This document shows, in pieces, positions 1-64,000 of a stretch of DNA of 64,000 bases; the first letter of the stretch is position 1; every line of letters begins with the position of its first letter. The notes below the pieces were generated by a model. That model was given only the letters and a program-made list of their open reading frames with translations. It had not been told where the DNA came from and ran no database searches. The position numbers and the translations under genes were made by a program. Source of the stretch: Verrucomicrobiota bacterium (GTDB taxonomy: Bacteria; Verrucomicrobiota; Verrucomicrobiia; Limisphaerales; UBA11358); assembly GCA_049511835.1 (NCBI GenBank), contig JBEKXN010000003.1, forward strand, positions 33,248-97,247, given 5' to 3'.

Positions 1-2
1 AA

Positions 3-428
3 AAAGTTGATTTCTGTCACTATCTGATTTGTGGTGGACCGGGCGAAACGAACGGGACGCTGCAGACGGGTTTTGAGCAATCGCTGCGTCTCAAGGGCAC
101 GGTGATCATGGCGGTGGTTGGCATGCGGGTCTATCCGGGAACACAGTTGTTCGAACGTGCCGTCGCCGAAGGCCGCATTCATCGCGATGCCGATTTGCTG
201 TCGCCGGCTTACTATCTGGCGCCGGGGCTGACGGCGGAAGGAGTCTTCGAGCAACTCCGGGAGTTCGCCCGCTGCTCGCCCAACTGGATTGTTGGCGACC
301 CGGTGCCCGCCTATACCAGTTTGATCGAACGGCTGCGCAAACGTGGCGTGGTTGGCCCGCTTTGGGGCTACTTCTCGATGATTCAACGCCTGTGGCCGCA
401 AGGCGTCCCCGGAGCAACGAAACCGTGA
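3..428 (+). CDS. Radical SAM (B12-binding type) protein, C-terminal part; gene starts before window
   Basis: Frame open from base 3 (KVDFCHYLICGGPGETNGTL...GMRVYPGTQL), typical radical SAM C-terminal half; its TGA overlaps the next GTG. Confidence 0.7.
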   Translation, partial: KVDFCHYLICGGPGETNGTLQTGFEQSLRLKGTVIMAVVGMRVYPGTQLFERAVAEGRIHRDADLLSPAYYLAPGLTAEGVFEQLREFARCSPNWIVGDPVPAYTSLIERLRKRGVVGPLWGYFSMIQRLWPQGVPGATKP

Positions 429-1750
429 AGCGCCTTCTGCTCATTTCGCCGCTCTCGAAGAAGAGCCTCATGGGTGGCGGTTTTTTCTTCCGGATGCCGT
501 GCCTGGGCCTGCTCAAAGTCGCCGCGCTCACGCCGCCCGATTGGCAGGTCACGATCATTGATGAAAAAGTGGAACCGCTGGACTTGAATCTGAAGGCGGA
601 CTTGGTCGGCATCACTGCGATGACCACGACGGTCCAGCGCGGCTACGAAATCGCGGACCACTTTCGCCAGCGCGGGGTCAAGGTGGTGATGGGTGGAATG
701 CATGTTTCATGTCTGCCCGGGGAGGCGTTGCCGCATTGCGATAGCGTGGTCGTCGGTGAGGCGGAAGTCTTGTGGCCCGTGTTGCTGCAAGATTTCCAGC
801 AGAACACCCTCAAGCCAGTCTATCGTCACGGAGACCAGTTGCCTTCCATCTCCCACTTGCCGGCGCCGGACTGGGAGTTGTATCGCCCCAAGAACTACCT
901 GCCGGTCCACTTTGTCGAAACCACGCGCGGCTGCCCGCTGGACTGCGAATTCTGCGCCGTGACCAGCGCCTTTGGCGGGCGGTACCGCAACCGCTCGCCT
1001 GACGAGGTGCTGGCGGAACTGCGCGGGTTGCGGCCCTTCGAGGGACTGCTCACACTCAAGAACTGCGTGCTCTTCGTGGATGACAACATCATCAGCAATC
1101 GCGCCTACGCCCGCGAATTTCTCGCGCGTATTGCCGAGCTCAAGCTGAACTGGTTTGGCCAGGCCTCGATGAACATTGCCAACGACCTGGAGCTCTTGAA
1201 GCTCTGCGAGAAAAGCGGCTGCACCGGCATCTTCATCGGGTTCGAAACCCTTTCCCGGGAAACGCTCTCCTCCATTGGCAGGAAACCCAACCGCCCGGAA
1301 AATTACCTGGAGGTCGTCAAGAAACTCCACGACCACGGCATCGGCATTGACGGCTCGTTCGTCTTCGGTTTCGACACCGACGACGCAGGCGTCTTCGACC
1401 GCACGCTGGAGTTTGTCCTCAGGGCCAAACTTGAAGTGGCTTATTTCTCCATCCTCACGCCGTATCCCGGCACGCGCCTGCATCAACGGCTCGCGGAGGA
1501 GGGCCGCCTGCTGAGCCAGGATTGGTCAATCTACGACGCCAACCACGTGGTCTATCGCCCGAAGACGTTCACGCCGGACCAACTGCTCGAAGGCTACCAC
1601 CGGGCGCTCAAGGAGGTTTATTCCATCCCTTCCATCTTCAAGCGACTCTGGGGCACAACGGCCTGGAAGAACTTTTTCTATCCCATGAACATCGGGTTTC
1701 GACAAAGCGTGAACAAATTGTGCCGCCAGAAAGGAACCACCCGCTCATGA
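425..1750 (+). CDS. B12-binding-domain radical SAM protein
   Basis: CxxxCxxC (TRGCPLDCEFC); N-terminal B12-binding-like region (LGLLKVAALTP...GGMHVS); GTG start overlaps upstream TGA. Confidence 0.9.
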   Translation: MKRLLLISPLSKKSLMGGGFFFRMPCLGLLKVAALTPPDWQVTIIDEKVEPLDLNLKADLVGITAMTTTVQRGYEIADHFRQRGVKVVMGGMHVSCLPGEALPHCDSVVVGEAEVLWPVLLQDFQQNTLKPVYRHGDQLPSISHLPAPDWELYRPKNYLPVHFVETTRGCPLDCEFCAVTSAFGGRYRNRSPDEVLAELRGLRPFEGLLTLKNCVLFVDDNIISNRAYAREFLARIAELKLNWFGQASMNIANDLELLKLCEKSGCTGIFIGFETLSRETLSSIGRKPNRPENYLEVVKKLHDHGIGIDGSFVFGFDTDDAGVFDRTLEFVLRAKLEVAYFSILTPYPGTRLHQRLAEEGRLLSQDWSIYDANHVVYRPKTFTPDQLLEGYHRALKEVYSIPSIFKRLWGTTAWKNFFYPMNIGFRQSVNKLCRQKGTTRS

Positions 1751-1848
1751 CCAAACCTGCCCCAAAGCAGAAAGCGGAACGCGGAACGCGGAAACAGTCG
1801 CCGTTGTTTCAATGGTCATTCAGCCCCTCCTGTTTGCACTGAACCACC

Positions 1849-3090
1849 ATGCTTTTCCCCGCTCCCAGTCCACCGTCGCCGCCTCCCCGCGTCGTCATCA
1901 CCGGTGCGGGCATCGTCACGGCGCTGGGTCTCGGTTGGCGACGGAACGCGGAAGGCTTTCGCGCGGGTCGCACCGCCTTTCGTCCGGTAACGCTGTTTGA
2001 TGTCAGCCGCCAGCGCGTCAAGGTTGCGGCGGAAGCGGATCTGCCCACGGCGCTGCCGTCGTCGCGCCTTTCCGCGCGCCAAGCCGGCCGGCTCGACCGG
2101 GCCAGCACCATGCTGTTGCTGGCGGCGCTCGAAGCGTGGCAGCAGGCCGGCTGGGAACCTTCCGATCGTCTCCCGCTGATCCTCGGAACCACCTCCGGCG
2201 GGATGGCGCTCGGTGAAGCCTATTTTCGTCAGGCCGTGCAATCACCGCGCCGGCACCGCCGCCAGCCCACGCGCGCCCTGTACTATCAATCGCAAACGCA
2301 GGGACGCGTTGTGTTGGATGCGCTGGGCATTGGCGGACCGGTCACCATCCTCTCGAATGCCTGCGCCTCCGGCGGCAACGCCATCGGCCACGCGCTGGAA
2401 TTGCTGCGCCGCGGCTGCGCCACGCAGGTGCTCGCTGGTGGTTACGACGGTCTCAATCAACTCGTTTTCTCCGGCTTCGACTCCTTGCAGACACTCTCGC
2501 CAACGCTTTGCCGCCCTTTCGATGCGCACCGCGATGGACTGGCGATTGGCGAAGGCGCCGCTCTGATGGCGCTCGAAACGCTGGAGTCGGCGCGCCAGCG
2601 CGGCGCGGTCATTCTCGGTGAACTTGCCGGCTACGGCACAACCATAGATTTGTACCATCTTACCCAACCGCATCCGCAAGGCGATGCGGCGCTCGTGGCG
2701 ATGATCCAAGCTTGTGAGATGGCCGGAATGACGCCAGCGGACATTGATTACATCAACGCCCACGGCACTGGCACGCCGCTAAACGACAGCTCGGAGGCCG
2801 CCGCCATCCGACGTTGGGCGGGCAATCGCGCCGCAACCTTGCCGGTGAGTTCCACGAAGGCCAGCATTGGCCATCTGCTCGGCGCGGCGGGCGCGGTGGA
2901 AGCGGTGGTTTGCTTGATGGCCCTCCGCGAGCAGTGGCTGCCACCCGAAATCGCATTTGAAACGCCCGATGCCGCCTGTTGTTTTCCAGTTGTGCGCGAG
3001 CCACAGGACGCGCCGCTGAAAATCGCGCTGTCAAACTCCTTCGGCTTTGGCGGCGTCAATGCAACTCTCGTCCTGCGGAGGTGGTCATGA
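1849..3090 (+). CDS. Beta-ketoacyl-ACP synthase (FabF-like KS)
   Basis: Catalytic Cys (SNACASG), His motifs (INAHGTGT, SIGHLLGAAG), C-terminal SNSFGFGG. Confidence 0.92.
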   Translation: MLFPAPSPPSPPPRVVITGAGIVTALGLGWRRNAEGFRAGRTAFRPVTLFDVSRQRVKVAAEADLPTALPSSRLSARQAGRLDRASTMLLLAALEAWQQAGWEPSDRLPLILGTTSGGMALGEAYFRQAVQSPRRHRRQPTRALYYQSQTQGRVVLDALGIGGPVTILSNACASGGNAIGHALELLRRGCATQVLAGGYDGLNQLVFSGFDSLQTLSPTLCRPFDAHRDGLAIGEGAALMALETLESARQRGAVILGELAGYGTTIDLYHLTQPHPQGDAALVAMIQACEMAGMTPADIDYINAHGTGTPLNDSSEAAAIRRWAGNRAATLPVSSTKASIGHLLGAAGAVEAVVCLMALREQWLPPEIAFETPDAACCFPVVREPQDAPLKIALSNSFGFGGVNATLVLRRWS

Positions 3091-4163
3091 ACCGGGTGTT
3101 CGTCTGCGGATTGGGTGCGGTTTCTCCGGCAGGTTGGAACGTTGCCGCCCTGCGCGAATCGCTGGACCAAGGACAGCCGTTTCCCGTCCAGTCGCTGGAA
3201 CGGCCCGGCTGGGACAAGCCGCTGCGGGTTCGGCTCGTTCCAGCTCCGGCTCAACGTTTGGCCTTCCTCGGCCACCCACGGCTGCGGCGCACCAGTCCGG
3301 TCACCCACTACGCTGCCGCCGCCGCGTTGGAGGCGGTGGCAAAAGTGCGAACCGGCAACGAATCAGATCCAAGGTTTGGCATCATCGTTTGCCTTCAGGC
3401 GGGCTGCGTTCATTACTCTTACCGCTTTTTCGACGAGACGCTGAAAGATCCCGCCACGGCCAGTCCGCTGCTGTTTCCTGAAACCGTCTTCTCCGCGCCC
3501 GCCAGCCATGTCGCCTCATTGCTGGGCAATGCGTCGCTGGTTTACACGCTCCTGGGTGATCCCGCCTCGTTCCTGCAAGGGCTGGCCTTGGGCGTGGCAT
3601 GGTTGAAGGAAAAGCGGGTCGATGCCTGTTTGGTCATCGGGGCCGAGGAAACCAACTGGCTGCGGGCGGACGCACTGTGGCACCTCGATCATAGGGCCAT
3701 TATCAGTGGCGGGGCGGGAGCCGTGTGCCTGAGCCTCAACCCTGTGTGGTCGGTCGGCGTCGAGTTGGACCGGATCACCGCCGTCCATACCTACATTGCG
3801 CTCCAGCCGCGTTCGCAGGCGGCGCTGGCCATGCGCGCTGAACTGCCGGCCGGTTCGCCCGAACAATTACTGTGCGACGGAATCGGCGACAGCCCACGTA
3901 CCGACGCCCCGGAAATCGCCGCGTGGCGCGACTGGTCCGGGCCGCGCCTGAGCCCGAAGCGGATTCTCGGCGAGGGACTCATGGCTGCGGGCGCGTGGCA
4001 GTGCGTGGCGGCCTGCGATGCTCTGGCCGGCGGCCGCTTCGCGGCGGCCATTGCCAGCCTCGTCGGTTGCAATCAGCATGCCATCGGCGCACGGTTTGTG
4101 CGCGATGCGCGGAGAATTTCACATTTGCCCGCCACTCTCCCAGCGGGCAACATGGCGGTATGA
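3087..4163 (+). CDS. Non-catalytic KS-like protein (chain-length-factor-like)
   Basis: KS N-terminal fold (VFVCGLGAVSP; SPLLFPETVFSAPASH) with ACAS replaced by DPAS and GH by GE; ATGA coupling on both sides. Confidence 0.75.
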   Translation: MNRVFVCGLGAVSPAGWNVAALRESLDQGQPFPVQSLERPGWDKPLRVRLVPAPAQRLAFLGHPRLRRTSPVTHYAAAAALEAVAKVRTGNESDPRFGIIVCLQAGCVHYSYRFFDETLKDPATASPLLFPETVFSAPASHVASLLGNASLVYTLLGDPASFLQGLALGVAWLKEKRVDACLVIGAEETNWLRADALWHLDHRAIISGGAGAVCLSLNPVWSVGVELDRITAVHTYIALQPRSQAALAMRAELPAGSPEQLLCDGIGDSPRTDAPEIAAWRDWSGPRLSPKRILGEGLMAAGAWQCVAACDALAGGRFAAAIASLVGCNQHAIGARFVRDARRISHLPATLPAGNMAV

Positions 4164-4891
4164 GTTTGAGGGTTGTCTTTATCACCGGAGCGAATGGCAG
4201 TTTGGGCCAGGCCATCGCGCAGGCTTTTCTCGCCGAGTCACCGGACAACTTCATCTGGCTGGCGGTCCATTCACGCCGCGAACGCGCCGAGGAGATGACG
4301 CGGAAAAATCCGGACCGCTGCCGCTGCATGCCGCTCGACGTGGTTTCCCGCGAATCCTGGCAAAAAGCCGTCACGGAAATCCTGGGCGTTCACGCGCGGC
4401 TCGACGTGCTGGTCAACAACGCCGGCGTCCACGAAGACGCTTTGCTCGGCACCATGCCGGTGAGTACCTGGGATCGTGTGCTGGCGACGAATCTCGACAG
4501 TGTTTTTCACGGCTGTCAAGCCGTGCTCCCGACGATGATCAGCCAGCGCAGCGGACGGATCATCAATATCGCATCGCTTAGCGCGCTGCTGGCGCCCGCC
4601 GGCCAGACCAACTATGCGGCGGCCAAGGCCGGTGTGGTTGCCTTGACCCGGTCGCTGGCAAAAGAAGTGGGTCGGATCGGAATTACCGTCAATGCGGTCT
4701 GCCCCGGTTATGTGGACACGGAGGCACTTGTAGTCATGGGCGAAGTTGAGCGCCAGCGCGCCCGGGAGCGGATTCCGATGCGGCGTTTTGGGCAGCCGTG
4801 CGAAATTGCCGCGGCGGTGCGCTTTTTGGCTTGCGCTGAGGCGGGTTACATCACAGGTTCTGCGCTCAAAATTGATGGTGGAATCTTCTAA
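4160..4891 (+). CDS. 3-oxoacyl-ACP reductase (FabG-like SDR)
   Basis: TGANGSLG, LVNNAG, NYAAAK (YxxxK), VNAVCPG; ATG overlaps upstream TGA. Confidence 0.92.
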   Translation: MSLRVVFITGANGSLGQAIAQAFLAESPDNFIWLAVHSRRERAEEMTRKNPDRCRCMPLDVVSRESWQKAVTEILGVHARLDVLVNNAGVHEDALLGTMPVSTWDRVLATNLDSVFHGCQAVLPTMISQRSGRIINIASLSALLAPAGQTNYAAAKAGVVALTRSLAKEVGRIGITVNAVCPGYVDTEALVVMGEVERQRARERIPMRRFGQPCEIAAAVRFLACAEAGYITGSALKIDGGIF

Positions 4892-5166
4892 TGAACAACC
4901 CTGCGGAACTCAAAACCCAAATCAAACACCTGCTGGTGGAGAACCTTATGCTCCAATCCAAGGCGGAGGAAATCGCCGACGACCTGCCGCTTTTTGGCCC
5001 CGACAGTCTGGGTTTGGATTCTGTCGATGCGCTCCAACTTGTTGTGGCGCTCGATAAAAATTACGGGTTGAAAATCCCCGATCCGGAAGCGGCCAAAAAA
5101 GTCCTGCAAAGTGTCAACACCATCGTGGCTGCGCTGGAACAGCATTTATCTGGCAAACCTCACTAA
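4891..5166 (+). CDS. Acyl carrier protein
   Basis: PLFGPDSLGLDSVDALQL phosphopantetheine-site motif; 91 aa. Confidence 0.92.
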   Translation: MNNPAELKTQIKHLLVENLMLQSKAEEIADDLPLFGPDSLGLDSVDALQLVVALDKNYGLKIPDPEAAKKVLQSVNTIVAALEQHLSGKPH

Positions 5167-5203
5167 AGTCATACCAATTCCCGGAGACAATCAGCGCCAA
5201 GGG

Positions 5204-5277
5204 GTAGGGCGCGTCACTCTGTGCGCGCCGTGGACCGCCTTGGACGGACGGCGGGCAGAGGAAACGGCCCGCCCTAC
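5204..5277. repeat. GTAG...CTAC-bracketed palindromic element (REP/REPIN-like)
   Basis: gtagggcg (5204) and cgccctac (5270) form terminal inverted repeats; intergenic between convergent genes. Confidence 0.55.
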
Positions 5278-5382
5278 GGTGATGGTTTTACCGCAGAACT
5301 GACTTTGTTTTGGCGCAAAAAGAACCGCCTCCCCAGCGTGAGCCGGAAAGGCGGTTCAAAGAATGGAGTCGAGCGCGGCGGA

Positions 5383-6204
5383 TTACGACGAGCGCCGGCG
5401 GAATGGGCACAAACAAACCAGCGCTCCGGCACTTAGCGCCAGCAGAAAAAGTGTTGCCGGTTCCGGCACGGGTTGAATGAAGCCGATGTCCACCCCGGTT
5501 CCGTCACTGCCGATTTGAGAGAAAGTCACGGTCAACGAAGTGATATTGTCGTCATCAATGCTCACAACTGCCAGCGCGGTGTTGAAAGATGGATCACCGG
5601 GAATGCCGTTGCCATAAAGTGAATTTTGCAGGCTGAAACTGTCTGGACCGTCGGTGTATAGGTTAGAACCGTAGGCCCCCCCGACGCCGTATTCACCAAG
5701 ATAAGTGCCATTTTGTGCCACCGAGGCGGTTGTGATGTAGTCCGGGTCAACCGAGTCCAAGCGGCCCAGCCCCAAGATGCCCAACGCGAGGGATCCCGCC
5801 GCCACCGAATGATCCAGGAAGGTATAGGTGACAGTCCAGGTCACGGCAGCTTCAGCCGGCGTGTTATGCGTGCGACCGAGGAACTCGAAGTTATTCCAAG
5901 TATAGGTATCACCGGTTTTATTGACGAAGCCGCTTGTGAAAGTCGAAATCTGGGAGCGGGTTGCGGTATAATTCCCGGGATATGTGTTGACCTCAGGCGT
6001 GTAATACATCAGAACGCGGCCAACCCCTGGCAGATTAAATGTTGTATTGCTGTTGGGCATGGTGTCACCGAAGGCTACCACCGGCATCTGCATCCAATTG
6101 ATGGTAAAGTCGTCTGCCATTGCGGATGTCGCCAGCAAAACGCCGGTGAGCAACCCGAGGCTCGGAAAAAAAACCGAATGTTGTTTCAATTTGTGGAGTT
6201 TCAT
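5383..6204 (-). CDS. PEP-CTERM sorting-domain surface protein
   Basis: Signal peptide (..LLATSAMA), C-terminal VPEPATLFLLALSAGAL..RRR; ATG at 6204 preceded by AGAAAGGA. Confidence 0.88.
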   Translation of the reverse strand: MKLHKLKQHSVFFPSLGLLTGVLLATSAMADDFTINWMQMPVVAFGDTMPNSNTTFNLPGVGRVLMYYTPEVNTYPGNYTATRSQISTFTSGFVNKTGDTYTWNNFEFLGRTHNTPAEAAVTWTVTYTFLDHSVAAGSLALGILGLGRLDSVDPDYITTASVAQNGTYLGEYGVGGAYGSNLYTDGPDSFSLQNSLYGNGIPGDPSFNTALAVVSIDDDNITSLTVTFSQIGSDGTGVDIGFIQPVPEPATLFLLALSAGALVCLCPFRRRSS

Positions 6205-6442
6205 TTCTTGAATCCTTTCTGTGTTGATGGTTGATGTGTTGTTGGTTGATATGTTCAGTTGTCTTCCGCGAGCTGACACGATCCGGGTGGATGGTCGGAC
6301 TCACGGGTCGGGTTGAGTTTAGTTTGTCTGCTTTACCTTACAATCGGAAAATCGTTACGGTAATGGCTTCCCTGTCCAACTCCCTGCTTTGGCAATGGTT
6401 AACCTGACCAAAATCGGCAACCAAATGCGTCCGGGAAAGTGC

Positions 6443-6471
6443 TTTACACCGGGGTTGTGAATAATTATCTT
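6443..6471 (+). promoter_or_regulatory. Putative sigma70 promoter of rpsO-pnp
   Basis: TTTACA-N17-TATCTT ending 19 bp before the rpsO ATG. Confidence 0.5.
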
Positions 6472-6490
6472 TCCCCATTCTAATTAAAAT

Positions 6491-6748
6491 ATGGAAGCGA
6501 AGACGAAGACGATTGACCAATTTAAGTTGCATGGCAAAGACACAGGTTCGGCGGATGTGCAGGTTGCGCTGCTGACCCAGCGAATCAACCATCTGACCGA
6601 ACATTTGCAGACGAACAAAAAGGACCACAGCTCGCGTCGCGGGCTGCTGATGATGGTCGGCCAGCGCCGCCGCCTGCTCGAATACCTGCAAAACACAGAT
6701 TTGAACCGCTATCAGGCGGTCACGAAGAAATTGAAGCTGCGCCACTGA
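6491..6748 (+). CDS. rpsO: 30S ribosomal protein S15
   Basis: [44 protein letters not shown]; canonical position before pnp. Confidence 0.98.
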
Positions 6749-6943
6749 ATTTGCGGAGGTGCGGCTCTTTTTTTTTCAGCCAGCCGCCCTTCGCTCTCGA
6801 ATTTGAGCCGGAAACGCGAACGGCTCGATTCCCAAACCGAAATCATCGCGAATAAAAAATCCGTTGCCCCTGGGAAATTTCAATCAGCTCCGAAAGCGTT
6901 CGGAGTTCACTGAAGTTCCTCCGGAGGCAATGGGCCAGTTCAT

Positions 6944-9085
6944 ATGCCAGAAAAAATCACCGCCCAGGTGGGCGACAAGCAAATCATCATTGAAACCGGA
7001 AAACTCGCCAAACAGGCGGACGGCGCCGTAACCGTCCAGCTCGGCGAAACCATCGTCATTGTGGCCGCGGTGGCCGCCACCAAGGCCAAGGAAGGCCAGG
7101 ACTTTTTTCCCCTGACGGTTGACTACCGTGAAAAAGCGGCGGCGGCGGGCATGTTCCCCGGCGGCTACTTCAAGCGCGAAGGCCGTCCGACGGAAAAGGA
7201 AATTCTCACCTGCCGGCTCACCGACCGTCCGATTCGTCCGCTCTTTCCCAAGGGCTGGTACAACGAAGTGCAGGTTCAAACCGTCGTTCTCAGTGCCGAC
7301 GGCGAAAACGACCCCGACATTCTCAGTACTATCGGCGCATCTGCTGCCTTGATGGTCAGCGACATTCCGTGGGACGGTCCCTTGGGTGCCGTTCGCGTCG
7401 GTCGCATCAAAGGTAAATTTATCGCCAATCCGACCCATGCCGAACAGGCCGAAAGCGACCTCGACCTCCTTTATGTCGGCAACACGAACGATATGGTGAT
7501 GTTTGAAGGTTCGGCCAAGGAAATCACCGAAGCCGACTTCAACGCCGCGTTGAAATATGCGCAGGAAGCCATTCAACCGCTCATCGCCGCGCAAAAGGAA
7601 CTTGTCGCCAGGGCGGGCAAGAAGAAACGTGAAATCACGCTCAACATCGTCCCCGACGAAATTCTTCAGGAAGCCAAACAGCTTGCCGGCGAACGTTTTG
7701 TTCCCGCGCTGCTCACGCCAGGCAAGCTCGCCCGCGAAGCCGCCTGCAACGCCATCAAGGAGGAAGTCGGCGCCAAGCTCGTCGAAAAGTTCGGCGCGGA
7801 AAAGGTAACCGACTTTGTCATCAACGACGCGTTTTATTACATCCAGAAGGAAGCCGTCCGCGGTTTGATTTTGAACCACGGCAAACGCCTCGACGGCCGC
7901 GCCTTTGATGTCGTGCGCCCGATTTCAAGCGAAGTCGGCATTTTACCGCGCGCCCATGGTTCGGCGTTGTTTTGCCGGGGCGAAACCCAGGCGGTCACGC
8001 TGGCCACGCTGGGCACCGGCGACGACACGCAGGAATTCGATTCCTACACCGGCGGCGGCAGCGAGAAAAAATTCATCCTGCACTACAACTTTCCGAACTT
8101 CTCCGTCGGTGAAACTGGCCGCATCAGCGGTCCGGGCCGGCGCGAAATCGGCCACGGCGCGCTTGCCGAACGCAGCCTCGAACCGATGATCCCGATGGAA
8201 AATTATCCCTACACCATCCGCGTTACCAGCGAGATCATGGAGTCCAACGGCTCGACCTCCATGGCGACCATTTGCGGCGGCACGCTGGCGCTCATGGACG
8301 CAGGCATTCCGATGATCCGCCCCGTTGCCGGCATCAGCGTCGGCATCTGCACCGAATTGGACGCCAACAAGAAAATCTCCAAATACCAGCTTCTCACCGA
8401 CATCATCGGCTGGGAAGATCATTACTGCGACATGGATTGCAAGATTGCCGGGACGGAAAAGGGCATCACCGGTTTCCAACTCGACCTGAAGTTGAAGGGA
8501 CTGCCGCACGCCATCATGGCCGAGGCGATTGAAAAGACCCGCGTCGCGCGGATGCACATCCTGGCGGAAATGGCCAAGACCCTCGCCGCCCCGCGCAAGG
8601 AAATCAGCAAATACGCCCCGCGCATCGAGACGCTCAAGATCAACCCCGAAAAGATCGGCGCGCTCATCGGCCCCGGCGGCAAGAACATCAAGAAGCTGGT
8701 CGAGGAATCCGGCTGCGAAATTGACATTGAAGACGACGGCACGGTGAACATCTTCTCCGTCTCGCCGGAAGGCATGAAGATCGCACTCGACGCCATCACC
8801 GGCATGACGGCGGAAGCCGAGATCGGAAAGATTTACCGCGGCAAGGTCGTCACCATCAAGGAATTCGGCTGTTTTGTGGAATTCCTGCCCGGGAAGGACG
8901 GCCTGGTGCACATCAGCGAACTGGCCAATTTCCGCGTCAAGAAAACCGAGGACATCGTCAAGGTCGGCGATGACATCACGGTCAAATGCCTCGGGGTGGA
9001 CGAAAAGGGCAGGGTGCGTCTGTCGCGCAAGGCCGCGATGGAAGACCGCGACAAGGAAGCAGCGGCTGCGACCGAAGCCAAATAA
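6944..9085 (+). CDS. pnp: Polyribonucleotide nucleotidyltransferase
   Basis: [34 protein letters not shown] (IGPGGKNIK) and S1 domains. Confidence 0.98.
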
Positions 9086-9104
9086 TCCTGGCGCAATCAA
9101 TTCC

Positions 9105-9138
9105 AGCGCGAGCGGGAAACCGTCCGCGCTTTTTGTTT
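9105..9138 (+). terminator. Rho-independent terminator after pnp
   Basis: agcgcgagcgg-GAAA-ccgtccgcgct followed by a T-rich run. Confidence 0.7.
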
Positions 9139-9161
9139 GCCTTCGGCCAAAGACGTGAAGA

Positions 9162-10027
9162 TTGACGCCAATAAATCTTCGGCGCAGACTCGTTTCCACC
9201 ATGTCAGCCGGGTTATCGAATCTTAACTTGACACTATATAAGTATGTAATCCTTTGCGACGATGAGTCTTCGGTGCTGGCACGAGTCCTTCAACACTACT
9301 CAAAAGCATTTTGGGAAAAATTATCTGAGGAGGCCAAAGAGAAGAAGCACTATCACATTAAGAGATTTGTGGATGTGGTGTCAAAAGTGGATGATCCCGA
9401 TTGGAAGGCCGATAAAGACCTTTTGCCGCAATTGCTTTTTCACCTTCTTTTTTACGAAAAGCCCGAAGAGGCGCGAGAACCTGCACGTCCCATTATCACC
9501 AGTTTCGATCCTGAGAAAGGGAGTGAGAATTGGCATCTTGGCCCAAAATCTCTGAAAGACGTCCAGATAAAGGAATGGCACAACTCATGGTACCAACCAT
9601 TTCGTCACGATATCATTGGCAACACCTTGAGTGCTGATTTGATTGATTATTTGACACGCGATCCGCAGCGTCTTGGCACGCAACGCCGTGTGGACCTTCA
9701 CCTGTTGAGTTTCAACTGGCATTACAGCGAAGTAAAAGCAGCACGAAACAGAGACCTGAATTCAGGAGCCTTTCCGAGAGGTACAAACAGGTCAGATGGG
9801 CGTTGGAGAGGCATCCCTTGAGCGAGCTTAAGCTCGGCAAAAATGTAAACCTCGAACCCATAATGCGGAGCAAAGATCACGATGAATTCCAGCTTGAAGT
9901 GGATTGGAGCGGTGATGATGTCGTCCCCTGTAGTTTCGCCTTTCGTCGCATTGATCGCGAGCGCCTTAGTTTCCTCGCGCGATTGCAGATTATCGGTCCT
10001 CCCCGCAGACGCGGTCAACTCCTCTAA
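9162..10027 (+). pseudogene. Fragmented HD-domain phosphohydrolase (dNTPase-like) gene
   Basis: HDIIGNTLSADLIDYLTRD resembles the D-x-D-x-x-D-Y-L-x-R-D motif of HD phosphohydrolases; no N-terminal HD motif; frame switches near 9710 into a second open stretch ending 10027. Confidence 0.5.
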
Positions 10028-10168
10028 ATTCTTAATCGGTTCTGCTGCTTGACCCGTCTGGCCAGTTCGGGCATCACAGTGCCTGAGGCAAGGCCATGAC
10101 TATTGTTACTTGACCTGGACCTGGACCCAGACCGGGCGAGGTCGGAGCAGGCTTTGTCCCCCTGCGTC

Positions 10169-10738
10169 TCAGGCGTCAATTCCGACGATCAAAACAGGGA
10201 TGTCAATGTTTGAAACTCCGCGATGCTGCAAATCCCAGACAAACTGTTCGAAATAAGAAACACCGGTGGACATTTGGTCGGCGAAGCGTTTGATGGGGAC
10301 AATCTCCACCCCGGCGTTGATGTGGCCGAGCTTGTGGAAAATGGTCATCTTGGCGCAGACGTTATAAACCATGAAGGCATATTTGCCGAACTGGACTTCC
10401 ACGCCAAGCCGCTTCTTTATAAAATCCATGTCGCGAAACGCGCCCTTGGAAAGTGGCTTGGCCTTGTAACCAGGTTTGTAAAACTCCGTCGGATATTGGC
10501 AAGGCACCTTGCAATTTGCCCAGCCCAATAGCTGAAATTCAGCTTTGAAACTTTTGTTCAAGGCAAACGGGCTGTAGAGAATTTTGCCCGGCATGGTTTT
10601 CTCCTTGCTCGTCTTGGTCTTGCAAGGCGCGGCATCCACCTTGGAAATCACATCGTAAACCTCGTCAAGCAGGGTTGAATGCTTCTTGGCGAGAAACGTA
10701 GCGCCGTTGTTGAAGGAGAATTCGCCCGCGATTTTCAT
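10169..10738 (-). CDS. Type II restriction endonuclease, BglII/BstYI family
   Basis: DMDFIKKRLGVEVQFGKY (D...EVQF) catalytic motif, SYFEQ, DIPVLIVGI; ATGA overlap with MTase stop. Confidence 0.82.
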   Translation of the reverse strand: MKIAGEFSFNNGATFLAKKHSTLLDEVYDVISKVDAAPCKTKTSKEKTMPGKILYSPFALNKSFKAEFQLLGWANCKVPCQYPTEFYKPGYKAKPLSKGAFRDMDFIKKRLGVEVQFGKYAFMVYNVCAKMTIFHKLGHINAGVEIVPIKRFADQMSTGVSYFEQFVWDLQHRGVSNIDIPVLIVGIDA

Positions 10739-11694
10739 AACAAGGTTTCCACTTTGTCCCAAGCTTCGGGACGTTGGGCAACTTTTTCGCGCCCACTCGG
10801 AATGTGAACTGGTTTGCCAAGCGGACGAAGTTTGAGCGTGCCTTCCGCCAACATCATCAGCCGTTCGCGTGCCGCCGCGAGATAAGCTGAATCACGGTCA
10901 CAGCCGACGGCCCGGCGTTCATGTCTTGCCGCAGCAATGAGTGTCGAACCCACGCCGCAATACGGGTCATACACCCAGTCGTCTTTATCTGTCAGCGCGA
11001 GAACGCAACGCTCGACCAATTCAACCGGGAACTGACAGGGGTGTTCGGTTTTTTCAGGGTGATTGGCTTTCACGTTTGGAATTTCCCAAATCTCCTTTTC
11101 CCAATCGTTCGCGACAATGGCCCACACATCGGACGGGTTTTTGCCGAGTGGATTTCCTGATGGCTGCCCGCGTTTTTCGCCCTTGAAATGAAGTTTGCCA
11201 GGATATTTTGCCGGAACACGAACTGGATCAAGTTGAAACTTGTAATCGTCACTTTTGGTAAACCACAGGATTGTCTCGTAACGACCAGACAGCCGATTCG
11301 TGCAGTGCAGCCCATGTTCAAAATGCCAGATGATGCGATTGCGAAGTTGTAGACCGAGCGACTTGAAAAGTTCGTAATAATAAATGTCCAACGGAAAGAT
11401 TTCGCCATCCTCCACATAATTCCCGACCTGCCAGCAAATGCTGCCGTCCGGCTTGAGAATGCGAACCAGTTCCGACAGCAACGGCTTTTGCTGTGCCAGG
11501 TATTCCCGCAACGTCAACCGCTCCTCATATTCTTTTCCGATATTGTAAGGCGGTGACGAAATCACGAGCGAAAAGAAATTTGCGGGGAGCGATTTGGCAA
11601 GCGCCAACGAGTCAGCGCAGACGAGTGCAAGCCGTTCCTCTTCGTTAAAATGGTCGGCAACTGTGAGCGTTTCGTTGAACAGCGATTTTACCAT
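10735..11694 (-). CDS. Site-specific DNA methyltransferase, beta class (N4-C/N6-A)
   Basis: Motif IV SPPY precedes motif I DPYCGVGST; HPCQFP. Confidence 0.92.
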   Translation of the reverse strand: MVKSLFNETLTVADHFNEEERLALVCADSLALAKSLPANFFSLVISSPPYNIGKEYEERLTLREYLAQQKPLLSELVRILKPDGSICWQVGNYVEDGEIFPLDIYYYELFKSLGLQLRNRIIWHFEHGLHCTNRLSGRYETILWFTKSDDYKFQLDPVRVPAKYPGKLHFKGEKRGQPSGNPLGKNPSDVWAIVANDWEKEIWEIPNVKANHPEKTEHPCQFPVELVERCVLALTDKDDWVYDPYCGVGSTLIAAARHERRAVGCDRDSAYLAAARERLMMLAEGTLKLRPLGKPVHIPSGREKVAQRPEAWDKVETLL

Positions 11695-11930
11695 TTACAT
11701 TCTTTCGTGCTGATGAAGTGTTGATCAATTTCGCGTATCTTGCAAGCAAAGGCCGCTTTGAATCAAGATGTGGGCGTAAGCATTCGCGGACAAACTCGCC
11801 CATCGCCCTCTTGGCGATTGTCTGAAACCGGGCGCTGGAGGTCGGGAATCGCAGTTGCAAGCAGCCGCGGGCATGCAGCCGGAGGGCTGGTTCAGTCCGG
11901 CGGTTTGTTTTTGCGCGGAACATAAGGGGT

Positions 11931-11959
11931 TTGACTCGGCGGCTGGGCAAACGTAAATT
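11931..11959 (+). promoter_or_regulatory. Putative sigma70 promoter of the polyprenyl synthase/ECF/parA operon
   Basis: TTGACT-N17-TAAATT ending 9 bp before ATG 11969. Confidence 0.5.
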
Positions 11960-11968
11960 CCCACCCGA

Positions 11969-13021
11969 ATGCTGGTAGCCGAATCAAAGGTGGCGAGTGC
12001 GAATGCGGTTGACTCGCCGGAAGCCAATCCGAATCGTTCCTGGAAACAAATCGTGGGACCGGTGGAACCGTTTCTTCAGGCGGTCACGCGGCAATTGATC
12101 CGGCAGGTCAACGATTTTGATCCGCAAATCATTCCCTATGCGCAATACGCCCTGAACGGCGGCGGGAAACATCTGCGTCCCACGATTCTGGCGCTGTCCG
12201 CCGGCGCGCTCGGCGAGGTCACCGAGGCGCACGTGACGGCGGCGGTCATCATTGAAATGGTGCACCTGGCCACGCTGGTGCATGACGATGTGATGGACGA
12301 GGCGGAAATCCGCCGCGACCGGCTCACGCTGGCGGCCAATTGGGGCAACGAAATCGCCGTGCTGTTCGGTGATTGTCTGTTTGCGCAGGCGTTGAAACTG
12401 GCGGCCAGCTTTCCGACGCCGGAAGTTTGCCGCGCCGTCGCGATGGCGACGAACACGGTTTGTTCCGGGGAAATTTTGCAGACGCAGCACCGCCACAAGT
12501 TTCAAGTCTCGCGGCGCGAGTATTTCCGCGTCATCGAAATGAAAACCGCCGAACTGTTCACGCTGGCGTGCGATCTGGCGGCGTTTTTGAGCGGGGCGAC
12601 GCCGAAACGGCGCGCCGCCTTGCGGCAGTTCGGCGCGGCGTTCGGCACGGCGTATCAGGTTTATGACGATTGCGTGGATTTGTTCGGAACGGAAGCGCTG
12701 GCCGGCAAATCGCTGGGCACGGATTTGGCAAAGGGCAAATTGACGTGGCCGGTGTTGCTGGCGTGGGAACGCGCGAACGCCGCCGACCGGGCGCGCCTGG
12801 AAAACCTGGTTGAAAACTGGCAGCCGGGAAATTTGTCCGCCGTGAACGAATTGCTGGCCCGATACGAAACCTTTGGGCCGTCGCGGGAAGTCATCGCGCG
12901 CTATTTGGAGCAGGCGCGGCGGGGGTTGCGGGTTTTGCCGGAATCCGGCGGGCGCGCGGGATTGTTCGGTCTGGCGGATTTTTTAGCGCAACAAACCGAC
13001 GCCCTGGCGGTTTGTATTTGA
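11969..13021 (+). CDS. Polyprenyl diphosphate synthase (IspB/HepT-like)
   Basis: GGKHLRP, LVHDDVMD and QVYDDCVD Asp-rich motifs, KTAELF. Confidence 0.93.
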   Translation: MLVAESKVASANAVDSPEANPNRSWKQIVGPVEPFLQAVTRQLIRQVNDFDPQIIPYAQYALNGGGKHLRPTILALSAGALGEVTEAHVTAAVIIEMVHLATLVHDDVMDEAEIRRDRLTLAANWGNEIAVLFGDCLFAQALKLAASFPTPEVCRAVAMATNTVCSGEILQTQHRHKFQVSRREYFRVIEMKTAELFTLACDLAAFLSGATPKRRAALRQFGAAFGTAYQVYDDCVDLFGTEALAGKSLGTDLAKGKLTWPVLLAWERANAADRARLENLVENWQPGNLSAVNELLARYETFGPSREVIARYLEQARRGLRVLPESGGRAGLFGLADFLAQQTDALAVCI

Positions 13022-13028
13022 ATAAATC

Positions 13029-13649
13029 ATGATTATGTCCGCTCCAGTCACACGCACGGATGATTCAGAGACGCCCGCATCGGGGGATGAAGAGTTGCTG
13101 GTGCGGCGGGCGCGGCGGGGCGATTTGGAGGCTTACGATGAACTGGTGCGGCGCCATCAGGAACGCATCTACGCGACGATTTATCACATGACCGCCAATC
13201 ACGAGGACGCCAACGACCTGGCCCAGGAATCGTTCATCAAGGCATTTCAGGCGCTGAAATCCTTCAAAGGCGGCTCCAGTTTTTACACCTGGCTGTACCG
13301 GATTGCGGTCAACAAAACGATTAATTTTCTCAAACAGCGCAAAAACCGCATTCACATGAGCCTGAACGATTTGGACTTCAAAGCCGAGCACGACCCGGAT
13401 TTAATGGCCTTGATTTCGGACAAAACACCGCGCCGCGACGCCAGTTTGACGGAATTGCAGGAAAAATTGAACGCGGCACTGCTAAAGTTGTCTGAACCTC
13501 ATAGATTGGTGGTTGTGCTGCACGATGTGCAGGGGCAATCACACGAAGAAATTGCAGAGATTATGGATTGCAACATTGGCACTGTCCGGTCGCGGCTGTT
13601 TTACGCCCGACAGCAATTACAGGCTTTGTTGTCCGATTACTTGAAGTAA
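13029..13649 (+). CDS. ECF sigma-70 factor (RpoE-like)
   Basis: DANDLAQESFIKAF, FYTWLYRIAVN, EIAEIMDCNIGTVRSRLFYAR. Confidence 0.93.
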   Translation: MIMSAPVTRTDDSETPASGDEELLVRRARRGDLEAYDELVRRHQERIYATIYHMTANHEDANDLAQESFIKAFQALKSFKGGSSFYTWLYRIAVNKTINFLKQRKNRIHMSLNDLDFKAEHDPDLMALISDKTPRRDASLTELQEKLNAALLKLSEPHRLVVVLHDVQGQSHEEIAEIMDCNIGTVRSRLFYARQQLQALLSDYLK

Positions 13650-13654
13650 GAAGT

Positions 13655-14146
13655 ATGAACGAAAACGAAAATAACTTCGAGTCGTTGCGCCGCTTGCTGG
13701 TTCTCAAACGGTACGAAACGCCACCACCGGGATATTTCAACTATTTTTCAAGCCAAGTGCTGCAACGAATCCGCGCCGGCGACACCGGGAAATCGGCCAA
13801 CTGGTTGGAGGAATTGTTTGGTCAGGCGCCCTGGCTGGAAAAATTGTTGCAGGTGTTGGATATGAAACCGGTGTTTGCGAGCGCCTTTGCGGGTGCTCTT
13901 TGTTTGCTGCTGTTTCTCGGAATTATTTATGCGGATCGCCCGGATCTCACGTCGCAGCCGGTTCTGCAGGCCACCGCCACCGCCACTTCACTCGCTGCCA
14001 TGTCGCCATCCCTGTTGCAGTCAGCAGACCAGGTGGGCATCGTGTCCAGCACCAATCCAGTGTTAAGCCTTCAGCCGGTCGCTTCGCTTTTTGGCCAGCA
14101 AACTTCGCTCGCCCAGCCGGTCAGCTTTACCATTCCCGGCAACTGA
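13655..14146 (+). CDS. Putative anti-sigma membrane protein
   Basis: Directly after ECF sigma; KRYETPPPGYF cytoplasmic part, one TM segment. Confidence 0.6.
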   Translation: MNENENNFESLRRLLVLKRYETPPPGYFNYFSSQVLQRIRAGDTGKSANWLEELFGQAPWLEKLLQVLDMKPVFASAFAGALCLLLFLGIIYADRPDLTSQPVLQATATATSLAAMSPSLLQSADQVGIVSSTNPVLSLQPVASLFGQQTSLAQPVSFTIPGN

Positions 14147-14206
14147 TCCGATTTGAAATGCGTTGCGCGCTTGAAACAGCGCCGCGCTTGTCATTAAATC
14201 GGGCGG

Positions 14207-14983
14207 GTGCCAACCAAAATCATCGCGGTCGCCAACCAAAAAGGCGGCGTGGGCAAGACCACCACGGCCGTCAATCTGGCTGCCTGCCTTGCCGCGCTGG
14301 GGCAGCGCGTGCTCCTGTTTGACCTCGATCCGCAGGCCAACGCCACCAGCGGCCTCGGCCTGGAAAAAACCGAGGGTGCCAGCGCCTATCGGGTTTTGCT
14401 GGGTGAAGGCAGCCTGCTCGACAAAATCAAAAGCACCGCCTTCGAGCGGCTGGCCGTCGTTCCCAGCGAAGTGGATTTGTGCGCCGCCGATCTCGAACTG
14501 GCACGAATGGAAAATCATCTGCTCCGCCTTGCCGGCGTGTTGCAGCCCGTGCTGGAATCGCAGCGGTTCGACGTGGTCCTGATTGATTGTCCGCCGTCGC
14601 TGGGCATTCTCACCCTGAACGCCTTTGCCGCGAGTGACGGTTTGCTCGTGCCGTTGCAATGTGAATATTACTCGCTCGAAGGCATTTCCATGATGGATCG
14701 CGTGCTCAACCAGTTGCGCAACGCGGGCATCAATCCGCGCCTCGACATCTTCGGCGTCGTGATGACGATGTTCGATGGCCGGACGAAACTTTCCAACGAG
14801 GTCGTCAGCGAAGTCCGCAATCAGCTTGGCGCGCGCGTGTTTGAAACCGTGATTCCGCGCAGCACGCGCCTCGCCGAAGCGCCGAGTTTCGGCAAACCGA
14901 TCATCCATTACGACAAATACAGTTCCGGCGCGGCGGCCTATGAACTGCTCGCGCAGGAAGTCTTGAAACGGCTGGCAGGTTGA
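14207..14983 (+). CDS. parA: ParA/Soj family ATPase
   Basis: [43 protein letters not shown]. Confidence 0.93.
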
Positions 14984-15026
14984 TTTGTTGCTTCATTCCG
15001 CATTCCAAATTCCACATTCTCAAACC

Positions 15027-16172
15027 ATGCTCAAGCGCACGCCACTTTATACCGCGCACCAGAAACTCGGCGGCAAACTTGTCGAATTCGGCGGCTGGGA
15101 AATGCCGGTGCAATACACCAGCATCACGGACGAACACCTCGCCGTCCGCCAGGCCGCCGGCATCTTCGACATCTCGCACATGGGCGAAGTCACCGCCAGC
15201 GGTTCGGTCGCGGCGGAGTTTCTGAATTCCGTTCTGACGAACGACATCCGCAAGCTCGCGCCCGGCGAAGGCCAATACACTTTGATGTGCAACGAGCGCG
15301 GCGGCGTCATTGACGATCTGTACGCCTACCGGTTGTCCGGTGAGGTTTTTTTTCTGGTCATCAACGCCTCGCGTATCGAACCGGACGTCGCCTGGCTGCA
15401 GGCGCAAGCCGCCCGGTTTCCGCGGCAGGATGACTTGCGATTGACCGACGCCTCGCACAACTACGCTGCCGTGGCCGTGCAAGGCCCGCGCGTGAAGGAA
15501 TTTATAGACGCTGTCATTCCCGGCCCGTCCGTCTCGGCCATGCGCGTCAATGTCGTGACCGGTTTGAAGAAAAACCAGATCGGCGAGTTTCATTTTGAAA
15601 AAGGCGGCGTCCTGGTCTCGCGCACCGGCTACACCGGCGAGGACGGATTTGAAATCGTCGGCTCGGACGAAGCCATCCGGCGCATTTGGGACGCTCTGCT
15701 CACTGCCGGGCACGCGTTCGGCATCAGGCCGTGCGGCCTCGGCGCGCGCGATACACTGCGCACGGAGGTTTGCTATCCGCTTTACGGCCATGAGCTGGAC
15801 GAGCAAACCACACCCATCGAGGCCGGACTCGGATTTTTTGTCGCGCTCGACAAGGGCGAATTCAATGGGCGCGCCGTTCTCGCGGAACAAAAAGCCAACG
15901 GCACGAAGAAAAAACTCGTCGCTTTCAAGATGGCGGGCAAATCCGCGCCGCCGCGGCCGCATTATCTGATCTGGGTGAACGGCGCGAATGCCGGCATCGT
16001 CACCAGCGGCACGCAAAGCCCGTCGCTCGGCATCGGCATTGGCATGGGCTACGTGCCAGCGGGATTTGCGAAGCCCGACACAAACATTGAAATTGAAATC
16101 CGCGGCAAACGCTTCGCGGCGGTGGTGGTGTCCAAACCGATTTACAAGAAGCCCTCCCCAGGAACCTCGTAG
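15027..16172 (+). CDS. gcvT: Glycine cleavage aminomethyltransferase T
   Basis: [40 protein letters not shown]. Confidence 0.96.
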
Positions 16173-16238
16173 CCGCGGGCGTTGGTCCGCGCACTTTATA
16201 TCCAATGAAAGTCAGCGCCGATTCACGTCGGCGGCTAC
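16169..16238. repeat. GTAG...CTAC-bracketed palindromic element (REP/REPIN-like)
   Basis: gtagccgc (overlaps gcvT stop) ... gcggctac. Confidence 0.55.
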
Positions 16239-16333
16239 GGTTTTGGGTTTCAAAAAATGGAATTGAGAATCTGTGTCATTCCGCCTTCGCCTTGCTTCGG
16301 CGCGACGAGCCGCGTAATCTCAGTTGAAAATTT

Positions 16334-16717
16334 ATGAGCAATGTCCCTGCGGATTTGAAATACACAAAATCTCACGAATGGGTGCGCGTCAACGGCAACA
16401 TCGCCACCGTCGGCATCACCGACCACGCGCAACACGAATTGACCGACATTGTCTTCGTTGAACTGCCGGATGTGGGCCGGAAGGTCAAGGCCGGCGAAGC
16501 CTGTGCCGTGGTGGAATCGGTGAAGACCGCCAGCGACATTTATTCGCCGTTGAGCGGTGAAATTCTGGAGGCGAACAGACTGGTCGTGGACGATCCGGCG
16601 CTGGTGAACAGCGAACCTCACGCCGACGGCTGGTTTTACAAAATCAAATTAAGCAATCCCGCTGAACTGAACGCGCTGCTGTCGCCGGAGCAATATAAAA
16701 AGCAAATCGATGGCTAG
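16334..16717 (+). CDS. gcvH: Glycine cleavage H protein
   Basis: [16 protein letters not shown], lipoyl-Lys in [13 protein letters not shown]. Confidence 0.97.
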
Positions 16718-16755
16718 GCGGGTAGGCAATAGTCCGCTCGGAACGCGGCTTTTAA

Positions 16756-16827
16756 TTGTAGGTGACGACATGCGGCATCTCTAACTTTTCTTCTTTAAAT
16801 TGAGTCTCGTCACCTCGACTCCTACAA
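16756..16827. repeat. GTAG...CTAC-bracketed palindromic element (REP/REPIN-like)
   Basis: ttgtagg ... cctacaa, with inner gtgacga/tcgtcac. Confidence 0.55.
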
Positions 16828-16883
16828 TATATTTCTGAAAAATCCATGTTCATCCGTGTTCATCCGTGGTTAATTAAATTTAT

Positions 16884-17771
16884 ATGGCTGTGACTGAATT
16901 GAAACCGCGCCCGCGATTGCCGGACTGGCTGCGCATCACGCTGCCCACGTCGGACAGCTTCGCGCGCACACGCAGCCTGCTGGACGAGCTGAAGCTGCAC
17001 ACGGTCTGCGAAAGCGCGAAGTGCCCGAACCATTGGGAATGCTGGGAGAAGGGCACGGCCACGTTCATGATCGCCGGCGACCGTTGCACGCGCGCCTGCG
17101 GTTTTTGCGCGGTGTCCACGGCCAAACCGCTCCCGCTCGAAGCGGATGAACCAAGGCGCGTGGCCGAGGCGACGCGGCGGATGCGGTTGCGACATATCGT
17201 CATCACCGCCGTCGCCCGCGATGATCTGGCGGATGGCGGCGCGGACCATTTCCGGAAGACGGTTGAAGCCGTGCGCGAACTGAATCCGGGCATTGTAATC
17301 GAAGTGCTGGTGCCGGATTTCAATGAGAGCGATGTTGCGATTGAAGCCGTGCTGGCGGCCAACCCGCACATTTTCAATCACAATCTCGAAACCGTGCGGC
17401 GGCTGACGCCGTCGGTGCGCCATCGCGCGACTTACGACCGTTCGTTGAGCGTGCTGCGGAGGGTGAAGGGCAAGCGCGGCGACACGATTTACACCAAGTC
17501 CGGCCTGATGCTCGGTTTGGGCGAGGCGGAAGAGGAAGTCATGATGGCGCTGGAAGATTTGCGCCGGGCAGGTTGCGACATTCTCACGCTCGGCCAGTAT
17601 CTCCAGCCCACGTTGAAACATTTGCCGGTGGTGGAATTTGTTTCACCCGAAAAATTTGAAGAATACGGCCGGCGGGCAGGGGAGCTGGGCTTCGTTCACG
17701 TCGCCAGCGGCCCGATGGTGCGGAGTTCGTATCACGCGGACGAATTCAACCTGCCGTCAGCGCATCGGTAA
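16884..17771 (+). CDS. lipA: Lipoyl synthase
   Basis: CESAKCPNHWEC (CX4CX5C), CTRACGFC, C-terminal VRSSYHA. Confidence 0.97.
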   Translation: MAVTELKPRPRLPDWLRITLPTSDSFARTRSLLDELKLHTVCESAKCPNHWECWEKGTATFMIAGDRCTRACGFCAVSTAKPLPLEADEPRRVAEATRRMRLRHIVITAVARDDLADGGADHFRKTVEAVRELNPGIVIEVLVPDFNESDVAIEAVLAANPHIFNHNLETVRRLTPSVRHRATYDRSLSVLRRVKGKRGDTIYTKSGLMLGLGEAEEEVMMALEDLRRAGCDILTLGQYLQPTLKHLPVVEFVSPEKFEEYGRRAGELGFVHVASGPMVRSSYHADEFNLPSAHR

Positions 17772-18377
17772 AAATCCACGTCGCATGAAAAGGAAAATGG
17801 CGACGCCAATGAGGACGATCCCCACGACAAACGCGATGACGGTAATGGTGGTCGTCATCGTGCGGGCTTGATCCAGCGTTTCAGCGGTTCGTTTTTTTTC
17901 CGATTCCCGGAAGGCCTCAAGTTCCTTTTCGAGCGCGCCGATGGCTTCCTCGTTTTTAAGCTGGATGGTCAGCCATTTCTCCCCGGAACGTTTCCATTCC
18001 GCGGGCAGGCGCTCGAGGATTTCGGCGTTCGCGGGTTGAAAGCCCCAGCGGACCCAAAACGGCGAATTTTCCTGCGTCCACAACCGAAAGACGCCGTGAT
18101 GGGCGGCAATGGTCTGGATGCGTTCCCAGAACAATTGCCGCGCGGCATCAGCCGCGGCAAAATCCGTATAACCTTCGCTGTGGAGCAGGGCGTGCTGGCG
18201 GATGATTTGAACGCCAATCGCGCCGACGATTTGTCCGTCGGCAGCTTCAATCACCTGGAATTCGGTCAGTCGTTTTTCCAATTCACCCGCCGGCAGGCGC
18301 ATGGAATGCCAAAGCGACCTGAGGCTTTGAAAATCATCCGTGGTGGCGCGGCGAATGCGAATGGCTGACGGATTCAT
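17757..18377 (-). CDS. GNAT-fold (amino-acid N-acetyltransferase-like) protein with C-terminal TM helix
   Basis: IRRATTDD, IVGAIG, LWTQENSPFWVRWGF; hydrophobic C-terminus. Confidence 0.6.
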   Translation of the reverse strand: MNPSAIRIRRATTDDFQSLRSLWHSMRLPAGELEKRLTEFQVIEAADGQIVGAIGVQIIRQHALLHSEGYTDFAAADAARQLFWERIQTIAAHHGVFRLWTQENSPFWVRWGFQPANAEILERLPAEWKRSGEKWLTIQLKNEEAIGALEKELEAFRESEKKRTAETLDQARTMTTTITVIAFVVGIVLIGVAIFLFMRRGFLPMR

Positions 18378-18453
18378 ACCGGTTCACAAATTGACCTGAC
18401 CCTGACCGAAAGTCAAAACCACTGTAAAAATTGAAACCACTGAAAAAACAGGC

Positions 18454-18527
18454 GTAGCGGCTTTCGGCAGAAAGCCGGATAATTTAGTTTCCCGAAGAAA
18501 TGCGGCGGTCCGCCGACACGCCGCTAT
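18454..18527. repeat. GTAG...CTA(T)-bracketed palindromic element (REP/REPIN-like)
   Basis: gtagcggc ... gccgctat with internal hairpin ggctttcggcagaaagcc. Confidence 0.5.
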
Positions 18528-18628
18528 GATGAGCCGGGGTTTTTCAGAGGCCCCAATTCATCCAGCCGCGCGATTTGCTTTTCCAAAAAATTGTGCCATT
18601 TTGGGCGGGATAAAATCTAATTCGAACC

Positions 18629-19279
18629 ATGAATAATGAAACTACCCGGCAATTGTTGAATGCATTGCATTGGCGTTACGCCACGAAAGTTTTTGACGCG
18701 GCCAAAAAAATTCCTGCCGATGTCTGGCAAACCCTGGAACAGGCGCTCGTGCTCACACCCAGTTCCTATGGCCTGCAGCCGTATCGTTTTCTCGTCATCA
18801 ACGACCCCGTCAAACGCGCCGAATTGCTGCCGCATTCGTGGGACCAAAAGCAGGTCGTGGACGCTTCGCACTTTGTCGTGTTCACCGCCCGCACCAATAT
18901 GACCGGGGCCGACGTGAACAAACTCATCCAACGCACCAGCGACATCCGCAAAATTCCCCCCGAGTCGCTGAACTTTTACCGCGACCTGATGCTCGGCGAC
19001 ATTGTCAACGGTCCGCGCAGCAAAACCGCCCACGAATGGGCGGCGCGCCAGACTTACATCGCCCTCGGCAATTTGATGACCTGCGCCGCCGTGCTGGGCG
19101 TGGACGCCTGTCCGATGGAAGGCCTCAGCCCCGCCGAATATGACCGCGTGCTGGGTTTGAACTACAGCGGCTACGCGACGGTGGTGGCCTGCGCGCTGGG
19201 TTATCGCGCCGCCAACGACAAATACGCGAGCCTGCCCAAGGTGCGGTATGAGGCAAAAGAACTCATCCAGCAGGTTTGA
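18629..19279 (+). CDS. NAD(P)H-dependent nitroreductase (NfsB-like)
   Basis: WRYATKVFD, LTPSSYGLQP, YIALGNLM, VDACPMEG. Confidence 0.93.
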   Translation: MNNETTRQLLNALHWRYATKVFDAAKKIPADVWQTLEQALVLTPSSYGLQPYRFLVINDPVKRAELLPHSWDQKQVVDASHFVVFTARTNMTGADVNKLIQRTSDIRKIPPESLNFYRDLMLGDIVNGPRSKTAHEWAARQTYIALGNLMTCAAVLGVDACPMEGLSPAEYDRVLGLNYSGYATVVACALGYRAANDKYASLPKVRYEAKELIQQV

Positions 19280-19361
19280 GAAAAAAGGATTACGATTCGC
19301 AAAGCCGAAGAGCGCGGGCAGGGGAGCGGCGAACTGGCATTCATGTATTTGATGGGCTGCG

Positions 19362-19721
19362 TCATGCTGTTGTTGTCCGATCCGGGACGTTTCTCGTTGG
19401 ACAAGGCAATGTTTTTGGCAGGGGTGGCAGGACTGGCAGGGCGAAGAAAAAACTGAAACTGGCAGACCTGCCGAGTTCACTTAAAAAAAACATTTCTTTC
19501 AATCTTCGACGGCCCGTTGCCGATTTATAAAATTTCTCTTTCTGCCGGGCTTCACTCAATGTTTCAAACGATTCGGTATAAATTCCCTTGTAAGGACGAT
19601 ATGGGACCGAGGATTTAACTCTGCCCGCATTATGTTCGCCTAGACGTTTATCAACATCGTCTGCAACGCCGGTATAGGTTCGCGTTTTGGTCTCGTTAAG
19701 AAGAATATAAACGTAATGCAT
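19362..19721 (-). CDS. Small GIY-YIG nuclease family protein
   Basis: YVYIL..TYTG..KRLGEHNAG..EARQKEKFYKS; tail reads through tandem TGGCAGG repeats. Confidence 0.85.
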   Translation of the reverse strand: MHYVYILLNETKTRTYTGVADDVDKRLGEHNAGRVKSSVPYRPYKGIYTESFETLSEARQKEKFYKSATGRRRLKEMFFLSELGRSASFSFFFALPVLPPLPKTLPCPTRNVPDRTTTA

Positions 19722-19734
19722 CGTGCCATTCCTA

Positions 19735-19809
19735 GCGGATCCGCCTTGTCAAAATTTAATTTTGACAAGGCGAGATCTCGCCAAAATTTTTCCTCGAAAA
19801 ATTTTGGCG
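19735..19809. repeat. Chain of inverted repeats downstream of the tRNA 3' end
   Basis: 13-bp IR 19742-19754/19760-19772 and 14-bp IR 19779-19792/19796-19809, joined by palindromes GCGGATCCGC and GGCGAGATCTCGCC. Confidence 0.85.
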
Positions 19810-19832
19810 GAGAGAGAGGGATTCGAACCCCC
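19805..19832 (-). other. Displaced 3' fragment of tRNA-Ser (att core, left junction of ICE)
   Basis: Minus strand reads GGGGGTTCGAATCCCTCTCTCTCCGCCA (T-arm, acceptor 3' strand, G73, CCA); no 5' tRNA half upstream; next to integrase. Confidence 0.8.
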
Positions 19833-19892
19833 GATACGACTCCGCACTGCATATTTAACTATTTCCAAGCAATCCGACACTTTGAAACACGC

Positions 19893-19929
19893 TTGACATC
19901 AGCGAATGTTGCCACTATTGTTGCCACTA
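19893..19929 (+). promoter_or_regulatory. Integrase promoter overlapped by tandem 11-bp repeats (putative arm-type sites)
   Basis: TTGACA(19893)-N17-TATTGT(19916); TGTTGCCACTA at 19907 and 19919. Confidence 0.65.
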
Positions 19930-19950
19930 GAATTATACGAAAGGCACAAT

Positions 19951-21105
19951 ATGGCATCGCTCCGCAAAAAAGACCGCTCGCCGTTCTGGTTCGCGTGCTA
20001 CACGCTCCCCGATGGCCGTCGCACGCAACGCAGCACCGGCACACCCGACAAGCGCAAGGCTTTGGGCCTCGCCCTCAAATATGAGGATGCCTCCCGCGAA
20101 GCTGTCGCCGGTCGCTTCATCGAATCGCGGGCACGGAGAGTTATCGCAGACATCTACGCGCTTGCCAATACCGAAGTGCTTCCCAATTCGTCCACCAGCG
20201 CATTTTTGAAAACATGGCTTGACCGTAAATCGCTAGAAGCCGACGACGCCACCCACCAACGCTATACGGGTGTCATAACCCAATTCATCGAACACATCGG
20301 ACACAAGGCCAACGCCGACATCAAGAAAATCACGCCGACCGATGTTGCTGGTTTCCGCGACGCCGCCGCGCAGCGGCTTGCCGTCAGTTCGGCCAATTTG
20401 ATGCTGAAAATTCTCCGTTCCGCCTTTGCCGCCGCCCGCCGCGAAGGATTGATGGACGACAACCCCGCCGAGCGCGTGACCATCCTGAAGCAGCGGAAAA
20501 ACTTTGAACGCCGCCCGTTCACGCTGCCCGAACTGAAGCGGCTCATGGAACTGGCGGATAAAGAATGGCGCGGCATGATTCTTTTCGGCCTTTACACCGG
20601 CCAGCGGTTGGGCGACATCGCCACGCTTACGCGGACGAACCTTGACCTCACCAAGCAAGAAATCCGCCTGACCACCGGCAAGACCGGCAGACGGCAGCTT
20701 CTGCCGCTCTCCGCGCCGTTGCTTGACTACGTTAAAAAATTGCCCGCCAATGATGCGCCAGACGCGCCGCTTTTTCCGAACGCGCACGCGACGGTGCAGC
20801 GGCAAGGCCGCGCTGGAAACTTGAGCAACCAGTTTCATAAACTGCTTGTTGCTGCCGGACTTGCCGAGAAGCGCAGTCACCACAGCACCGGCAAAGGCCG
20901 CGATGCTTCGCGCGAACAAAACGAAATCAGTTTTCATTCGCTGCGGCACACGGCTACCACCCTGCTTAAAGCTGCTGGTGTATCGGACGCCATAACGCGG
21001 GAGTTCATCGGCCACGACTCGCCCACTGTGTCCAAACAATACACGCATATTCCCACCGACACCTTGCGGCGGGCCGCGAACAAGCTGCCAAACATTCTCA
21101 AATGA
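19951..21105 (+). CDS. Tyrosine recombinase/integrase
   Basis: YTGQRLGD (R), FHSLRH (HxxR), IGH, QYTH (Y); N-terminal arm-binding-like region. Confidence 0.95.
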   Translation: MASLRKKDRSPFWFACYTLPDGRRTQRSTGTPDKRKALGLALKYEDASREAVAGRFIESRARRVIADIYALANTEVLPNSSTSAFLKTWLDRKSLEADDATHQRYTGVITQFIEHIGHKANADIKKITPTDVAGFRDAAAQRLAVSSANLMLKILRSAFAAARREGLMDDNPAERVTILKQRKNFERRPFTLPELKRLMELADKEWRGMILFGLYTGQRLGDIATLTRTNLDLTKQEIRLTTGKTGRRQLLPLSAPLLDYVKKLPANDAPDAPLFPNAHATVQRQGRAGNLSNQFHKLLVAAGLAEKRSHHSTGKGRDASREQNEISFHSLRHTATTLLKAAGVSDAITREFIGHDSPTVSKQYTHIPTDTLRRAANKLPNILK

Positions 21106-21260
21106 ATGACGAGGCCAGCTTACCGTCGTGACCAGCGCGCTTTCTTGCTTCACTTCACCGGCTTGATGGTCGGCCCTGTTTCCCTCACGACCACGCCGGT
21201 TCCGTTCCGCAGAAAGCGCGCTCGTCACGAGCGGCATCTGTTTCAGCCGAATGATCGGCG

Positions 21261-21364
21261 TGCTTCCGCCTGCGGTTTGGCGACGGACGTTACGCTCCGG
21301 CTCCGTTCCTGCGTCTCTGCGCCTGCGCTCCACTTTCCCGTTCGCCAAACCGCAGGCCGAAGCA
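21261..21364. repeat. Stem-loop enclosing 31-bp motif, copy 1
   Basis: 15-bp IR 21269-21283/21342-21356 around TCCGGCTCCGTTCCTGCGTCTCTGCGCCTGC (21296-21326), identical to 45991-46021. Confidence 0.8.
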
Positions 21365-21481
21365 AGGGCGAGGATTGACCCTCGTTGCAGACTTTTCATT
21401 TGCCGACAAAGTGGATAATTTTAATCACAAATGATTTTGGCAATCGGCTCCGATTGCCAAGAGCCAGCAAACCAAGTTGAC

Positions 21482-22006
21482 ATGAGAAAGCGAATTGAAC
21501 CTCTTCAACCGCCCAACAGCTTTCATTTGTCGGCAGCGGATGGCTGGCTTGGGCTGGGCGATTTTTTGGCGGCAAACGAAGAACTGAAAAAAATCACAGC
21601 GGAATCAAGGTCACATCCTGATGTGCTGGAAATTCGCTGGCAGATTTACGCAAAAGAAAAGCGATGGGAGGAGTGCGTTGATGTTGCCAAAGTCTTCACC
21701 AAACTTGCACCCACCGAATCAAAAGCCTGGTTTCATCTGGCTTATTCAACCCGCCAAGTTAAAGACGGCGGCTTGGAGGCGGCGATTGAAATTTTGAGGC
21801 CAAGGGTGGAGAGTTTTCCAAAGAACCCTTACTTTTGCTTCTACCTTGCTTGTTATACGGCCCAATTAAACCGGCTGGTTGAATCAACGCAGTGGTGGGA
21901 TCAAGCATTGGAGATTGCGCGCAGAAACGGTCAGTTTAATAAAATCCGCCTGATGGCGCTGGATGATCCCGACTTGGAACCGCTGTTGAAAGGAATTGGG
22001 AAGTGA
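21482..22006 (+). CDS. TPR-repeat protein
   Basis: Helical repeats (AWFHLAY, FYLACYTAQL), terminal DDPDLEPL. Confidence 0.7.
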   Translation: MRKRIEPLQPPNSFHLSAADGWLGLGDFLAANEELKKITAESRSHPDVLEIRWQIYAKEKRWEECVDVAKVFTKLAPTESKAWFHLAYSTRQVKDGGLEAAIEILRPRVESFPKNPYFCFYLACYTAQLNRLVESTQWWDQALEIARRNGQFNKIRLMALDDPDLEPLLKGIGK

Positions 22007-22052
22007 CTTGAAGCAGTGATGCAGAATAAACAACAAAATCAATCGTTTGTTT

Positions 22053-22571
22053 ATGGCTTTAATTTCATGCAAAGAATGTAATGGATCTGTCAGCACAGAG
22101 GCTGTCACCTGTCCGCATTGTGGCGCACCGCAACAGCGACCTGTGCCGCCACCGTTGCCTGTGCCGCCGCAAGAACGAAAGATATATTTGGACAAGGTTG
22201 TGGCTGTAACCACGACACGGGTGGTTATCGGAGGAACAACCTATGCGTTGCGAAACATCACGTCAGTCAGCATGACATACACACCGCCAGGGGTTTTGGG
22301 GGCAATCCTGCTTCTCTTTGTTGGCATCATCATTTTCTTCATCGGGGAATTTCTTTCATACGGTGGAATCTCTCCAACGGCGATCATCACCTACGCGGCT
22401 GCCGGCATCATTGTTTGTGGAACTATCTTTGGAATGTGCAGGGCAAAACCTACGTATCATATCTGTCTTTCGAGCACGGCGGGCGAAATCCAAGTGCTCA
22501 CTTCCAAAAACAAGGCTTACATTGAAAAGATCGTGGTGAGCATCAATGACGCCATTGCACTCTATAAATAA
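22053..22571 (+). CDS. Zinc-ribbon + DUF6232-like membrane protein
   Basis: CKEC...CPHCG, TTTRVVIGGTTYALRNITSV, two TM segments. Confidence 0.65.
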   Translation: MALISCKECNGSVSTEAVTCPHCGAPQQRPVPPPLPVPPQERKIYLDKVVAVTTTRVVIGGTTYALRNITSVSMTYTPPGVLGAILLLFVGIIIFFIGEFLSYGGISPTAIITYAAAGIIVCGTIFGMCRAKPTYHICLSSTAGEIQVLTSKNKAYIEKIVVSINDAIALYK

Positions 22572-22632
22572 AGTTGAAGGCAGAGGTGAAGTTTGTCATG
22601 CTGGCGCGCGTCAGAAGCAACGTGGGAATTTT

Positions 22633-22944
22633 ATGATTTCAAACGAACGCCCCTCGCCTTTCCACCAGCAGCCGTATCATCAGCACTATGCACCGCAGCC
22701 ACCGCGTCCATTCGTTCAGGAAGACACGCTTAAATCCGAGCAAATTCAAATTGAGCGCAAGTCGTTTCTCTTGACGCTGAAGGAGAATCCGCGCGGACGG
22801 TTCCTGCGTATCTCCGAAGAAGTTGGCGGCAAACGCAATTCAATCATCGTTCCCGCCCCCGGGCTGGAAGATTTCAAAAGGTTGTTGGACGAGATGATCA
22901 CGTCTTCCAATAAGCTGCCGCCGAAACTTGCACCAACGGCCTAA
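22633..22944 (+). CDS. PUR-repeat (PurA-type) ssDNA/RNA-binding protein
   Basis: LKSEQIQIERKSFLLTLKENPRGRFLRISEEVGGKRNSIIVP matches the PUR repeat pattern. Confidence 0.8.
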   Translation: MISNERPSPFHQQPYHQHYAPQPPRPFVQEDTLKSEQIQIERKSFLLTLKENPRGRFLRISEEVGGKRNSIIVPAPGLEDFKRLLDEMITSSNKLPPKLAPTA

Positions 22945-22985
22945 TTGGGTAGAATTAAATAGAGCTATGGCAACAGGAGGTAATC

Positions 22986-23291
22986 ATGCAATCCTGGCAA
23001 ATAAAAGCACTTGAACTTGAAGAATCCGCATTGAAATACCTGGATGGAATCATTGCCGGTCATCCGCTATACGCCTCGTTCGGTTTTGTCTGTTTATTTA
23101 TGGCATTGGGCCTCGGCCTGATTTTGCTGCTAATCAGGGGACGAAAAAATCTAAAGGGAAAATCCTATGTCCCGCCAGTCATCATATACATGTCGGAACC
23201 GCCGCCGCCACCGCCCGACACGTTCGATCCATTTCCACCGCCGCACCACCATTCGATACCTTACGATGACAATAGTGATGAGTATCAATGA
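22986..23291 (+). CDS. Hypothetical membrane protein with Pro-rich tail
   Basis: GGAGG RBS; single TM helix; PPPPPP tail. Confidence 0.6.
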   Translation: MQSWQIKALELEESALKYLDGIIAGHPLYASFGFVCLFMALGLGLILLLIRGRKNLKGKSYVPPVIIYMSEPPPPPPDTFDPFPPPHHHSIPYDDNSDEYQ

Positions 23292-23315
23292 CGCCATTGT
23301 GAAGTGTTGGCACAC

Positions 23316-23537
23316 TCATTTAACAGATTCGGGAGCGATTGACGGACATAGCCGCAGGAAGACCTGCTTGCCACATTGGCCGACGCTCAAATCGTCGCAC
23401 CAGAAAACCCGGTCGCCTTCAATAGCTTCAATCTCGCGGATAAACAAGCCGTTGCGATGCAAATAACGGCCACCCACTTTTAGGTCACTTCCTTTAAGAT
23501 GCGAAAGTGCCGGTGCAGCTAATGTTTTTTCAGACAT
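23316..23537 (-). CDS. Hypothetical protein
   Basis: 73-aa ORF, plausible composition (LKVGGRY..REIEAIEGDRVFW). Confidence 0.5.
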   Translation of the reverse strand: MSEKTLAAPALSHLKGSDLKVGGRYLHRNGLFIREIEAIEGDRVFWCDDLSVGQCGKQVFLRLCPSIAPESVK

Positions 23538-23628
23538 CGGGATTCTTTGTTGATTTTACCGACAGATAAACCTATGCGCCATCAATCAGAATGTTGCAAC
23601 CCTTAAAATCAATCATTGCTTGGCGGCT

Positions 23629-23985
23629 CTAATTCAAAGCTGGTTCTGATTGTGGCGTGGTGGATTTCGTTTCCGTCACCACAATTTCCCGAATCTTCGG
23701 CTGGTTTTCAGCAATGAGCGAATGATATTTCTCCGGGAGTTTCATGATGCCAGATAGTTCCAGCCGCCAGACCGCCGTTTCAATGCGCTGCAAAACGTGG
23801 CCGGAAATCAAAATTTCATGCGTGGCAAAAACCAGACGCAGTTTTTGTTCCTTACCATCACTGTCCAGATCAGCAAAAACGAATTGATCCAGCGGCAGCA
23901 CGAGCCAGCGGGTTGCCGTCATTTGAACGCGCAGACAGCGCGCCTGTGAATCAGTGGTGTAACATTCGGGCGCTTTGGTGTTCAT
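23629..23985 (-). CDS. Hypothetical protein downstream of relaxase (paralog of 50059-50454)
   Basis: Overlaps relaxase stop; shared pattern with 50059 ORF. Confidence 0.65.
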   Translation of the reverse strand: MNTKAPECYTTDSQARCLRVQMTATRWLVLPLDQFVFADLDSDGKEQKLRLVFATHEILISGHVLQRIETAVWRLELSGIMKLPEKYHSLIAENQPKIREIVVTETKSTTPQSEPALN

Positions 23986-26761
23986 GTTTTTGTCCTGGTT
24001 GAGAATGACGCCGGGATTGTTTCAATCGGCAAAACGTATCGGCGGCATGTCGGCCAAACCGCAGGAGACAGCCATGCAGCCGGTCCCAAAACGGATTGTG
24101 ATTGAGCGGACGCAGACCACCGGCAAATTCCAACGCCAGCGGCCTGTGGCCGGAACGCGCCAGATTCTCGCGCAACTGCTCCTTGTCCGGTGTAAAAATG
24201 CGGACGCCACGCCGTCCGCGCGAAATGGTGACATACCATTGTTGCGCGTTCGTCGCGGCCTTGATGGTGGAATCGGAAAAGAGAACGTAATCCACCGTCT
24301 TGCCCTGTGAACCGTAGGACGTGACGGCGTAGCCGGGAAGAAATTCCCGAAAACTTTTGCCCAGAACACGGCCGTCGGTTAATTCAATGGTTCCATTGGA
24401 GTGAACTGATTTGACGGCGACCAATTCGCCGTTGGTGACGCGAGCGCCGGAGGCCAGCTTGCGATTGGCCTTGAGATGCAGTTTATCGCCTTGCGCGACC
24501 GGAATTTCGCGCGGCAGGCAAACAGTGATTTTATCCAGCACCTTGTTTGAAACCAAAACATCTTTTCCGTTAATCTCGACAAAGATGCCACATTCACGGA
24601 TTGCCGTCAGTTTTCCGCGCATCCCCGGTTCGGCTTGCCGCACTTTCTGATTGAACACAATCACCGCGTCTTGCGGATAAAATCTTTTGTCGCGCTTTTG
24701 CGCGTTGGTTAAATCTATTTTGTCCAATGCCCGAACGATGACATCATTTGCACCGAGCAATCCCTTTCCTTTAAGGCCATCACGCACCTTTGAATTGACG
24801 CGATGCACTTCCGCCCAGGTCTGCGATACCACCACGGCGGAAGCCTTTTCTTCCATGAGCCGAACATACTCATTGGCCAGCTTGTCCGCCTGCTCACCCA
24901 AGCCGCAGGAAACCACCGCGCCCATTTTGTCCAGCCGTTCAAACGATTCGGCCAGTTTGCCAGCGGCGGCAACTTCAACGGCCTTGCGATACTGTTTGAT
25001 CTTGGAACTTTCTTTTTTACTGCGGCCAAGTGCGGGGTCTTGGCGGCGAATCGTGTGAAGTTCGACCGGCTTGACGCCGGAATATCGTTCAATGGCCAGC
25101 AGCGCATCCGATGCCTCGACCGCTCCATGCTGGCGCGTGTCGCCCGACAAAATCACCCGCGCTTTTCGCTCCCGCGCCAGCCGGAGCAGTTCAGACATTT
25201 GGCGACCACCAATCTGCCCGGCCTCGTCCACGACGATAACCGTGCCTTCGACCAGTTCATGTTTGAGCAAAAAACTTGTCACTGTCGTTGGCGACGGAAA
25301 GCCGTCCCGCTCCATGCTGACAACCTGCTGGCGTTGCGGCGCGAGCACAACCACGCTTTTGCCGGATTGCCGGACCTGCTCGACCAGCTCGCCCAGGACA
25401 AAACTTTTGCCTGTGCCCGCGCCGCCACGGAATAGCGAAACCGCATTGGTGGAATGCAGCAGCGAATCCAAAGCCAGACGTTGCTCGTCATCCAGTTTTG
25501 GATCTGCCGTATAGGAATGTTCCATCAGTGGCCTGCAATTGCTCGTGCCGTCCTTGACGGTCTGGACAATTTCCATTTCCCGCAACAGCACTTCACGCAA
25601 TGTCACTTCGACAGGACGCTCCGAATTGCGGAGGTAAGGACGCGAGCGCGTGAACTCTTTGAGTTCATCCACGGAGAAGTTTTCCCCGCGTCCCCGTTCC
25701 AATGCCTGCTGCCACAATTGACATTCCAGCGCGACCGAGTTGCGGTCAAACAGATGATCCTCAGCCCATTGGACGGACTCACCGACGCTCATTCGGTTGC
25801 CAGTGGCTTTTCCCAAACGATTCGGAAGCTCGCGCAAGGCGGCGCGCTCGCTTTCACTCAACTGCACATCCCATAACGCCCGTTGCTCGTCATGGCTCAA
25901 TTCTTTCTGTTTGCGCGCCCGCTCCGTCGTAGCAGTCAACTCGCGCATGTCCATCAAATCGCCACCCACGCATTCCGGCTTTTCTGCCAGCAACTTTTTA
26001 ATGGCCTCGTCAATCTGCGTATGCCGCTTGGAAAAGCGTTCACAAATGTCATCCGAAATGCCCTCGATTTGAAAATCCCCACGCGCCCGGTTGTGAATCC
26101 CATAACCGAACCCGCGCAGCTTGCGGGCGAGTTCATGGTAATAGACGTTCTCGGCAAATTTCCGCGCCCGGAGGAGTTCATAATTTTGCAGCGCCTTCCA
26201 GCGATTTTCGACGGCATCAAACGTCGCGTTGAAGACGATACAATGGGTATGCAAATGCGGGTCCAGGGCGCGGGACGTATCATGCGTGAACGTGGCGGCG
26301 ACAAAATTGCCGGTGGAGCGGTCACAGTCCGCCTTGCCGATCCGAACCCGCGTTGTGGCAAATGCCTCAAATTCCCTCATCGCCGAACGGACGGCCTGGG
26401 CATGGGCTTCCAAAATCCGTTCATCCGCGCCGACCAATGCGGCGACCGAAACCGATTTGGGCGGCGAGAAAGTGAAATCGTAAAAAATCCGGCGATTGGT
26501 GGCGTTGCCCCCGGCCTTATCCATCCGCATGGTATTCAGGCGTGGCGTCAATGTGTCGCCCGAAGCCGGATGCAGGTTCTCGCAGAGACGCAGAAAGGCT
26601 TCCGCGCCGACTTTGCCAGACAGACCGAGCCGTTCTGCACCCAGGCCGAACCACTGGCCTGTCACCCGCTGCCCTTCATCATAATAATCCCCCACGCAAA
26701 GATGTTCCTCAAAGTATTCCTTTGCGTTCTTCAAATTGTATTGCGTCTTGGCCGTGACCAT
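23951..26761 (-). CDS. MOBF (TrwC-type) relaxase-helicase
   Basis: N-terminal DYY, DFTFSPPKSVS, HDTSRALDPHLHTH (HUH), helicase GGAGTGKS, VDEAGQ, YAVTSYGSQGKT. Confidence 0.95.
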   Translation of the reverse strand: MVTAKTQYNLKNAKEYFEEHLCVGDYYDEGQRVTGQWFGLGAERLGLSGKVGAEAFLRLCENLHPASGDTLTPRLNTMRMDKAGGNATNRRIFYDFTFSPPKSVSVAALVGADERILEAHAQAVRSAMREFEAFATTRVRIGKADCDRSTGNFVAATFTHDTSRALDPHLHTHCIVFNATFDAVENRWKALQNYELLRARKFAENVYYHELARKLRGFGYGIHNRARGDFQIEGISDDICERFSKRHTQIDEAIKKLLAEKPECVGGDLMDMRELTATTERARKQKELSHDEQRALWDVQLSESERAALRELPNRLGKATGNRMSVGESVQWAEDHLFDRNSVALECQLWQQALERGRGENFSVDELKEFTRSRPYLRNSERPVEVTLREVLLREMEIVQTVKDGTSNCRPLMEHSYTADPKLDDEQRLALDSLLHSTNAVSLFRGGAGTGKSFVLGELVEQVRQSGKSVVVLAPQRQQVVSMERDGFPSPTTVTSFLLKHELVEGTVIVVDEAGQIGGRQMSELLRLARERKARVILSGDTRQHGAVEASDALLAIERYSGVKPVELHTIRRQDPALGRSKKESSKIKQYRKAVEVAAAGKLAESFERLDKMGAVVSCGLGEQADKLANEYVRLMEEKASAVVVSQTWAEVHRVNSKVRDGLKGKGLLGANDVIVRALDKIDLTNAQKRDKRFYPQDAVIVFNQKVRQAEPGMRGKLTAIRECGIFVEINGKDVLVSNKVLDKITVCLPREIPVAQGDKLHLKANRKLASGARVTNGELVAVKSVHSNGTIELTDGRVLGKSFREFLPGYAVTSYGSQGKTVDYVLFSDSTIKAATNAQQWYVTISRGRRGVRIFTPDKEQLRENLARSGHRPLALEFAGGLRPLNHNPFWDRLHGCLLRFGRHAADTFCRLKQSRRHSQPGQKHEHQSARMLHH

Positions 26762-26793
26762 CGGGAATGAGTCTGCCAAAAGGCCGGTTCCAT

Positions 26794-26816
26794 TTTGTTC
26801 CAAAATGGAACAAAGC
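26794..26816. promoter_or_regulatory. Palindromic operator-like site, copy 1
   Basis: TTTGTTCC-AAAAT-GGAACAAAGC, identical to 49233-49255; lies between divergent relaxase and 26846 genes. Confidence 0.65.
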
Positions 26817-26845
26817 AACCGGCGGAAACTGGTTCACTGGGAGGC

Positions 26846-27343
26846 ATGAAAATGTTTGAAATGCCAACGCCAAAACCTAACGAACAACTTTGGGGAATTT
26901 ATTTCGCCGACAGGGAATACGCCCGCGAAAATTTTGACCCATTAAGGGGGGTTGTTTCAGCACCAACAAAAAATGCCGCCGAGGAAGCTGCGTTCAAGCT
27001 CGGTTTGGGCTGTGCATGGGCGCATCCCCTTCCACCTGAACAAGCCAAACAAATCCGTGAAATGCAGTCACCAGAACCTCCCACCATAACCATGCAGCCG
27101 ACCACCGCAGAATTACGCACCGCCATCGAAGTTTTGAAGATGCTCGATCAGCGCATCCATGACCATGCCGCTCATTCCGTATCGCAGTTGCCGGACACGG
27201 ACTTGGGCGACCGATATGCCGTCTTCATATCTGATCGAAGTATTGAACAGACCAGCCACATTGAAAAAGTCTCGATACAGTTAAAAAACTGGCGCGAGGA
27301 AATGTTGCAAGCAAGGAAGCAGCAAGTGACGCAATCAGTATGA
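26846..27343 (+). CDS. Hypothetical protein
   Basis: GGAGG RBS before ATG 26846; 165 aa. Confidence 0.6.
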   Translation: MKMFEMPTPKPNEQLWGIYFADREYARENFDPLRGVVSAPTKNAAEEAAFKLGLGCAWAHPLPPEQAKQIREMQSPEPPTITMQPTTAELRTAIEVLKMLDQRIHDHAAHSVSQLPDTDLGDRYAVFISDRSIEQTSHIEKVSIQLKNWREEMLQARKQQVTQSV

Positions 27344-27344
27344 A

Positions 27345-27550
27345 AATGAATTTTTTAACAATGCACGCCCTACCCCTTCCAAGGGGAAGGATTCTGCGCT
27401 TCGCGCATTGCCCCGCCAATGCGGTGTCAGCCGCCAACAAACACGCGCACATTCGTGCTTCGCATCATGCCAACAAGGTTGCTTCGTCAAGTGCCTCGCC
27501 AACTGCTTCGCTTGCCGCCAACCCTGTCGCCCCGCTCATGCTTCGTCACC
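27345..27550. other. Candidate oriT / stbS-like repeat region
   Basis: Between relaxase and traK-like gene; IR CGCATTG/CAATGCG (27404-27423); TGCTTCG at 27456, 27480, 27504, 27539; nic site not identified. Confidence 0.35.
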
Positions 27551-27551
27551 C

Positions 27552-28007
27552 ATGAACCGAAATGCCATCCCACCCGCAGCGTTGGATCGCTTCCGCGCTG
27601 CCGCGTCACAATACACGCATACCGCCAAGTCGCGTGCTTCGCGTCTGTTGACACTCAAGGATGACATAGCCGCGCTTCGCAAACGCGGTATCTCGTATCG
27701 CGCCATCGGTGAACTGCTCACCCAAAGCGGCATCCCCGCCTCGGACACCTGCGTCACCAACTTCTGTCATCGTGTTCTGAAAGAAAGGCTCGCTCACAAG
27801 TCATCCGCCAAGGGGCGTGCTTCGCGTCATGCCAACCATCCTGCTTCGCCAAAAACCACGCCGGATGCTTCGGCGAAAGCCAAGCTGCCGCCCGCGCCGG
27901 CCACAACCCACAAACCCACACCCATGCCAGCCGAAACTTCGGCGTTCGCGTCGCGCGGGCCGCGCATCGCCAAAGTTGAAATGCTGCCACCCGGAGAAAC
28001 AATATGA
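27552..28007 (+). CDS. TraK/StbA-like DNA-binding protein
   Basis: LKDDIAALRKRGISYRAIGELL..NFCHRVL helical HTH-like core, basic Pro/Ala tail; first of three coupled genes. Confidence 0.5.
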   Translation: MNRNAIPPAALDRFRAAASQYTHTAKSRASRLLTLKDDIAALRKRGISYRAIGELLTQSGIPASDTCVTNFCHRVLKERLAHKSSAKGRASRHANHPASPKTTPDASAKAKLPPAPATTHKPTPMPAETSAFASRGPRIAKVEMLPPGETI

Positions 28008-28705
28008 ACAAACGCCTCGATTTAATTTTTAACGGCAAGGGCGGTGTCGGCAAAAGTTTCTTTGCCGTCAATTTCGTCCAATACCTAAAAGACAAAAACA
28101 TCAAATTTGTCGCCTGCGACTGCGACAATGAAAATTCCACGTTAAAACGCTTTCATGGCGACGACGTGCAGTTTTTGGATCTGGCCCATCCGCGCGGCCT
28201 GGACGCAATGATTCGCGCACTGGAAAAAACCGATCTCGTCGTCGTGGACTGCCGTGCCGCGTCCACCGAGGTATTTTTCAATTATTTCGACGAGATTGCC
28301 TTGCAGCCAACGCTCAAAGACCTGTCCGCCGCGCTCACGCTTGTCATGCCCGTCAATCAGGAGTCCGACAGCATTGACCAGCTTAACCGCATCACCGACA
28401 AACTAAAAAACGCCTGCGCCTACGTTGTGCTACGAAACACGGTTCACAGCAATGATTTTGCCGTTTTTGACCATTCCGTCATCCGCAAGCGGCTGTTAAA
28501 AGAACTCGGCGCGAAGGAAATCACCATGAGCAAATTGCAGCCCTGGCTGGTGGAGGAGTTGAGCCACGACAATCTCACCATCACGCCCGCCGTGGCCGAC
28601 GGTCATCTGCATTTGCTGGACCGCCAGCGGCTGCAAACGTGGCAGCGCAAATTTTACGCGGAAATCGAATCGGCGGCGGAATTTCTATTGCCCGCAAAAC
28701 CATGA
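28004..28705 (+). CDS. TraL/StbB-like P-loop ATPase (ParA/MinD superfamily)
   Basis: NGKGGVGKS, CDCDNEN, VVDC. Confidence 0.75.
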   Translation: MNKRLDLIFNGKGGVGKSFFAVNFVQYLKDKNIKFVACDCDNENSTLKRFHGDDVQFLDLAHPRGLDAMIRALEKTDLVVVDCRAASTEVFFNYFDEIALQPTLKDLSAALTLVMPVNQESDSIDQLNRITDKLKNACAYVVLRNTVHSNDFAVFDHSVIRKRLLKELGAKEITMSKLQPWLVEELSHDNLTITPAVADGHLHLLDRQRLQTWQRKFYAEIESAAEFLLPAKP

Positions 28706-29037
28706 GCGCACCCGAACAAACAACGCCGCCCGACTTTGACGAGGATTTTTTGCAGGCCATCGCCAAATGGAAGGAGCAGTTCAAAATCAAGGATGATGAC
28801 CCGATTTTATTATTGCTGGATTTGTTTCGGATTCACCAAAACCATTGGGATGAAATTCGTCACCGGCAAATGCCCTCGCTCGATGAATTTGAAAAAGACA
28901 TCACGGCTTTGACCGAAGCTACAAAGATTTTGAAGGAACGGGCATTGAAAGAAATTCAGGCGGTGGAGTTGCCAACTGCCATTTACTCCGTCATCGCCGC
29001 CGTCATCGCCGGTTTTCTCATCGGAAAATTCTTATGA
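28702..29037 (+). CDS. TraM-like membrane protein
   Basis: DDDPILLLL motif, C-terminal TM; synteny after traL-like gene. Confidence 0.5.
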   Translation: MSAPEQTTPPDFDEDFLQAIAKWKEQFKIKDDDPILLLLDLFRIHQNHWDEIRHRQMPSLDEFEKDITALTEATKILKERALKEIQAVELPTAIYSVIAAVIAGFLIGKFL

Positions 29038-30494
29038 AACTCGATTTCATCCCGTTCCCCCCGGTTCATCTTCCGGCCATGTCCCAATCGTTGCGCGCTT
29101 TTGGAATCGGATATGCCATTTTACTGCTCATTATTGCCGCGCGGCTGCTGCTGCTACGCAATCGCCATGTCGCCCGACTTGGCGGTCTGACTTGGAAACG
29201 CAGTCAATTCACGCGCGGCTGGCTTATCACCGGCGACACCGGCTCCGGCAAAACATCTTCCGGCATCAACCAACTGGCGCATCAGGCATTTCAAAATGAG
29301 AAAAAATGGGGCGGCCTGTGCATTGACGAAAAGGGCGTCTATTGGGAAACGCTTTCGGCAATGGCGCGGCATTACGAACGCGAAACCGATTTGATTCATT
29401 TGCAAATTCAAGGTGACGGCCAGGCCGGACAAGCCTTGCATCGGTTCAATCTTACCGGCGACCGCAGCATCCCGTTCACAACGTATGCAAAATTCGTGGT
29501 GGACACTGCCACCAGTCTCGGCCAGGGCGGGGATAAGGGCTTTTTCAAGAATCAGGCGCAGACTCACATTGCGTATGCGTTGGAATTGCTTGCCGAATTG
29601 TCACGGCCAGTAACGCTATCCGGCGCGTTGGATGTGCTTTCCAGCAAGCCAAAGCTGGACGAGGAATTGGAGTTTCTGAACAAACTGCCTTTGCAGACAC
29701 CACGCCGCTTTGCCCTGAATTTCCATTTCAAGCATCGTTTTCTCGACCAGCCGGCAGAGCAGCTTGGCGGCGTCCGTGAAACCATTGGCAATTATCTGCA
29801 ATACTTCCTGACGCCTGAAGTCGCGGAAATCTTCTGCGTGGAAACAAGCACGTTCGATTTTTCGGAAATTGATAAGGGCAAAATCATCCTCGTTACCATG
29901 CCGCAGAAATTTCAGACCGAGCGGCGTTATGTGAACACGTTTTTGAAATTGCTCTTTTACAATCACGCCTTGCGCCGGTTCGACCAGCCCAAAAGCCAGC
30001 GCGGGAAAAATAATCTGCTCATCCTGTGGGCGGACGAGGCGCAGCGGTTTATGACCGCCAGCGAGGACGGCACGAGCGATTACAACTGCGTGGACGTGAT
30101 CCGCGAGGCGGGCGCCACCATCGTTGCCGCCGCGCAGTCCACGACATCGCTCATCCCGCCTTTGGGAAACGACAAGTCCAAAGTGCTGACGTTGAATCTT
30201 CGCAACCGGATGATATTTCGTTCCGCCGATGAAGCCGACGCGGTTCAAGCTGCGGATTTTCTCGGCAAAAAGCGCGTCATCAAACGCTCCTGGGGTTCAA
30301 GCGCCGGAAGACGGAACGTAAATTATTCCGAGGCCGAGGAACACAAAATCAAACCGTATCAGCTTCGCACGCTCCGCGACCATGAATGTGTGCTGGTCCA
30401 TTGTGAAAAGGGATTTCGTCGTTTGACCCTGCCGCCGCTGGAAGCCAATGGGCAAGTCGCTAAATGGTTCTCCTTGTGGCGAAAATTATTCTGA
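29034..30494 (+). CDS. virD4: Type IV coupling protein (VirD4/TraD-like)
   Basis: N-terminal TM, Walker A GDTGSGKT, Walker B WADEAQRF, AAAQS. Confidence 0.85.
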   Translation: MKLDFIPFPPVHLPAMSQSLRAFGIGYAILLLIIAARLLLLRNRHVARLGGLTWKRSQFTRGWLITGDTGSGKTSSGINQLAHQAFQNEKKWGGLCIDEKGVYWETLSAMARHYERETDLIHLQIQGDGQAGQALHRFNLTGDRSIPFTTYAKFVVDTATSLGQGGDKGFFKNQAQTHIAYALELLAELSRPVTLSGALDVLSSKPKLDEELEFLNKLPLQTPRRFALNFHFKHRFLDQPAEQLGGVRETIGNYLQYFLTPEVAEIFCVETSTFDFSEIDKGKIILVTMPQKFQTERRYVNTFLKLLFYNHALRRFDQPKSQRGKNNLLILWADEAQRFMTASEDGTSDYNCVDVIREAGATIVAAAQSTTSLIPPLGNDKSKVLTLNLRNRMIFRSADEADAVQAADFLGKKRVIKRSWGSSAGRRNVNYSEAEEHKIKPYQLRTLRDHECVLVHCEKGFRRLTLPPLEANGQVAKWFSLWRKLF

Positions 30495-30506
30495 ATCAAC
30501 CTACCA

Positions 30507-30824
30507 ATGAAAACACAAAAGGAAATCCTCAAATGGTTGCAGGCCAACCTTGGAAAACACAGCACGGCACCCCTGACCAGCACTGATTGTTACGCGCTTG
30601 TGACCAGCGTGAACCTTTGCAGTCTCATCGGTTACTCATCTGCGCCGCCAGAGCTTTTCCTTGCCTATCGTGCCATCGTCCGACAAATGCAACGGCATAC
30701 GAGGGGATTAGCCTATCATGCCATCGCTTGTGAGTTGGACTGGCCTCATCGTGACATGATTTGGGATTTGGCAAGGCTTGAAGATGAGGACAAGCCAAAA
30801 TGTAAATGCGCGTTTGAGCAATAA
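30507..30824 (+). CDS. Hypothetical protein
   Basis: 105-aa ORF following coupling protein. Confidence 0.55.
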   Translation: MKTQKEILKWLQANLGKHSTAPLTSTDCYALVTSVNLCSLIGYSSAPPELFLAYRAIVRQMQRHTRGLAYHAIACELDWPHRDMIWDLARLEDEDKPKCKCAFEQ

Positions 30825-30865
30825 GGCGGATGCACTCGTCATCAGGAATGATTCCTTTGAAAAAA

Positions 30866-31078
30866 TCAATTTTGACTTGGCCAATCTTTACGAGCGCCGA
30901 TATGCAAAGACAAACCGGCATCGGCGAGGCGGGACAAGCTCTCCATCACTTCTTCGTAGTTGTCTCCAATCACCCACGGATAAGCAATCATTACCCGCGA
31001 AACCCCGTTCGCTTTAGCTTCCATGCAAAGCCGAATGAAACCCGCAAACTTCTTTTCGTAATTCGGCGGCGTCTTCAT
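30866..31078 (-). CDS. Hypothetical protein
   Basis: 70-aa ORF co-oriented with upstream basic protein. Confidence 0.55.
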   Translation of the reverse strand: MKTPPNYEKKFAGFIRLCMEAKANGVSRVMIAYPWVIGDNYEEVMESLSRLADAGLSLHIGARKDWPSQN

Positions 31079-31098
31079 CGTTTTTGGAAAATTAGCCG

Positions 31099-31329
31099 CT
31101 ATTTTTTTGCCGCTTTAACTCTTGCCCACCGCGCTTTTGCCGCAGCAGCGATTCTGGCTCTGCCCGCCGCACTCATCTTGTGCCGTTTCTTTGGAACAGC
31201 GACGGACACAGGCTTGGATGAAGAACCCAAAATACGCTCAAGCTCTTTTCCAAGTGATTGGATTTTGTCTTTGATGTTGGCGGCGCGACGTAGTTGTTTG
31301 GCTGACAGGCTGGCAATGGATGCACTCAT
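31099..31329 (-). CDS. Small basic nucleoid-associated-like protein (H-NS-like architecture)
   Basis: N-terminal coiled coil (LSAKQLRRAANIKDKIQSL), linker, KMSAAGRARIAAAAKARWARVKAAKK. Confidence 0.65.
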   Translation of the reverse strand: MSASIASLSAKQLRRAANIKDKIQSLGKELERILGSSSKPVSVAVPKKRHKMSAAGRARIAAAAKARWARVKAAKK

Positions 31330-31701
31330 GGCGCCAGTTAGAAACTTTTGGCCCCAAAAGTCAACCATCGGTTGGCGGAGGTTTATTCTATGAATGTCTC
31401 GGCTCGCACTAACCACTCATGTTCCAAAGCGCGAAGCGCCATAGCCGTCAGTATCGGCAATAAAAAATCTTAAACTATTTTTCGCCTTGAAAACATTGAA
31501 TGAAAACGGTGTTGAAGTTGAAAATCAGCCGAGTCGCCCCGCGTAAAATCAGCGTGCTTTTGTGTCAAGTGGCGGTGGCAACAGTGATTCCGTTCAATGT
31601 TTCCAAGGCTTCAGTCGCCAAATTTTCAATTCAGCAAAAATGCGCCTGATAAAATAGTGGTGTCGTTGAATGAATCAGCGACGTAACCGAAAAAGCAAAT
31701 T

Positions 31702-31929
31702 ATGGAAACAAATGAAATGACGGACACGCTCAAAAGCATCAACACCACTCCGCACCTTTGCCGGAGCAAGGTGAAACAAACCGCGCTGGAAATTGCCGCC
31801 GCGATCCGGCCAGCCAACAAGTTCAGCCGGGTTGGTATGAGTTTCGTTGAACGCATCGAAGCGAAAGTCCGTGCCGCCATCCGCGAGGAAGTCAGGATTC
31901 ATCCCAGCAAGGGCAAAACGCTTTTATGA
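31702..31929 (+). CDS. Small protein with candidate truncated histone fold
   Basis: SKVKQ (alpha1)...SRVG (L1)...long amphipathic helix...GKTL (L2); no alpha3. Confidence 0.5.
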   Translation: METNEMTDTLKSINTTPHLCRSKVKQTALEIAAAIRPANKFSRVGMSFVERIEAKVRAAIREEVRIHPSKGKTLL

Positions 31930-32014
31930 TGCGACCACGAGGAAAACAGCATTGATGTTCAAATTTGCGGCGTTGATTTTTCCGTGTTCAGCCGCCTGCT
32001 TTGGGCGCTTCCGG

Positions 32015-32233
32015 TCAAAGCTCGCTGACAATATCGCGCAGGTGAACTTTTAACGCCCTCGCAATCCGCAGGAGGACATCCACCGTCGGCACCCGGTAGC
32101 CACGCTCAATTTGTCCCATATAGACCGGATTAATGTCTATCCGCTCGGCCAGTTTTTCCTGGGTCAAACCAGCTTGCTTGCGGTATTTACGAATACCTTC
32201 ACCCAATAGTTTGCGATCTTTTTTGGTGACCAT
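32015..32233 (-). CDS. XRE-family HTH regulator
   Basis: LGEGIRKYRKQAGLTQEKLAE..YMGQIERG. Confidence 0.9.
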   Translation of the reverse strand: MVTKKDRKLLGEGIRKYRKQAGLTQEKLAERIDINPVYMGQIERGYRVPTVDVLLRIARALKVHLRDIVSEL

Positions 32234-32421
32234 TCTTGGCCAGAAAGCCAAGCAGGGAGTGGGCAAAGCGCACAGATTCTATTAGCTATCATTTTTATTC
32301 TTGCATTTTGCCATAAAAAATTTAGAAACATAGCGGAATGAATCAGAAGGTAATGGCGACAGGGGAATGTGCCAGGATCGCTGCACACTTTCCTTTTACA
32401 GCGGTTCGCGGTTCGCGGTGC

Positions 32422-32643
32422 TCACAGTTCGTCAACCAGATCACGCACCCGAATGCCAAGGGCCTTGGCAATTCGCATAAGGGCATGAACACTGGCCGAT
32501 TCCTCACCGCGTTCCAATTCGCCAATGTAAACCGGATGCAAGTCAGCTTTTTCCGCCAGTCTTTCCTGACTCATTTTGGCGCGCTTTCTGAATCGGCGAA
32601 TAGCTTCGCCGATGATTTTCGGATGTCGCAACGTTTTAGCCAC
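32422..32643 (-). CDS. XRE-family HTH regulator
   Basis: IGEAIRRFRKRAKMSQERLAE..YIGELERG. Confidence 0.9.
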   Translation of the reverse strand: MAKTLRHPKIIGEAIRRFRKRAKMSQERLAEKADLHPVYIGELERGEESASVHALMRIAKALGIRVRDLVDEL

Positions 32644-32791
32644 GCCCTTTCAGGCAAGCAGGAAGCAGGCGCAAACGACACAGTGAATAGCCCTTTATTT
32701 TGTTCTTGCAGTTTTTCTACAACAGGTTTAGAAATAGACGACAATCTTGAAAAGCTAGTTGGATAAACTGGTGATTATGCGGGAGTGGTTT

Positions 32792-33169
32792 ATGGCAGAT
32801 AAGGTAAAAATTCTGGTGATCGAAGATGAGCCGGGCATTTCGTTGATGATGGCGTATTTGCTCAGTGCGGCCGGGTGCGAAGTGCAAACCGCATGGAATG
32901 CGGAACGGGGAATAAAGCTGGCTCAGACCCTGGAATTCGATTTGATCACGCTGGATATGAACATGCCAGGTGGCTTTGAAATTTGCAGTTCGTTAAAGGA
33001 AAATCCTTTTTTTCAAACTCCCATCGCTTTTGTTTCCACCAAATTTTGTGAGGGCGGCATTCAGCGGGGTCGTGATCTTGGCGTGGCGGATTTCATTAAG
33101 AAACCATTTGTGGCATCCGATTTTGTCCCGCGCATTCTTTCCCTCGTTGGAGAAAGCGTAATGGCATGA
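32792..33169 (+). CDS. Single-domain response regulator (REC)
   Basis: ILVIEDE, TLDMNMP, KKPF. Confidence 0.88.
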   Translation: MADKVKILVIEDEPGISLMMAYLLSAAGCEVQTAWNAERGIKLAQTLEFDLITLDMNMPGGFEICSSLKENPFFQTPIAFVSTKFCEGGIQRGRDLGVADFIKKPFVASDFVPRILSLVGESVMA

Positions 33170-33242
33170 CAAATCTATTCCAACAATTTGATTGGGGAGC
33201 GCTGTTTTTGGAAAAGCGCACGCGAACTGCTTTGGCGGGAAT

Positions 33243-33467
33243 TCAACTGCCTTTCTTTGGCAAACGCTTTTTGGCAGCGGCCAGACGTTCACGCGCAATT
33301 TCCAAATCATCGTTGCCATCGCAAAATTCAATGAGCAGTTTAGCCAAGGCAATCAGATGTTCCACTTGGAAACTCAACGGGCGACGGCGGCGGCGGCACA
33401 TGGCTTCCAATTCCGTACGCTGTTCTTCGGACATGCGGATGTTGAACTGGAGTGTTTTTTTCGCCAC
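33243..33467 (-). CDS. Ribbon-helix-helix (Arc-like) protein
   Basis: KTLQFNIRMSEEQRTELEAMC..PLSFQVEHLI; GTG start assumed. Confidence 0.5.
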   Translation of the reverse strand: MAKKTLQFNIRMSEEQRTELEAMCRRRRRPLSFQVEHLIALAKLLIEFCDGNDDLEIARERLAAAKKRLPKKGS

Positions 33468-33688
33468 ACCCGAAGCGTGCCAGATGGGAATTTTGAACTC
33501 ATGGCGAAATATGATTGACAACGGGATACATTGCTATGATAAATCCCGGAGATATGTTTCTCCAAAGTCACAGAAAATATCTCGACTGAACGGGGACTCA
33601 TGCCGCAAGATTTTAAGGCCAGATGAATTGGGCGCACTCAGCCAAGCTGCGGGGGCAAAAGGGGGGCAACTTCCAAAAGGTAAACTCT

Positions 33689-35158
33689 ATGAAAACTGTT
33701 AATCACATTAAATTGAACTGTCATTTACTAAGACTAATAGCCCTCATAATTCTCCTCTGCTCTCTGGCGGGGGCGGCTTATGCCCAGGTTCCTTCGCCTG
33801 GCGGAAAATACGGCCCCACCAATACGCCGCTGGATTCATGGTCTTTCAATGACCATTCAAATTGGATGAGCGATTCGGGATACTTACCAATATCATTCAC
33901 CAATCTTAATTTCGTCATGATTGGCAACGGCAAATCGCTGATGGTGGACACCAATGTTCCGGCCTGGTTGCAATACAACGTCTATGAAAATGATGGAACC
34001 ACGAACCTGACGGTTGATTCAGGCTCCGTAACTTTCTGGTTCGCGCCATCATCATGGTCGAGTACGAATGCGGGTGGAACGGGGCCGGGCGAATGGGGAC
34101 GCCTGTTTGAAGTTGGAGGCTACACGTCCGATTCCAGTTACGGCCTTTGGAGCATCTATGTTGATGATGGCGGCAACAACATCTATTTCTCGGCACAGAC
34201 CAATGACTTATCGAGCAGCCTCACTACCTACCTTTCCGCCCCGATCTCTTGGACTACAAATTTTTTCCACTTTCTTGCCCTGACCTACTCCTCAACACAG
34301 ACGGTACTTTACATTGACGGGGTGCAGATAACCAATGGCCCCGGCGTTACGGTTTATCCTGGCCCCGAGGTTCTTACCAACGGGTTTTACTTGGGAAGCG
34401 ATTCCAACGGAGTATTGGAAGCCCGCGGGTTTTATAATACAGTGGCAACCTACAACTATCCGCTCAATTCCAATGATGTTCAGACCATCTTCAATTGGGA
34501 ATTCACCGCTTACCAGATCAGTCCGTGGAACATGGCGATGTTCATTTCTTCCGCGCCGTCCAGTCCGTCCTCTCTGCCAAGCACCTATGACATCATCACC
34601 GGAATGGGCTTTCTGCAACTGGTGGGTTCAGTCACGCCCAATTACAGCACCAACGCGAACGTCGTTTGGCTTACCAATCTCACGTCAACAGTGGGAATCA
34701 ACGGCACCAACCTCGTAACGTTCACGATACAGGGTGGATTACCGGGATATTATTACGATGTGTTCGCTACCGGGGCATTGCAGCCGATTGCGAACGCCGT
34801 CTGGTATTGGATGGGACGAGGAAATTCTGCCAATACCTATACTCTGCCTATCGTCAGTCAAGATGCCTTTCTGATGCTAGGAACTCCGCAAGACTCTGAT
34901 GGTGATGGACTTACAGATGCTTACGAAAATTTAATTTCCAAGACAAATCCCTACAATGCCGACACGGACGGCGACGGCATTTCCGATTCAGACGAGATAT
35001 TGAACGGCACCAACCCTTTGATTTCCAACACCGGCTGGAAACTGGACACGGACAATGACGGTCTGCCGGACAATTACGAAACCCAAGTCGGATTGAACCC
35101 CAATTCAGCCGAAGCTGCACCGAGCTTGCCGACATTCAGCGCGAACCCAATTCAGTAA
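33689..35158 (+). CDS. Secreted LamG-like jellyroll protein with DxDxDG Ca-binding repeats
   Basis: Signal peptide (..AGAAYAQ), FHFLALTY..LYIDG, DSDGDGLTD/DTDGDGISD/DTDNDGLPD. Confidence 0.75.
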   Translation: MKTVNHIKLNCHLLRLIALIILLCSLAGAAYAQVPSPGGKYGPTNTPLDSWSFNDHSNWMSDSGYLPISFTNLNFVMIGNGKSLMVDTNVPAWLQYNVYENDGTTNLTVDSGSVTFWFAPSSWSSTNAGGTGPGEWGRLFEVGGYTSDSSYGLWSIYVDDGGNNIYFSAQTNDLSSSLTTYLSAPISWTTNFFHFLALTYSSTQTVLYIDGVQITNGPGVTVYPGPEVLTNGFYLGSDSNGVLEARGFYNTVATYNYPLNSNDVQTIFNWEFTAYQISPWNMAMFISSAPSSPSSLPSTYDIITGMGFLQLVGSVTPNYSTNANVVWLTNLTSTVGINGTNLVTFTIQGGLPGYYYDVFATGALQPIANAVWYWMGRGNSANTYTLPIVSQDAFLMLGTPQDSDGDGLTDAYENLISKTNPYNADTDGDGISDSDEILNGTNPLISNTGWKLDTDNDGLPDNYETQVGLNPNSAEAAPSLPTFSANPIQ

Positions 35159-35186
35159 TCAGAATCGAAAAACCGACAGGAATTTT

Positions 35187-38100
35187 ATGGAAATTATGAA
35201 AAAAATCAAACGTTTTTCAGTCGCGTTTATTATCCTATGGACGACCTTGGAGAACTGCCCGGCTCAGATAGGAAATACTGGCACCAGCGGCGGCCCGAAT
35301 TCCGCCGCCGACCAGCAAGTTCAAGCCGCCGACCTGTTGGGCAAGAGGGGGCAACAAAAGGTGGATTTGTTCACGGGCAGTTTCGGTTATTCGATTCCCA
35401 TCGCGTGCGCGCCCGCGCGGAATGGTTCGGAACCGAATCTGGCTTTGGGGTATTCTTCGGCGGAAGAAAACGGCTGGTGCGGCATGGGTTGGAAGCTGGA
35501 GATTGGCTCCATTGAGCGCAATACGCGGGATGGCATTCCCATCGCGTATTCGACCGGCGCGACCCCGGCTCCGTTGACTCAATATGACAACAGCAAAGGA
35601 TTCATGCTTAATCTGTTGGGCAAAGGGTATAAATTGTTTTCGGTGGCAACCAATGGAGCACTCGTCGAATATCGGGCGGAGGTGGATACCGAATTTTTGC
35701 GGTGCTTTTGCGATACGAACCACAACAATTGGACGGTCTATGACAAGAGCGGCACTGCCTATTACTTCGGCGAGAGCACCGGCTCCCGCATGACCAACCC
35801 CAAGTCGGGTTGGGGAACCAATTACACAGCCACATTTCATTGGGCGCTGGACCAGATCGTCACCGCCACCGGGGACTGGACCACAATTGCCTATACCAAC
35901 TACACCAGCCCCTTTACCGGCCTGCCGGAAAGAACCCTTTATCCCGCTCAAATTGCCTACAACGGCCACACCAATGTTAACAGCTATGCAGCCAATGCTG
36001 TCGGACCGGACAAAATCATCTTTCAAACTGAGGTTCGGACCAACGATTGGCACTTTTCCTATCGGTCGGGTTTCCGTGCCGAGCAAGACCGGCGATTAAC
36101 CAACATTTTATGTCAGGCCGGATCACAATACGTCTGGAGCTATAAACTCAAGTATGGAATTTCCCCGGCAACCGCCCGCTCTCTGCTGACGAATATGGTC
36201 GTTTATGGTTTCGATGCGAGTAGCAACGCCACCGCATTTTTAACCAACACATTCGCTTATCAGGCAAACCCCAACGGCATATCGTTTGGTTCCACCATTA
36301 TGTGGACCAACATGATTTTGAACACGCCCGGCACCAGTTCGGGTTCTTATGAGCCGGAGGTGGCGGAAGTTGATGATAGAGGTGGATTTAGTTACACGGT
36401 TGCCGATCTGATGGACATAGACGGGGATGGCTTGCCCGACCGGGTGAGTTATGACAACTCAACTTCACCGCGCCGGTATCAGGTGCAAAAAAATCTAGGG
36501 ATGCAGGGCGCCAGCGGTTCATTCGGCTCGCGTTATGCCTTTGGCCCCACCTCCACCGGCCCCGGTTCGCCCAGCAGTTCCAATCCCATTCCCGATGGCA
36601 GCGACTATGACGAACTAAACACTCCCTACGGGCGCATTCGGGACATCAACGGGGATGGTTTACCCGACCGGGTGATGGACTATTGGGCTGCCATGAATTC
36701 AGTATTCAACACCCCGCCTTACACGCCCTTTACCAATTATGAAGTTCAGGTGAATACGGGACAGGGATTTTCCGGGGTGACGGCCTGGCCGGTGTCAACC
36801 GGGCCGCTGGCGATGAGCGACGTCAATTCAAGCTTTTATTTTTGCGTGGAATCCGGCGGACCGAACGTGGGGTTGTTCGACATCAATGGCGATGGAATGC
36901 CCGACCGGGTGATGTCGGGCTGGTACACTCAAGGGGCGATGACCAATTTCATGGTGCAGTTCAACACTGGCACCAATTTCACTCAGCCAAAGATATTTGG
37001 TCCCTACCGCAGTCAGAATTGGAATAATTACCCAGGAGGGCAGATTGCAAATTATCCGCCCTACTATTGGGCGGGCATAGAAGCTCCAGAATCCCACATG
37101 ATTGACATTAATGGCGATGGTTTGCCGGATCATATCATGTGGCCGATGAATCCAAGCAATGTGGGGGCTGAATTGCCTCATCCAGCTTCTTTCTTCGCCA
37201 CGGAATATAACGATGGCTATTCCTTTGAATCCACCAATTCGTCCACCAGCGTCCCCGGTGCTGCCGACCAATGGCCGGGAGTCGTCGCCCAGGCGAATAA
37301 CGGCATGATTACTTATGGCACGACCACTTTTTATTCTGATGCCATTTGGGATTTGCCGTTTGCGGGTTTGTATGATCTTAACGGCGACGGACTGCCGGAT
37401 CGCGTCGTGCTTGATCAAACCTCCTTGAACACCTCAACCACAAGGTGGTTTGTTTATTTGAATAACGGCCACGGCTTCAATACCACGCCCATTACTGTGA
37501 CCAACATCGAGAACCAAGGCCATTATAGCACGAGCACTGATGCTCCCTGGTGGAGTCCGCAAGGTTCCGTGGATGGCTACGGCAACGTAACCACTTTGAT
37601 TGATATAGACGGTGACGGGTTGCTGGACCGGGTGATGGCGGTATATTTTAACGGCACCCCCACAGCTAATTATTTTCTGGTTCAATTGAACAACGGGCCA
37701 TTCCCGGATTTGTTGACCAATATCAACAATGGTGTCGGCGGCAATCTCGGCGTCACCTACAACTCGACTGCTGACTACGATAATCGGGTGGACCCCACCA
37801 ATCCCAATTCCGTCAGTCACATGCCCTTTCCGCATCAGATAACGGCGGCAGTGACCGCATCCGATGGCATCAATCTGGCGCAAGCGACGACCTACGGCTA
37901 CGCGGGCGGCTTCTTTGACGGGGTTCGCCGCGAGTTGCACGGGTTCGCCGTGGTTAGTGTCACCGATCCCACCTCGCGCACGACCATAAATTATTTCCAC
38001 ACGGGAGGCGGCAGAAACTATTCAGGTTTGGGAGAATATCAGGACACCAATTCCGTGGCGGGCAACTTCGCCAAATCGGGAATGGCCTACCGGGTTGAAA

Positions 38101-41100
38101 CCTACGGGAATGACAATAAACTCTACCATGTCAAGGTCAATCAGGTTGACCAGACCAGTTTGGGCAATGGCCGTTATTTCCCGTTTACGACGCTGACCTT
38201 TGACTGCGATTATCCCGGAAATGGCACGCCCAAAGTCACGGCCACAGACTTTGCTTACGATACAACCACCGGCAATGTGACCAATAAAGTCGAATACGGT
38301 TTGGTGAATAGTTTCAATCCGACCAATGTTGGCAGTTTTTCCTTCTCGGATGCGGATGGCACGGACACAAAATTCCATAAAACTCACTACGCAACACTCA
38401 GCACTAACAGTTATATCCTCGACCACGAGGACGATGTCACCCTCACGGATACAAACAACAATGTGATTCAGGAAACGAAATATACATATGACCAGTCCAG
38501 TGGCGCGATTGCTACAAAGCTGACAATGATTTCATCCGGTTACTATGCCACCAACAGTTATGGCAATTATACTTCGTATGGAATGGTCGGCACGACCACG
38601 GACCCTGTCGGTGTCTCGACCTCCATTGCCTACGATTCCACTTACAATACTTATCCGGCAACGAAAACAACCGGGGGCTTCCAGACCACGACCAGTTACG
38701 ATGCGCGTTCGGGCGCGCTTGTATCTTCCACCGACCCAACGGGTATCACCATCAGCAATAGTTTTGACATTTTCCTGCGTCCGACTGAAACGGACAAAAT
38801 TCCCGTTGGCGGCGGCTCATCCATCTGGACGAAAAAGTTTGGCTATCCGGCCACGTTGAAATCCATCGCCTCCGGTATGGCGACGAATTACACCGATACG
38901 GTGATTAATGACGGTGTCGGCGGGTACACCAATCGAACCTACATTGATGGATTTGGGCGAACCGTCCAGTCGCGCAACCAGGGTGAAAACGGAAATTACC
39001 GGGTGGTATCAACCGCCTATGACGGGCGCGGCAAAGTCCTCCTGACCACTTGGCCAATTTTTGATACTGCCATCGGTTTCAAAAAACCATCAGGCAATCC
39101 GATGGCCACATGGATTGGTTACGATGCCGCCGGGCGCATGGCCACCAATCGCGCTGTCACCGTCACATTCGATTCCAACGGTGCGTTCAGCAGCAAGACC
39201 GACAGTGCAGGAGACACAGGCACTTCACCTTTGGCGGCCAAGACTTGGAGCTATGTGAATGGCACCGATCCGTGGTGGGTTATTTTCACGGATGAAGATG
39301 GCAAGGTGCGCCGCTACGGTCTGGATGCCTTTGGGCGCACCAATCAGATTCAGGAGGTGGACGGCAGCAGCATCTACACCAACTTATTGAAATATGATCT
39401 GGCCAATAACCTGACCAACATCGTCAACGCCAATGGCGAGAACACCTTTTGGGCCTACGACAATGCCGGCAATATGACGGCGATGGCCGACCCCTATCTC
39501 GGCCAGTGGAAATATCTGCGGGATTTTGCCGGCCGGATCCGCGTGCAAACGGACGGACGCGGGGATGTCATCAAACTGAATTACGCAAATTCGTCCGGCC
39601 AAGATCCATTGGGCCGGATACTGAGCAAGGAAATTTACAGCCTCAATTATTCAAACCAGACGCTCGTTCCAGTTTTCACCAATACCTACGTTTATGACAA
39701 CAGTGACGACGGCAATTACACGGTGTTTCCGGGGCTGCTCTATAAAACAACCGACAGCGAGGGCTTTGAAAAAAACAGCTATGATTCGCGCGCGCGGCTG
39801 GTGAAAACCACGCGCCACTTGAACATCATCAACTTTGACTACACCACCAGCTACACCTACAACGACGGGGACAAAGTCACGTCCACCGCCTATCCAAACT
39901 CTGGCCCGGTCATCACCAACTCCTACTTCCACTGCGGCAGCCTCAGTTCGGTGTCTCGCAGCGGCGGCAGCGCCTATTACACGATCAGCGCGGGAAGTTA
40001 TGATGAATTCGGGCACGCGACTAATTTTTTATATGACAATGGTGTGACCACCAGCCGCAGTTACTATTCCGTGTCCAAACGTTTGAAAAACATCTCGGCA
40101 ATTTCTAGCGGCTCGATCTTCAGCCGGACTTTCACCTACACGCCCGGCGACGACATCGCTTCCCTCAGCGGCACCGGCCTCACCAACACAATGAGCATGA
40201 CGTATGATAATCTGCACCGCCTCAAGAGCTACACGGGAACGGGAGGCTTGTCTGGCAATTATGGATACGACGCTGTTGGCACCATCACCAACAACATCGA
40301 AGGTGGTGGTTCCAGTTACGGTTACGGCGTCCGGCGGCCACAGGCTGTCAAGAGCGCCTTCGGCTGCACTTATCTTTACGACTTGTGCGGCAACATGATT
40401 GTGCGGCGCGCGGGCGCGACCAACTCACAGTCGCTGGTCTATGACGCGCAAAACCGGCTGGTGCGTGTGGCCCAGGCAGGGACGAACTTCATGCTGGTGA
40501 AATTCGGCTACGCGGCGGACGACGCGCGCTTATGGAAATGGAACAATCAGACGCCGACCAATCTTCAAGTTTGGATTGGAAATATCTACGAGGAAAAAGG
40601 CGGCAAGAAGTTGTTCCATGTTTATGCCGGAGGCCAACTGGTTTGCACGTTTGAAACGAATTCGGTGCTCTATGGTGGAACCGATACGAACAAGGTTGGC
40701 TACTATTACCACCAAGACCAACTGACCTCATCCAGTGTATTGAGCGATTCATCGGGCAACCAGACGGAAGTGAACGCCTATTATCCTTTCGGGCGGACGC
40801 AGACGGCCAGCCCGCAGGCGGGCTTCCAGGTGTCACGCCGGTTCACCGGGCAGATACTGGATGCGGAAACCGGCCTTTACTATTACAACTTCCGCTATTA
40901 CGACCCTGAGTTAGGGCGATTCATTCAAGCGGATGATCGAATTCCAGACCTCAGCAATCCGCAAAGCTATAACCGTTACAGCTATTGCCTCAATAACCCG
41001 TTACGCTATACTGACCCGGATGGCCACGGTTTCTGGAGCACCGTCGGTTCGTTTTTCAACGCGGAGACATACAAGAGCTCTTACCAGTTGGCAACGATGC

Positions 41101-41603
41101 ACGACTCGTTTGGTTGGAGGTGCGTGGAAATTCCGGTGGCCATTGGGGGCATTGCAATAGCAACGGCAGATAATGTATTAAATGTCGTGTCACTAGGCGG
41201 CAAGGGAGCCGCAGAGGGCGCAGGAAAGGAACTGATTAAAGTTGCCGAAGGACTTGGAAAAGAAGAAGGAGAGAAAGTCGGGGCGAAAACAGTTACGAGA
41301 TATATGGGCACAGAGGAAGCCGAAAAATCTATAAAGACTGGCGAGATACCTAACGTAGGCCGTGACGAGAAGGTGCGCCCTACTCATGTAACTACGGATA
41401 CTCCCCTTAACAGTGCCAGTGAGGCGCAGAAAACGTATGAACTACCAGTAAAACCCACGCATCGCGCTACCGTGCCCGCCGAGCGGGCAGGCCCATTGGA
41501 TCCTGTGCCAGGTAGACCGAAAACGAGCGGCGGTGGTTCTCAAAATACCGTTCCGAGACCGATTCCCGTAAAACCGGAAGAAATAACACCACTTGATAAA
41601 TAA
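35187..41603 (+). CDS. SpvB/TcB-TcC-like Rhs (YD-repeat) polymorphic toxin with signal peptide
   Basis: SpvB-like N-terminus ([27 protein letters not shown]), DxxGDGxxD repeats, YD repeats, Rhs core [39 protein letters not shown], variable C-terminus. Confidence 0.92.
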   Translation: [2138 protein letters not shown]

Positions 41604-41607
41604 TTAA

Positions 41608-42051
41608 ATGAAACCAACACAGACATTGATTATACAGATTGGAGACGAGTCGGGGAAACCTCTCCGTCTCCTTGGGATTTACATAGATGTGGAGTTTTAC
41701 ATAGACGGTCAACATCGCTATGGATTTCGATTCGGCCCCACAGACGACAATGGACGGCTCCGCATTTCATATTCAGATGTTGAAGCAGAGCGAGTCCTAG
41801 ATGCCAAATTTAATTTGATGGATTACAACACGCCGCTGGATGAATGTGATGACTGTCTAAAAGTAAAAATACCAACGGCCGATGTATTGAGAAAAGCATA
41901 CAAATGGCAGGCTGAAAGTCTTGCTGGTGGCGCATCTTTAGCGGCGGAGGGGTGGCTTAAATCTGCAAACGCCAAAATTAAAGCAAACGAAATTTCTGTC
42001 AAACTGCATGGAACAGAAACAATCGTTTCTGTTCCATGTTCGGTTATTTGA
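41608..42051 (+). CDS. Putative cognate immunity protein
   Basis: Starts 4 bp after the toxin stop; 147 aa; no signal peptide; AT-richer than the Rhs core. Confidence 0.6.
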   Translation: MKPTQTLIIQIGDESGKPLRLLGIYIDVEFYIDGQHRYGFRFGPTDDNGRLRISYSDVEAERVLDAKFNLMDYNTPLDECDDCLKVKIPTADVLRKAYKWQAESLAGGASLAAEGWLKSANAKIKANEISVKLHGTETIVSVPCSVI

Positions 42052-42096
42052 CAACAAAGAGAGCCACCTGATTGTTACGCTTTTGGGGCAACTTTT

Positions 42097-42903
42097 ATGA
42101 ACACGCCGCCAATTGTCGAGCATACACCGCGGAAACCATCAGGCTTTGATTCGGGACTCAGGTGTCTTGCTGCCGTATTCATTTTCACTGTAGTTGTTCG
42201 GGTTGTTCTCACATTGGCCAACAAATCAGGTTCCCGTGAAGTGGTTGGCGTCGCGCTCATTGGCGTGTTCTTCGGATTGGTGGCTCTGATCGTCACATCA
42301 TGCGTTGTCTGGTCGCGTAGGGCCACATCACCACGACCTGCAAGGCGGTGGGCGCTTGCGATTGCGGTTGTATGGGCATCTCTGCAAATCCTCGTTAACT
42401 TGCTGATACTTTTTCAGACGTTACAGATGTTGCCTCAAATAACGAGTGAAGCAGATCGGCGGACTGCCATTGAAATAAATCGCAAAACATTTTCCATGTC
42501 TTTGCCGGGCAACTGGACCGAGGATACGAAAGACGATACTTACGATCCTGATTCCTTTGTCTTTTTTGATGGCCCAAAATCCGCCCTTTTTACCGTCATC
42601 GTCGGTCAGAAATCGGCGGGTTCTTCAGTTGACGCTAGGCTGGATAATCAAAGGGATGTCTTCAAAAAGAAGTTTGCCAATGCAACAATCACCGTCATCA
42701 CAAAATGGTCGAATGTTGACGGCAAGGGCTTTCAGATGGAAGGGAAGATTCAGGGGACGACCGAAAGCGGGCGCATCACGGTTTTTGGATTTGAGAAGGG
42801 TGACAATGTTTGCATTGTCGAGGAGTATGCAACTCCCGGTGACTATAAAATTTATGCCAAGGATTTTGATAAAATCCGGCAGACGTTTCGGCTGCATGAT
42901 TGA
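42097..42903 (+). CDS. Membrane protein with soluble C-terminal domain
   Basis: Three TM segments, then FSMSLPGNW...FDKIRQTFRL. Confidence 0.6.
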   Translation: MNTPPIVEHTPRKPSGFDSGLRCLAAVFIFTVVVRVVLTLANKSGSREVVGVALIGVFFGLVALIVTSCVVWSRRATSPRPARRWALAIAVVWASLQILVNLLILFQTLQMLPQITSEADRRTAIEINRKTFSMSLPGNWTEDTKDDTYDPDSFVFFDGPKSALFTVIVGQKSAGSSVDARLDNQRDVFKKKFANATITVITKWSNVDGKGFQMEGKIQGTTESGRITVFGFEKGDNVCIVEEYATPGDYKIYAKDFDKIRQTFRLHD

Positions 42904-42986
42904 CAAATTATTCAGTTTTAATCGGAAATGCGGAAATGATTTCTTGAGGGGAGAACGATGATGCTAACAGATTAAAAAACAAAATT

Positions 42987-44132
42987 GTGAAACAAATAAT
43001 TCTTTTATTTTTATCACTGCTTGGATTGCAGGAAATGGTGCAGGCACAAGGGCAATTGCAAATTCCAGACAGTTTGCAATTAAACATCGCCTTCTCCCCG
43101 CTTCCAAATTCTCCAGGCACCAATCAGCTTTCCGGCAACGCCGGTTATTTCAAAAACGGTTGGAATTATGATGCCCATGCTCCCGCGACGAATGTGTTTT
43201 CTGTGGTAATCAATCTTGGCACGAACCAAGCCACAGCGGGTTGGATTCTCCAAATGGAAAACGATGGGTTCTCGCCGGTAATGCAGCTTACCAACGAAAT
43301 TTACAACAGCGTTGCCATCCCAATCATCCCCGGCAGCACGGTTGGAACTTCCGGTATCGTGGGGACGTTTCCGGGTTCCGGCGCTGATTTAATTTCGCCC
43401 AATTATTATTCACAAAGCTGGCAGCTTACGCCCAACCAAATTCAAAATCTTCAGGCCGGGAAATGGTATGCGGAAGTGGATTATGGCGACGATAAATATA
43501 TTGGCAATCTGACGCCTGTGCCATCAAGTGTATGGCCACCAAAAGCGGTAATCTCAGTCTCACCAATGACCATATTGCCTACTGGAATAGGTTCGTTTCC
43601 GGGACAGATCACAACCTCGGTAGTGGTTGCACCTGACAACAACCAGCCTGCAACTGTGGTGTTTGACGGTTCTGAATCAACTGATCCCTATTATCTTCCG
43701 CTGCAATTTCTGTGGCAGGACGGAATCAATTTTTCGGCCACAACAGCAACGACGACCAATGAAATGCAAAGAGGCTCGCATCAAATTTCGCTTGAAGTGA
43801 ACGACGGCTACAATTCAGACACAGCGTATTTTACATTGGAGGTTGTTTCGCCGGGAGAAGCTGTGACTAAATTGGCCTTGATGGTGCAGCAATCTAATTT
43901 GAGCAAAGCGAGGAAATCCTTTTTTGCCTTGATTCTGTCGCAGGCACGAAATTCATTTGACCGCAACAATACTATTTCGGGAGTTAACCAATTAAAAATG
44001 TTCCAAAACCAGATTCGCTTGCAAATCATGCGAACTGAAAATGCAGCGGCAAATTGGTTGATTGAGGGTGCTCAAGAAATTATTGACGCCGTTGGAAAAC
44101 AGCCGAATCGCCATCCTGTTTTTCGTTTTTAA
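42987..44132 (+). CDS. Secreted CHRD + PKD-like + helical C-terminal domain protein
   Basis: Signal peptide; LTPNQIQNLQAGKWYAEV (CHRD-like); VVFDGSESTDP..ISLEVNDG (PKD-like). Confidence 0.6.
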   Translation: MKQIILLFLSLLGLQEMVQAQGQLQIPDSLQLNIAFSPLPNSPGTNQLSGNAGYFKNGWNYDAHAPATNVFSVVINLGTNQATAGWILQMENDGFSPVMQLTNEIYNSVAIPIIPGSTVGTSGIVGTFPGSGADLISPNYYSQSWQLTPNQIQNLQAGKWYAEVDYGDDKYIGNLTPVPSSVWPPKAVISVSPMTILPTGIGSFPGQITTSVVVAPDNNQPATVVFDGSESTDPYYLPLQFLWQDGINFSATTATTTNEMQRGSHQISLEVNDGYNSDTAYFTLEVVSPGEAVTKLALMVQQSNLSKARKSFFALILSQARNSFDRNNTISGVNQLKMFQNQIRLQIMRTENAAANWLIEGAQEIIDAVGKQPNRHPVFRF

Positions 44133-44150
44133 CATTCAGAGAAAAGACCA

Positions 44151-44786
44151 ATGAAATTATTTGCTAAAAAGTTGCCTTTCTTCATGCTGTCCGCCGTGCA
44201 AAATCAAGCAACGGCATTCACCTTAACGATTGCATTTATTGCGGGCACACTGACATTCACAGCGCGAGCCGATGAGCGGATGTCGCAAGTCCAAACGGCA
44301 TTGGGTTCAACGACCCTCAGCGGCTTTGTTCGGTCTGGCTTTACACTTTATCCGCCGCCAAACGCTTCCAGCACCCGAAGCAGAATTCTTTGGGGGCAGC
44401 ATCAATTTGAATTTCCCCGCTTTCAAAATACTGAAAATCCATCTTTAACGCCGCTGCCACCGCCGTTACTTGATGAAAACGCGCTTTTCCAATCTTCATC
44501 CTTCGTCCTGGCATTGGTGGATACGCCAGTGCAGCCAGTCGCACCGCCGTTAGCAGCAGATTCATCCACGGTAGGCGCGGCGATGCTGGAAACGATTCAC
44601 ATGAACGAGGCAATCGAGCCTTTACAGCTTCCCATCGCGCCCCCGCCAAATTTTCAAATTCAGCTTAATCAGGCGGGAATACAACCTGTTCCAGAACCTT
44701 CCATATTTGTGCTTGGCAGCTTGGCTTTTGGATTGATTGCGTTAACGGGCTTGAATAAAGGCTGGCGAATTGTAAGACAATTGTAA
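44151..44786 (+). CDS. PEP-CTERM protein
   Basis: Signal region; VPEPSIFVLGSLAFGLIAL + basic tail. Confidence 0.8.
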   Translation: MKLFAKKLPFFMLSAVQNQATAFTLTIAFIAGTLTFTARADERMSQVQTALGSTTLSGFVRSGFTLYPPPNASSTRSRILWGQHQFEFPRFQNTENPSLTPLPPPLLDENALFQSSSFVLALVDTPVQPVAPPLAADSSTVGAAMLETIHMNEAIEPLQLPIAPPPNFQIQLNQAGIQPVPEPSIFVLGSLAFGLIALTGLNKGWRIVRQL

Positions 44787-44999
44787 TACAATTGGGTGTG
44801 TAGCTTGTGAGAACAAAAATTTGTAAAATAAATCGCATTTTGCTCGGAATCGCATAAGTTTAGTGCATAACCAAATGGCAATTAGGTATGGGAAGAATGC
44901 GGATTTTGGGCGGACCTTTTGAAACATTAGGTTAATCGTCCATCACGCGGGGATGGACGTTCGGGCGGGCACGCTGAAAACACCAGTTGATTTGCCGAC

Positions 45000-45836
45000 A
45001 TGCCGAAACTTCGTATAAAACGGTTTTTTTACCGTAACGGCCGCGTCCACGCGGAGGTTAGGGAGGTGGGAGGGGAATTTCACGGTCTGAACCGCACCTG
45101 GCACCATAACGGCCAACTGGCCGAGGAATTGCGCTACCGCCACGGTCAGTTACACGGCACCAGCCGCCAATGGAATGAGAAGGGACTGTTGCTCGGTTCT
45201 TTCACCATGAACCACGGCACCGGCAGGCAATACTACTGGCATCAAAACGGAAAATTGCGGCTGGAGATAAATTCACTGAACGGCAAATTTTGGGGGCGCA
45301 ACCGGACTTGGCTGCGAGACGGCACGCTGGTTCAGGAAATTTACTACATTAGCAACGTGGACGTAACCCGCGCCGCCTACTTGAAAGCGGCACGCAGGTA
45401 TCCTGACTGGCCGCAACACGCAGGGGAACCGGCGGGAAAAGTGGCGCGAGACAACCGCGCCTTGGAACTGCGGCAGCATGAATTGTTCATTGAATCCCTC
45501 CTGGAAAAATCCCATGCCGAAGCCAGGCATTGGTTGACCACGGCCAAAAATCCCGATCTCCGTTCGCTCGCAAGGTTTCGCACGGCAAAAGCGGCGCTGC
45601 GATTTGTGGAAACGCTATACGCTGCCGGTGCGGAAACCGTCATTGCCACCCTCATTTACGCGGGCAGACGCGGAAAACAATTTGCCGACCGGCTGTTGGT
45701 CAAACTACCGAAAGCACCGGCAAAACGGAAATTGCTGCGAAAGATTTGTCAGGAATTGTGTGCCAAGCGAGGCGGCGCATTTTTGCCGGACGAGAAGGAC
45801 ATGGGGGAGAGCCACCTGTTTATACTTCTGGAATAA
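45000..45836 (+). CDS. MORN-variant repeat (YwqK-like antitoxin) protein
   Basis: Repeated WHHNGQLAEE..Y.HGQLHG / WHQNGKLRLE. Confidence 0.75.
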   Translation: MPKLRIKRFFYRNGRVHAEVREVGGEFHGLNRTWHHNGQLAEELRYRHGQLHGTSRQWNEKGLLLGSFTMNHGTGRQYYWHQNGKLRLEINSLNGKFWGRNRTWLRDGTLVQEIYYISNVDVTRAAYLKAARRYPDWPQHAGEPAGKVARDNRALELRQHELFIESLLEKSHAEARHWLTTAKNPDLRSLARFRTAKAALRFVETLYAAGAETVIATLIYAGRRGKQFADRLLVKLPKAPAKRKLLRKICQELCAKRGGAFLPDEKDMGESHLFILLE

Positions 45837-45843
45837 AGCCGCC

Positions 45844-46056
45844 GGGACCAACGGGCGGGAACTGACACGGCGGCCTCGCTAATATCGCTCCGGCCCGCCT
45901 TCCGTCATTTCCCGCCCGCTCGTCCCTTGTGCAGAATGTTGAAAACGCAGGGGCGTTCGCTTCCGTCAACGCTCGGTGGCGGTGTTCCGTTCCGGCTCCG
46001 TTCCTGCGTCTCTGCGCCTGCACTTCACATCCTTCCCCCGACCGCTGACCGAAGCG
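45844..46056. repeat. Two intergenic stem-loops including 31-bp motif copy 2
   Basis: cgggcgggaa/ttcccgcccg IR (45852/45909); motif 45991-46021 within imperfect arms 45971-45983/46041-46055. Confidence 0.75.
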
Positions 46057-46136
46057 GCTTCAATTTTCCGTAGTGGAGCCGCCACTTCATCGGCAATCCA
46101 CCATTCCAACCTATACACCAGGATGCTGCCCGCTTT

Positions 46137-46281
46137 CGCAGCGATGAAAAGGCGGGGCGATTATATGGCTTGGGCGGAAACGTCAAGGATACTACGGGTC
46201 GTGGCTTCCGTTCCTCCTTGACCTTTCCGCCCAAGCCAAAGCCCTGCCTTTAGGTTTTCATCGCGCACACCTGTCGCTGCG
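46137..46281. promoter_or_regulatory. Large hairpin, candidate ssDNA (Frpo-type) promoter for the DUF932 operon
   Basis: 23-bp stem (1 mismatch) 46167-46189/46215-46237, 11-bp outer stem, gcgatgaaaa/ttttcatcgc; minus strand TTGACG-N15-TATAAT with TATAAT in the internal loop. Confidence 0.55.
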
Positions 46282-46323
46282 CGTGCAAAGAAAACATTAA
46301 CAATGAAAGAGAAAGGCAAATAT

Positions 46324-47166
46324 ATGTTCACTACATCAACACCGTCCGTCCGTCGCGCTGAACTGGCCGACGACCAAATCCGCGTGCTTGCGCCGTCCGT
46401 GTTTGCAGCTTCGCCGCTGCCGGACGTGAGCGAGCGTTATGCGTTCGTTCCCACCGGGCAAATCGTTTCGCGGTTGCGTGAATCCGGCTGGTCTCCGGTT
46501 CAGGCTTCCGAACAGACCGTGAGGCTCGATAACCGGCGCGGTTTTCAAAAACACCTGCTCCGTTTTCAACGCAACGAGGCGCAGCCTGTCGCCGGTGAAT
46601 TTTCGCCGGAACTGGTTTTAATCAATTCGCATGACCGTTCCAGCGCGTATCAGTTGCACGCCGGTTTGTTCCGGTTCGTTTGCGGCAACGGCATGATTAT
46701 CGCCGATGCAACTTTCGAGCGCGTCAGCATCCGGCACAGCGGCTTCACGCCGGATGAAGTGATTGATGCCAGCTTCAAATTGCTGGAACACGTTCCGGCC
46801 ATCACCGCCCGCGTGGAGGCTTTCAAACAACGTCAGCTCGACAATACCGAGGTTGCCACCTTTGCTGAAGCCGCCTTGCGGTTGCGGTTTGAGGACGCCG
46901 CCAAAGCTCCCATCAATCCGCAAAAACTTCTGGACTGTCGCCGCAGTGAAGACGCCGGCAACGATCTTTGGCACGTCTTCAATCGCGTTCAGGAGCATTT
47001 GATTCGCGGCGGGCAACGCGACTGGTCGCGCCGCCGTGAGGACGGACACCGTTTCCCACGCACCCGCGCCATTTCCGGCCTCGACCAAAACATCCGCTTG
47101 AACCGCGAGCTTTGGAATCTCGCCGAACGGGTTGCCAATCACGAGGCAATCGTTCTGGCCGAGTAG
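46324..47166 (+). CDS. DUF932 (DUF945)-family protein
   Basis: SERYAFVPT..FQKHLLRF..ELVLINSHDRSSAYQLHAGLFRFVCGNG..LNRELWNLAE. Confidence 0.88.
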   Translation: MFTTSTPSVRRAELADDQIRVLAPSVFAASPLPDVSERYAFVPTGQIVSRLRESGWSPVQASEQTVRLDNRRGFQKHLLRFQRNEAQPVAGEFSPELVLINSHDRSSAYQLHAGLFRFVCGNGMIIADATFERVSIRHSGFTPDEVIDASFKLLEHVPAITARVEAFKQRQLDNTEVATFAEAALRLRFEDAAKAPINPQKLLDCRRSEDAGNDLWHVFNRVQEHLIRGGQRDWSRRREDGHRFPRTRAISGLDQNIRLNRELWNLAERVANHEAIVLAE

Positions 47167-47226
47167 TGAACAACGGGCGTTCCCGTCGCAAGGCAGGGAC
47201 GCCCAAATTTCTACCACATCAAAATT

Positions 47227-47418
47227 ATGAATATCAAAAAGCACCACATCCGCGAATCCCACGAACGCCAATTCAACGGGGAGGATTATCAACAGGTTGC
47301 ATACGACATTTGGGCGGGCATCTCCAATGCCACGGAGGACGATTATCTCGCGCTCTGCGCTGGTCCAGACCCCGGATGCGACTGCGGATTTTGCGCCAAC
47401 GCCAAATGGAGGGACTAA
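47227..47418 (+). CDS. Small hypothetical protein with C-terminal Cys cluster
   Basis: 63 aa, GCDCGFC; its TAA abuts next ATG. Confidence 0.55.
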   Translation: MNIKKHHIRESHERQFNGEDYQQVAYDIWAGISNATEDDYLALCAGPDPGCDCGFCANAKWRD

Positions 47419-48012
47419 ATGAATACTACCACCATAGAATCCGCCCGCATCGTCACCCACTGGCGGAGATTTTCCAGCGGCCTTTGGCGCGTGCCCGAAG
47501 GCGACATCGCCGCCGCCTATTGCGCGGACACGTTTCCCAAAATCAGCGTGTTCACGCATGAGGGGCGTTTGTTCACCAACTGCGGCTGCAATTATTCCAA
47601 ATACCTTGCCGCCGAAGTCAATTGTTACCCGCTCGTCCCGCCCGACGAATATCGCGGCGCGGAGAACGTCCCGTATTCGTATGAGGGGCGCGAAGCGGCC
47701 TACAAGGGCAAAGTTTTCAAACTCGGCGCAAAAGTTCTTTTTGTCGCATCCGACCCGACCCTTGAGGAATGGCGGCACTTGTGCCGCGTCCTGTATGCCG
47801 ATGGCGGATATTTCGCCTCCGGTTGCACCTACACGGAATTTGTCGGCAACCGTTTCGATCCGCAGTCGGAGAACGGCCGCGCCGCGCGGTTCAAGGAACT
47901 CACGGAATGCGGCGCACGGGCAATGCCCCGGACGCAGGAGGAAATGCGCGGGTTGCTGGCAGGTGAATCCGCCCCTGAAAACCAACCCCAACAAATTGAC
48001 TTCGCGTTATGA
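47419..48012 (+). CDS. Hypothetical protein
   Basis: GGAGG RBS; 197 aa; ATGA overlap with next gene. Confidence 0.65.
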   Translation: MNTTTIESARIVTHWRRFSSGLWRVPEGDIAAAYCADTFPKISVFTHEGRLFTNCGCNYSKYLAAEVNCYPLVPPDEYRGAENVPYSYEGREAAYKGKVFKLGAKVLFVASDPTLEEWRHLCRVLYADGGYFASGCTYTEFVGNRFDPQSENGRAARFKELTECGARAMPRTQEEMRGLLAGESAPENQPQQIDFAL

Positions 48013-48302
48013 CACCGATTACCAAAACCATCCGGCGCGTGACGCTTGGAACCTACGGTTATGGAAAACACGCCCGCAAATTGGTTGCCGCGTTTGAGCG
48101 GGGCGACCTAATCAGCATCCGCGCGTTTGACTGCCGCACCAAAGACACCGCCCGAATCTACGATGTCCTTTGGTGGATGAAGCGCAGCAAGGCCGAAAAA
48201 ATTCGCATGGAGAAATTGCGCGAACGCAAATCGGCAAAAACGGCGCGACTGGCCACGCGGCGGCAGCGCGCTGCCACGCGGCGGTTGTTCAAAGAACAAT
48301 GA
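48009..48302 (+). CDS. Basic hypothetical protein
   Basis: 97 aa, Arg/Lys-rich C-terminal helix. Confidence 0.6.
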   Translation: MTPITKTIRRVTLGTYGYGKHARKLVAAFERGDLISIRAFDCRTKDTARIYDVLWWMKRSKAEKIRMEKLRERKSAKTARLATRRQRAATRRLFKEQ

Positions 48303-49200
48303 GACAATCGCGGGATTCATCCACTTGCAACCTGCCACCGGAATTTTTTCCGGCGAGCAGGTGCGCGGCCAGCGCATCGCCGACCTGTTTTTCAACGGCA
48401 TCGCGCATCGGGCGCGCGCCGAGCTTGGGATGAAAACCCTTTCGCACGAGAAACGGCAAAACGGTTTTATCCAATTCCAGCGTGTGACCGCGTGCGGCAA
48501 GGAACTCAATTTCCCGCGACAAAAACTTTTCAGCAATTTCCAACTGGTGTTCGTAGCTCAAGCGACCGAACACCAGTTTTTCCGTGATGCGGGCGAAAAT
48601 TTCCGGGCGCAACGCCTGCTGCGCGCGGGAAAGGACGTGGCGTTCCAACGTCGCGTCATTGGAATGTTGCAGGGTCATCAATTCTGCCGAGCCGATGTTT
48701 GAAGTCAGCCACACATAAAATCCGCTGAAATCCAAAGTCCGCCCCGTCGCCACCGTGATGCGCGCGGCATCCAGCAGTTGCAACATGATGTCCAAAACAC
48801 GCGGATGCGCCTTTTCCGCTTCGTCAAAAAGCAATGATCCTTCGGCGGCGCGTTCGCGCACCGCGCCCAGGTAGCCAGCTTCCCCAAGCCGCGCACCGAG
48901 CAGCAGGCCCAATGATTCCTGCGTTTGAAATTCCGACATATCGAAACGGAAAAGTTTTTCCGCGCCAAAGATTTGACTGGTCAAGACCACGACCGTTTCC
49001 GTTTTGCCCACGCCGGTTGGTCCGAGCAGTAGAAAACTGCCACGCGGACGGGCGGGCTTGGTGAGGCTTAATTCGCCGCGCTGCACCACGGAGACCACGC
49101 GCGGCAAAACCTGATTCTGGCCGCGAATTTCTTTTCGCAAGACGCCTTCCACTTGGCGGAGGCGTTCGAGTTTTTGGGCGTCGAGTGTCGTTGTATTCAT
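48289..49200 (-). CDS. Stand-alone ClpB/ClpA NBD2-type AAA+ ATPase
   Basis: GPTGVGKTET, RFDMSEFQ, LLFDEAEKAHP, LTSNIG, GARPMRDAVE; no NBD1 or N-domain; GGAAGG RBS before ATG 49200. Confidence 0.88.
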   Translation of the reverse strand: MNTTTLDAQKLERLRQVEGVLRKEIRGQNQVLPRVVSVVQRGELSLTKPARPRGSFLLLGPTGVGKTETVVVLTSQIFGAEKLFRFDMSEFQTQESLGLLLGARLGEAGYLGAVRERAAEGSLLFDEAEKAHPRVLDIMLQLLDAARITVATGRTLDFSGFYVWLTSNIGSAELMTLQHSNDATLERHVLSRAQQALRPEIFARITEKLVFGRLSYEHQLEIAEKFLSREIEFLAARGHTLELDKTVLPFLVRKGFHPKLGARPMRDAVEKQVGDALAAHLLAGKNSGGRLQVDESRDCLIVL

Positions 49201-49232
49201 GGCCTTCCATCGTGCCCAAAAGACTTTTTCAC

Positions 49233-49255
49233 TTTGTTCCAAAATGGAACAAAGC
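49233..49255. promoter_or_regulatory. Palindromic operator-like site, copy 2
   Basis: Identical to 26794-26816; between divergent AAA gene and pilin operon. Confidence 0.65.
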
Positions 49256-49327
49256 GCATTTCAAAAAGTGAAAAGATGGGCGCGTCAATGGGCGGAAGAA
49301 TCCGCCGCGAAAACAAAAACTTAAAAT

Positions 49328-49684
49328 ATGAAAAAACTATTCGTTCAAAAAAAAGTCCGCGCGCGTATGCGCTCCGTGTTCACCGTCGCGGCCTTGCTCG
49401 CGCTCAACGTCCTGCCCGCCTTCGCGCAAAGCACGACTTTCAATTCCACCGACTTGAAGACCGGCCTCAGCAACAGCCTGGCCGTCATCATGATGTTCGG
49501 CTTCGTTCTCGGCATTTTCGCTGTCATCTACGGCGGTTTTGCCATCCGGCGCGGCGACGTGGATCAGGGCAAGATGTCCATCATCGGCGGAGCGATTATC
49601 GCGGCGGCTCCTGCCATCGTCTTCGCCTTCTACAAAATCTTCGGGCTGGATTCCAACAGCGCGGTTGGCGTCGGCAACTTCTAA
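49328..49684 (+). CDS. VirB2/TrbC-like pilin
   Basis: Signal ending PAFAQ, two hydrophobic helices; first gene of mating-pair operon. Confidence 0.75.
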   Translation: MKKLFVQKKVRARMRSVFTVAALLALNVLPAFAQSTTFNSTDLKTGLSNSLAVIMMFGFVLGIFAVIYGGFAIRRGDVDQGKMSIIGGAIIAAAPAIVFAFYKIFGLDSNSAVGVGNF

Positions 49685-49726
49685 CAAGACGAATCGTTAA
49701 TTCAAATCCATCCGGCAAAACTAAAC

Positions 49727-50062
49727 ATGAGCGCAAAAAACGAATTACGATTGACCGACACCAACGCCGCGTCCGATTCCAAAGGACGCACCTGGGGATT
49801 GGAAGGGGGTTTGTTCTGGTGGTTGGTGGCGGGCATCGGCGCGGGCATCACCCTGTTCTTTGTGTTGCTCGTCGTCATTGGTTCGTCGCTCACCGTGTCT
49901 TTCCTTGTGGCGCTCGTGCCGGTGCTGATTTGCCTCGCTTACATCTTCGGATTGCGGCAGGGCAAGCCACCCGGTTACGACCGCGACATTTTTGAATATG
50001 CCGTGCATGGTCGCGGCTTCAGTCCCGAAGTTCATCGTTCCTGCCCCCATCCACTTCTATGA
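49727..50062 (+). CDS. VirB3/TraL-like membrane protein
   Basis: Two TM segments, GKPPGY motif; between pilin and virB4. Confidence 0.6.
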   Translation: MSAKNELRLTDTNAASDSKGRTWGLEGGLFWWLVAGIGAGITLFFVLLVVIGSSLTVSFLVALVPVLICLAYIFGLRQGKPPGYDRDIFEYAVHGRGFSPEVHRSCPHPLL

Positions 50063-50454
50063 AATCCGAAAAATCCCATTCCGAACCAAACTGGCTGTCA
50101 TCGGATAAACCACAATTTAACGGTTCGGTGGAAATCATCCCGCCGCGCCCGGTGTTCATCGAATTTATCACCGCCAAGCAGCTTTGGGGAATTCCATTGC
50201 AACAGTTGGCCTATTTCGTCCTGGGTGACAACTCCGAACGAGATGGAAAAAAGACCTCGCCACCCGATTTGCTCGTCTTGGTTTTCAAGACCCGCATTGT
50301 CTGCCTCTTTGGCTGGCGGCTGGAATTGATACTCGACCCATTGATGCAAGGGCGAGTGAAGCGCATCCACGCCGAAAAATATCTCGGCACGTTGATGATT
50401 GGCGAACCGTGGGTGTCGGAAGTCAGGGTCATTACCGAAATCATCCCCTTGTAA
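50059..50454 (+). CDS. Hypothetical protein (paralog of 23629-23985)
   Basis: ATGA-coupled within the T4SS operon. Confidence 0.65.
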   Translation: MKSEKSHSEPNWLSSDKPQFNGSVEIIPPRPVFIEFITAKQLWGIPLQQLAYFVLGDNSERDGKKTSPPDLLVLVFKTRIVCLFGWRLELILDPLMQGRVKRIHAEKYLGTLMIGEPWVSEVRVITEIIPL

Positions 50455-50455
50455 T

Positions 50456-50734
50456 ATGGACGCCGACGATCTCAAAACCATTGAAACGCAGCGGCAGGCA
50501 TTGCTCGGCCAGCTCAACACCGCTGAAGCCGCGTTGCGGACCGGCCTGCATACGCATGGTTTCGGCAGCACCGCCCGCGAACACATGGAGCGGGCGCGGG
50601 CGCACATTCAGGAAGCCTACATCGCCATCAACGAAATCAATCGCGCCCGCACCGTGGGACAACTGGTGAACGACTTGATTCGTGTCCAGCAGGTGATGGA
50701 CGCGGCCACACGCGGAAAATCTCAACGCATCTGA
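50456..50734 (+). CDS. Small helical hypothetical protein
   Basis: 92 aa, tightly packed before virB4. Confidence 0.6.
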   Translation: MDADDLKTIETQRQALLGQLNTAEAALRTGLHTHGFGSTAREHMERARAHIQEAYIAINEINRARTVGQLVNDLIRVQQVMDAATRGKSQRI

Positions 50735-50737
50735 TTT

Positions 50738-53512
50738 ATGTTTGAACGCGCACCCAACGGATTTTTCGTGAACGACTTGATTTTGTTCAACTCGCTCCGG
50801 CGCGGCGGTTACGTCGCCAAAGGCTTCGTCTTTGAAGCGCCTGACCTCACCAACAGTCCGATTGCCGACCTGAACGAGTTTCAGGAGCAGCTTTGCCTGT
50901 TGCTGGCTTCGCTGCACGAAAATCAGCGGCTGCAAATCCAATACTTTTCCGATTCGGACTACAAAGCCGAGTTGCTCCGGTTCCAGCAGGAGACGGAAAA
51001 ATTTGAAAACACCTGGACGAAGCGTTCGCGCAATGAGCGGTTCGTGCGCTACTGGCAGGCGATGGTCGAACGCAAGCTGCGGCGGCAGCGTGTCATCATT
51101 TACATTTCACGACCTTTGGAAAACACGCCCAAGCTGATGAGCGGCGATGCCGCGCTCCGCCAGTATTACCTGACGATCCTCGACCAGTTGCGGGGCGAGT
51201 TTGAGCACGCCCACCAACTGTTAATGGACATCTTCGCCAGCACCGGCACGCGCATATTGCCCATGACGGATGTTGACCATTTCAAACACTACAAAACTTT
51301 TCTTAATCCATCATTGGCCGACCGTTTTGACTTTGACGCCGCCCAGGATTTTTCACCGGAACTTTCGATTCAGGAAAATTGCTGGCACTCGGAAGGCAAC
51401 GGCCAGAGCGATTTCGGATTTTATCTGGACGGCCATTATCACTCCGTCATTGCGCTCACCCGCTGGCCGCGCACCACCTATCCCGGCATCATCCAACGGC
51501 TCACCAATCTCCGGCTGTTGGATTTCGCCATCACGGTCAACATTGACCCGCTGCCCATCACGCAGGAAATCAACAAAGAGGAAAAGGAACATGACCGCGT
51601 GGCCGGCGACTACGCCAGTGAAAAGAAAATCTCGCTGCTGACCGTGATGGAAAAGAAGCAGCGCAAAATCCACGCGCTGATGCAAGGACAGACCATTCCT
51701 TTCAATGCGGTATTTGTCATCCGCGTTTGGGACAAATCAAAAGACGGCTTGAATGCGAAAGCCAGCGCCATCAAGAACGCCATCAACTCGATGAACTCGG
51801 CGCAGTATTTTGAATCTAACCTGCCAAGCACTTCCAAGAATATATTTTTCCAGACATGGCCGGGCTGGTTGTGGGGACGGTATGAGCATCGAAAACTTTA
51901 TTCGGAACACCGATACCTGGCCGATATGCTGCCCGTCACCAGCACGTTCACCGGCCACTTGAAAACCGCCGAGGCCATTTACGACGGCCCAAACAATAAT
52001 CTGGTTGGCGTCGAGACGTTTTCCGGCTCGAAAGATAATCAGTCGCCGCAGCACGCAGTGTTGCTCGGCATGAGCGGGGCGGGCAAGTCCGTGACCGTCT
52101 GCGATCTGCTTTCGCAGACCGAAGGTTATTTCGCCTACACCGTCATCATCGAGGAGGGTTTGAGTTACGGCATCTACACGCAGACCGTCGAGGAAGGCGC
52201 ACGTCCCATCATCATTCATCCCGACGGCGACCTGACCATCAATTATCTCGATACGAAGGGGCTGCCGCTCACCCCCGACCATCTTTCCGCCGCGACTGCG
52301 CTGGTTGCCCGCATGATTGGCACGTCGAGTCAGGAGGACAAACAAATGCTGCGTCAGGCGCAGATCGCCAAATACCTGAATCTGCTTTATGAAGATTCGT
52401 TTCAGGACTGGCAGAAAAAGCGGCACGACCAGTTGCTTAACATCGCGCGTCATGCAATGGCCTTGCAAAAATTCCGGCTGGAGAAAATGCCGCCGGGCGC
52501 GACGACTTTGGAAACTTTTGCGGACTTCCGCGACCAAGCGAAGCTTGGAACCAATGGGGGAAAGGATGGACAGACATCGTCCGAGGCAGCGACGAACTTC
52601 AACGAATGGGGCACTGAATACATCGCCCAATTCCCGGAAGCCGAAGTCCTGCGTTTCCTGAAAGAACCCAAGACCTCGCGCGAAGTCCGCAATCTCGCCT
52701 TCGCTTATTTCACGCCGGAGGAGTTTCCCACGCACCGGATGTTGCAGGAATTGATGATGCTCGACCCGGTGGGTTCGGAACGTGACCAGATTATTGAAAT
52801 TGCCACGCTCATCCTGCCGTGGTGTCGGGACGGCAACTATGGCTGTTTGTTCGACGGCACGAGCAATTTGTCGCTTACCGGCAAGATTGCCCATTTTGAA
52901 CTCGGCTACATTCCCGAATCCGCCAAGGAGTTGAAAGCAGCGGCGGGCTTCCTCATCACGAATCACGCGCGCAAGCACATCATCACGCTCCCGCGTGCGC
53001 TGCGGAAACGCAACGTGTATGAGGAAGTCGCCCGCTTCCTCGACATCCCCGGCGGGCAGGAAATTGTTCAAGAGAGCTACGCACAGCTTCGTAAATTTAA
53101 TTGCTGGAACATTTCCATCGTCCAGCAGTATGCACGGTTCAAACAGTCGCGCATCCGGTCCGCCGTATTCGGCAACAGCCGCCAATTTTTCATCATGCGC
53201 CAGAACGACCGGGCGGATTTGGAGGACATGGCGCAGGACATCGCGTTACCGGAAGTGACCAAACACGCGATTATGAATTATCCATTGCCCGACCATCAAT
53301 CAGGACAAAAGTATTCGCCGTTCACCTATTTTCACACTGATTCAGGCCGCAACTTGTGCGGCACGGCTCACAACATTTCGTCGCGCGAGATGCTCTATTG
53401 CAGTTCGTCCAGCGGCGAGCATTTCGACAAACGCGCCCGCGAACTGCGCCAGAGCGCCAACATCGTCGAGGGCATCATCGCCCACGCCAACCCGCAAAAG
53501 GAGGGAGCATGA
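50738..53512 (+). CDS. virB4: VirB4-family conjugation ATPase
   Basis: 924 aa, Walker A GMSGAGKS, Walker B YEEVARF, AHFELG. Confidence 0.88.
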   Translation: MFERAPNGFFVNDLILFNSLRRGGYVAKGFVFEAPDLTNSPIADLNEFQEQLCLLLASLHENQRLQIQYFSDSDYKAELLRFQQETEKFENTWTKRSRNERFVRYWQAMVERKLRRQRVIIYISRPLENTPKLMSGDAALRQYYLTILDQLRGEFEHAHQLLMDIFASTGTRILPMTDVDHFKHYKTFLNPSLADRFDFDAAQDFSPELSIQENCWHSEGNGQSDFGFYLDGHYHSVIALTRWPRTTYPGIIQRLTNLRLLDFAITVNIDPLPITQEINKEEKEHDRVAGDYASEKKISLLTVMEKKQRKIHALMQGQTIPFNAVFVIRVWDKSKDGLNAKASAIKNAINSMNSAQYFESNLPSTSKNIFFQTWPGWLWGRYEHRKLYSEHRYLADMLPVTSTFTGHLKTAEAIYDGPNNNLVGVETFSGSKDNQSPQHAVLLGMSGAGKSVTVCDLLSQTEGYFAYTVIIEEGLSYGIYTQTVEEGARPIIIHPDGDLTINYLDTKGLPLTPDHLSAATALVARMIGTSSQEDKQMLRQAQIAKYLNLLYEDSFQDWQKKRHDQLLNIARHAMALQKFRLEKMPPGATTLETFADFRDQAKLGTNGGKDGQTSSEAATNFNEWGTEYIAQFPEAEVLRFLKEPKTSREVRNLAFAYFTPEEFPTHRMLQELMMLDPVGSERDQIIEIATLILPWCRDGNYGCLFDGTSNLSLTGKIAHFELGYIPESAKELKAAAGFLITNHARKHIITLPRALRKRNVYEEVARFLDIPGGQEIVQESYAQLRKFNCWNISIVQQYARFKQSRIRSAVFGNSRQFFIMRQNDRADLEDMAQDIALPEVTKHAIMNYPLPDHQSGQKYSPFTYFHTDSGRNLCGTAHNISSREMLYCSSSSGEHFDKRARELRQSANIVEGIIAHANPQKEGA

Positions 53513-54366
53513 AAGGATTGCATATCCTGAGTCTCGGCGCGGGCGTCCAATCCACGACCCTTTACCTCATGTTCATGCGCGGTGATCTCACACCGCAGAT
53601 TGATTACGCCATTTTCGCCGATACCGGCGAGGAACCGACGCCGGTTTATCGGCATCTGGAATGGCTCAAGTCCCTGAATGGCCCGCCCATTCTGGTCCGC
53701 TCCGTTGGCAAACTCGGCGAGGATTTGAAATACGGCCGCAATTCCACCGGCCAGCGGTTTGCCAGCATCCCCGCCTATACCACGGATGAACCCGGCTCAC
53801 CCAAAGGAATGGTTCGCCGACAATGCACCAAGGAATACAAATTGGAAGTCATTGAACAGGCCATTCGTCACGATGTTGTTGGCCTCAAACCGCGTCAATG
53901 GTTTCCGCGTGACGAGATTCATGTCCGGCAATATCTCGGCATCAGCTTCGATGAAGCCGGACGCGCGGCGCGTGTGCGTCTTCGCTATGAGGAAATCCCC
54001 TGGGCGACGCCCGTGTTTCCGCTCATTGAGCGCCAGATCACCCGCGCCATGTGCCAGCAACGGCTGAAAGCCTTTGGCGTCCCCCATGAAGTGCCGCGCT
54101 CGGCCTGCGTGTTTTGTCCCTACCGCTCCAACGACGAATGGCGCTGGCTGCGGGACAACGACCCCGCCGGTTTCCAACGTGCCATTGAAATTGACGTGGC
54201 GTTGCGGACGCCGGGCAACATCGTCAACCGGAACCTTGAACAAAAACTTTATGTGCATCGCTCGTGCGTGCCACTGGCCGAGGCATTCATCGAGAAAAAG
54301 GAATCGTTCCGGGACCAGACGTTCATGGGCTTTTATCAGGAATGCAACGGCCTGTGCGGAAACTAA
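53509..54366 (+). CDS. PAPS-reductase-like (PP-loop) protein
   Basis: ILSLGAGVQST, FADTGEEP, RQCTKEYK, SACVFCPY, terminal CNGLC. Confidence 0.8.
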   Translation: MKGLHILSLGAGVQSTTLYLMFMRGDLTPQIDYAIFADTGEEPTPVYRHLEWLKSLNGPPILVRSVGKLGEDLKYGRNSTGQRFASIPAYTTDEPGSPKGMVRRQCTKEYKLEVIEQAIRHDVVGLKPRQWFPRDEIHVRQYLGISFDEAGRAARVRLRYEEIPWATPVFPLIERQITRAMCQQRLKAFGVPHEVPRSACVFCPYRSNDEWRWLRDNDPAGFQRAIEIDVALRTPGNIVNRNLEQKLYVHRSCVPLAEAFIEKKESFRDQTFMGFYQECNGLCGN

Positions 54367-54376
54367 AAACAGCAAA

Positions 54377-54619
54377 ATGAACATCACACGCGAAATCAAA
54401 CGACTGGACACCGGCATACTCGTCGCAAAATTGACGCCGCAAGAGCAGGCGAAAATGGACGAACTCGCCGCCCGGCGTGAACGGTTGGATGCCGCGTTAT
54501 GGAATGCCAAGCGTGATGCAAAAAAGGCGCGGCAAAATGTGAACCTGCTCAAAAAACAATTAAAAGCCGTCCTTGCCGAACTTTGGCCGCTCCAAAAAAT
54601 CCGATTTCCTGAACTCTGA
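54377..54619 (+). CDS. Small coiled-coil hypothetical protein
   Basis: 80 aa, heptad-like basic helix. Confidence 0.55.
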   Translation: MNITREIKRLDTGILVAKLTPQEQAKMDELAARRERLDAALWNAKRDAKKARQNVNLLKKQLKAVLAELWPLQKIRFPEL

Positions 54620-54638
54620 CACAAAAACAATCACCGTT

Positions 54639-55055
54639 ATGAAAACATCATTGCTTATTCTTCCCCTTGCTTGCGCCGCCTGTTTGTTCACGGGCTGCGC
54701 TGCTGTGACCCGAACTGCCACGGATGTTGGCTTGGGCGCGGGCGGCGCGGCCCTCGGCGGCGAACTCACCCATAATAATCCCTACGCCATTGTCGGCGGC
54801 GCGGCGGGCGGTGCCTTGCTCGGCGAGGGACTCCACGCCGCTAACGGCAAATTGAACGACGCATCTTATCAGACCGGCTACGACAAAGGCCGAAGTGACG
54901 CGGTCAAGCAACAGTATTGGCTCTACGTTTCCATGCAGCAGGCCAAGGCCGGTGACAATGGCCATGTCCGGCTCTACGAAGTGCATTTGCCGGAGCAGGT
55001 GATTGACGGCGTGATTTTTCAGCCAACAACTCAATTCATCCGTATTGAGGAGTGA
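54639..55055 (+). CDS. Glycine-zipper lipoprotein
   Basis: Lipobox LFTGC, GAGGAALGG..GGAAGGALLG. Confidence 0.7.
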   Translation: MKTSLLILPLACAACLFTGCAAVTRTATDVGLGAGGAALGGELTHNNPYAIVGGAAGGALLGEGLHAANGKLNDASYQTGYDKGRSDAVKQQYWLYVSMQQAKAGDNGHVRLYEVHLPEQVIDGVIFQPTTQFIRIEE

Positions 55056-55109
55056 GCCTGCATCCCATTATCCCCCAAAAAACAAACAACCAAAGAAAGG
55101 ATAACAAAC

Positions 55110-55910
55110 ATGAAAAAGTTAATCGCAGTAATCGCAGTCGCCCTGCCGCTGGCGTTCTCCGCCCGCGCGCAGTGGATCGTCTATGACCCGACGGTCAACA
55201 TCGAACAGATCGTGTCTCAAGCCGAGGACATCGCCAAATACGTCCAAATGATTGACAACCAGGTGCAGCAGATCCAAACGCTCGGCGACCAGTTGAGCGA
55301 GTTCAAGAATTATGAATCCCTGTTCGGAAATCCGTCCCAAGTGGTGCTGTCAATGGTTGCACCGCTGGATGCCGACTTGAAAAGTCTTGAGCCGGGGCTG
55401 AATCTCGAAAACTTGGTATCCAGCGCCGACGGCAATTATGCCCTGACCTACAATGACAACGGCATCTATGCCACCGTGGGCACCAGCTTCCAGACGCCCC
55501 GCGGCCAGACCGTCCAGCGGCCTGCCGACCAATACAAACAGTATGCGGCCATCAACGACACCGCGAACAACTATGTCACGGTTGCCGACAATGCGGCGCA
55601 ACGCCGCGCGACCATCAAGGATCAAATCGCGCAGACCACCCAGCAACTTCAGAACGCCACGACCGATGCCGAGGTTCAAAAGTTGCACGGAGTGCTGACC
55701 AGTCTGAACGCCGACCTTGCCAGCACCGATGACGAGGTGAACCAAGCCGCGTCATCGGCAATGGTGCAGGACATCCAGAACCGGAATGACCAGCAGAAGC
55801 AGGTTCAGGCGTTGACTGAACAGCAAAACGCCGAGTTCACAGAGGCCGTCAGCAACTACACGGCGAAATTCCAGTTGCTCAACCAGCCGGTGCAGTTCCC
55901 CACGCAATAA
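55110..55910 (+). CDS. VirB5/TrbJ-like protein
   Basis: Signal ..ARAQ, WIVYDPTVNIEQI, Gln-rich helices. Confidence 0.7.
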   Translation: MKKLIAVIAVALPLAFSARAQWIVYDPTVNIEQIVSQAEDIAKYVQMIDNQVQQIQTLGDQLSEFKNYESLFGNPSQVVLSMVAPLDADLKSLEPGLNLENLVSSADGNYALTYNDNGIYATVGTSFQTPRGQTVQRPADQYKQYAAINDTANNYVTVADNAAQRRATIKDQIAQTTQQLQNATTDAEVQKLHGVLTSLNADLASTDDEVNQAASSAMVQDIQNRNDQQKQVQALTEQQNAEFTEAVSNYTAKFQLLNQPVQFPTQ

Positions 55911-55930
55911 ACATATAACGCCTGATTCCT

Positions 55931-57019
55931 ATGGCCACGTTCGACAGCATCTTTCCCACGTTCCTCGCCAAATGCGGAGAACTCCACACGCTGCTGTTGA
56001 GCGTGGCCTACGCCCTGTTTGTCACCGGCATCATCGTCACCGTGCATCATCAGTTCAGCCACAAAATCCTGCTGCATTTGCTGGTGCGAATCATGGTGCT
56101 GACTTCCTTGCTCGTGTTTCTGCCGGTATGGGGCAATCAAATCCAGCAGTTGTTGCAGGATTCAATCCTGTCCGGTCTGGGCGTTGACCCAAGACAGGTC
56201 TATGAGCAGTTTGTCCAGTTGCTCATCATCAAACGCGACACCGCCACGCAAACGTCCTGGTGGAATGTCATGTCGCTGCTGCATAACCTCACCACCGACC
56301 TCATCATCACTGGCGTCCTTTTCTTGGTTGGCCTGCTCGCCTCGTTTCTGTTGTTTTGGGCTTACATCATTCAGAGCATCATCCTCAATCTCGGCTACGC
56401 CCTGTCGCCGTTGCTCATCGGTTTCATGGCCATCCCCGCGCTCAAGCATACCGGCACCCGCTATCTTACCAATCTCGCCGGGGTTTTACTCTGGCCGTTG
56501 GGCTGGGCCGTGGCCGCGCTCGTGACGCAGGGCATTCTCGATTTTATGACCGACCCAAGTTTTGAATTCATTGACCCGACTTCCACGCTGCCCGACCTGC
56601 AAAAGACCATCGGCGTCGCCGCCGTGGGCTTCTGGATTATATTCAGCACCATTGCCGCGCCCGTCATCATCCAAAAGGTGATTGCCGCTGGCGCGCTGGC
56701 AGGCGGCGAACTGCTTTCCGGCGGCGCGCAAACCGCCATGCAGACCGCGACTTCCGCCGTCGGCAGCGCCGTGACCGCCGCGCCGCTCGGCCCCGGCGTG
56801 GCCATCGCCGCCGGTGGAGCGGCAGGCGCTTCGACCCTGTTTTCCACTTCCGGCGGCGTCGGCAACGCCGGTTCGCTCGTCAACAGCCTTGCCGGATGGG
56901 CGGTGCAGAAAAGCGATCCAACCGGCAACAGGGCCGTTCAGCAGTTGCTCGCGCAATTGCTCCAGCGTTTCGACCAGTTGCCGCCCATTTCACCGGCCAG
57001 CCTGCCTCCCAAATTATGA
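55931..57019 (+). CDS. VirB6/TrbL-like polytopic membrane protein
   Basis: Several TM segments, LSPLLIGF, Gly/Ala-rich tail. Confidence 0.75.
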   Translation: MATFDSIFPTFLAKCGELHTLLLSVAYALFVTGIIVTVHHQFSHKILLHLLVRIMVLTSLLVFLPVWGNQIQQLLQDSILSGLGVDPRQVYEQFVQLLIIKRDTATQTSWWNVMSLLHNLTTDLIITGVLFLVGLLASFLLFWAYIIQSIILNLGYALSPLLIGFMAIPALKHTGTRYLTNLAGVLLWPLGWAVAALVTQGILDFMTDPSFEFIDPTSTLPDLQKTIGVAAVGFWIIFSTIAAPVIIQKVIAAGALAGGELLSGGAQTAMQTATSAVGSAVTAAPLGPGVAIAAGGAAGASTLFSTSGGVGNAGSLVNSLAGWAVQKSDPTGNRAVQQLLAQLLQRFDQLPPISPASLPPKL

Positions 57020-57666
57020 AAACTGAAACTTCCACTTCATCGAAAACCGGCGCGGCACCCGCGCCAAAACATCTTGATTTGACGCGCCTGCTTGTGCTGC
57101 GCGACCGGCTGCCGTGGTTCTGGTTTGCGTTCACCGTCGCCGTGTTATTGCTTTCAGCGATTGACCGTTACCACATCGTCTCGCTGTTCAAACAGCGCGA
57201 GCGCGTCGTCATCATTGACCCTGCCGGAACTTACTATTTGAGTCCGTTGCTGCAATTCCAAGAGGCGAAGCAACTGCACATCCAGCAGGCGGAACTGGCG
57301 ACGCTGTGTTTCCTCGAACGTAATCCAAAGGACTTCGACAATCCCGACCTGCTCAAATTGTTGTTCCTCAAGCCTGCGTTCAACAAGGCGCAGGACGAAC
57401 GCATCAGCGAATCCGTGGAGTTTCGTTCCAAACAGTTGCACCAAAAAGCCGAGATTGGCCGCATTGACATCCTGGCTACGCGCGACAATGAAGTGCTTAC
57501 CGCCGTCACCGGCCAGATCATCCGTAGCGGCATCTTTCAAGACAAGGCGTTCACCGAGGCGTTTCCGTTCACGCTCCGGCTGCGTCTCATCCGCAACCCC
57601 AACATGGCCTTGAACGGACGCTTCCCCACCGCTGTGGGCGACTTCAAATATGAAATCAATCGTTAA
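57016..57666 (+). CDS. VirB8/TrbF-like protein
   Basis: Single N-terminal TM, VVIIDPAG; position in operon. Confidence 0.65.
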   Translation: MKTETSTSSKTGAAPAPKHLDLTRLLVLRDRLPWFWFAFTVAVLLLSAIDRYHIVSLFKQRERVVIIDPAGTYYLSPLLQFQEAKQLHIQQAELATLCFLERNPKDFDNPDLLKLLFLKPAFNKAQDERISESVEFRSKQLHQKAEIGRIDILATRDNEVLTAVTGQIIRSGIFQDKAFTEAFPFTLRLRLIRNPNMALNGRFPTAVGDFKYEINR

Positions 57667-58564
57667 CCTATTATCGTTCACCGTCACGGTGCTAACCGCC
57701 ACCGCTGCGCTGGCGCAGCCCATTCAGCAAGTCTGGCTGGACGACCACGTTGCCGTCTCCGTGCCGGTTGCGACCAACCGCGTCACCACCATCAGTTTCC
57801 CAAGCCCGATTGATGCCATTGACGGCGCGGGCATCACCGTGGATGGCAAAACACCGGGATTGTTTCAACTAGCTCACGCCAAAGGTTCGGCCTTTCTTTC
57901 CGTGCGTGCAATTTTTCCCAAAGCATCCGCCAATCTCAACATCCGGTGGAACGAACACACCTATGTATTTGAGTTGATCGAAAGTAATGCCCCGGTGCTT
58001 GCGCTTAACATGGCGGCTTTGCCGACACCGGAGGAAACGGGTGCTGGCCGTGCGCCCGAAGTCAGCCCGTTGAAATTGTTGTCGTTGCTCGACAAAGCCA
58101 AAGCCTTTCCGTTGCTCAAAGCGCAGCAGCCGGAAAGCGTGGCCGATGTCGGCTTCACCACCTACGACGGCAAGCCGCTCGTCAGCGATTTCAATGATTA
58201 TCAAATCCAGATTGAAGCCGCCTTTCGGTTCAACGCCGAGGACACGCTGGTCTTTCGTGTGGCTGTCACCAACGAAACAGACACGCCGCTGATTTATCAG
58301 CCGGACAGTTTCAGTCTTCGCACCGGCAACCGGCTCTATCCCCAATCCATCAGCGATGCCAGCGGAACCGTTCCGTCCAAAGGCCGGAGCATCGTCTATT
58401 TCGCCGTCACCGGCACGCCGGACGGTGGGCGCAACGACCTGTCTTTGAAAAATCAGTTCACCGTGCTGATGAATCGGCTGTCGGCGCCACCGCCACCGCC
58501 ACCCGTTGTCACGACCACCAATGCCCCCGTTCATCCCATTCGTTCACCAAGAAACCAGCCATGA
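57650..58564 (+). CDS. VirB9/TraK-like core complex protein
   Basis: Signal peptide, VTTISFPSPI, beta-rich domains. Confidence 0.65.
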   Translation: MKSIVNLLSFTVTVLTATAALAQPIQQVWLDDHVAVSVPVATNRVTTISFPSPIDAIDGAGITVDGKTPGLFQLAHAKGSAFLSVRAIFPKASANLNIRWNEHTYVFELIESNAPVLALNMAALPTPEETGAGRAPEVSPLKLLSLLDKAKAFPLLKAQQPESVADVGFTTYDGKPLVSDFNDYQIQIEAAFRFNAEDTLVFRVAVTNETDTPLIYQPDSFSLRTGNRLYPQSISDASGTVPSKGRSIVYFAVTGTPDGGRNDLSLKNQFTVLMNRLSAPPPPPPVVTTTNAPVHPIRSPRNQP

Positions 58565-59622
58565 AACCGCGCGATTTTCTCAATTTTCTCAAAACCAAAA
58601 GCGGCAAGCTCGTCATCTTTGGCGCGTTGTTCGCCGCCGGGCTGGTCATTTTTGGCGTCATTCGGAAACAGCATCCGTCCGCAGAGGACGATGTTTCGAC
58701 TACCCCCCTTGGCACTAACGCAGTTAGCAAACCCCAGGTGGTGCAGTCCGTCACGCGACAATTTGCGGTGTTCAACCCGCCGCTGCCGAAATCGCCGCCG
58801 TCGTCATCGGCTATGGCTTCGGCGACCAATGCCGTCAGCCCTTCGCCTCAACCGATGCCGAATGTTCCCCTGCATCAAACCGAATCGCTCACTCCCATCA
58901 GCCTTTTTGCCGACAGCGCGGCGGGCATGGCCCGTCCCAAAAAATTGAGCGCGACCTATGCGCCGTTCGGACGGCTGATCCCCTGTGAGACCGTTATCAC
59001 CGTGGATTCAGCCTCCATGCAGACGCCAATCGTCGGCCTCGTCACCGAGAACATTTATTACGGCAGCAGGTTGGTTATTCCGGCGGGCACGGAGGTTCAC
59101 GGCATGGCGCAGACCGACCGGCAACGTGACCGCATCTCCACCAGCACCAGTTGGAAACTGGTCTGGCAGGACGGCGAGGAATTGCAGCTTAAAGCCGTTG
59201 CCCTGGACCGCGAGTTTGACAACAACACCAATCAAAGCGGCTGGTCCATCACGGACGGCAGCGCCGGGTTGCGCGGTGAAGTCATCAAGTCCGACAACAT
59301 GGCCGACATCAAACTTTTTGCCGCCACTTTCCTTTCGGGCGCAGCCAGCGCCCTGACCGAAAAACAGCAGACCGTTTTCGGCCCCATCAACAGCCCCACG
59401 CTCAACAATGCTCCGTTTGCCGGCGCGCAGGCCGTGCTGCAAACCTACGCGCAGCAGATTTTGGACTCAATTCAAAAGAACGGATTCTACGTTCGCGTGC
59501 CTTCGGGCAAACAGTTTTACCTCTATGTCCTGCAAACCATTGACCGTGCCGACGCCACCTTCGGCGGCGCGGGCTTGGTTGAAGAAACGGACGTGCAACC
59601 AGCAACCCCCGCCAAACGATGA
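58561..59622 (+). CDS. VirB10/TrbI-like core complex protein
   Basis: TM, Pro-rich linker, APFGRLIPCETVITVDS, YVRVPSGKQFYLYV. Confidence 0.8.
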   Translation: MKPRDFLNFLKTKSGKLVIFGALFAAGLVIFGVIRKQHPSAEDDVSTTPLGTNAVSKPQVVQSVTRQFAVFNPPLPKSPPSSSAMASATNAVSPSPQPMPNVPLHQTESLTPISLFADSAAGMARPKKLSATYAPFGRLIPCETVITVDSASMQTPIVGLVTENIYYGSRLVIPAGTEVHGMAQTDRQRDRISTSTSWKLVWQDGEELQLKAVALDREFDNNTNQSGWSITDGSAGLRGEVIKSDNMADIKLFAATFLSGAASALTEKQQTVFGPINSPTLNNAPFAGAQAVLQTYAQQILDSIQKNGFYVRVPSGKQFYLYVLQTIDRADATFGGAGLVEETDVQPATPAKR

Positions 59623-60203
59623 AAATACTCCAATTCATTCCCTTGATGTTCCTGACCGCGTGTTCGACCGCGCCCAAGCTCGCGTTGCGCCCGCAATCGC
59701 CGCCGCCAGCGGTGGATAATTCCACCGTGCGCTATCCCGAAGTCGTTCGTGCTTATCACATCGGACGCTACGCCGATCCAAACGATGACCTGGTGATGCA
59801 CGAGCAGCACGTCGTCTATCGCGTCGAGGAAAACACCCGGTGGGATTATCGCCCGGCCAGCGCCGGAGGCGATGTCTTTTTCCCCGCCGTGCCGTCGCCG
59901 CGCGATGCGGCGTTCAGTCCGTTGCCCGTCAACGACGCGGTGCTGGCCGAAATCAACGCCCAAAAGCTGGCGACCGTTCAAATCATGGTGCAGACCCGAA
60001 CCCTGTCCTCGGCGCTGGCGCAGTTTCAAGCCGCGTTGCGGCAGACCAAAACCAATTTGCAGGAAACGGCCGTGCTGCGTGCAGCGGTGTTCGAGATGAA
60101 AAAGCGGCTGGACACGCTTGAAACCGCGCAGGAGCAAACACCGCAGCCGCTGCCGCCGCCCAATTCCGCGACCAACGAACCTTCGGATTCGTTGAGTCCC
60201 TGA
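59619..60203 (+). CDS. TraV/VirB7-like lipoprotein
   Basis: Lipobox LTAC, RAYHIGRYADP..MHEQHVVYRV. Confidence 0.55.
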   Translation: MKILQFIPLMFLTACSTAPKLALRPQSPPPAVDNSTVRYPEVVRAYHIGRYADPNDDLVMHEQHVVYRVEENTRWDYRPASAGGDVFFPAVPSPRDAAFSPLPVNDAVLAEINAQKLATVQIMVQTRTLSSALAQFQAALRQTKTNLQETAVLRAAVFEMKKRLDTLETAQEQTPQPLPPPNSATNEPSDSLSP

Positions 60204-60271
60204 AGACACTTTGCCGGTGTTAATCGCGCCGACAATTCAACAAACAAAACATAAATAAAAAATAAATCATT

Positions 60272-60700
60272 ATGAGCACAACAAGAACCAGAACACCTCC
60301 GGCCAACGGCGCTGCTGCCGCTGGAGCACCCGCACCCAACGAAACCCGCTATCAGCGAACCAATCCTGAAGCCGAAGCCAAAATTAACGATTGGATTAAA
60401 AACAACGAGAAGAATTGGAATTATATCCAGGCCATGCCGCGTGACCGGCTGGAGCGCACCGTCGTCTTGAACGAAGTCCGGCAGGTGGAGCGGCGACAGT
60501 ATGTTGATACCGGCGTGCTGCAAAACATCAAAAACAATCCCGACCTGAAGGCAGCTTATGACGTTCTCTTGAAGGACGTGCCCGAAGACAAACGCGATGA
60601 AGCCATCGTCAGCATGGAACGCGAAAAATGGCTGAACAAGAAAACTCAATCGCAGCCGCAAACTCAGACCCAAACCAGAAGGGAAGGGGTCAGGGTTTGA
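60272..60700 (+). CDS. Hypothetical protein
   Basis: 142 aa ending QTQTQTRREGVRV. Confidence 0.65.
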   Translation: MSTTRTRTPPANGAAAAGAPAPNETRYQRTNPEAEAKINDWIKNNEKNWNYIQAMPRDRLERTVVLNEVRQVERRQYVDTGVLQNIKNNPDLKAAYDVLLKDVPEDKRDEAIVSMEREKWLNKKTQSQPQTQTQTRREGVRV

Positions 60701-61035
60701 CTGTCTTCCAAGGTCTGGTCTGGCTTCGGTTGCGGAGTCCAGACCGGCCTTATCAGGCAGGATGGATTAGTTTTCTGTGACGAAAAGAGGCATAAACTCA
60801 TGGGCATTAAAGTTGCTTACAATGACTTGTTGGCCGTCTTGCGGCGTCTTTATGCACAATGTTGTTCAGCATGGCGTGCGCCGTGGCAAGTTTCTGGACA
60901 CTTTTATTCAGGGACAAAAGAATTTTCGTTGCCTTCATCTCTGCTTTTCTTCCGCACTCAAATTCATTCTGGAATGCCTTCCACCGGCCTTTCGCCGTCG
61001 AAGCAAACCGCGCGGAGGTTAAGGAGGGCAATGGG

Positions 61036-61359
61036 ATGCAGCGACAGAATCTCACTGGCCGACAAGTGGCCTATTGGCGCTGTCAGAAGAAGTGGACACA
61101 GACAACTCTGGCAGCGCGCCTCCAATGCCTGGGATATGGCATCAGCCGGGAAATGCTCGCCAAAATTGAACTTGGCTTGCGTGGAGTGGAAGATAACTGG
61201 CTCGACGCCTTCCAAAAGGTTTTTAACCTTCCCATCATCAGGTTTTTCCCGCAGGAGATTCAAGATTTCGATGCGAAGCTTGCGTCCAATCCCGCTCCGC
61301 CAAAGAAACCCCGGCGCAAATGCCAACAAAAGTTGACAAACCGGCCCAAGCGGGTTTAG
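61036..61359 (+). CDS. XRE-family HTH protein
   Basis: AGGAGG RBS; WTQTTLAARLQ..LAKIELG. Confidence 0.8.
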   Translation: MQRQNLTGRQVAYWRCQKKWTQTTLAARLQCLGYGISREMLAKIELGLRGVEDNWLDAFQKVFNLPIIRFFPQEIQDFDAKLASNPAPPKKPRRKCQQKLTNRPKRV

Positions 61360-61395
61360 AAAATCAGTTGGAACTTTTCAGTCTCAACCGACGTT

Positions 61396-61662
61396 ATGAA
61401 TATACTGACCCAATACGGAATGATGGCCGAGAAACATTGGCGCGAACATTGTCCGAACCTGGTGCGCGAACTGGAGGCCAGAGGCCAGTTGCAGACGATG
61501 CTGGCCGACGCGGAACGGAAAACGAAGGACGAAATGGCCACGCTCCGGCTCGACCTGATGAAGCAGGGCAAGACCGCCGACCAAGCCCACCGGCAGGCGT
61601 GGGAAATGGTGCGGGAGAGATACATCCTGTTACCACCGGAAACGGCAGCAGAAGCAGCCTGA
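61396..61662 (+). CDS. TnpV-like small protein
   Basis: TQYGMMAEKHWREHCPNL..GQL..AWEMVRERYILLP; typical partner of giant methylase-helicases. Confidence 0.6.
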   Translation: MNILTQYGMMAEKHWREHCPNLVRELEARGQLQTMLADAERKTKDEMATLRLDLMKQGKTADQAHRQAWEMVRERYILLPPETAAEAA

Positions 61663-64000
61663 CCGAAGATTCTCCCAAAAATCTTAACAACTATCGCATC
61701 ACCGACGACGACCGCCTGGGCGCGGGCGGGCCGAAGCAGAAATTTCAGCAGAATCTCCGCACCATTCAGCTTGTTGGCAAACTGGAAAGCGAGGGCCGTC
61801 CGGCCACGCCGGACGAAAAGGCGGCGCTGATTAAATACGTCGGTTGGGGCGCAATGCCCCAGGTCTTCGACGCCAAAAACAAGGAATGGGCGAATGAGCG
61901 AAAGGCGCTCCGGGCAGAATTGGCCGGTGAACAGTATGAGCAAATCCGTTCGACCACGCTCAATGCCCATTACACCGCACCCGTCGTCATCCGCGCCATG
62001 TATCAGGCGGCGCAGCGGTTTGGTTTTCAGGGCGGATCTGTTTTGGAACCCGCCTGCGGCATCGGCCATTTCATCGGCCTCATGCCGGAGGAAATGGCGC
62101 GGCGTTCTTCCATTACCGGCGTTGAAATTGATCCACTGACGGCGCGCATTGCCGAAGCCCTTTATCCCGACGCTGAATTTCGCGCCGAACCGTTTGAAAA
62201 ATGCAAAATTCTGGACGGTTCCTTCGACCTGGCTCTTTCCAATGTCCCCTTTGGCGATTACCGCGTCCACGATCCGCGTTGGAACAAATACAAGTTTCCC
62301 ATTCACGATTATTTTTTCGCCGCCGCGCTCGAAAAAGTGCGACCGGGCGGCCTGCTCATGTTCATCACGTCCCATCACACGATGGACAAACTGGATTCGA
62401 GCTTGCGCGAGGTGCTTTCGGAAAAGTCCGAACTATTGGGCGCAATCCGGTTGCCAAACACTGCTTTCAAAAAGAACGCGGGCACGGAAGTCACTACGGA
62501 CATTGTGATGTTGCGCCGGTTGCGCGTTGGTGAATCGCCATGCGGCGCGGCATGGAAAGCGGCCGTAGGATATATCAATGAGCAGAAGGAGAATTTTTTC
62601 CTCAATGAATACTTTGTCGCCCATCCTGAAATGATGCTTGGTCAGATGCGGCTTGGCCGGGGTTTGTATGCCAATGACGAACCCACGTTGAAACCGGACG
62701 AACGCGACCTTGGTGAAGCACTGGCGCAGGCCGTTGAAAAGCTGCCGCAAAACATTTATGAAGCTCTTAAACAGCCAGTCGCCAGACAAACCACCGATGT
62801 CAATGTTCCCGCGCCGGATTATATCAAGCCTAACGCCTTTTGTGTCCATGTGGATGGCCGGGTCTGTGTCCAGCAGGATGACAAGCTGCGGCCATTGGAT
62901 GACGTTCCAGTGGAGACGCGCTCCCGGATTCGGCGGCTGATTGAAGTCCGCGACGCCGTGCGGCTCTGTTTGCGGACGCAACTGGACGGCAGCGCCGAAG
63001 AGCAGGTCGTCGCGGCGCGGGAGGAGCTTAATTTCGCCTACGACCGTTTCGTTTCCCGCTTCGGCCCCATCAATGCGCGGGTGAACCAGAACGCCTTTGA
63101 CGGCGATCCCGATTTGCCGTTGTTGCTGTCGTTGGAGCGTTACGACGAGGAAAACAGCCGGGCCGAAAAGATGGCGATTTTCCGCGAGCGCACCGTTCAT
63201 CACAATAAAACCGTTGAATCGGTCAACACGCCCAAGGAAGCCCTGCTCGTCACGTTGAATGAAAAAGGCCGGGCGGACTTGAAGCACATGACCGGATTAT
63301 TAGGCAAAACCGTTGAGGAAATTTTGCCCGATTTGAAGGGGATGATCTTTCTTAACCCGCAGACCAAACAATGGGAAACCGAAGACCAATATCTTTCCGG
63401 CAATGTCCGTGAAAAGCTCATTGCCGCCAATGCCGCCAGTGTCGGCGATCCGCGCTTCCATGAAAACGTCGAGGCGTTGAAATCCGTGCAGCCGCAGGAT
63501 TTACCCGCCACCGAAATTGACGTGCGCCTGGGCGCGTCCTGGCTGCCAACGGAAGACGTGAAGAAGTTCGTTCACGATTTGCTAGGTGTTTCCAAAGGCG
63601 TTCGCGTCAGCCACGTTGACACGCTCGGTTCATGGATTGTCCGGGCGGAACGGGAGGTCAAAGACCAGACGGCCAACACGACCGATTGGGGAACCAGCCG
63701 CTACACCGGCATTGAATTGATTCGGGACACGCTCAATCTCAGAACGCCCACGGTTTATGACTACAAGGACAAGAAGCCTGTCCTCAATGAGGCGGCGACG
63801 GAAGCGGCGCGGGAAAAGCAGGAACGCATCAAGGAAAAATTCAAGGACTGGATTTGGGCGGACGACAGCCGCCGCGAACGGCTCGTGCGCCTTTACAATG
63901 ACACTTTCAATCACACACGGCTGCGGACGTTCAACGGCCAGCATTTGACGCTGCCCGGCGCAAGTTCGACCATCCAGTTAGACCCGCACCAAAAAACCGG
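61659..64000 (+). CDS. DarB-like N6-adenine methylase / SNF2 helicase, 5' part (runs off window)
   Basis: NYRITDDD..KYVGWG, VLEPACGIGHF (motif I), SNVPFG (motif IV), IRLPNTAF, EYLSGNV-like QYLSGNV; start codon uncertain (CTG 61659 or GTG 61599). Confidence 0.88.
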   Translation, partial: MTEDSPKNLNNYRITDDDRLGAGGPKQKFQQNLRTIQLVGKLESEGRPATPDEKAALIKYVGWGAMPQVFDAKNKEWANERKALRAELAGEQYEQIRSTTLNAHYTAPVVIRAMYQAAQRFGFQGGSVLEPACGIGHFIGLMPEEMARRSSITGVEIDPLTARIAEALYPDAEFRAEPFEKCKILDGSFDLALSNVPFGDYRVHDPRWNKYKFPIHDYFFAAALEKVRPGGLLMFITSHHTMDKLDSSLREVLSEKSELLGAIRLPNTAFKKNAGTEVTTDIVMLRRLRVGESPCGAAWKAAVGYINEQKENFFLNEYFVAHPEMMLGQMRLGRGLYANDEPTLKPDERDLGEALAQAVEKLPQNIYEALKQPVARQTTDVNVPAPDYIKPNAFCVHVDGRVCVQQDDKLRPLDDVPVETRSRIRRLIEVRDAVRLCLRTQLDGSAEEQVVAAREELNFAYDRFVSRFGPINARVNQNAFDGDPDLPLLLSLERYDEENSRAEKMAIFRERTVHHNKTVESVNTPKEALLVTLNEKGRADLKHMTGLLGKTVEEILPDLKGMIFLNPQTKQWETEDQYLSGNVREKLIAANAASVGDPRFHENVEALKSVQPQDLPATEIDVRLGASWLPTEDVKKFVHDLLGVSKGVRVSHVDTLGSWIVRAEREVKDQTANTTDWGTSRYTGIELIRDTLNLRTPTVYDYKDKKPVLNEAATEAAREKQERIKEKFKDWIWADDSRRERLVRLYNDTFNHTRLRTFNGQHLTLPGASSTIQLDPHQKT

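Follow-up and report, generated by a model that had tools for sequence, protein, structure and literature searches.

We analyzed a 64,000-nucleotide stretch of DNA from a Verrucomicrobiota bacterium (the window) and found that an ICE within it carries a small gene, ORF A, which probably encodes a minimal histone-fold protein. The product would be distantly homologous to the alpha3-truncated prokaryotic histones and would act as an element-encoded DNA organiser. In profile comparisons, it is nearest to the face-to-face (FtF) type, represented by HTkC. Judged from the profiles and a predicted structure, what is new here is best described as an alpha3-less, element-borne form of the alpha3 histone family.

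ORF A lies where a preliminary description of this DNA had placed it and contains the SKVKQ, SRVG, and HPSKGKTL motifs noted there (Table 1). The ICE setting was likewise confirmed: the integrase, TrwC relaxase, ParA, type IV coupling protein (T4CP), DUF932 protein, TraG/VirB4-like ATPase, and TrbI were all found. The order integrase, relaxase, ParA, T4CP is the same in the relatives L003-L006. To the left of the ICE are the chromosomal genes for PNPase and polyprenyl synthase, while 3' of ORF A a pair of XRE regulators is found together with a response regulator and a large polymorphic toxin gene of the Rhs/Tc type. The cargo slot past the regulators accommodates different giant polymorphic toxins among related ICEs: an SpvB/TcdB-mid/RHS protein in the window (35187-41603) and an RCC1/WD40/DUF6531/Tox-SHH protein in L003/L004/L007 (10544-16228+), with the flanking backbone unchanged. 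At least three ICEs in the 3.8-Mb genome are close relatives of one another (relaxase 84-88% identical), and more distant relaxase/ParA/response-regulator modules are present on contigs C5, C14, C26, C28, and C29. This is an unusually heavy genomic load of one ICE family.

Table 1. Features of the ORF A locus and of the surrounding ICE (window positions, or residues of the ORF A protein where stated)
Feature	Position	Strand	Description
Tyrosine integrase, ICE	19906-21105		
TrwC relaxase, ICE	23951-26818		
ParA, ICE	28004-28705		
T4CP, ICE	29034-30494		
ICE integration and DNA-processing module framing the ORF A locus	19906-30494		Integrase, TrwC relaxase, ParA, T4CP
ORF B	31099-31368	-	76 aa from ATG 31329, or 89 aa from ATG 31368
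Leader	31455-31701	+	About 250 nt, conserved, non-coding, transcribed
Imperfect inverted repeat/hairpin in leader	31484-31609	+	Arms 31484-31514 and 31579-31609; 31 nt, 81% complementary
Inverted-repeat core	16082, 31491, 31593		AAACATTGAA / TTCAATGTTT; exact copies of the core motif at these positions
Terminator-like hairpin and T-run	31540-31566		At the tip of the long leader hairpin
Nearly invariant block just before the start codon	31647-31683	+	Lowest variability of the region, 0.057
Extended -10-like sequence	31647-31655		TGATAAAAT
Palindrome/hairpin	31660-31682		GTGTCGTTGAATGAATCAGCGAC; one compensatory G-C to A-U change in L029
ORF A	31702-31929	+	75 aa; METNEMTDTLKSINTTPHLCRSKVKQTALEIAAAIRPANKFSRVGMSFVERIEAKVRAAIREEVRIHPSKGKTLL; contains SKVKQ, SRVG, HPSKGKTL
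ORF A, N-terminal extension	Residues 1-16		Clade-specific
ORF A, alpha1	Residues about 21-35		SKVKQTALEIAAAI
ORF A, L1	Residues 36-45		RPANKFSRVG
ORF A, alpha2	Residues 46-66		
ORF A, L2	Residues 67-75		HPSKGKTLL; no alpha3 after L2
DUF932 protein, ICE	46303-47166		
TraG/VirB4-like ATPase, ICE	50738-53512		
TrbI, ICE	58561-59622		

ORF A is a real gene under strong purifying selection. In 12 close relatives, variability at the three codon positions was 0.011/0.019/0.131, and 163 codon differences were synonymous versus 42 that were non-synonymous. A word-indexed search yielded 192 relatives, all labelled hypothetical and mostly from peat/wetland Verrucomicrobia, and when 1.84 billion cluster representatives were searched exhaustively with a profile, 393 family members were found at E ≤ 1e-3. 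These are unannotated, uniformly basic, stand-alone proteins of about 60 aa. The typical member reads LNRxxVKxxALExAxxxRPAxxFxRV(S/G)xxFLxRIEAxVRxxIxxEVxxHPSKGKTL(x), and there the chain stops: the C-terminal end is at ...HPSKGKTL, and nearly all members terminate 1-2 residues past the L2 Thr (...GKTLL, ...GKTLK). Among 95 members, the median pI was 10.8, with a pI above 9 in 99%. Pfam, NCBIfam, and PHROGs scans gave no match for ORF A or for 44 family members, and a PDB sequence search with the family profile (HMMER) returned only a chance match to ribosomal protein L13 (E 1.9).

A few members depart from the single-domain layout. In the "one-and-a-half" variants P0158, P0224, P0231, P0233, and P0244, alpha1-L1-short alpha2 is followed by a second L1-alpha2-L2-like segment, and P0177, encoded on the phage-like contig L036 together with a baseplate gene, is a full tandem doublet. 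These variants and the doublet may be single-chain pseudodimers. P0177, folded without an alignment (MAFFT split the single-domain homologues over both copies), gave a poor, unusable model with a pLDDT of 42.

The relationship to histones was seen in profile comparisons. With hhalign, a family profile of 44 sequences matched HTkC with a probability of 94.2% (E 1.2e-7) and a set of 15 Thermococcales FtF histones with a probability of 95.5% (E 1.3e-8, 52 columns). A profile of 95 sequences matched the same 15 histones with 95.2% (E 2.6e-8, 54 columns). The alignment covers the whole fold from alpha1 through L2 and brings SKVK, RVS/RVG, and G(R)KTL into register, at an identity of 28-31% across the 52-54 columns. 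The scores were well above two kinds of null. The best of 150 shuffled HTkC sequences scored 16.4 and reversed HTkC scored 18.5, versus 38.7 for the real sequence; when 400 ORFs of 55-95 aa from the same genome were used, the best non-family score was 21.1, versus 38.1 for HTkC. Across these comparisons, real FtF-type matches scored 38-43. Furthermore, the FtF profile also finds the solved histones Bd0055 (7e-12), HLp (2e-7), and HmvA (1.7e-4). The HTkC and Bd0055 sequences used for comparison were taken from the PDB, and the HMfB and Bd0055 motifs quoted in the preliminary description agree with the PDB sequences.

Direct hhalign comparison of the family with the single sequences of Bd0055 and HMfB gave no match, and the match to HLp was weak (E 0.0045), weakly in register, and not significant alone. 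The homology link therefore rests on one histone subfamily, the Thermococcales FtF histones. A search with the standard histone models, which had been proposed as a check of the histone idea, found nothing: none of 44 family members matched CBFD_NFYB_HMF (PF00808) or DUF1931 (PF09123) at E ≤ 1. The histone fold is backed instead by the hhalign match to the FtF profile. A six-frame whole-genome search with the same two models also gave no match in the host, while control genomes do match.

The AlphaFold2 (AF2) monomer model of ORF A, based on the 44-sequence alignment, had a pLDDT of 85.9 and comprised helices at residues 21-35 and 46-66 joined by a 10-residue loop, with the C-terminal segment extended. 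In a Foldseek search of the PDB, most of the listed matches were histones or histone-fold proteins (H3, H4, H2A, TFIID subunits), but all E-values were above 1, as expected with such a small query. The best compact match was HTkC (rmsd 2.6 Å, 50 columns, 26% identity). In summary, the hhalign probability of 95%, the far lower nulls, the predicted helices, and the mostly histone structure matches support reading ORF A as a histone fold. We consider it likely that the family is homologous to histones.

The alternative is that the family is an unrelated basic helix-loop-helix mini-protein, e.g., a mobile-element transcriptional regulator, and that its likeness to HTkC is convergent. Significance limited to a single histone subfamily, the failure of the standard histone HMMs, and the Foldseek E-values above 1 would suit such a protein. 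So would the extra L1-alpha2-like segment past the shortened alpha2 in some members, which is unusual for histones, as well as the nearly invariant palindrome beside the ORF A start codon and the adjoining XRE regulators. Nevertheless, convergence would have to account for a match that spans the entire fold, aligns all three signature motifs without a shift, and scores far beyond both kinds of null. Moreover, the structure matches were mostly histones, not HTH, RHH, or other small DNA binders. We regard the convergent origin as unlikely.

Assuming a histone fold, ORF A can be compared with the published classes. Alpha3 histones are defined by an alpha2 that is 4-5 residues shorter and an alpha3 of 3-4 residues (PMC11390915, PMC12701072). 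FtF histones additionally carry an RxTxxxxD motif and a tetramer interface that uses alpha3 (PMC11390915, PMC12701072). Profile similarity of the ORF A family was found to the Thermococcales FtF group only. The earlier observation that the distance from RV to KT is about 5 residues shorter than in HMfB was correct: R43 to T73 in ORF A spans 30 residues, versus 35 for R19 to T54 in HMfB, so that alpha2, predicted at residues 46-66, is shortened by the expected 4-5 residues. Family-wide, the RV(G/S)-to-KT spacing is within one residue of that in HTkC. The absence of alpha3, also noted before, holds as well. The ORF A chain ends two residues past the L2 Thr, and nearly all members have no alpha3 turn in place of the short alpha3 of 3-4 residues. 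From the RxTxxxxD motif only K-T is kept; the Arg of RxT corresponds to an alignment gap in the family (HPSKG-KTL versus AEGRKTL), and the position of the Asp is beyond the C-terminus. Together, the short alpha2, the missing alpha3, the gap at the Arg, and the missing Asp therefore describe a more extreme, "alpha3-less" histone form, which fits, and goes past, the published definition of alpha3 histones (PMC11390915).

This has consequences for oligomerization. FtF tetramers require alpha3 and L2 residues, and their interface is made of residues from the C-terminal part of alpha2, L2, and alpha3 (in HLp, R49, N53, R55, T61, and F63) (PMC12701072). Since the ORF A chain ends at L2, the alpha3 part of this interface cannot exist, and judging by its sequence ORF A probably cannot build an FtF-type tetramer.

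The closest known proteins are the FtF histones HTkC of Thermococcus kodakarensis (PDB 9F2C; PMC11390915) and HLp of Leptospira perolatii (PDB 9QT0; PMC12701072), which likewise have about 60 aa and are basic. They share with ORF A the alpha1-L1-alpha2-L2 order and an alpha2 that is about one turn shorter than in HMfB. In comparison to them, ORF A has 7 additional residues in L1 and at the end of alpha1, the protein stops two residues past KT without an alpha3 turn, and the family resides on mobile elements, whereas the FtF histones are chromosomal. HBb (Bd0055) of Bdellovibrio bacteriovorus (PDB 8CMP, 8FVX; PMC10627809) is also a small alpha3-type protein with SKVK and (R)KT motifs. It functions as a dimer that does not assemble further (PMC10627809), the most likely state for a protein that lacks alpha3. 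However, HBb is essential, abundant, and chromosomal (PMC10627809), while the ORF A family is sporadic and element-borne, and direct profile similarity between the two was null. Bacterial histones have been reported in less than 2% of genomes, HBb and HLp being the only ones studied (PMC12701072).

Alpha3-type folds on elements that infect bacteria have been described as "phage histones" (PMC11390915) and as VTTH/VHHH of Caudoviricetes (bioRxiv 10.1101/2024.12.06.627149), and some ORF A family members similarly lie on phage-like or IMG/VR contigs. According to their descriptions, the phage histones and VTTH/VHHH are set apart from the ORF A family: they were found with existing histone HMMs and use a C-terminal helix or loop to assemble as tetramers or head to head, whereas the Pfam histone HMMs do not detect the ORF A family, in which nothing follows L2. 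A further parallel is offered by the nucleoid-associated proteins of plasmids and ICEs, such as the H-NS homologues Sfh and Sfx, HU/IHF-like proteins, and NdpA (PMC6606824, PMC7074111), which are small, basic, DNA-organising, borne by conjugative elements, and expressed during the residence of the element. Their folds are unrelated to ORF A, and the proposed likeness would be one of function.

We propose the following working model. ORF A would consist of alpha1, L1, a shortened alpha2, and L2 and would end two residues past the conserved L2 Lys-Thr, both the alpha3 stub and the Arg/Asp of RxTxxxxD appearing to have been lost. Two molecules could form a head-to-tail dimer via antiparallel alpha2 helices. 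DNA would then be contacted by the paired L1 (R43-V-G), by L2 (K70, K72, T73), and by the N-terminus of alpha1 (K23, K25). Expressed while the ICE is resident, the protein would serve as a nucleoid-associated or architectural protein encoded by the element, perhaps nucleating on its own conserved leader DNA. Such a DNA-organising role seems to us reasonably probable.

A histone-fold derivative could instead act by protein-protein contacts, e.g., as an early anti-defence factor or a modulator of host nucleoid proteins. The loss of alpha3 and of the Arg of RxT would agree with this, as would the position of distant members amid small early/accessory genes on phage-like contigs, next to DUF932, DUF2958, and DNA methyltransferases, which are typical companions of leading-region and anti-restriction genes. 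On the other hand, the family-wide pI of about 10.8 and the retained L1 Arg and L2 Lys-Thr point to nucleic-acid binding, and environmental RNA shows expression of ORF A from resident elements. Known DNA mimics, like many anti-defence proteins, are acidic, which we also count against an anti-defence role of ORF A. We therefore judge it decidedly unlikely that the protein acts mainly through protein partners.

The distribution of the family is patchy, and all examined contexts are mobile elements (ICEs and phage-like contigs). This genome contains three ORF A copies, 96% identical, each within one of three related ICEs. Two of these ICEs are on contig C3 and one is on C7, where ORF A is located beside the relaxase rather than the coupling protein. 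ORF A was detected in 11 of 49 genomes of the genus and in 2 of 32 other genomes of the order; across the phylum, this genome alone was positive among 301 sampled. In close relatives, the gene is found in a relaxase-ParA-T4CP-A-XRE-XRE-response regulator-toxin arrangement or beside a T4CP remnant. Distant members lie amid phage-like stretches of small genes, accompanied by a helicase, by an integrase plus AbiEii, or by HTH_17 plus a methyltransferase; others in such stretches adjoin DUF2958 or DUF932, or share an IMG/VR viral contig with DNA methyltransferases, an integrase, and a clamp-loader/DnaC-like ATPase. No conserved neighbour gene was found among the distant family loci. Single-protein scans of viral contigs revealed one ORF A family locus, and tblastn against annotated plasmids and phages detected no ORF A relative.

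The preliminary description had paired ORF A with a divergent "H-NS-like" protein, ORF B, in a two-protein chromatin module. ORF B was indeed present on the minus strand at 31099-31329 as a 76-aa helical and Arg/Ala-rich basic protein, although the gene callers of relatives often start it 13 codons earlier, at ATG 31368 (89 aa). It has an N-terminal amphipathic helix, LSAKQLRRAANIKDKIQSLGKELERILG, followed by a basic repeat, KKRHKMSAAGRARIAAAAKARWARVKAAKK, and a pI of 12. Its homologues, more than 1,700, form a family that is separate from and much larger than that of ORF A, with one or two C-terminal copies of KKRxKMSAAGRARIAAAxKARWAKVKA. ORF B had no Pfam or NCBIfam match and no PDB sequence match below E = 1, and the H-NS C-terminal domain (Pfam Histone_HNS) was not found in it. 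The label "H-NS-like" is at most a loose architectural analogy, and we dropped it; ORF B may belong to a nucleic-acid-binding family. ORF B paralogues are encoded at C28:8585-8794 and C29:15206-15430. Directly downstream of ORF B on the same strand is a 70-aa ORF (30866-31078, minus strand) without a family match. According to tblastn, it has no second genomic copy and is therefore absent from the other ICE copies.

A dedicated module of a histone and an H-NS-like protein that jointly coat or silence the ICE would be in line with the divergent arrangement of the two genes in the window, in the other ICE on contig C3, and in L017 and the L003-L007 element type, with the very basic character of both proteins, and with the appearance of both regions among RNA contigs. 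However, among 15 distinct close loci, ORF B adjoins ORF A at only about 4, and it does so at no distant locus: it is absent at the 11 other close loci with enough upstream sequence and at every distant one, where ORF A has no conserved neighbour of any kind. Even in this genome, one of the three ORF A copies (C7) is without ORF B, and the two ORF B paralogues on C28 and C29 are without ORF A. In addition, no H-NS, MvaT, Lsr2, or other known domain could be detected in ORF B. Since ORF B is missing at most ORF A loci and its paralogues occur without ORF A, the pair is an occasional arrangement, not a module, and we consider a joint function of this kind highly improbable. In conclusion, the profile homology and the concordant AF2 model support the histone-fold idea, whereas the evidence on ORF B separately fails to support the H-NS label and the module.

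The spacer between the two genes had been described as AT-rich and about 370 bp long. Its length is indeed 372 bp (333 bp if ORF B has 89 aa), but the AT-richness is only mild (GC 0.445-0.47 versus about 0.50-0.55 in the flanks). With a GC content only about 5-8 points under that of the flanks, we rejected the spacer as an AT-rich silencing target.

Among close relatives, the companion that always travels with ORF A is its leader. The leader is conserved with 72-92% nucleotide identity wherever close ORF A relatives occur, including loci without ORF B. A 49-codon frame in it (31500-31649) was rejected as a gene, given that it has no third-position bias and contains stops and a frameshift in relatives. 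The leader had no match in Rfam. Thermodynamics favour its long hairpin (fold z = -3.1; 0 of 200 shuffles as stable), but covariation is negligible, and the repeat may therefore be either a DNA site or an RNA structure. The most conserved part of the leader is the 50 nt before the ATG. The block at 31647-31683 is possibly a promoter with an operator, or a 5' stem-loop, as far as its sequence suggests; a sigma-70 consensus scan found no site. The leader as a whole could be an attenuator, an sRNA, or a protein-binding DNA site. The leader was also considered as an oriT, for which the intergenic region near the relaxase would be a more usual location.

Transcription of the leader and ORF A in situ was shown with four wetland metatranscriptomes. 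Assembled contigs that share 85-97% identity with the window accumulate over 31467-31951, where the summed contig depth was 22-124, versus 0-15 in the flanks; this is a crude measure, in which several related elements are summed. In 4 of 4 runs, the 664-nt bin holding ORF A was the highest of a 20-kb stretch. Furthermore, RNA contigs, which are unstranded, bridge the leader and ORF A, spanning 31460-31721.

Taken together, the data raise the tentative possibility, which we rate as nearly but not quite an even chance, of a mobile-element-specific clade of alpha3-less minimal histones. Its members (two helices, two loops, about 60 aa; at least 393 clusters at 50% identity), undetected by existing histone HMMs, would dimerise and bind DNA as a chromatin protein belonging to the element itself; the structured 250-nt leader accompanying each gene would control that gene or serve as a nucleation site for its protein. 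We know of no histone-fold proteins described previously on bacterial ICEs, and the ORF A clade would be the first. If this is true, histones would be present on ICEs in Verrucomicrobiota, a phylum whose sampled genomes are otherwise without histones, and would join the H-NS, HU/IHF, and NdpA types borne by conjugative elements and phages. A family of this size that escapes the Pfam histone models would enlarge the known diversity of the histone fold and would show how far this fold can be trimmed, namely, to zero alpha3. With about 60 aa and natural variants that include a tandem doublet, the ORF A family is a small and tractable target for structural and DNA-binding studies, and the conserved leader is a candidate cis element for specific binding.

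Follow-up and report, generated by a model that had tools for sequence, protein, structure and literature searches.

A putative compact single-stranded DNA promoter ahead of a DUF932 gene on a Verrucomicrobiota ICE

Genes and hairpins at the DUF932 locus

We analyzed a window of 64,000 nucleotides from the genome of a Verrucomicrobiota bacterium (assembly GCA_049511835.1, contig JBEKXN010000003.1, positions 33,248 to 97,247 of the forward strand). A contiguous block of genes for a TrwC relaxase, a T4CP, VirB2/B4/B6/B10-like T4SS components, and an integrase marks a conjugative element (ICE), and within this block a 124-base hairpin lies upstream of a DUF932 gene, between it and a co-oriented MORN gene (Table 1). 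The start of the DUF932 gene was placed at the ATG at 46324 by comparison with homologues; an in-frame ATG at 46303 is not conserved. Three small genes follow in the same orientation and complete the presumed operon. Searches of their 63-, 197-, and 97-aa products against Pfam and PHROGs gave no informative matches.

Table 1. Features of the hairpin, the DUF932 operon, and the transfer region, in window coordinates
Feature	Position	Strand	Basis or remark
TrwC-type (MOBF) relaxase-helicase	23951..26818	-	Pfam TrwC, E = 4.5e-81
Candidate oriT inverted repeat, CCTTCC-aagg-GGAAGG	27378..27393		Between the divergent TrwC and accessory/ParA/T4CP operons
Two further conserved hairpins upstream (H1 45844-45926, H2 ~45958-46060)	45844..46060		
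Whole promoter hairpin	46141..46264	-	Fold z = -8.1; inverted repeats; covariance model score
-10 hexamer TATAAT, non-template arm, unpaired in internal loop	46160..46165	-	Logo T40 A41 Y A37 A41 T42 (n = 42)
Spacer, 15 nt, fully paired; sequence variable, length fixed	46166..46180	-	Spacer pairs covary
-35 hexamer TTGACG, paired within upper stem	46181..46186	-	Logo T42 T42 G41 A41 C34 (n = 42)
Template arm	46215..46254	-	Partner of -35 and spacer (46215-46238), pyrimidine-rich stretch opposite -10, then CCTA
Predicted transcription start	46252	+	Inferred from distance rule and conserved CCTA
Leader mini-hairpin CGCGCA-N10-TGCGCG	46262..46283	+	At base of large hairpin; kept in all DUF932-type loci
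DUF932 gene	46324..47166	+	Pfam PF06067, E = 6e-45; Shine-Dalgarno GAAAGG at 46311-46316
Three small co-oriented genes (63, 197, and 97 aa)	47227..48302	+	Complete presumed DUF932 operon

The hairpin consists of a lower stem (46141-46150 with 46255-46264, 10 of 10 positions complementary), an internal loop that holds the -10 hexamer, a 24-bp upper stem (46166-46189 with 46215-46238, 96% complementary) that holds the -35 hexamer and the spacer, and an apical loop of 25 nt. Folded as single-stranded DNA, the minus strand reaches -55.9 kcal/mol (z = -8.1), a value that 0 of 200 shuffled sequences matched, and the plus strand reaches -52.1 kcal/mol (z = -6.2). An initial annotation of this DNA had described a hairpin of about 125 nt ending roughly 45 nt before the DUF932 ribosome-binding site, in close agreement with the 124 nt and the 47-nt gap to the Shine-Dalgarno sequence that we found. 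Its account of the promoter elements holds as well. The minus strand reads TTGACG-N15-TATAAT, matching the consensus at 11 of 12 hexamer positions, and the partner arm pairs with it except opposite the -10. There the plus strand reads AAGCCC (46239-46244), and TATAAT thus lies in an internal loop of the minimum-energy fold. The plus-strand arm, TTGACC-N15-AAGCCC, has the -35-like hexamer and lacks a -10, as had been claimed.

In the folded minus strand, the arm that carries the hexamers is the non-template strand, and the 5' arm is the template, continuous with the template strand of the DUF932 gene. Because this 5' arm runs on into the DUF932 template, transcription would proceed rightward. 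We predicted the start from a distance rule, which places it 12-13 template nt beyond the spacer, together with the template CCTA, which reads TAGG on the plus strand (46251-46254), lies about 13 nt from the upper stem, and occurs in 39-40 of the 42 aligned family members. An RNA from the predicted start would begin 5'-AGGUUUUCAUCG.

Conventional signals were also sought around the hairpin. A scan of 45700-46400 on both strands for sigma70 promoters with spacers of 16-18 bp found none; by sequence, the element would not qualify as a duplex sigma70 promoter with hexamers 16-18 bp apart leading to a product. No intrinsic terminator was called at the hairpin, which is not followed by a T-run, and an Rfam scan of 44000-48000 returned sub-threshold miRNA-like matches only, the background to be expected of any long hairpin. 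Cruciform extrusion in duplex DNA was dropped on general grounds; the palindromes are imperfect and have centres of 25-60 nt. To the left, the loop of H2 holds a conserved 31-nt motif (45991-46021), and in three ICEs copies of H2 adjoin the promoter hairpin in a fixed orientation and also occur beyond the TrwC operon.

A conserved hairpin family with covarying stems

A covariance model built on the hairpin found 14 copies in the source genome and about 120 across 29 of 61 related genomes, and 0 copies in 150 other genomes of the phylum. The model scores the minus (hexamer) strand at 107.3 bits versus 34.7 bits for the plus strand. Among eight paralogues, 86.8% of the alignment cells were paired, versus 32-41% with the partner slid, and both sides change in 14 of the 24 upper-stem pairs. 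For 50 aligned matches, the corresponding values were 87.1% versus 33-43%, with changes on both sides in 28 of 32 pairs. Given the strong covariation and the invariant hexamers of its family, we judge the hairpin to be far beyond chance. The family itself is conserved and apparently undescribed.

While the stems covary, the promoter elements do not move. The hexamers, their spacing, and the bubble are kept in 42 of 42 aligned members; the spacer occupies 15 almost gapless columns of the logo; and in every member the stretch opposite TAYAAT is rich in pyrimidines and not complementary to it, with paired stems on either side. Sigma70 reads -11A and -7T as flipped-out single-stranded bases, and these two positions are near-invariant in the family, while the neighbouring stems vary freely. 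At DUF932 homologue loci in other MAGs (59-93% identity), the hairpin is present in 10 of 10 cases, ends 35-50 nt before the gene, and always carries its hexamers on the strand opposite the gene. The conservation in homologous leaders on which the initial annotation's promoter reading depended is therefore present, with hexamers, spacing, and bubble intact in all ten of these loci.

Most members of the window's (CGATG-type) subfamily have a co-oriented ORF within 30-120 nt, and the ORFs behind other CGATG-type hairpins are MORN genes and homologues of the 197-aa and 97-aa genes. Two paralogous elements, ICE-B and ICE-C, keep the hairpin and have the 3' end of a convergent gene directly after it, with no ORF between; we count these copies against a promoter reading. 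In other subfamilies, the end of a protein gene lies to the left of the hairpin and H1 and H2 are absent.

These comparisons bear on two readings in which the hairpin has no role as single-stranded DNA. As its own alternative, the initial annotation had offered a conventional duplex promoter on the minus strand for a leftward structured RNA of about 300 nt containing the 31-nt motif. Near-consensus hexamers and the conserved H1 and H2 to the left would suit such a promoter. A leftward RNA, however, starts beyond the hairpin and leaves the covarying far arm and lower stem unexplained; its 15-bp spacer, fixed across the family, is a poor one and falls outside the range scanned; and other subfamilies have a protein-gene end at the left and lack H1 and H2. 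We find this reading scarcely credible.

The second is an RNA-level element for processing, stability, or attenuation in a MORN-DUF932 read-through transcript, with the antisense hexamers incidental. The position between co-oriented genes and the good fold of the plus strand would agree with it, and in a wobble-pair strand test of stem mismatches, A·C on the hexamer strand (G·U in plus-sense RNA) slightly exceeded G·T (56 vs 37). These counts give the hexamer strand no bias toward G·T, a point against a single-stranded DNA promoter, and overall they back neither strand. However, an RNA-level element leaves the two most conserved blocks, TTGAC and TAYAAT, lying antisense at a fixed 15-nt spacing, without explanation, along with the always-unpaired -10 and the CCTA at the predicted start. 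There is also neither a T-run nor an Rfam match, and other family members are preceded by convergent genes and so have no read-through mRNA of this kind. We regard an RNA-level element as very improbable.

Proposed mechanism and transfer polarity

We think it fairly probable that the hairpin is a compact, Frpo-like single-stranded DNA promoter that drives the DUF932 operon while the ICE's minus strand is in single-stranded form. In that state, the 124 bases would fold, the 24-bp upper stem would offer TTGACG as a duplex -35, and, 15 nt further on, TATAAT would be displayed on the non-template arm of a permanently open bubble that mimics a melted promoter. Host sigma70-type RNA polymerase would bind and start at the template CCTA, then open the 10-bp lower stem and continue along the single-stranded template through DUF932 and the three small genes. 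Synthesis of the complementary strand would abolish the hairpin and leave a duplex that lacks a rightward -10, and the promoter would in this way switch itself off after a transient burst of expression in the recipient. The RNA may also prime complementary-strand synthesis, as with Frpo, and the hairpin is possibly a primer site in addition to a promoter.

The initial annotation had claimed exactly such a promoter, pre-melted only in minus-strand single-stranded DNA and directed into DUF932. This core inference now has strong comparative support. The candidate oriT repeat is about 19 kb from the hairpin, which is not the classical leading position, and we count this distance against our reading, together with a 15-nt spacer that is shorter than those of duplex promoters. 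The repeat is the only conserved non-coding block among three paralogous ICEs, and we take it to be real because its arms covary in relatives (CCTTGC/GCAAGG and CCTTGT/ACAAGG). An oriT downstream of the TrwC operon, where H2 or class II hairpins (see below) are always found, was also considered; nothing positive emerged in 23200-24050, and the divergent intergenic repeat is the better candidate.

A further difficulty is strand polarity. In 31 of 31 cases, the strand that carries the hexamers is the sense strand of TrwC, and the direction of firing is always away from the relaxase. The T-strand of F and R388 is the relaxase template strand, and this orientation, combined with the rule that the relaxase enters last, would place the hairpin on the non-transferred strand, which argues against our reading. 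This leaves two possibilities: relative to the relaxase gene, the MOBF ICE family transfers the other strand from that of F and R388, or hairpin promoters can work on the retained strand. Four related hairpins, termed class II, occupy the other strand immediately past the 3' end of the TrwC operon, and their firing is antisense to a convergent integrase operon. The hairpins flanking TrwC all fire outward (31 on the 5' side, 4 beyond the 3' end) and, with class II on the opposite strand, not all copies can be on one transferred strand.

It is conceivable, though unlikely, that the same hairpin promoter acts on the strand retained in the donor, with the plus strand transferred in canonical polarity. 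TrwC would unwind from oriT, and the minus strand would fold and fire along the direction of unwinding, priming replacement-strand synthesis or activating downstream genes only in actively transferring donors; class II hairpins would prime the complementary strand in the recipient. If true, this would be the first retained-strand-specific promoter. The outward-pointing hairpins on opposite strands agree with this arrangement, as do the class II hairpins, which look like primers rather than mRNA promoters, and the copies without a downstream ORF kept in ICE-B and ICE-C. Against it, we know of no promoter on a retained strand, and copying of that strand normally begins immediately at the nick 3'-OH. 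We are equally doubtful of a two-strand system around oriT, firing outward, in which one hairpin would be read on the donor's retained strand and the other on the recipient's incoming strand.

The flanks of the oriT-like repeat are indecisive. On the plus strand, the 3' flank, (A/T)TTCTGCG, resembles that in a distant subfamily; the R388 flank is ATTGTCT, and both likenesses would mildly favour a plus-strand nick and hence transfer of the plus strand. On the minus strand, the 3' flank, GGTNNN-GC(G/T)T(G/A)C, matches AGAATA-GCGTCC of a closer subfamily, which speaks against a retained minus strand. Synteny with the R388 map likewise seems to argue both ways, because the relaxase is on one side of the repeat and the accessory/ParA/T4CP (trwB-like) operon on the other: the T4CP operon's position argues for minus-strand transfer, while the relaxase is on the side expected to enter last by the usual rule (PMC11541004). 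The initial annotation's objection that canonical MOBF polarity predicts plus-strand transfer was thus a fair one, and weaker than stated.

Gene orientation favours transfer of the minus strand. The minus strand is the template for the integrase, the accessory/ParA/T4CP operon, the cargo, DUF932, and the T4SS, that is, for nearly all genes of the ICE; the exceptions are the TrwC operon and a handful of small genes encoded on the minus strand, one of them for an AAA+ ATPase. Templating of genes by one strand is an arrangement reported for F-like elements (PMC11541004). If the minus strand were retained, hardly any ICE gene could be transcribed from the incoming strand, and DUF932 is a gene that in F is expressed in the recipient (PMC9849209). 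On balance, we judge the minus strand, which is the sense strand of TrwC, most likely to be the transferred one.

Comparison with known single-stranded DNA promoters and origins

To our knowledge, the only demonstrated single-stranded DNA promoters are those of enterobacterial plasmids (F, ColIb-P9, pESBL), where they set the timing of the earliest gene expression once the DNA has entered and contribute to plasmid survival against host defences. If our reading is correct, the same kind of device, unrelated in sequence, arose in ICEs of a phylum that is environmental and mostly uncultured. Occurrence of DUF932 behind both Frpo1 in F and the unrelated hairpin described here would point to a deeply conserved early-entry function. 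The hairpin would also be a candidate self-silencing genetic timer, and, being small and clean, a convenient minimal model of how the sigma70 holoenzyme reads a hairpin.

Hairpins in displaced single-stranded DNA that act in one strand and orientation, and that host RNA polymerase reads to make a primer, include ssoA-type origins, with their conserved RSB and CS-6 motifs, and sso1 of ICEBs1. Single-strand origins lie just upstream of the nick in rolling-circle plasmids and direct synthesis away from it, making short primers that are not tied to a downstream ORF. The hairpin might accordingly be mainly a single-strand initiation site (sso/ssi-like), at which RNA polymerase makes a primer and transcription of DUF932 is incidental. 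In the compact relatives, the hairpins lie 0.9-5 kb from TrwC/oriT and fire away from it, as in rolling-circle origins, and some hairpins (ICE-B, ICE-C, class II) have no ORF downstream. Frpo itself first came to light as a site for primer RNA (Masai and Arai 1997, cited in PMC11541004), and ssp1/Frpo transcripts prime conversion in vivo (bioRxiv 10.64898/2026.01.09.698686). However, in contrast to ssoA and sso1, the window's hairpin is followed by a conserved leader, a Shine-Dalgarno sequence, and a gene; the DUF932 linkage holds in every locus compared; and most of its subfamily has a nearby co-oriented ORF. We consider a predominantly priming function improbable, and primer and promoter roles are in any case not exclusive.

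Our preferred reading, a single-stranded DNA promoter, has precedents in several independent classes. Class 2 (ardA, klcA) and class 3 (M.EcoGIX) of pESBL and ssp2 of F are single-stranded DNA promoters with start sites confirmed by 5' RACE (PMC12672017; bioRxiv 10.64898/2026.01.09.698686). Like the present family, they are sequence-unrelated hairpins with reconstituted -35 and -10 elements. They differ in being enterobacterial, located in mapped leading regions, and experimentally tested, whereas the family described here is predicted and belongs to another phylum and ICE family.

The closest parallel is class 1, comprising Frpo1/ssp1a and Frpo2/ssp1b of F and ssi1-3 of ColIb-P9/pESBL. Frpo1 drives ygeA-ygeB from single-stranded DNA in transconjugants (PMC9849209; bioRxiv 10.64898/2026.01.09.698686). 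Judged by its position, ygeB would be the DUF932 gene of F. In an IncF plasmid that we compared, a large T-strand hairpin (z = -11.2) is followed by a 98-aa ORF and then a DUF932 gene, adjoining oriT/traM. DUF932 is thus downstream of the hairpin in both systems, as the second gene in IncF plasmids, where it is about 40% identical to that of the window. Both use a one-strand hairpin of a conjugative element to rebuild the -35 and -10, in both the genes that follow are templated by the folded strand itself, and in both the promoter is off (here, predicted to be off) once the DNA is double-stranded, with a primer role possible. Masai and Arai reportedly found, in 1997, that unpaired bases at the -10 are required for Frpo; such bases are present here in every member.

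Direct sequence comparisons gave no link. A blastn search of 45935-46270 (H2 and the hairpin) against 72,556 plasmids had no match, including to Frpo/ssi, and a scan of the IncF Frpo1 homologue for sigma70-like hexamers had none with at least 8 of 12 positions, leaving no element-by-element comparison. A resemblance between the H2 loop and a block upstream of IncF Frpo1 was rejected as too weak (local alignment 46-55 versus 25-31 on the reverse strand). The two have one 10-mer in common, CCTGCGCTCC.

The two systems also differ in form and setting. The window's hairpin is about 124 nt long, whereas the IncF counterpart is a hairpin of about 330 nt within a folded stretch of 471 nt, and it has near-consensus hexamers, a fixed 15-nt spacer, and a clean 6-nt bubble at the -10. 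The window's hairpin resides in a Verrucomicrobiota ICE instead of an enterobacterial plasmid; the relaxase sense strand carries its hexamers, whereas the reverse holds in F; and it is not close to the candidate oriT. Having no sequence similarity to class 1, the hairpin is not a member of it and would constitute a class of its own. Our best reading is a new, compact class of single-stranded DNA promoter that resembles the Frpo promoters of the F plasmid.

The folded minus strand ahead of DUF932

The window contains an integrative conjugative element (ICE), whose gene order is given in the table. Organism labels at close DUF932 loci mark the genome as a Verrucomicrobiota (Limisphaerales-like) MAG. 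There are at least seven genes for TrwC relaxases in its 3.8 Mb, along with three paralogous ICEs of the window's type that are nearly complete; two of the three lie on one contig (C3) in opposite orientation. A palindrome, TTTGTTCCAAAATGGAACAAAG, is found at the relaxase promoter (26794-26816) and in the 49233 region. It appears in distant ICEs as GTTCCAaaaTGGAAC or GTTTCAtttTGAAAC, ~80-100 nt from the TrwC start, and its core is kept even in subfamilies with TrwC only 37-40% identical. It is likely the operator of a shared regulator.

Features of the ICE and of related hairpin loci (window coordinates unless a contig is named; G000, this genome; G011 and G034, relatives)
Feature	Position	Strand	Remarks
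Tyrosine integrase	19906-21105	+	
TrwC-type MOBF relaxase	23951-26818	-	
Conserved block CCCCTTCCAAGGGGAAGGATTCTGCGCT	27373-27400		
Candidate oriT repeat	27378-27393		6-bp arms, 4-nt loop
Accessory gene with iterons, ParA-like ATPase, T4CP	27.4-30.5 kb	+	
Cargo	between T4CP and MORN gene		includes response regulator and 2138-aa SpvB/TcdB/RHS protein
MORN protein	45000-45836	+	followed by hairpin
Lower stem	46141-46150 with 46255-46264		pairing
-10 TATAAT	reverse complement of 46160-46165	-	15 nt after TTGACG
Upper stem	46166-46189 with 46215-46238		24 nt, 96% complementary, 25-nt loop
-35 TTGACG	reverse complement of 46181-46186	-	3' arm of hairpin
DUF932 and three small genes	46324-48302	+	
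ClpB-like AAA+ gene	between small genes and T4SS operon		convergent
VirB2/B4/B6/B10-like T4SS operon	49.3-59.6 kb	+	
Second hairpin (H2), window	45958-46060; 21261-21364		
H2, G000	C3:176442-176464; C7:12058-12086, 12960-12990, 53795-53902		
Class II hairpins	G000 C28:42464-42583, C14:530-645; G011 C4:320689-320804; G034 C1:18053-18169		TTGACG or TTGATG, with TATCAT
GCGCG-subfamily loci L006, L009, L032	G000 C28:~50.6 kb, C26:~53.2 kb; G034		
ICE-C truncated arm and complete hairpin	G000 C7:53982-54259 (L003 1480-1770)		

The hairpin upstream of DUF932 reads and folds as the initial annotation had described it. Its minus strand carries TTGACG-N15-TATAAT, with the TATAAT in an internal loop because the facing arm has AAGCCC at the site where the complement of the -10 would be needed. 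The plus-strand arm, TTGACC-N15-AAGCCC, thus lacks a -10, also as claimed. The single-stranded folding energies are -55.9 kcal/mol for the minus strand (z = -8.1) and -52.1 kcal/mol for the plus strand (z = -6.2). Re-deriving the geometry placed the hexamers on the minus-strand 3' arm and the template on the 5' arm, which runs on into the DUF932 template, so polymerase on the folded minus strand would transcribe rightward into DUF932, the direction originally proposed. A scan of 45700-46400 gave no conventional sigma70 promoter on either strand. Comparison among homologues lends good support to a predicted promoter that would exist only in folded single-stranded DNA, facing DUF932.

Upstream sequence was available for 10 DUF932 homologue loci (other MAGs, 59-93% identical), and every one carries the hairpin, which ends 35-50 nt ahead of the gene with its hexamers on the opposite strand. 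Homologue loci also conserve a leader, CGCACACCTGTCGCTGCGCG, followed by GAAAGG-N7-ATG. The longest DUF932 ORF begins at 46303, and the homologues keep only the ATG at 46324, 7 nt after GAAAGG; because this arrangement is conserved, the annotated start should be 46324.

In the second conserved hairpin, H2, the loop carries a conserved 31-nt motif, CCGGCTCCGTTCCTGCGTCTCTGCGCCTGC, and the stem sequences vary between copies. Across three paralogous ICEs it keeps one fixed orientation, adjoining the promoter hairpin and again immediately downstream of the TrwC operon. The loop is similar to TTCTGCG, the plus-strand flank of the oriT-like repeat, and weakly so to a block upstream of IncF Frpo1, a single-stranded-DNA promoter. 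H2 could be another single-strand signal, or a site for the relaxase or an accessory protein.

A covarying hairpin family

Used as a query, the hairpin DNA matched three paralogous places in this genome. The strict pattern TTGA[CA]N-N15-TA[TC]AAT occurs 10 times in the 3.8 Mb, eight of them within hairpins of like architecture and quite different stem sequences. When these eight were aligned, the proposed pairs were 86.8% paired, compared with 32-41% when the partner was slid; both sides had changed in 14 of 24 upper-stem pairs, and TTGAC and TAYAAT were unchanged throughout. A covariance model built from this alignment found 14 copies in this genome and about 120 in 29 of 61 relatives, which fall in 5 of the order's 25 genera; 150 further genomes from the phylum gave no match. 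It scored 107 bits on the hexamer strand versus 35 on the other. Among 50 model-aligned matches, an alignment fitted to the model itself and including eight weak reverse-strand matches, 87.1% of cells were paired versus 33-43% slid, with double changes in 28 of 32 pairs.

The sequence logo of 42 members gave T42 T42 G41 A41 C34 for the -35 and T40 A41 Y A37 A41 T42 for the -10, separated by 15 alignment columns almost free of gaps. CCTA is almost invariant in the template (39-40 of 42 members), ~13 nt from the upper stem and at the expected +1; from this distance we predict a start at ~46252, with AGGUUUUCAUCG as the 5' end of the RNA. Both stems adjoining the -10 are paired and covary, and the -10 itself is never paired, which is why the bubble looks to be under selection rather than a by-product of divergence.

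The initial annotation had also offered a leftward duplex promoter on the minus strand. This was not borne out: it leaves the covarying far arm and lower stem unexplained and has a spacer of only 15 bp, and we find it scarcely credible. A leader or processing site acting at the RNA level is very improbable, as it accounts neither for sigma70 hexamers at fixed spacing on the antisense strand, nor for the -10 bubble, nor for copies after convergent genes.

Other hairpins of the window's subfamily have co-oriented MORN genes, or homologues of the 197-aa and 97-aa genes that follow the window's DUF932, within 30-120 nt downstream. Two paralogous ICEs of this genome keep the hairpin with no ORF ahead of the convergent AAA+ gene, and one of these two has a decayed -10, TATCCT. 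Copies lacking an ORF agree with a purely priming (sso-like) role; we doubt that this is the whole function, and priming is not mutually exclusive with the promoter role. In the subfamily with a GCGCG lower stem, a convergent repressor gene of the XRE (XRE/Cro) type stops 36 nt short of the hairpin, and a co-oriented response regulator follows ~700 nt after it. While such an ICE is present only as a single strand, the response regulator could be expressed and the repressor could not.

The paralogous ICE-C lacks the entire DUF932 operon. There, the left arm of a window-type hairpin is present in truncated form, and after it comes a complete hairpin whose stem is unrelated but whose TTGACG-N15-TATAAT is perfect. 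Family hairpins appear to be break points for module exchange.

Orientation around TrwC and the transferred strand

We tabulated 85 hairpins from nine genomes against TrwC genes; for 39 of the hairpins, a TrwC gene lies no more than 40 kb away on the contig. Every hairpin 5' of TrwC (31/31, 0.9-38 kb distant) has its hexamers on the TrwC sense strand and fires away from the gene, with no opposite orientation on that side. Four weaker hairpins (class II, -10 TATCAT) are found on the other strand, 175-875 nt downstream of the TrwC operon; they likewise fire away from TrwC, antisense into a convergent integrase operon. No one single strand is common to class II and the main class. This outward-firing symmetry fits our main alternative, in which family hairpins would work in the donor, on its retained strand, and class II on the incoming strand. 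We consider it unlikely; if true, it would be new biology.

The T-strand of F and R388 serves as template for the relaxase gene, whereas the window family has its hexamers on the relaxase sense strand and so does not lie on the strand that the usual rule predicts. In three paralogous ICEs, the candidate oriT repeat is the only non-coding block conserved between TrwC and the accessory gene, and its arms covary in relatives (CCTTGC/GCAAGG, CCTTGT/ACAAGG). The iterons after the block that contains it are lineage-specific (TGCTTCG in the window; TGCTGCG and TGCTAAC in paralogues), and the block is likely an oriT with specificity-swapped accessory-protein sites.

On the plus strand, the 3' flank of the repeat, (A/T)TTCTGCG, is similar to the flank in a distant subfamily and to R388's ATTGTCT; on the minus strand, the 3' flank, GGTNNN-GC(G/T)T(G/A)C, is similar to AGAATA-GCGTCC of the closer subfamily. 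The R388 map runs oriT-trwA-trwB-trwC. By this synteny, TrwC to the left of the repeat argues for plus-strand transfer, whereas the accessory/ParA/T4CP operon to the right, transcribed away like trwA-trwB, argues for minus-strand transfer, and the analogy would seem to argue equally both ways. The earlier caveat that canonical MOBF polarity predicts plus-strand transfer is thus reasonable, though it carries less weight than it was given. On balance, we lean towards the minus strand as the one transferred, because purifying selection has maintained the hairpin in lineages whose TrwC is only 37-90% identical, the minus strand is the template of nearly all ICE genes, and DUF932 of F is expressed early, in the recipient.

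Comparison with F and IncF plasmids

The window's DUF932 protein matched more than 5000 plasmid records at ~40% identity, mostly IncF of Enterobacteriaceae. One IncF plasmid has the order large hairpin, 98-aa ORF, DUF932, SLT gene, oriT/traM, and the strand transferred in F folds at z = -11.2 in this hairpin. In F, ygeA-ygeB lie downstream of Frpo1 (ssp1a), which drives the early expression of these genes while the DNA is single-stranded, and Frpo1-type transcripts can prime conversion (PMC9849209; bioRxiv 10.64898/2026.01.09.698686). By its position, ygeB would be the DUF932 gene. Enterobacterial plasmids have three classes of single-stranded-DNA promoter, unrelated in sequence (PMC12672017), and a wider range of candidates has been suggested (PMC11541004). 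A blastn search of 72,556 plasmids with 45935-46270 gave no match; the window hairpin is therefore Frpo-like in predicted function but unlike in sequence, and not a member of class 1 (Frpo1/2 and ssi1-3). We class its family as a putative fourth, compact, non-enterobacterial class of single-stranded-DNA promoter.
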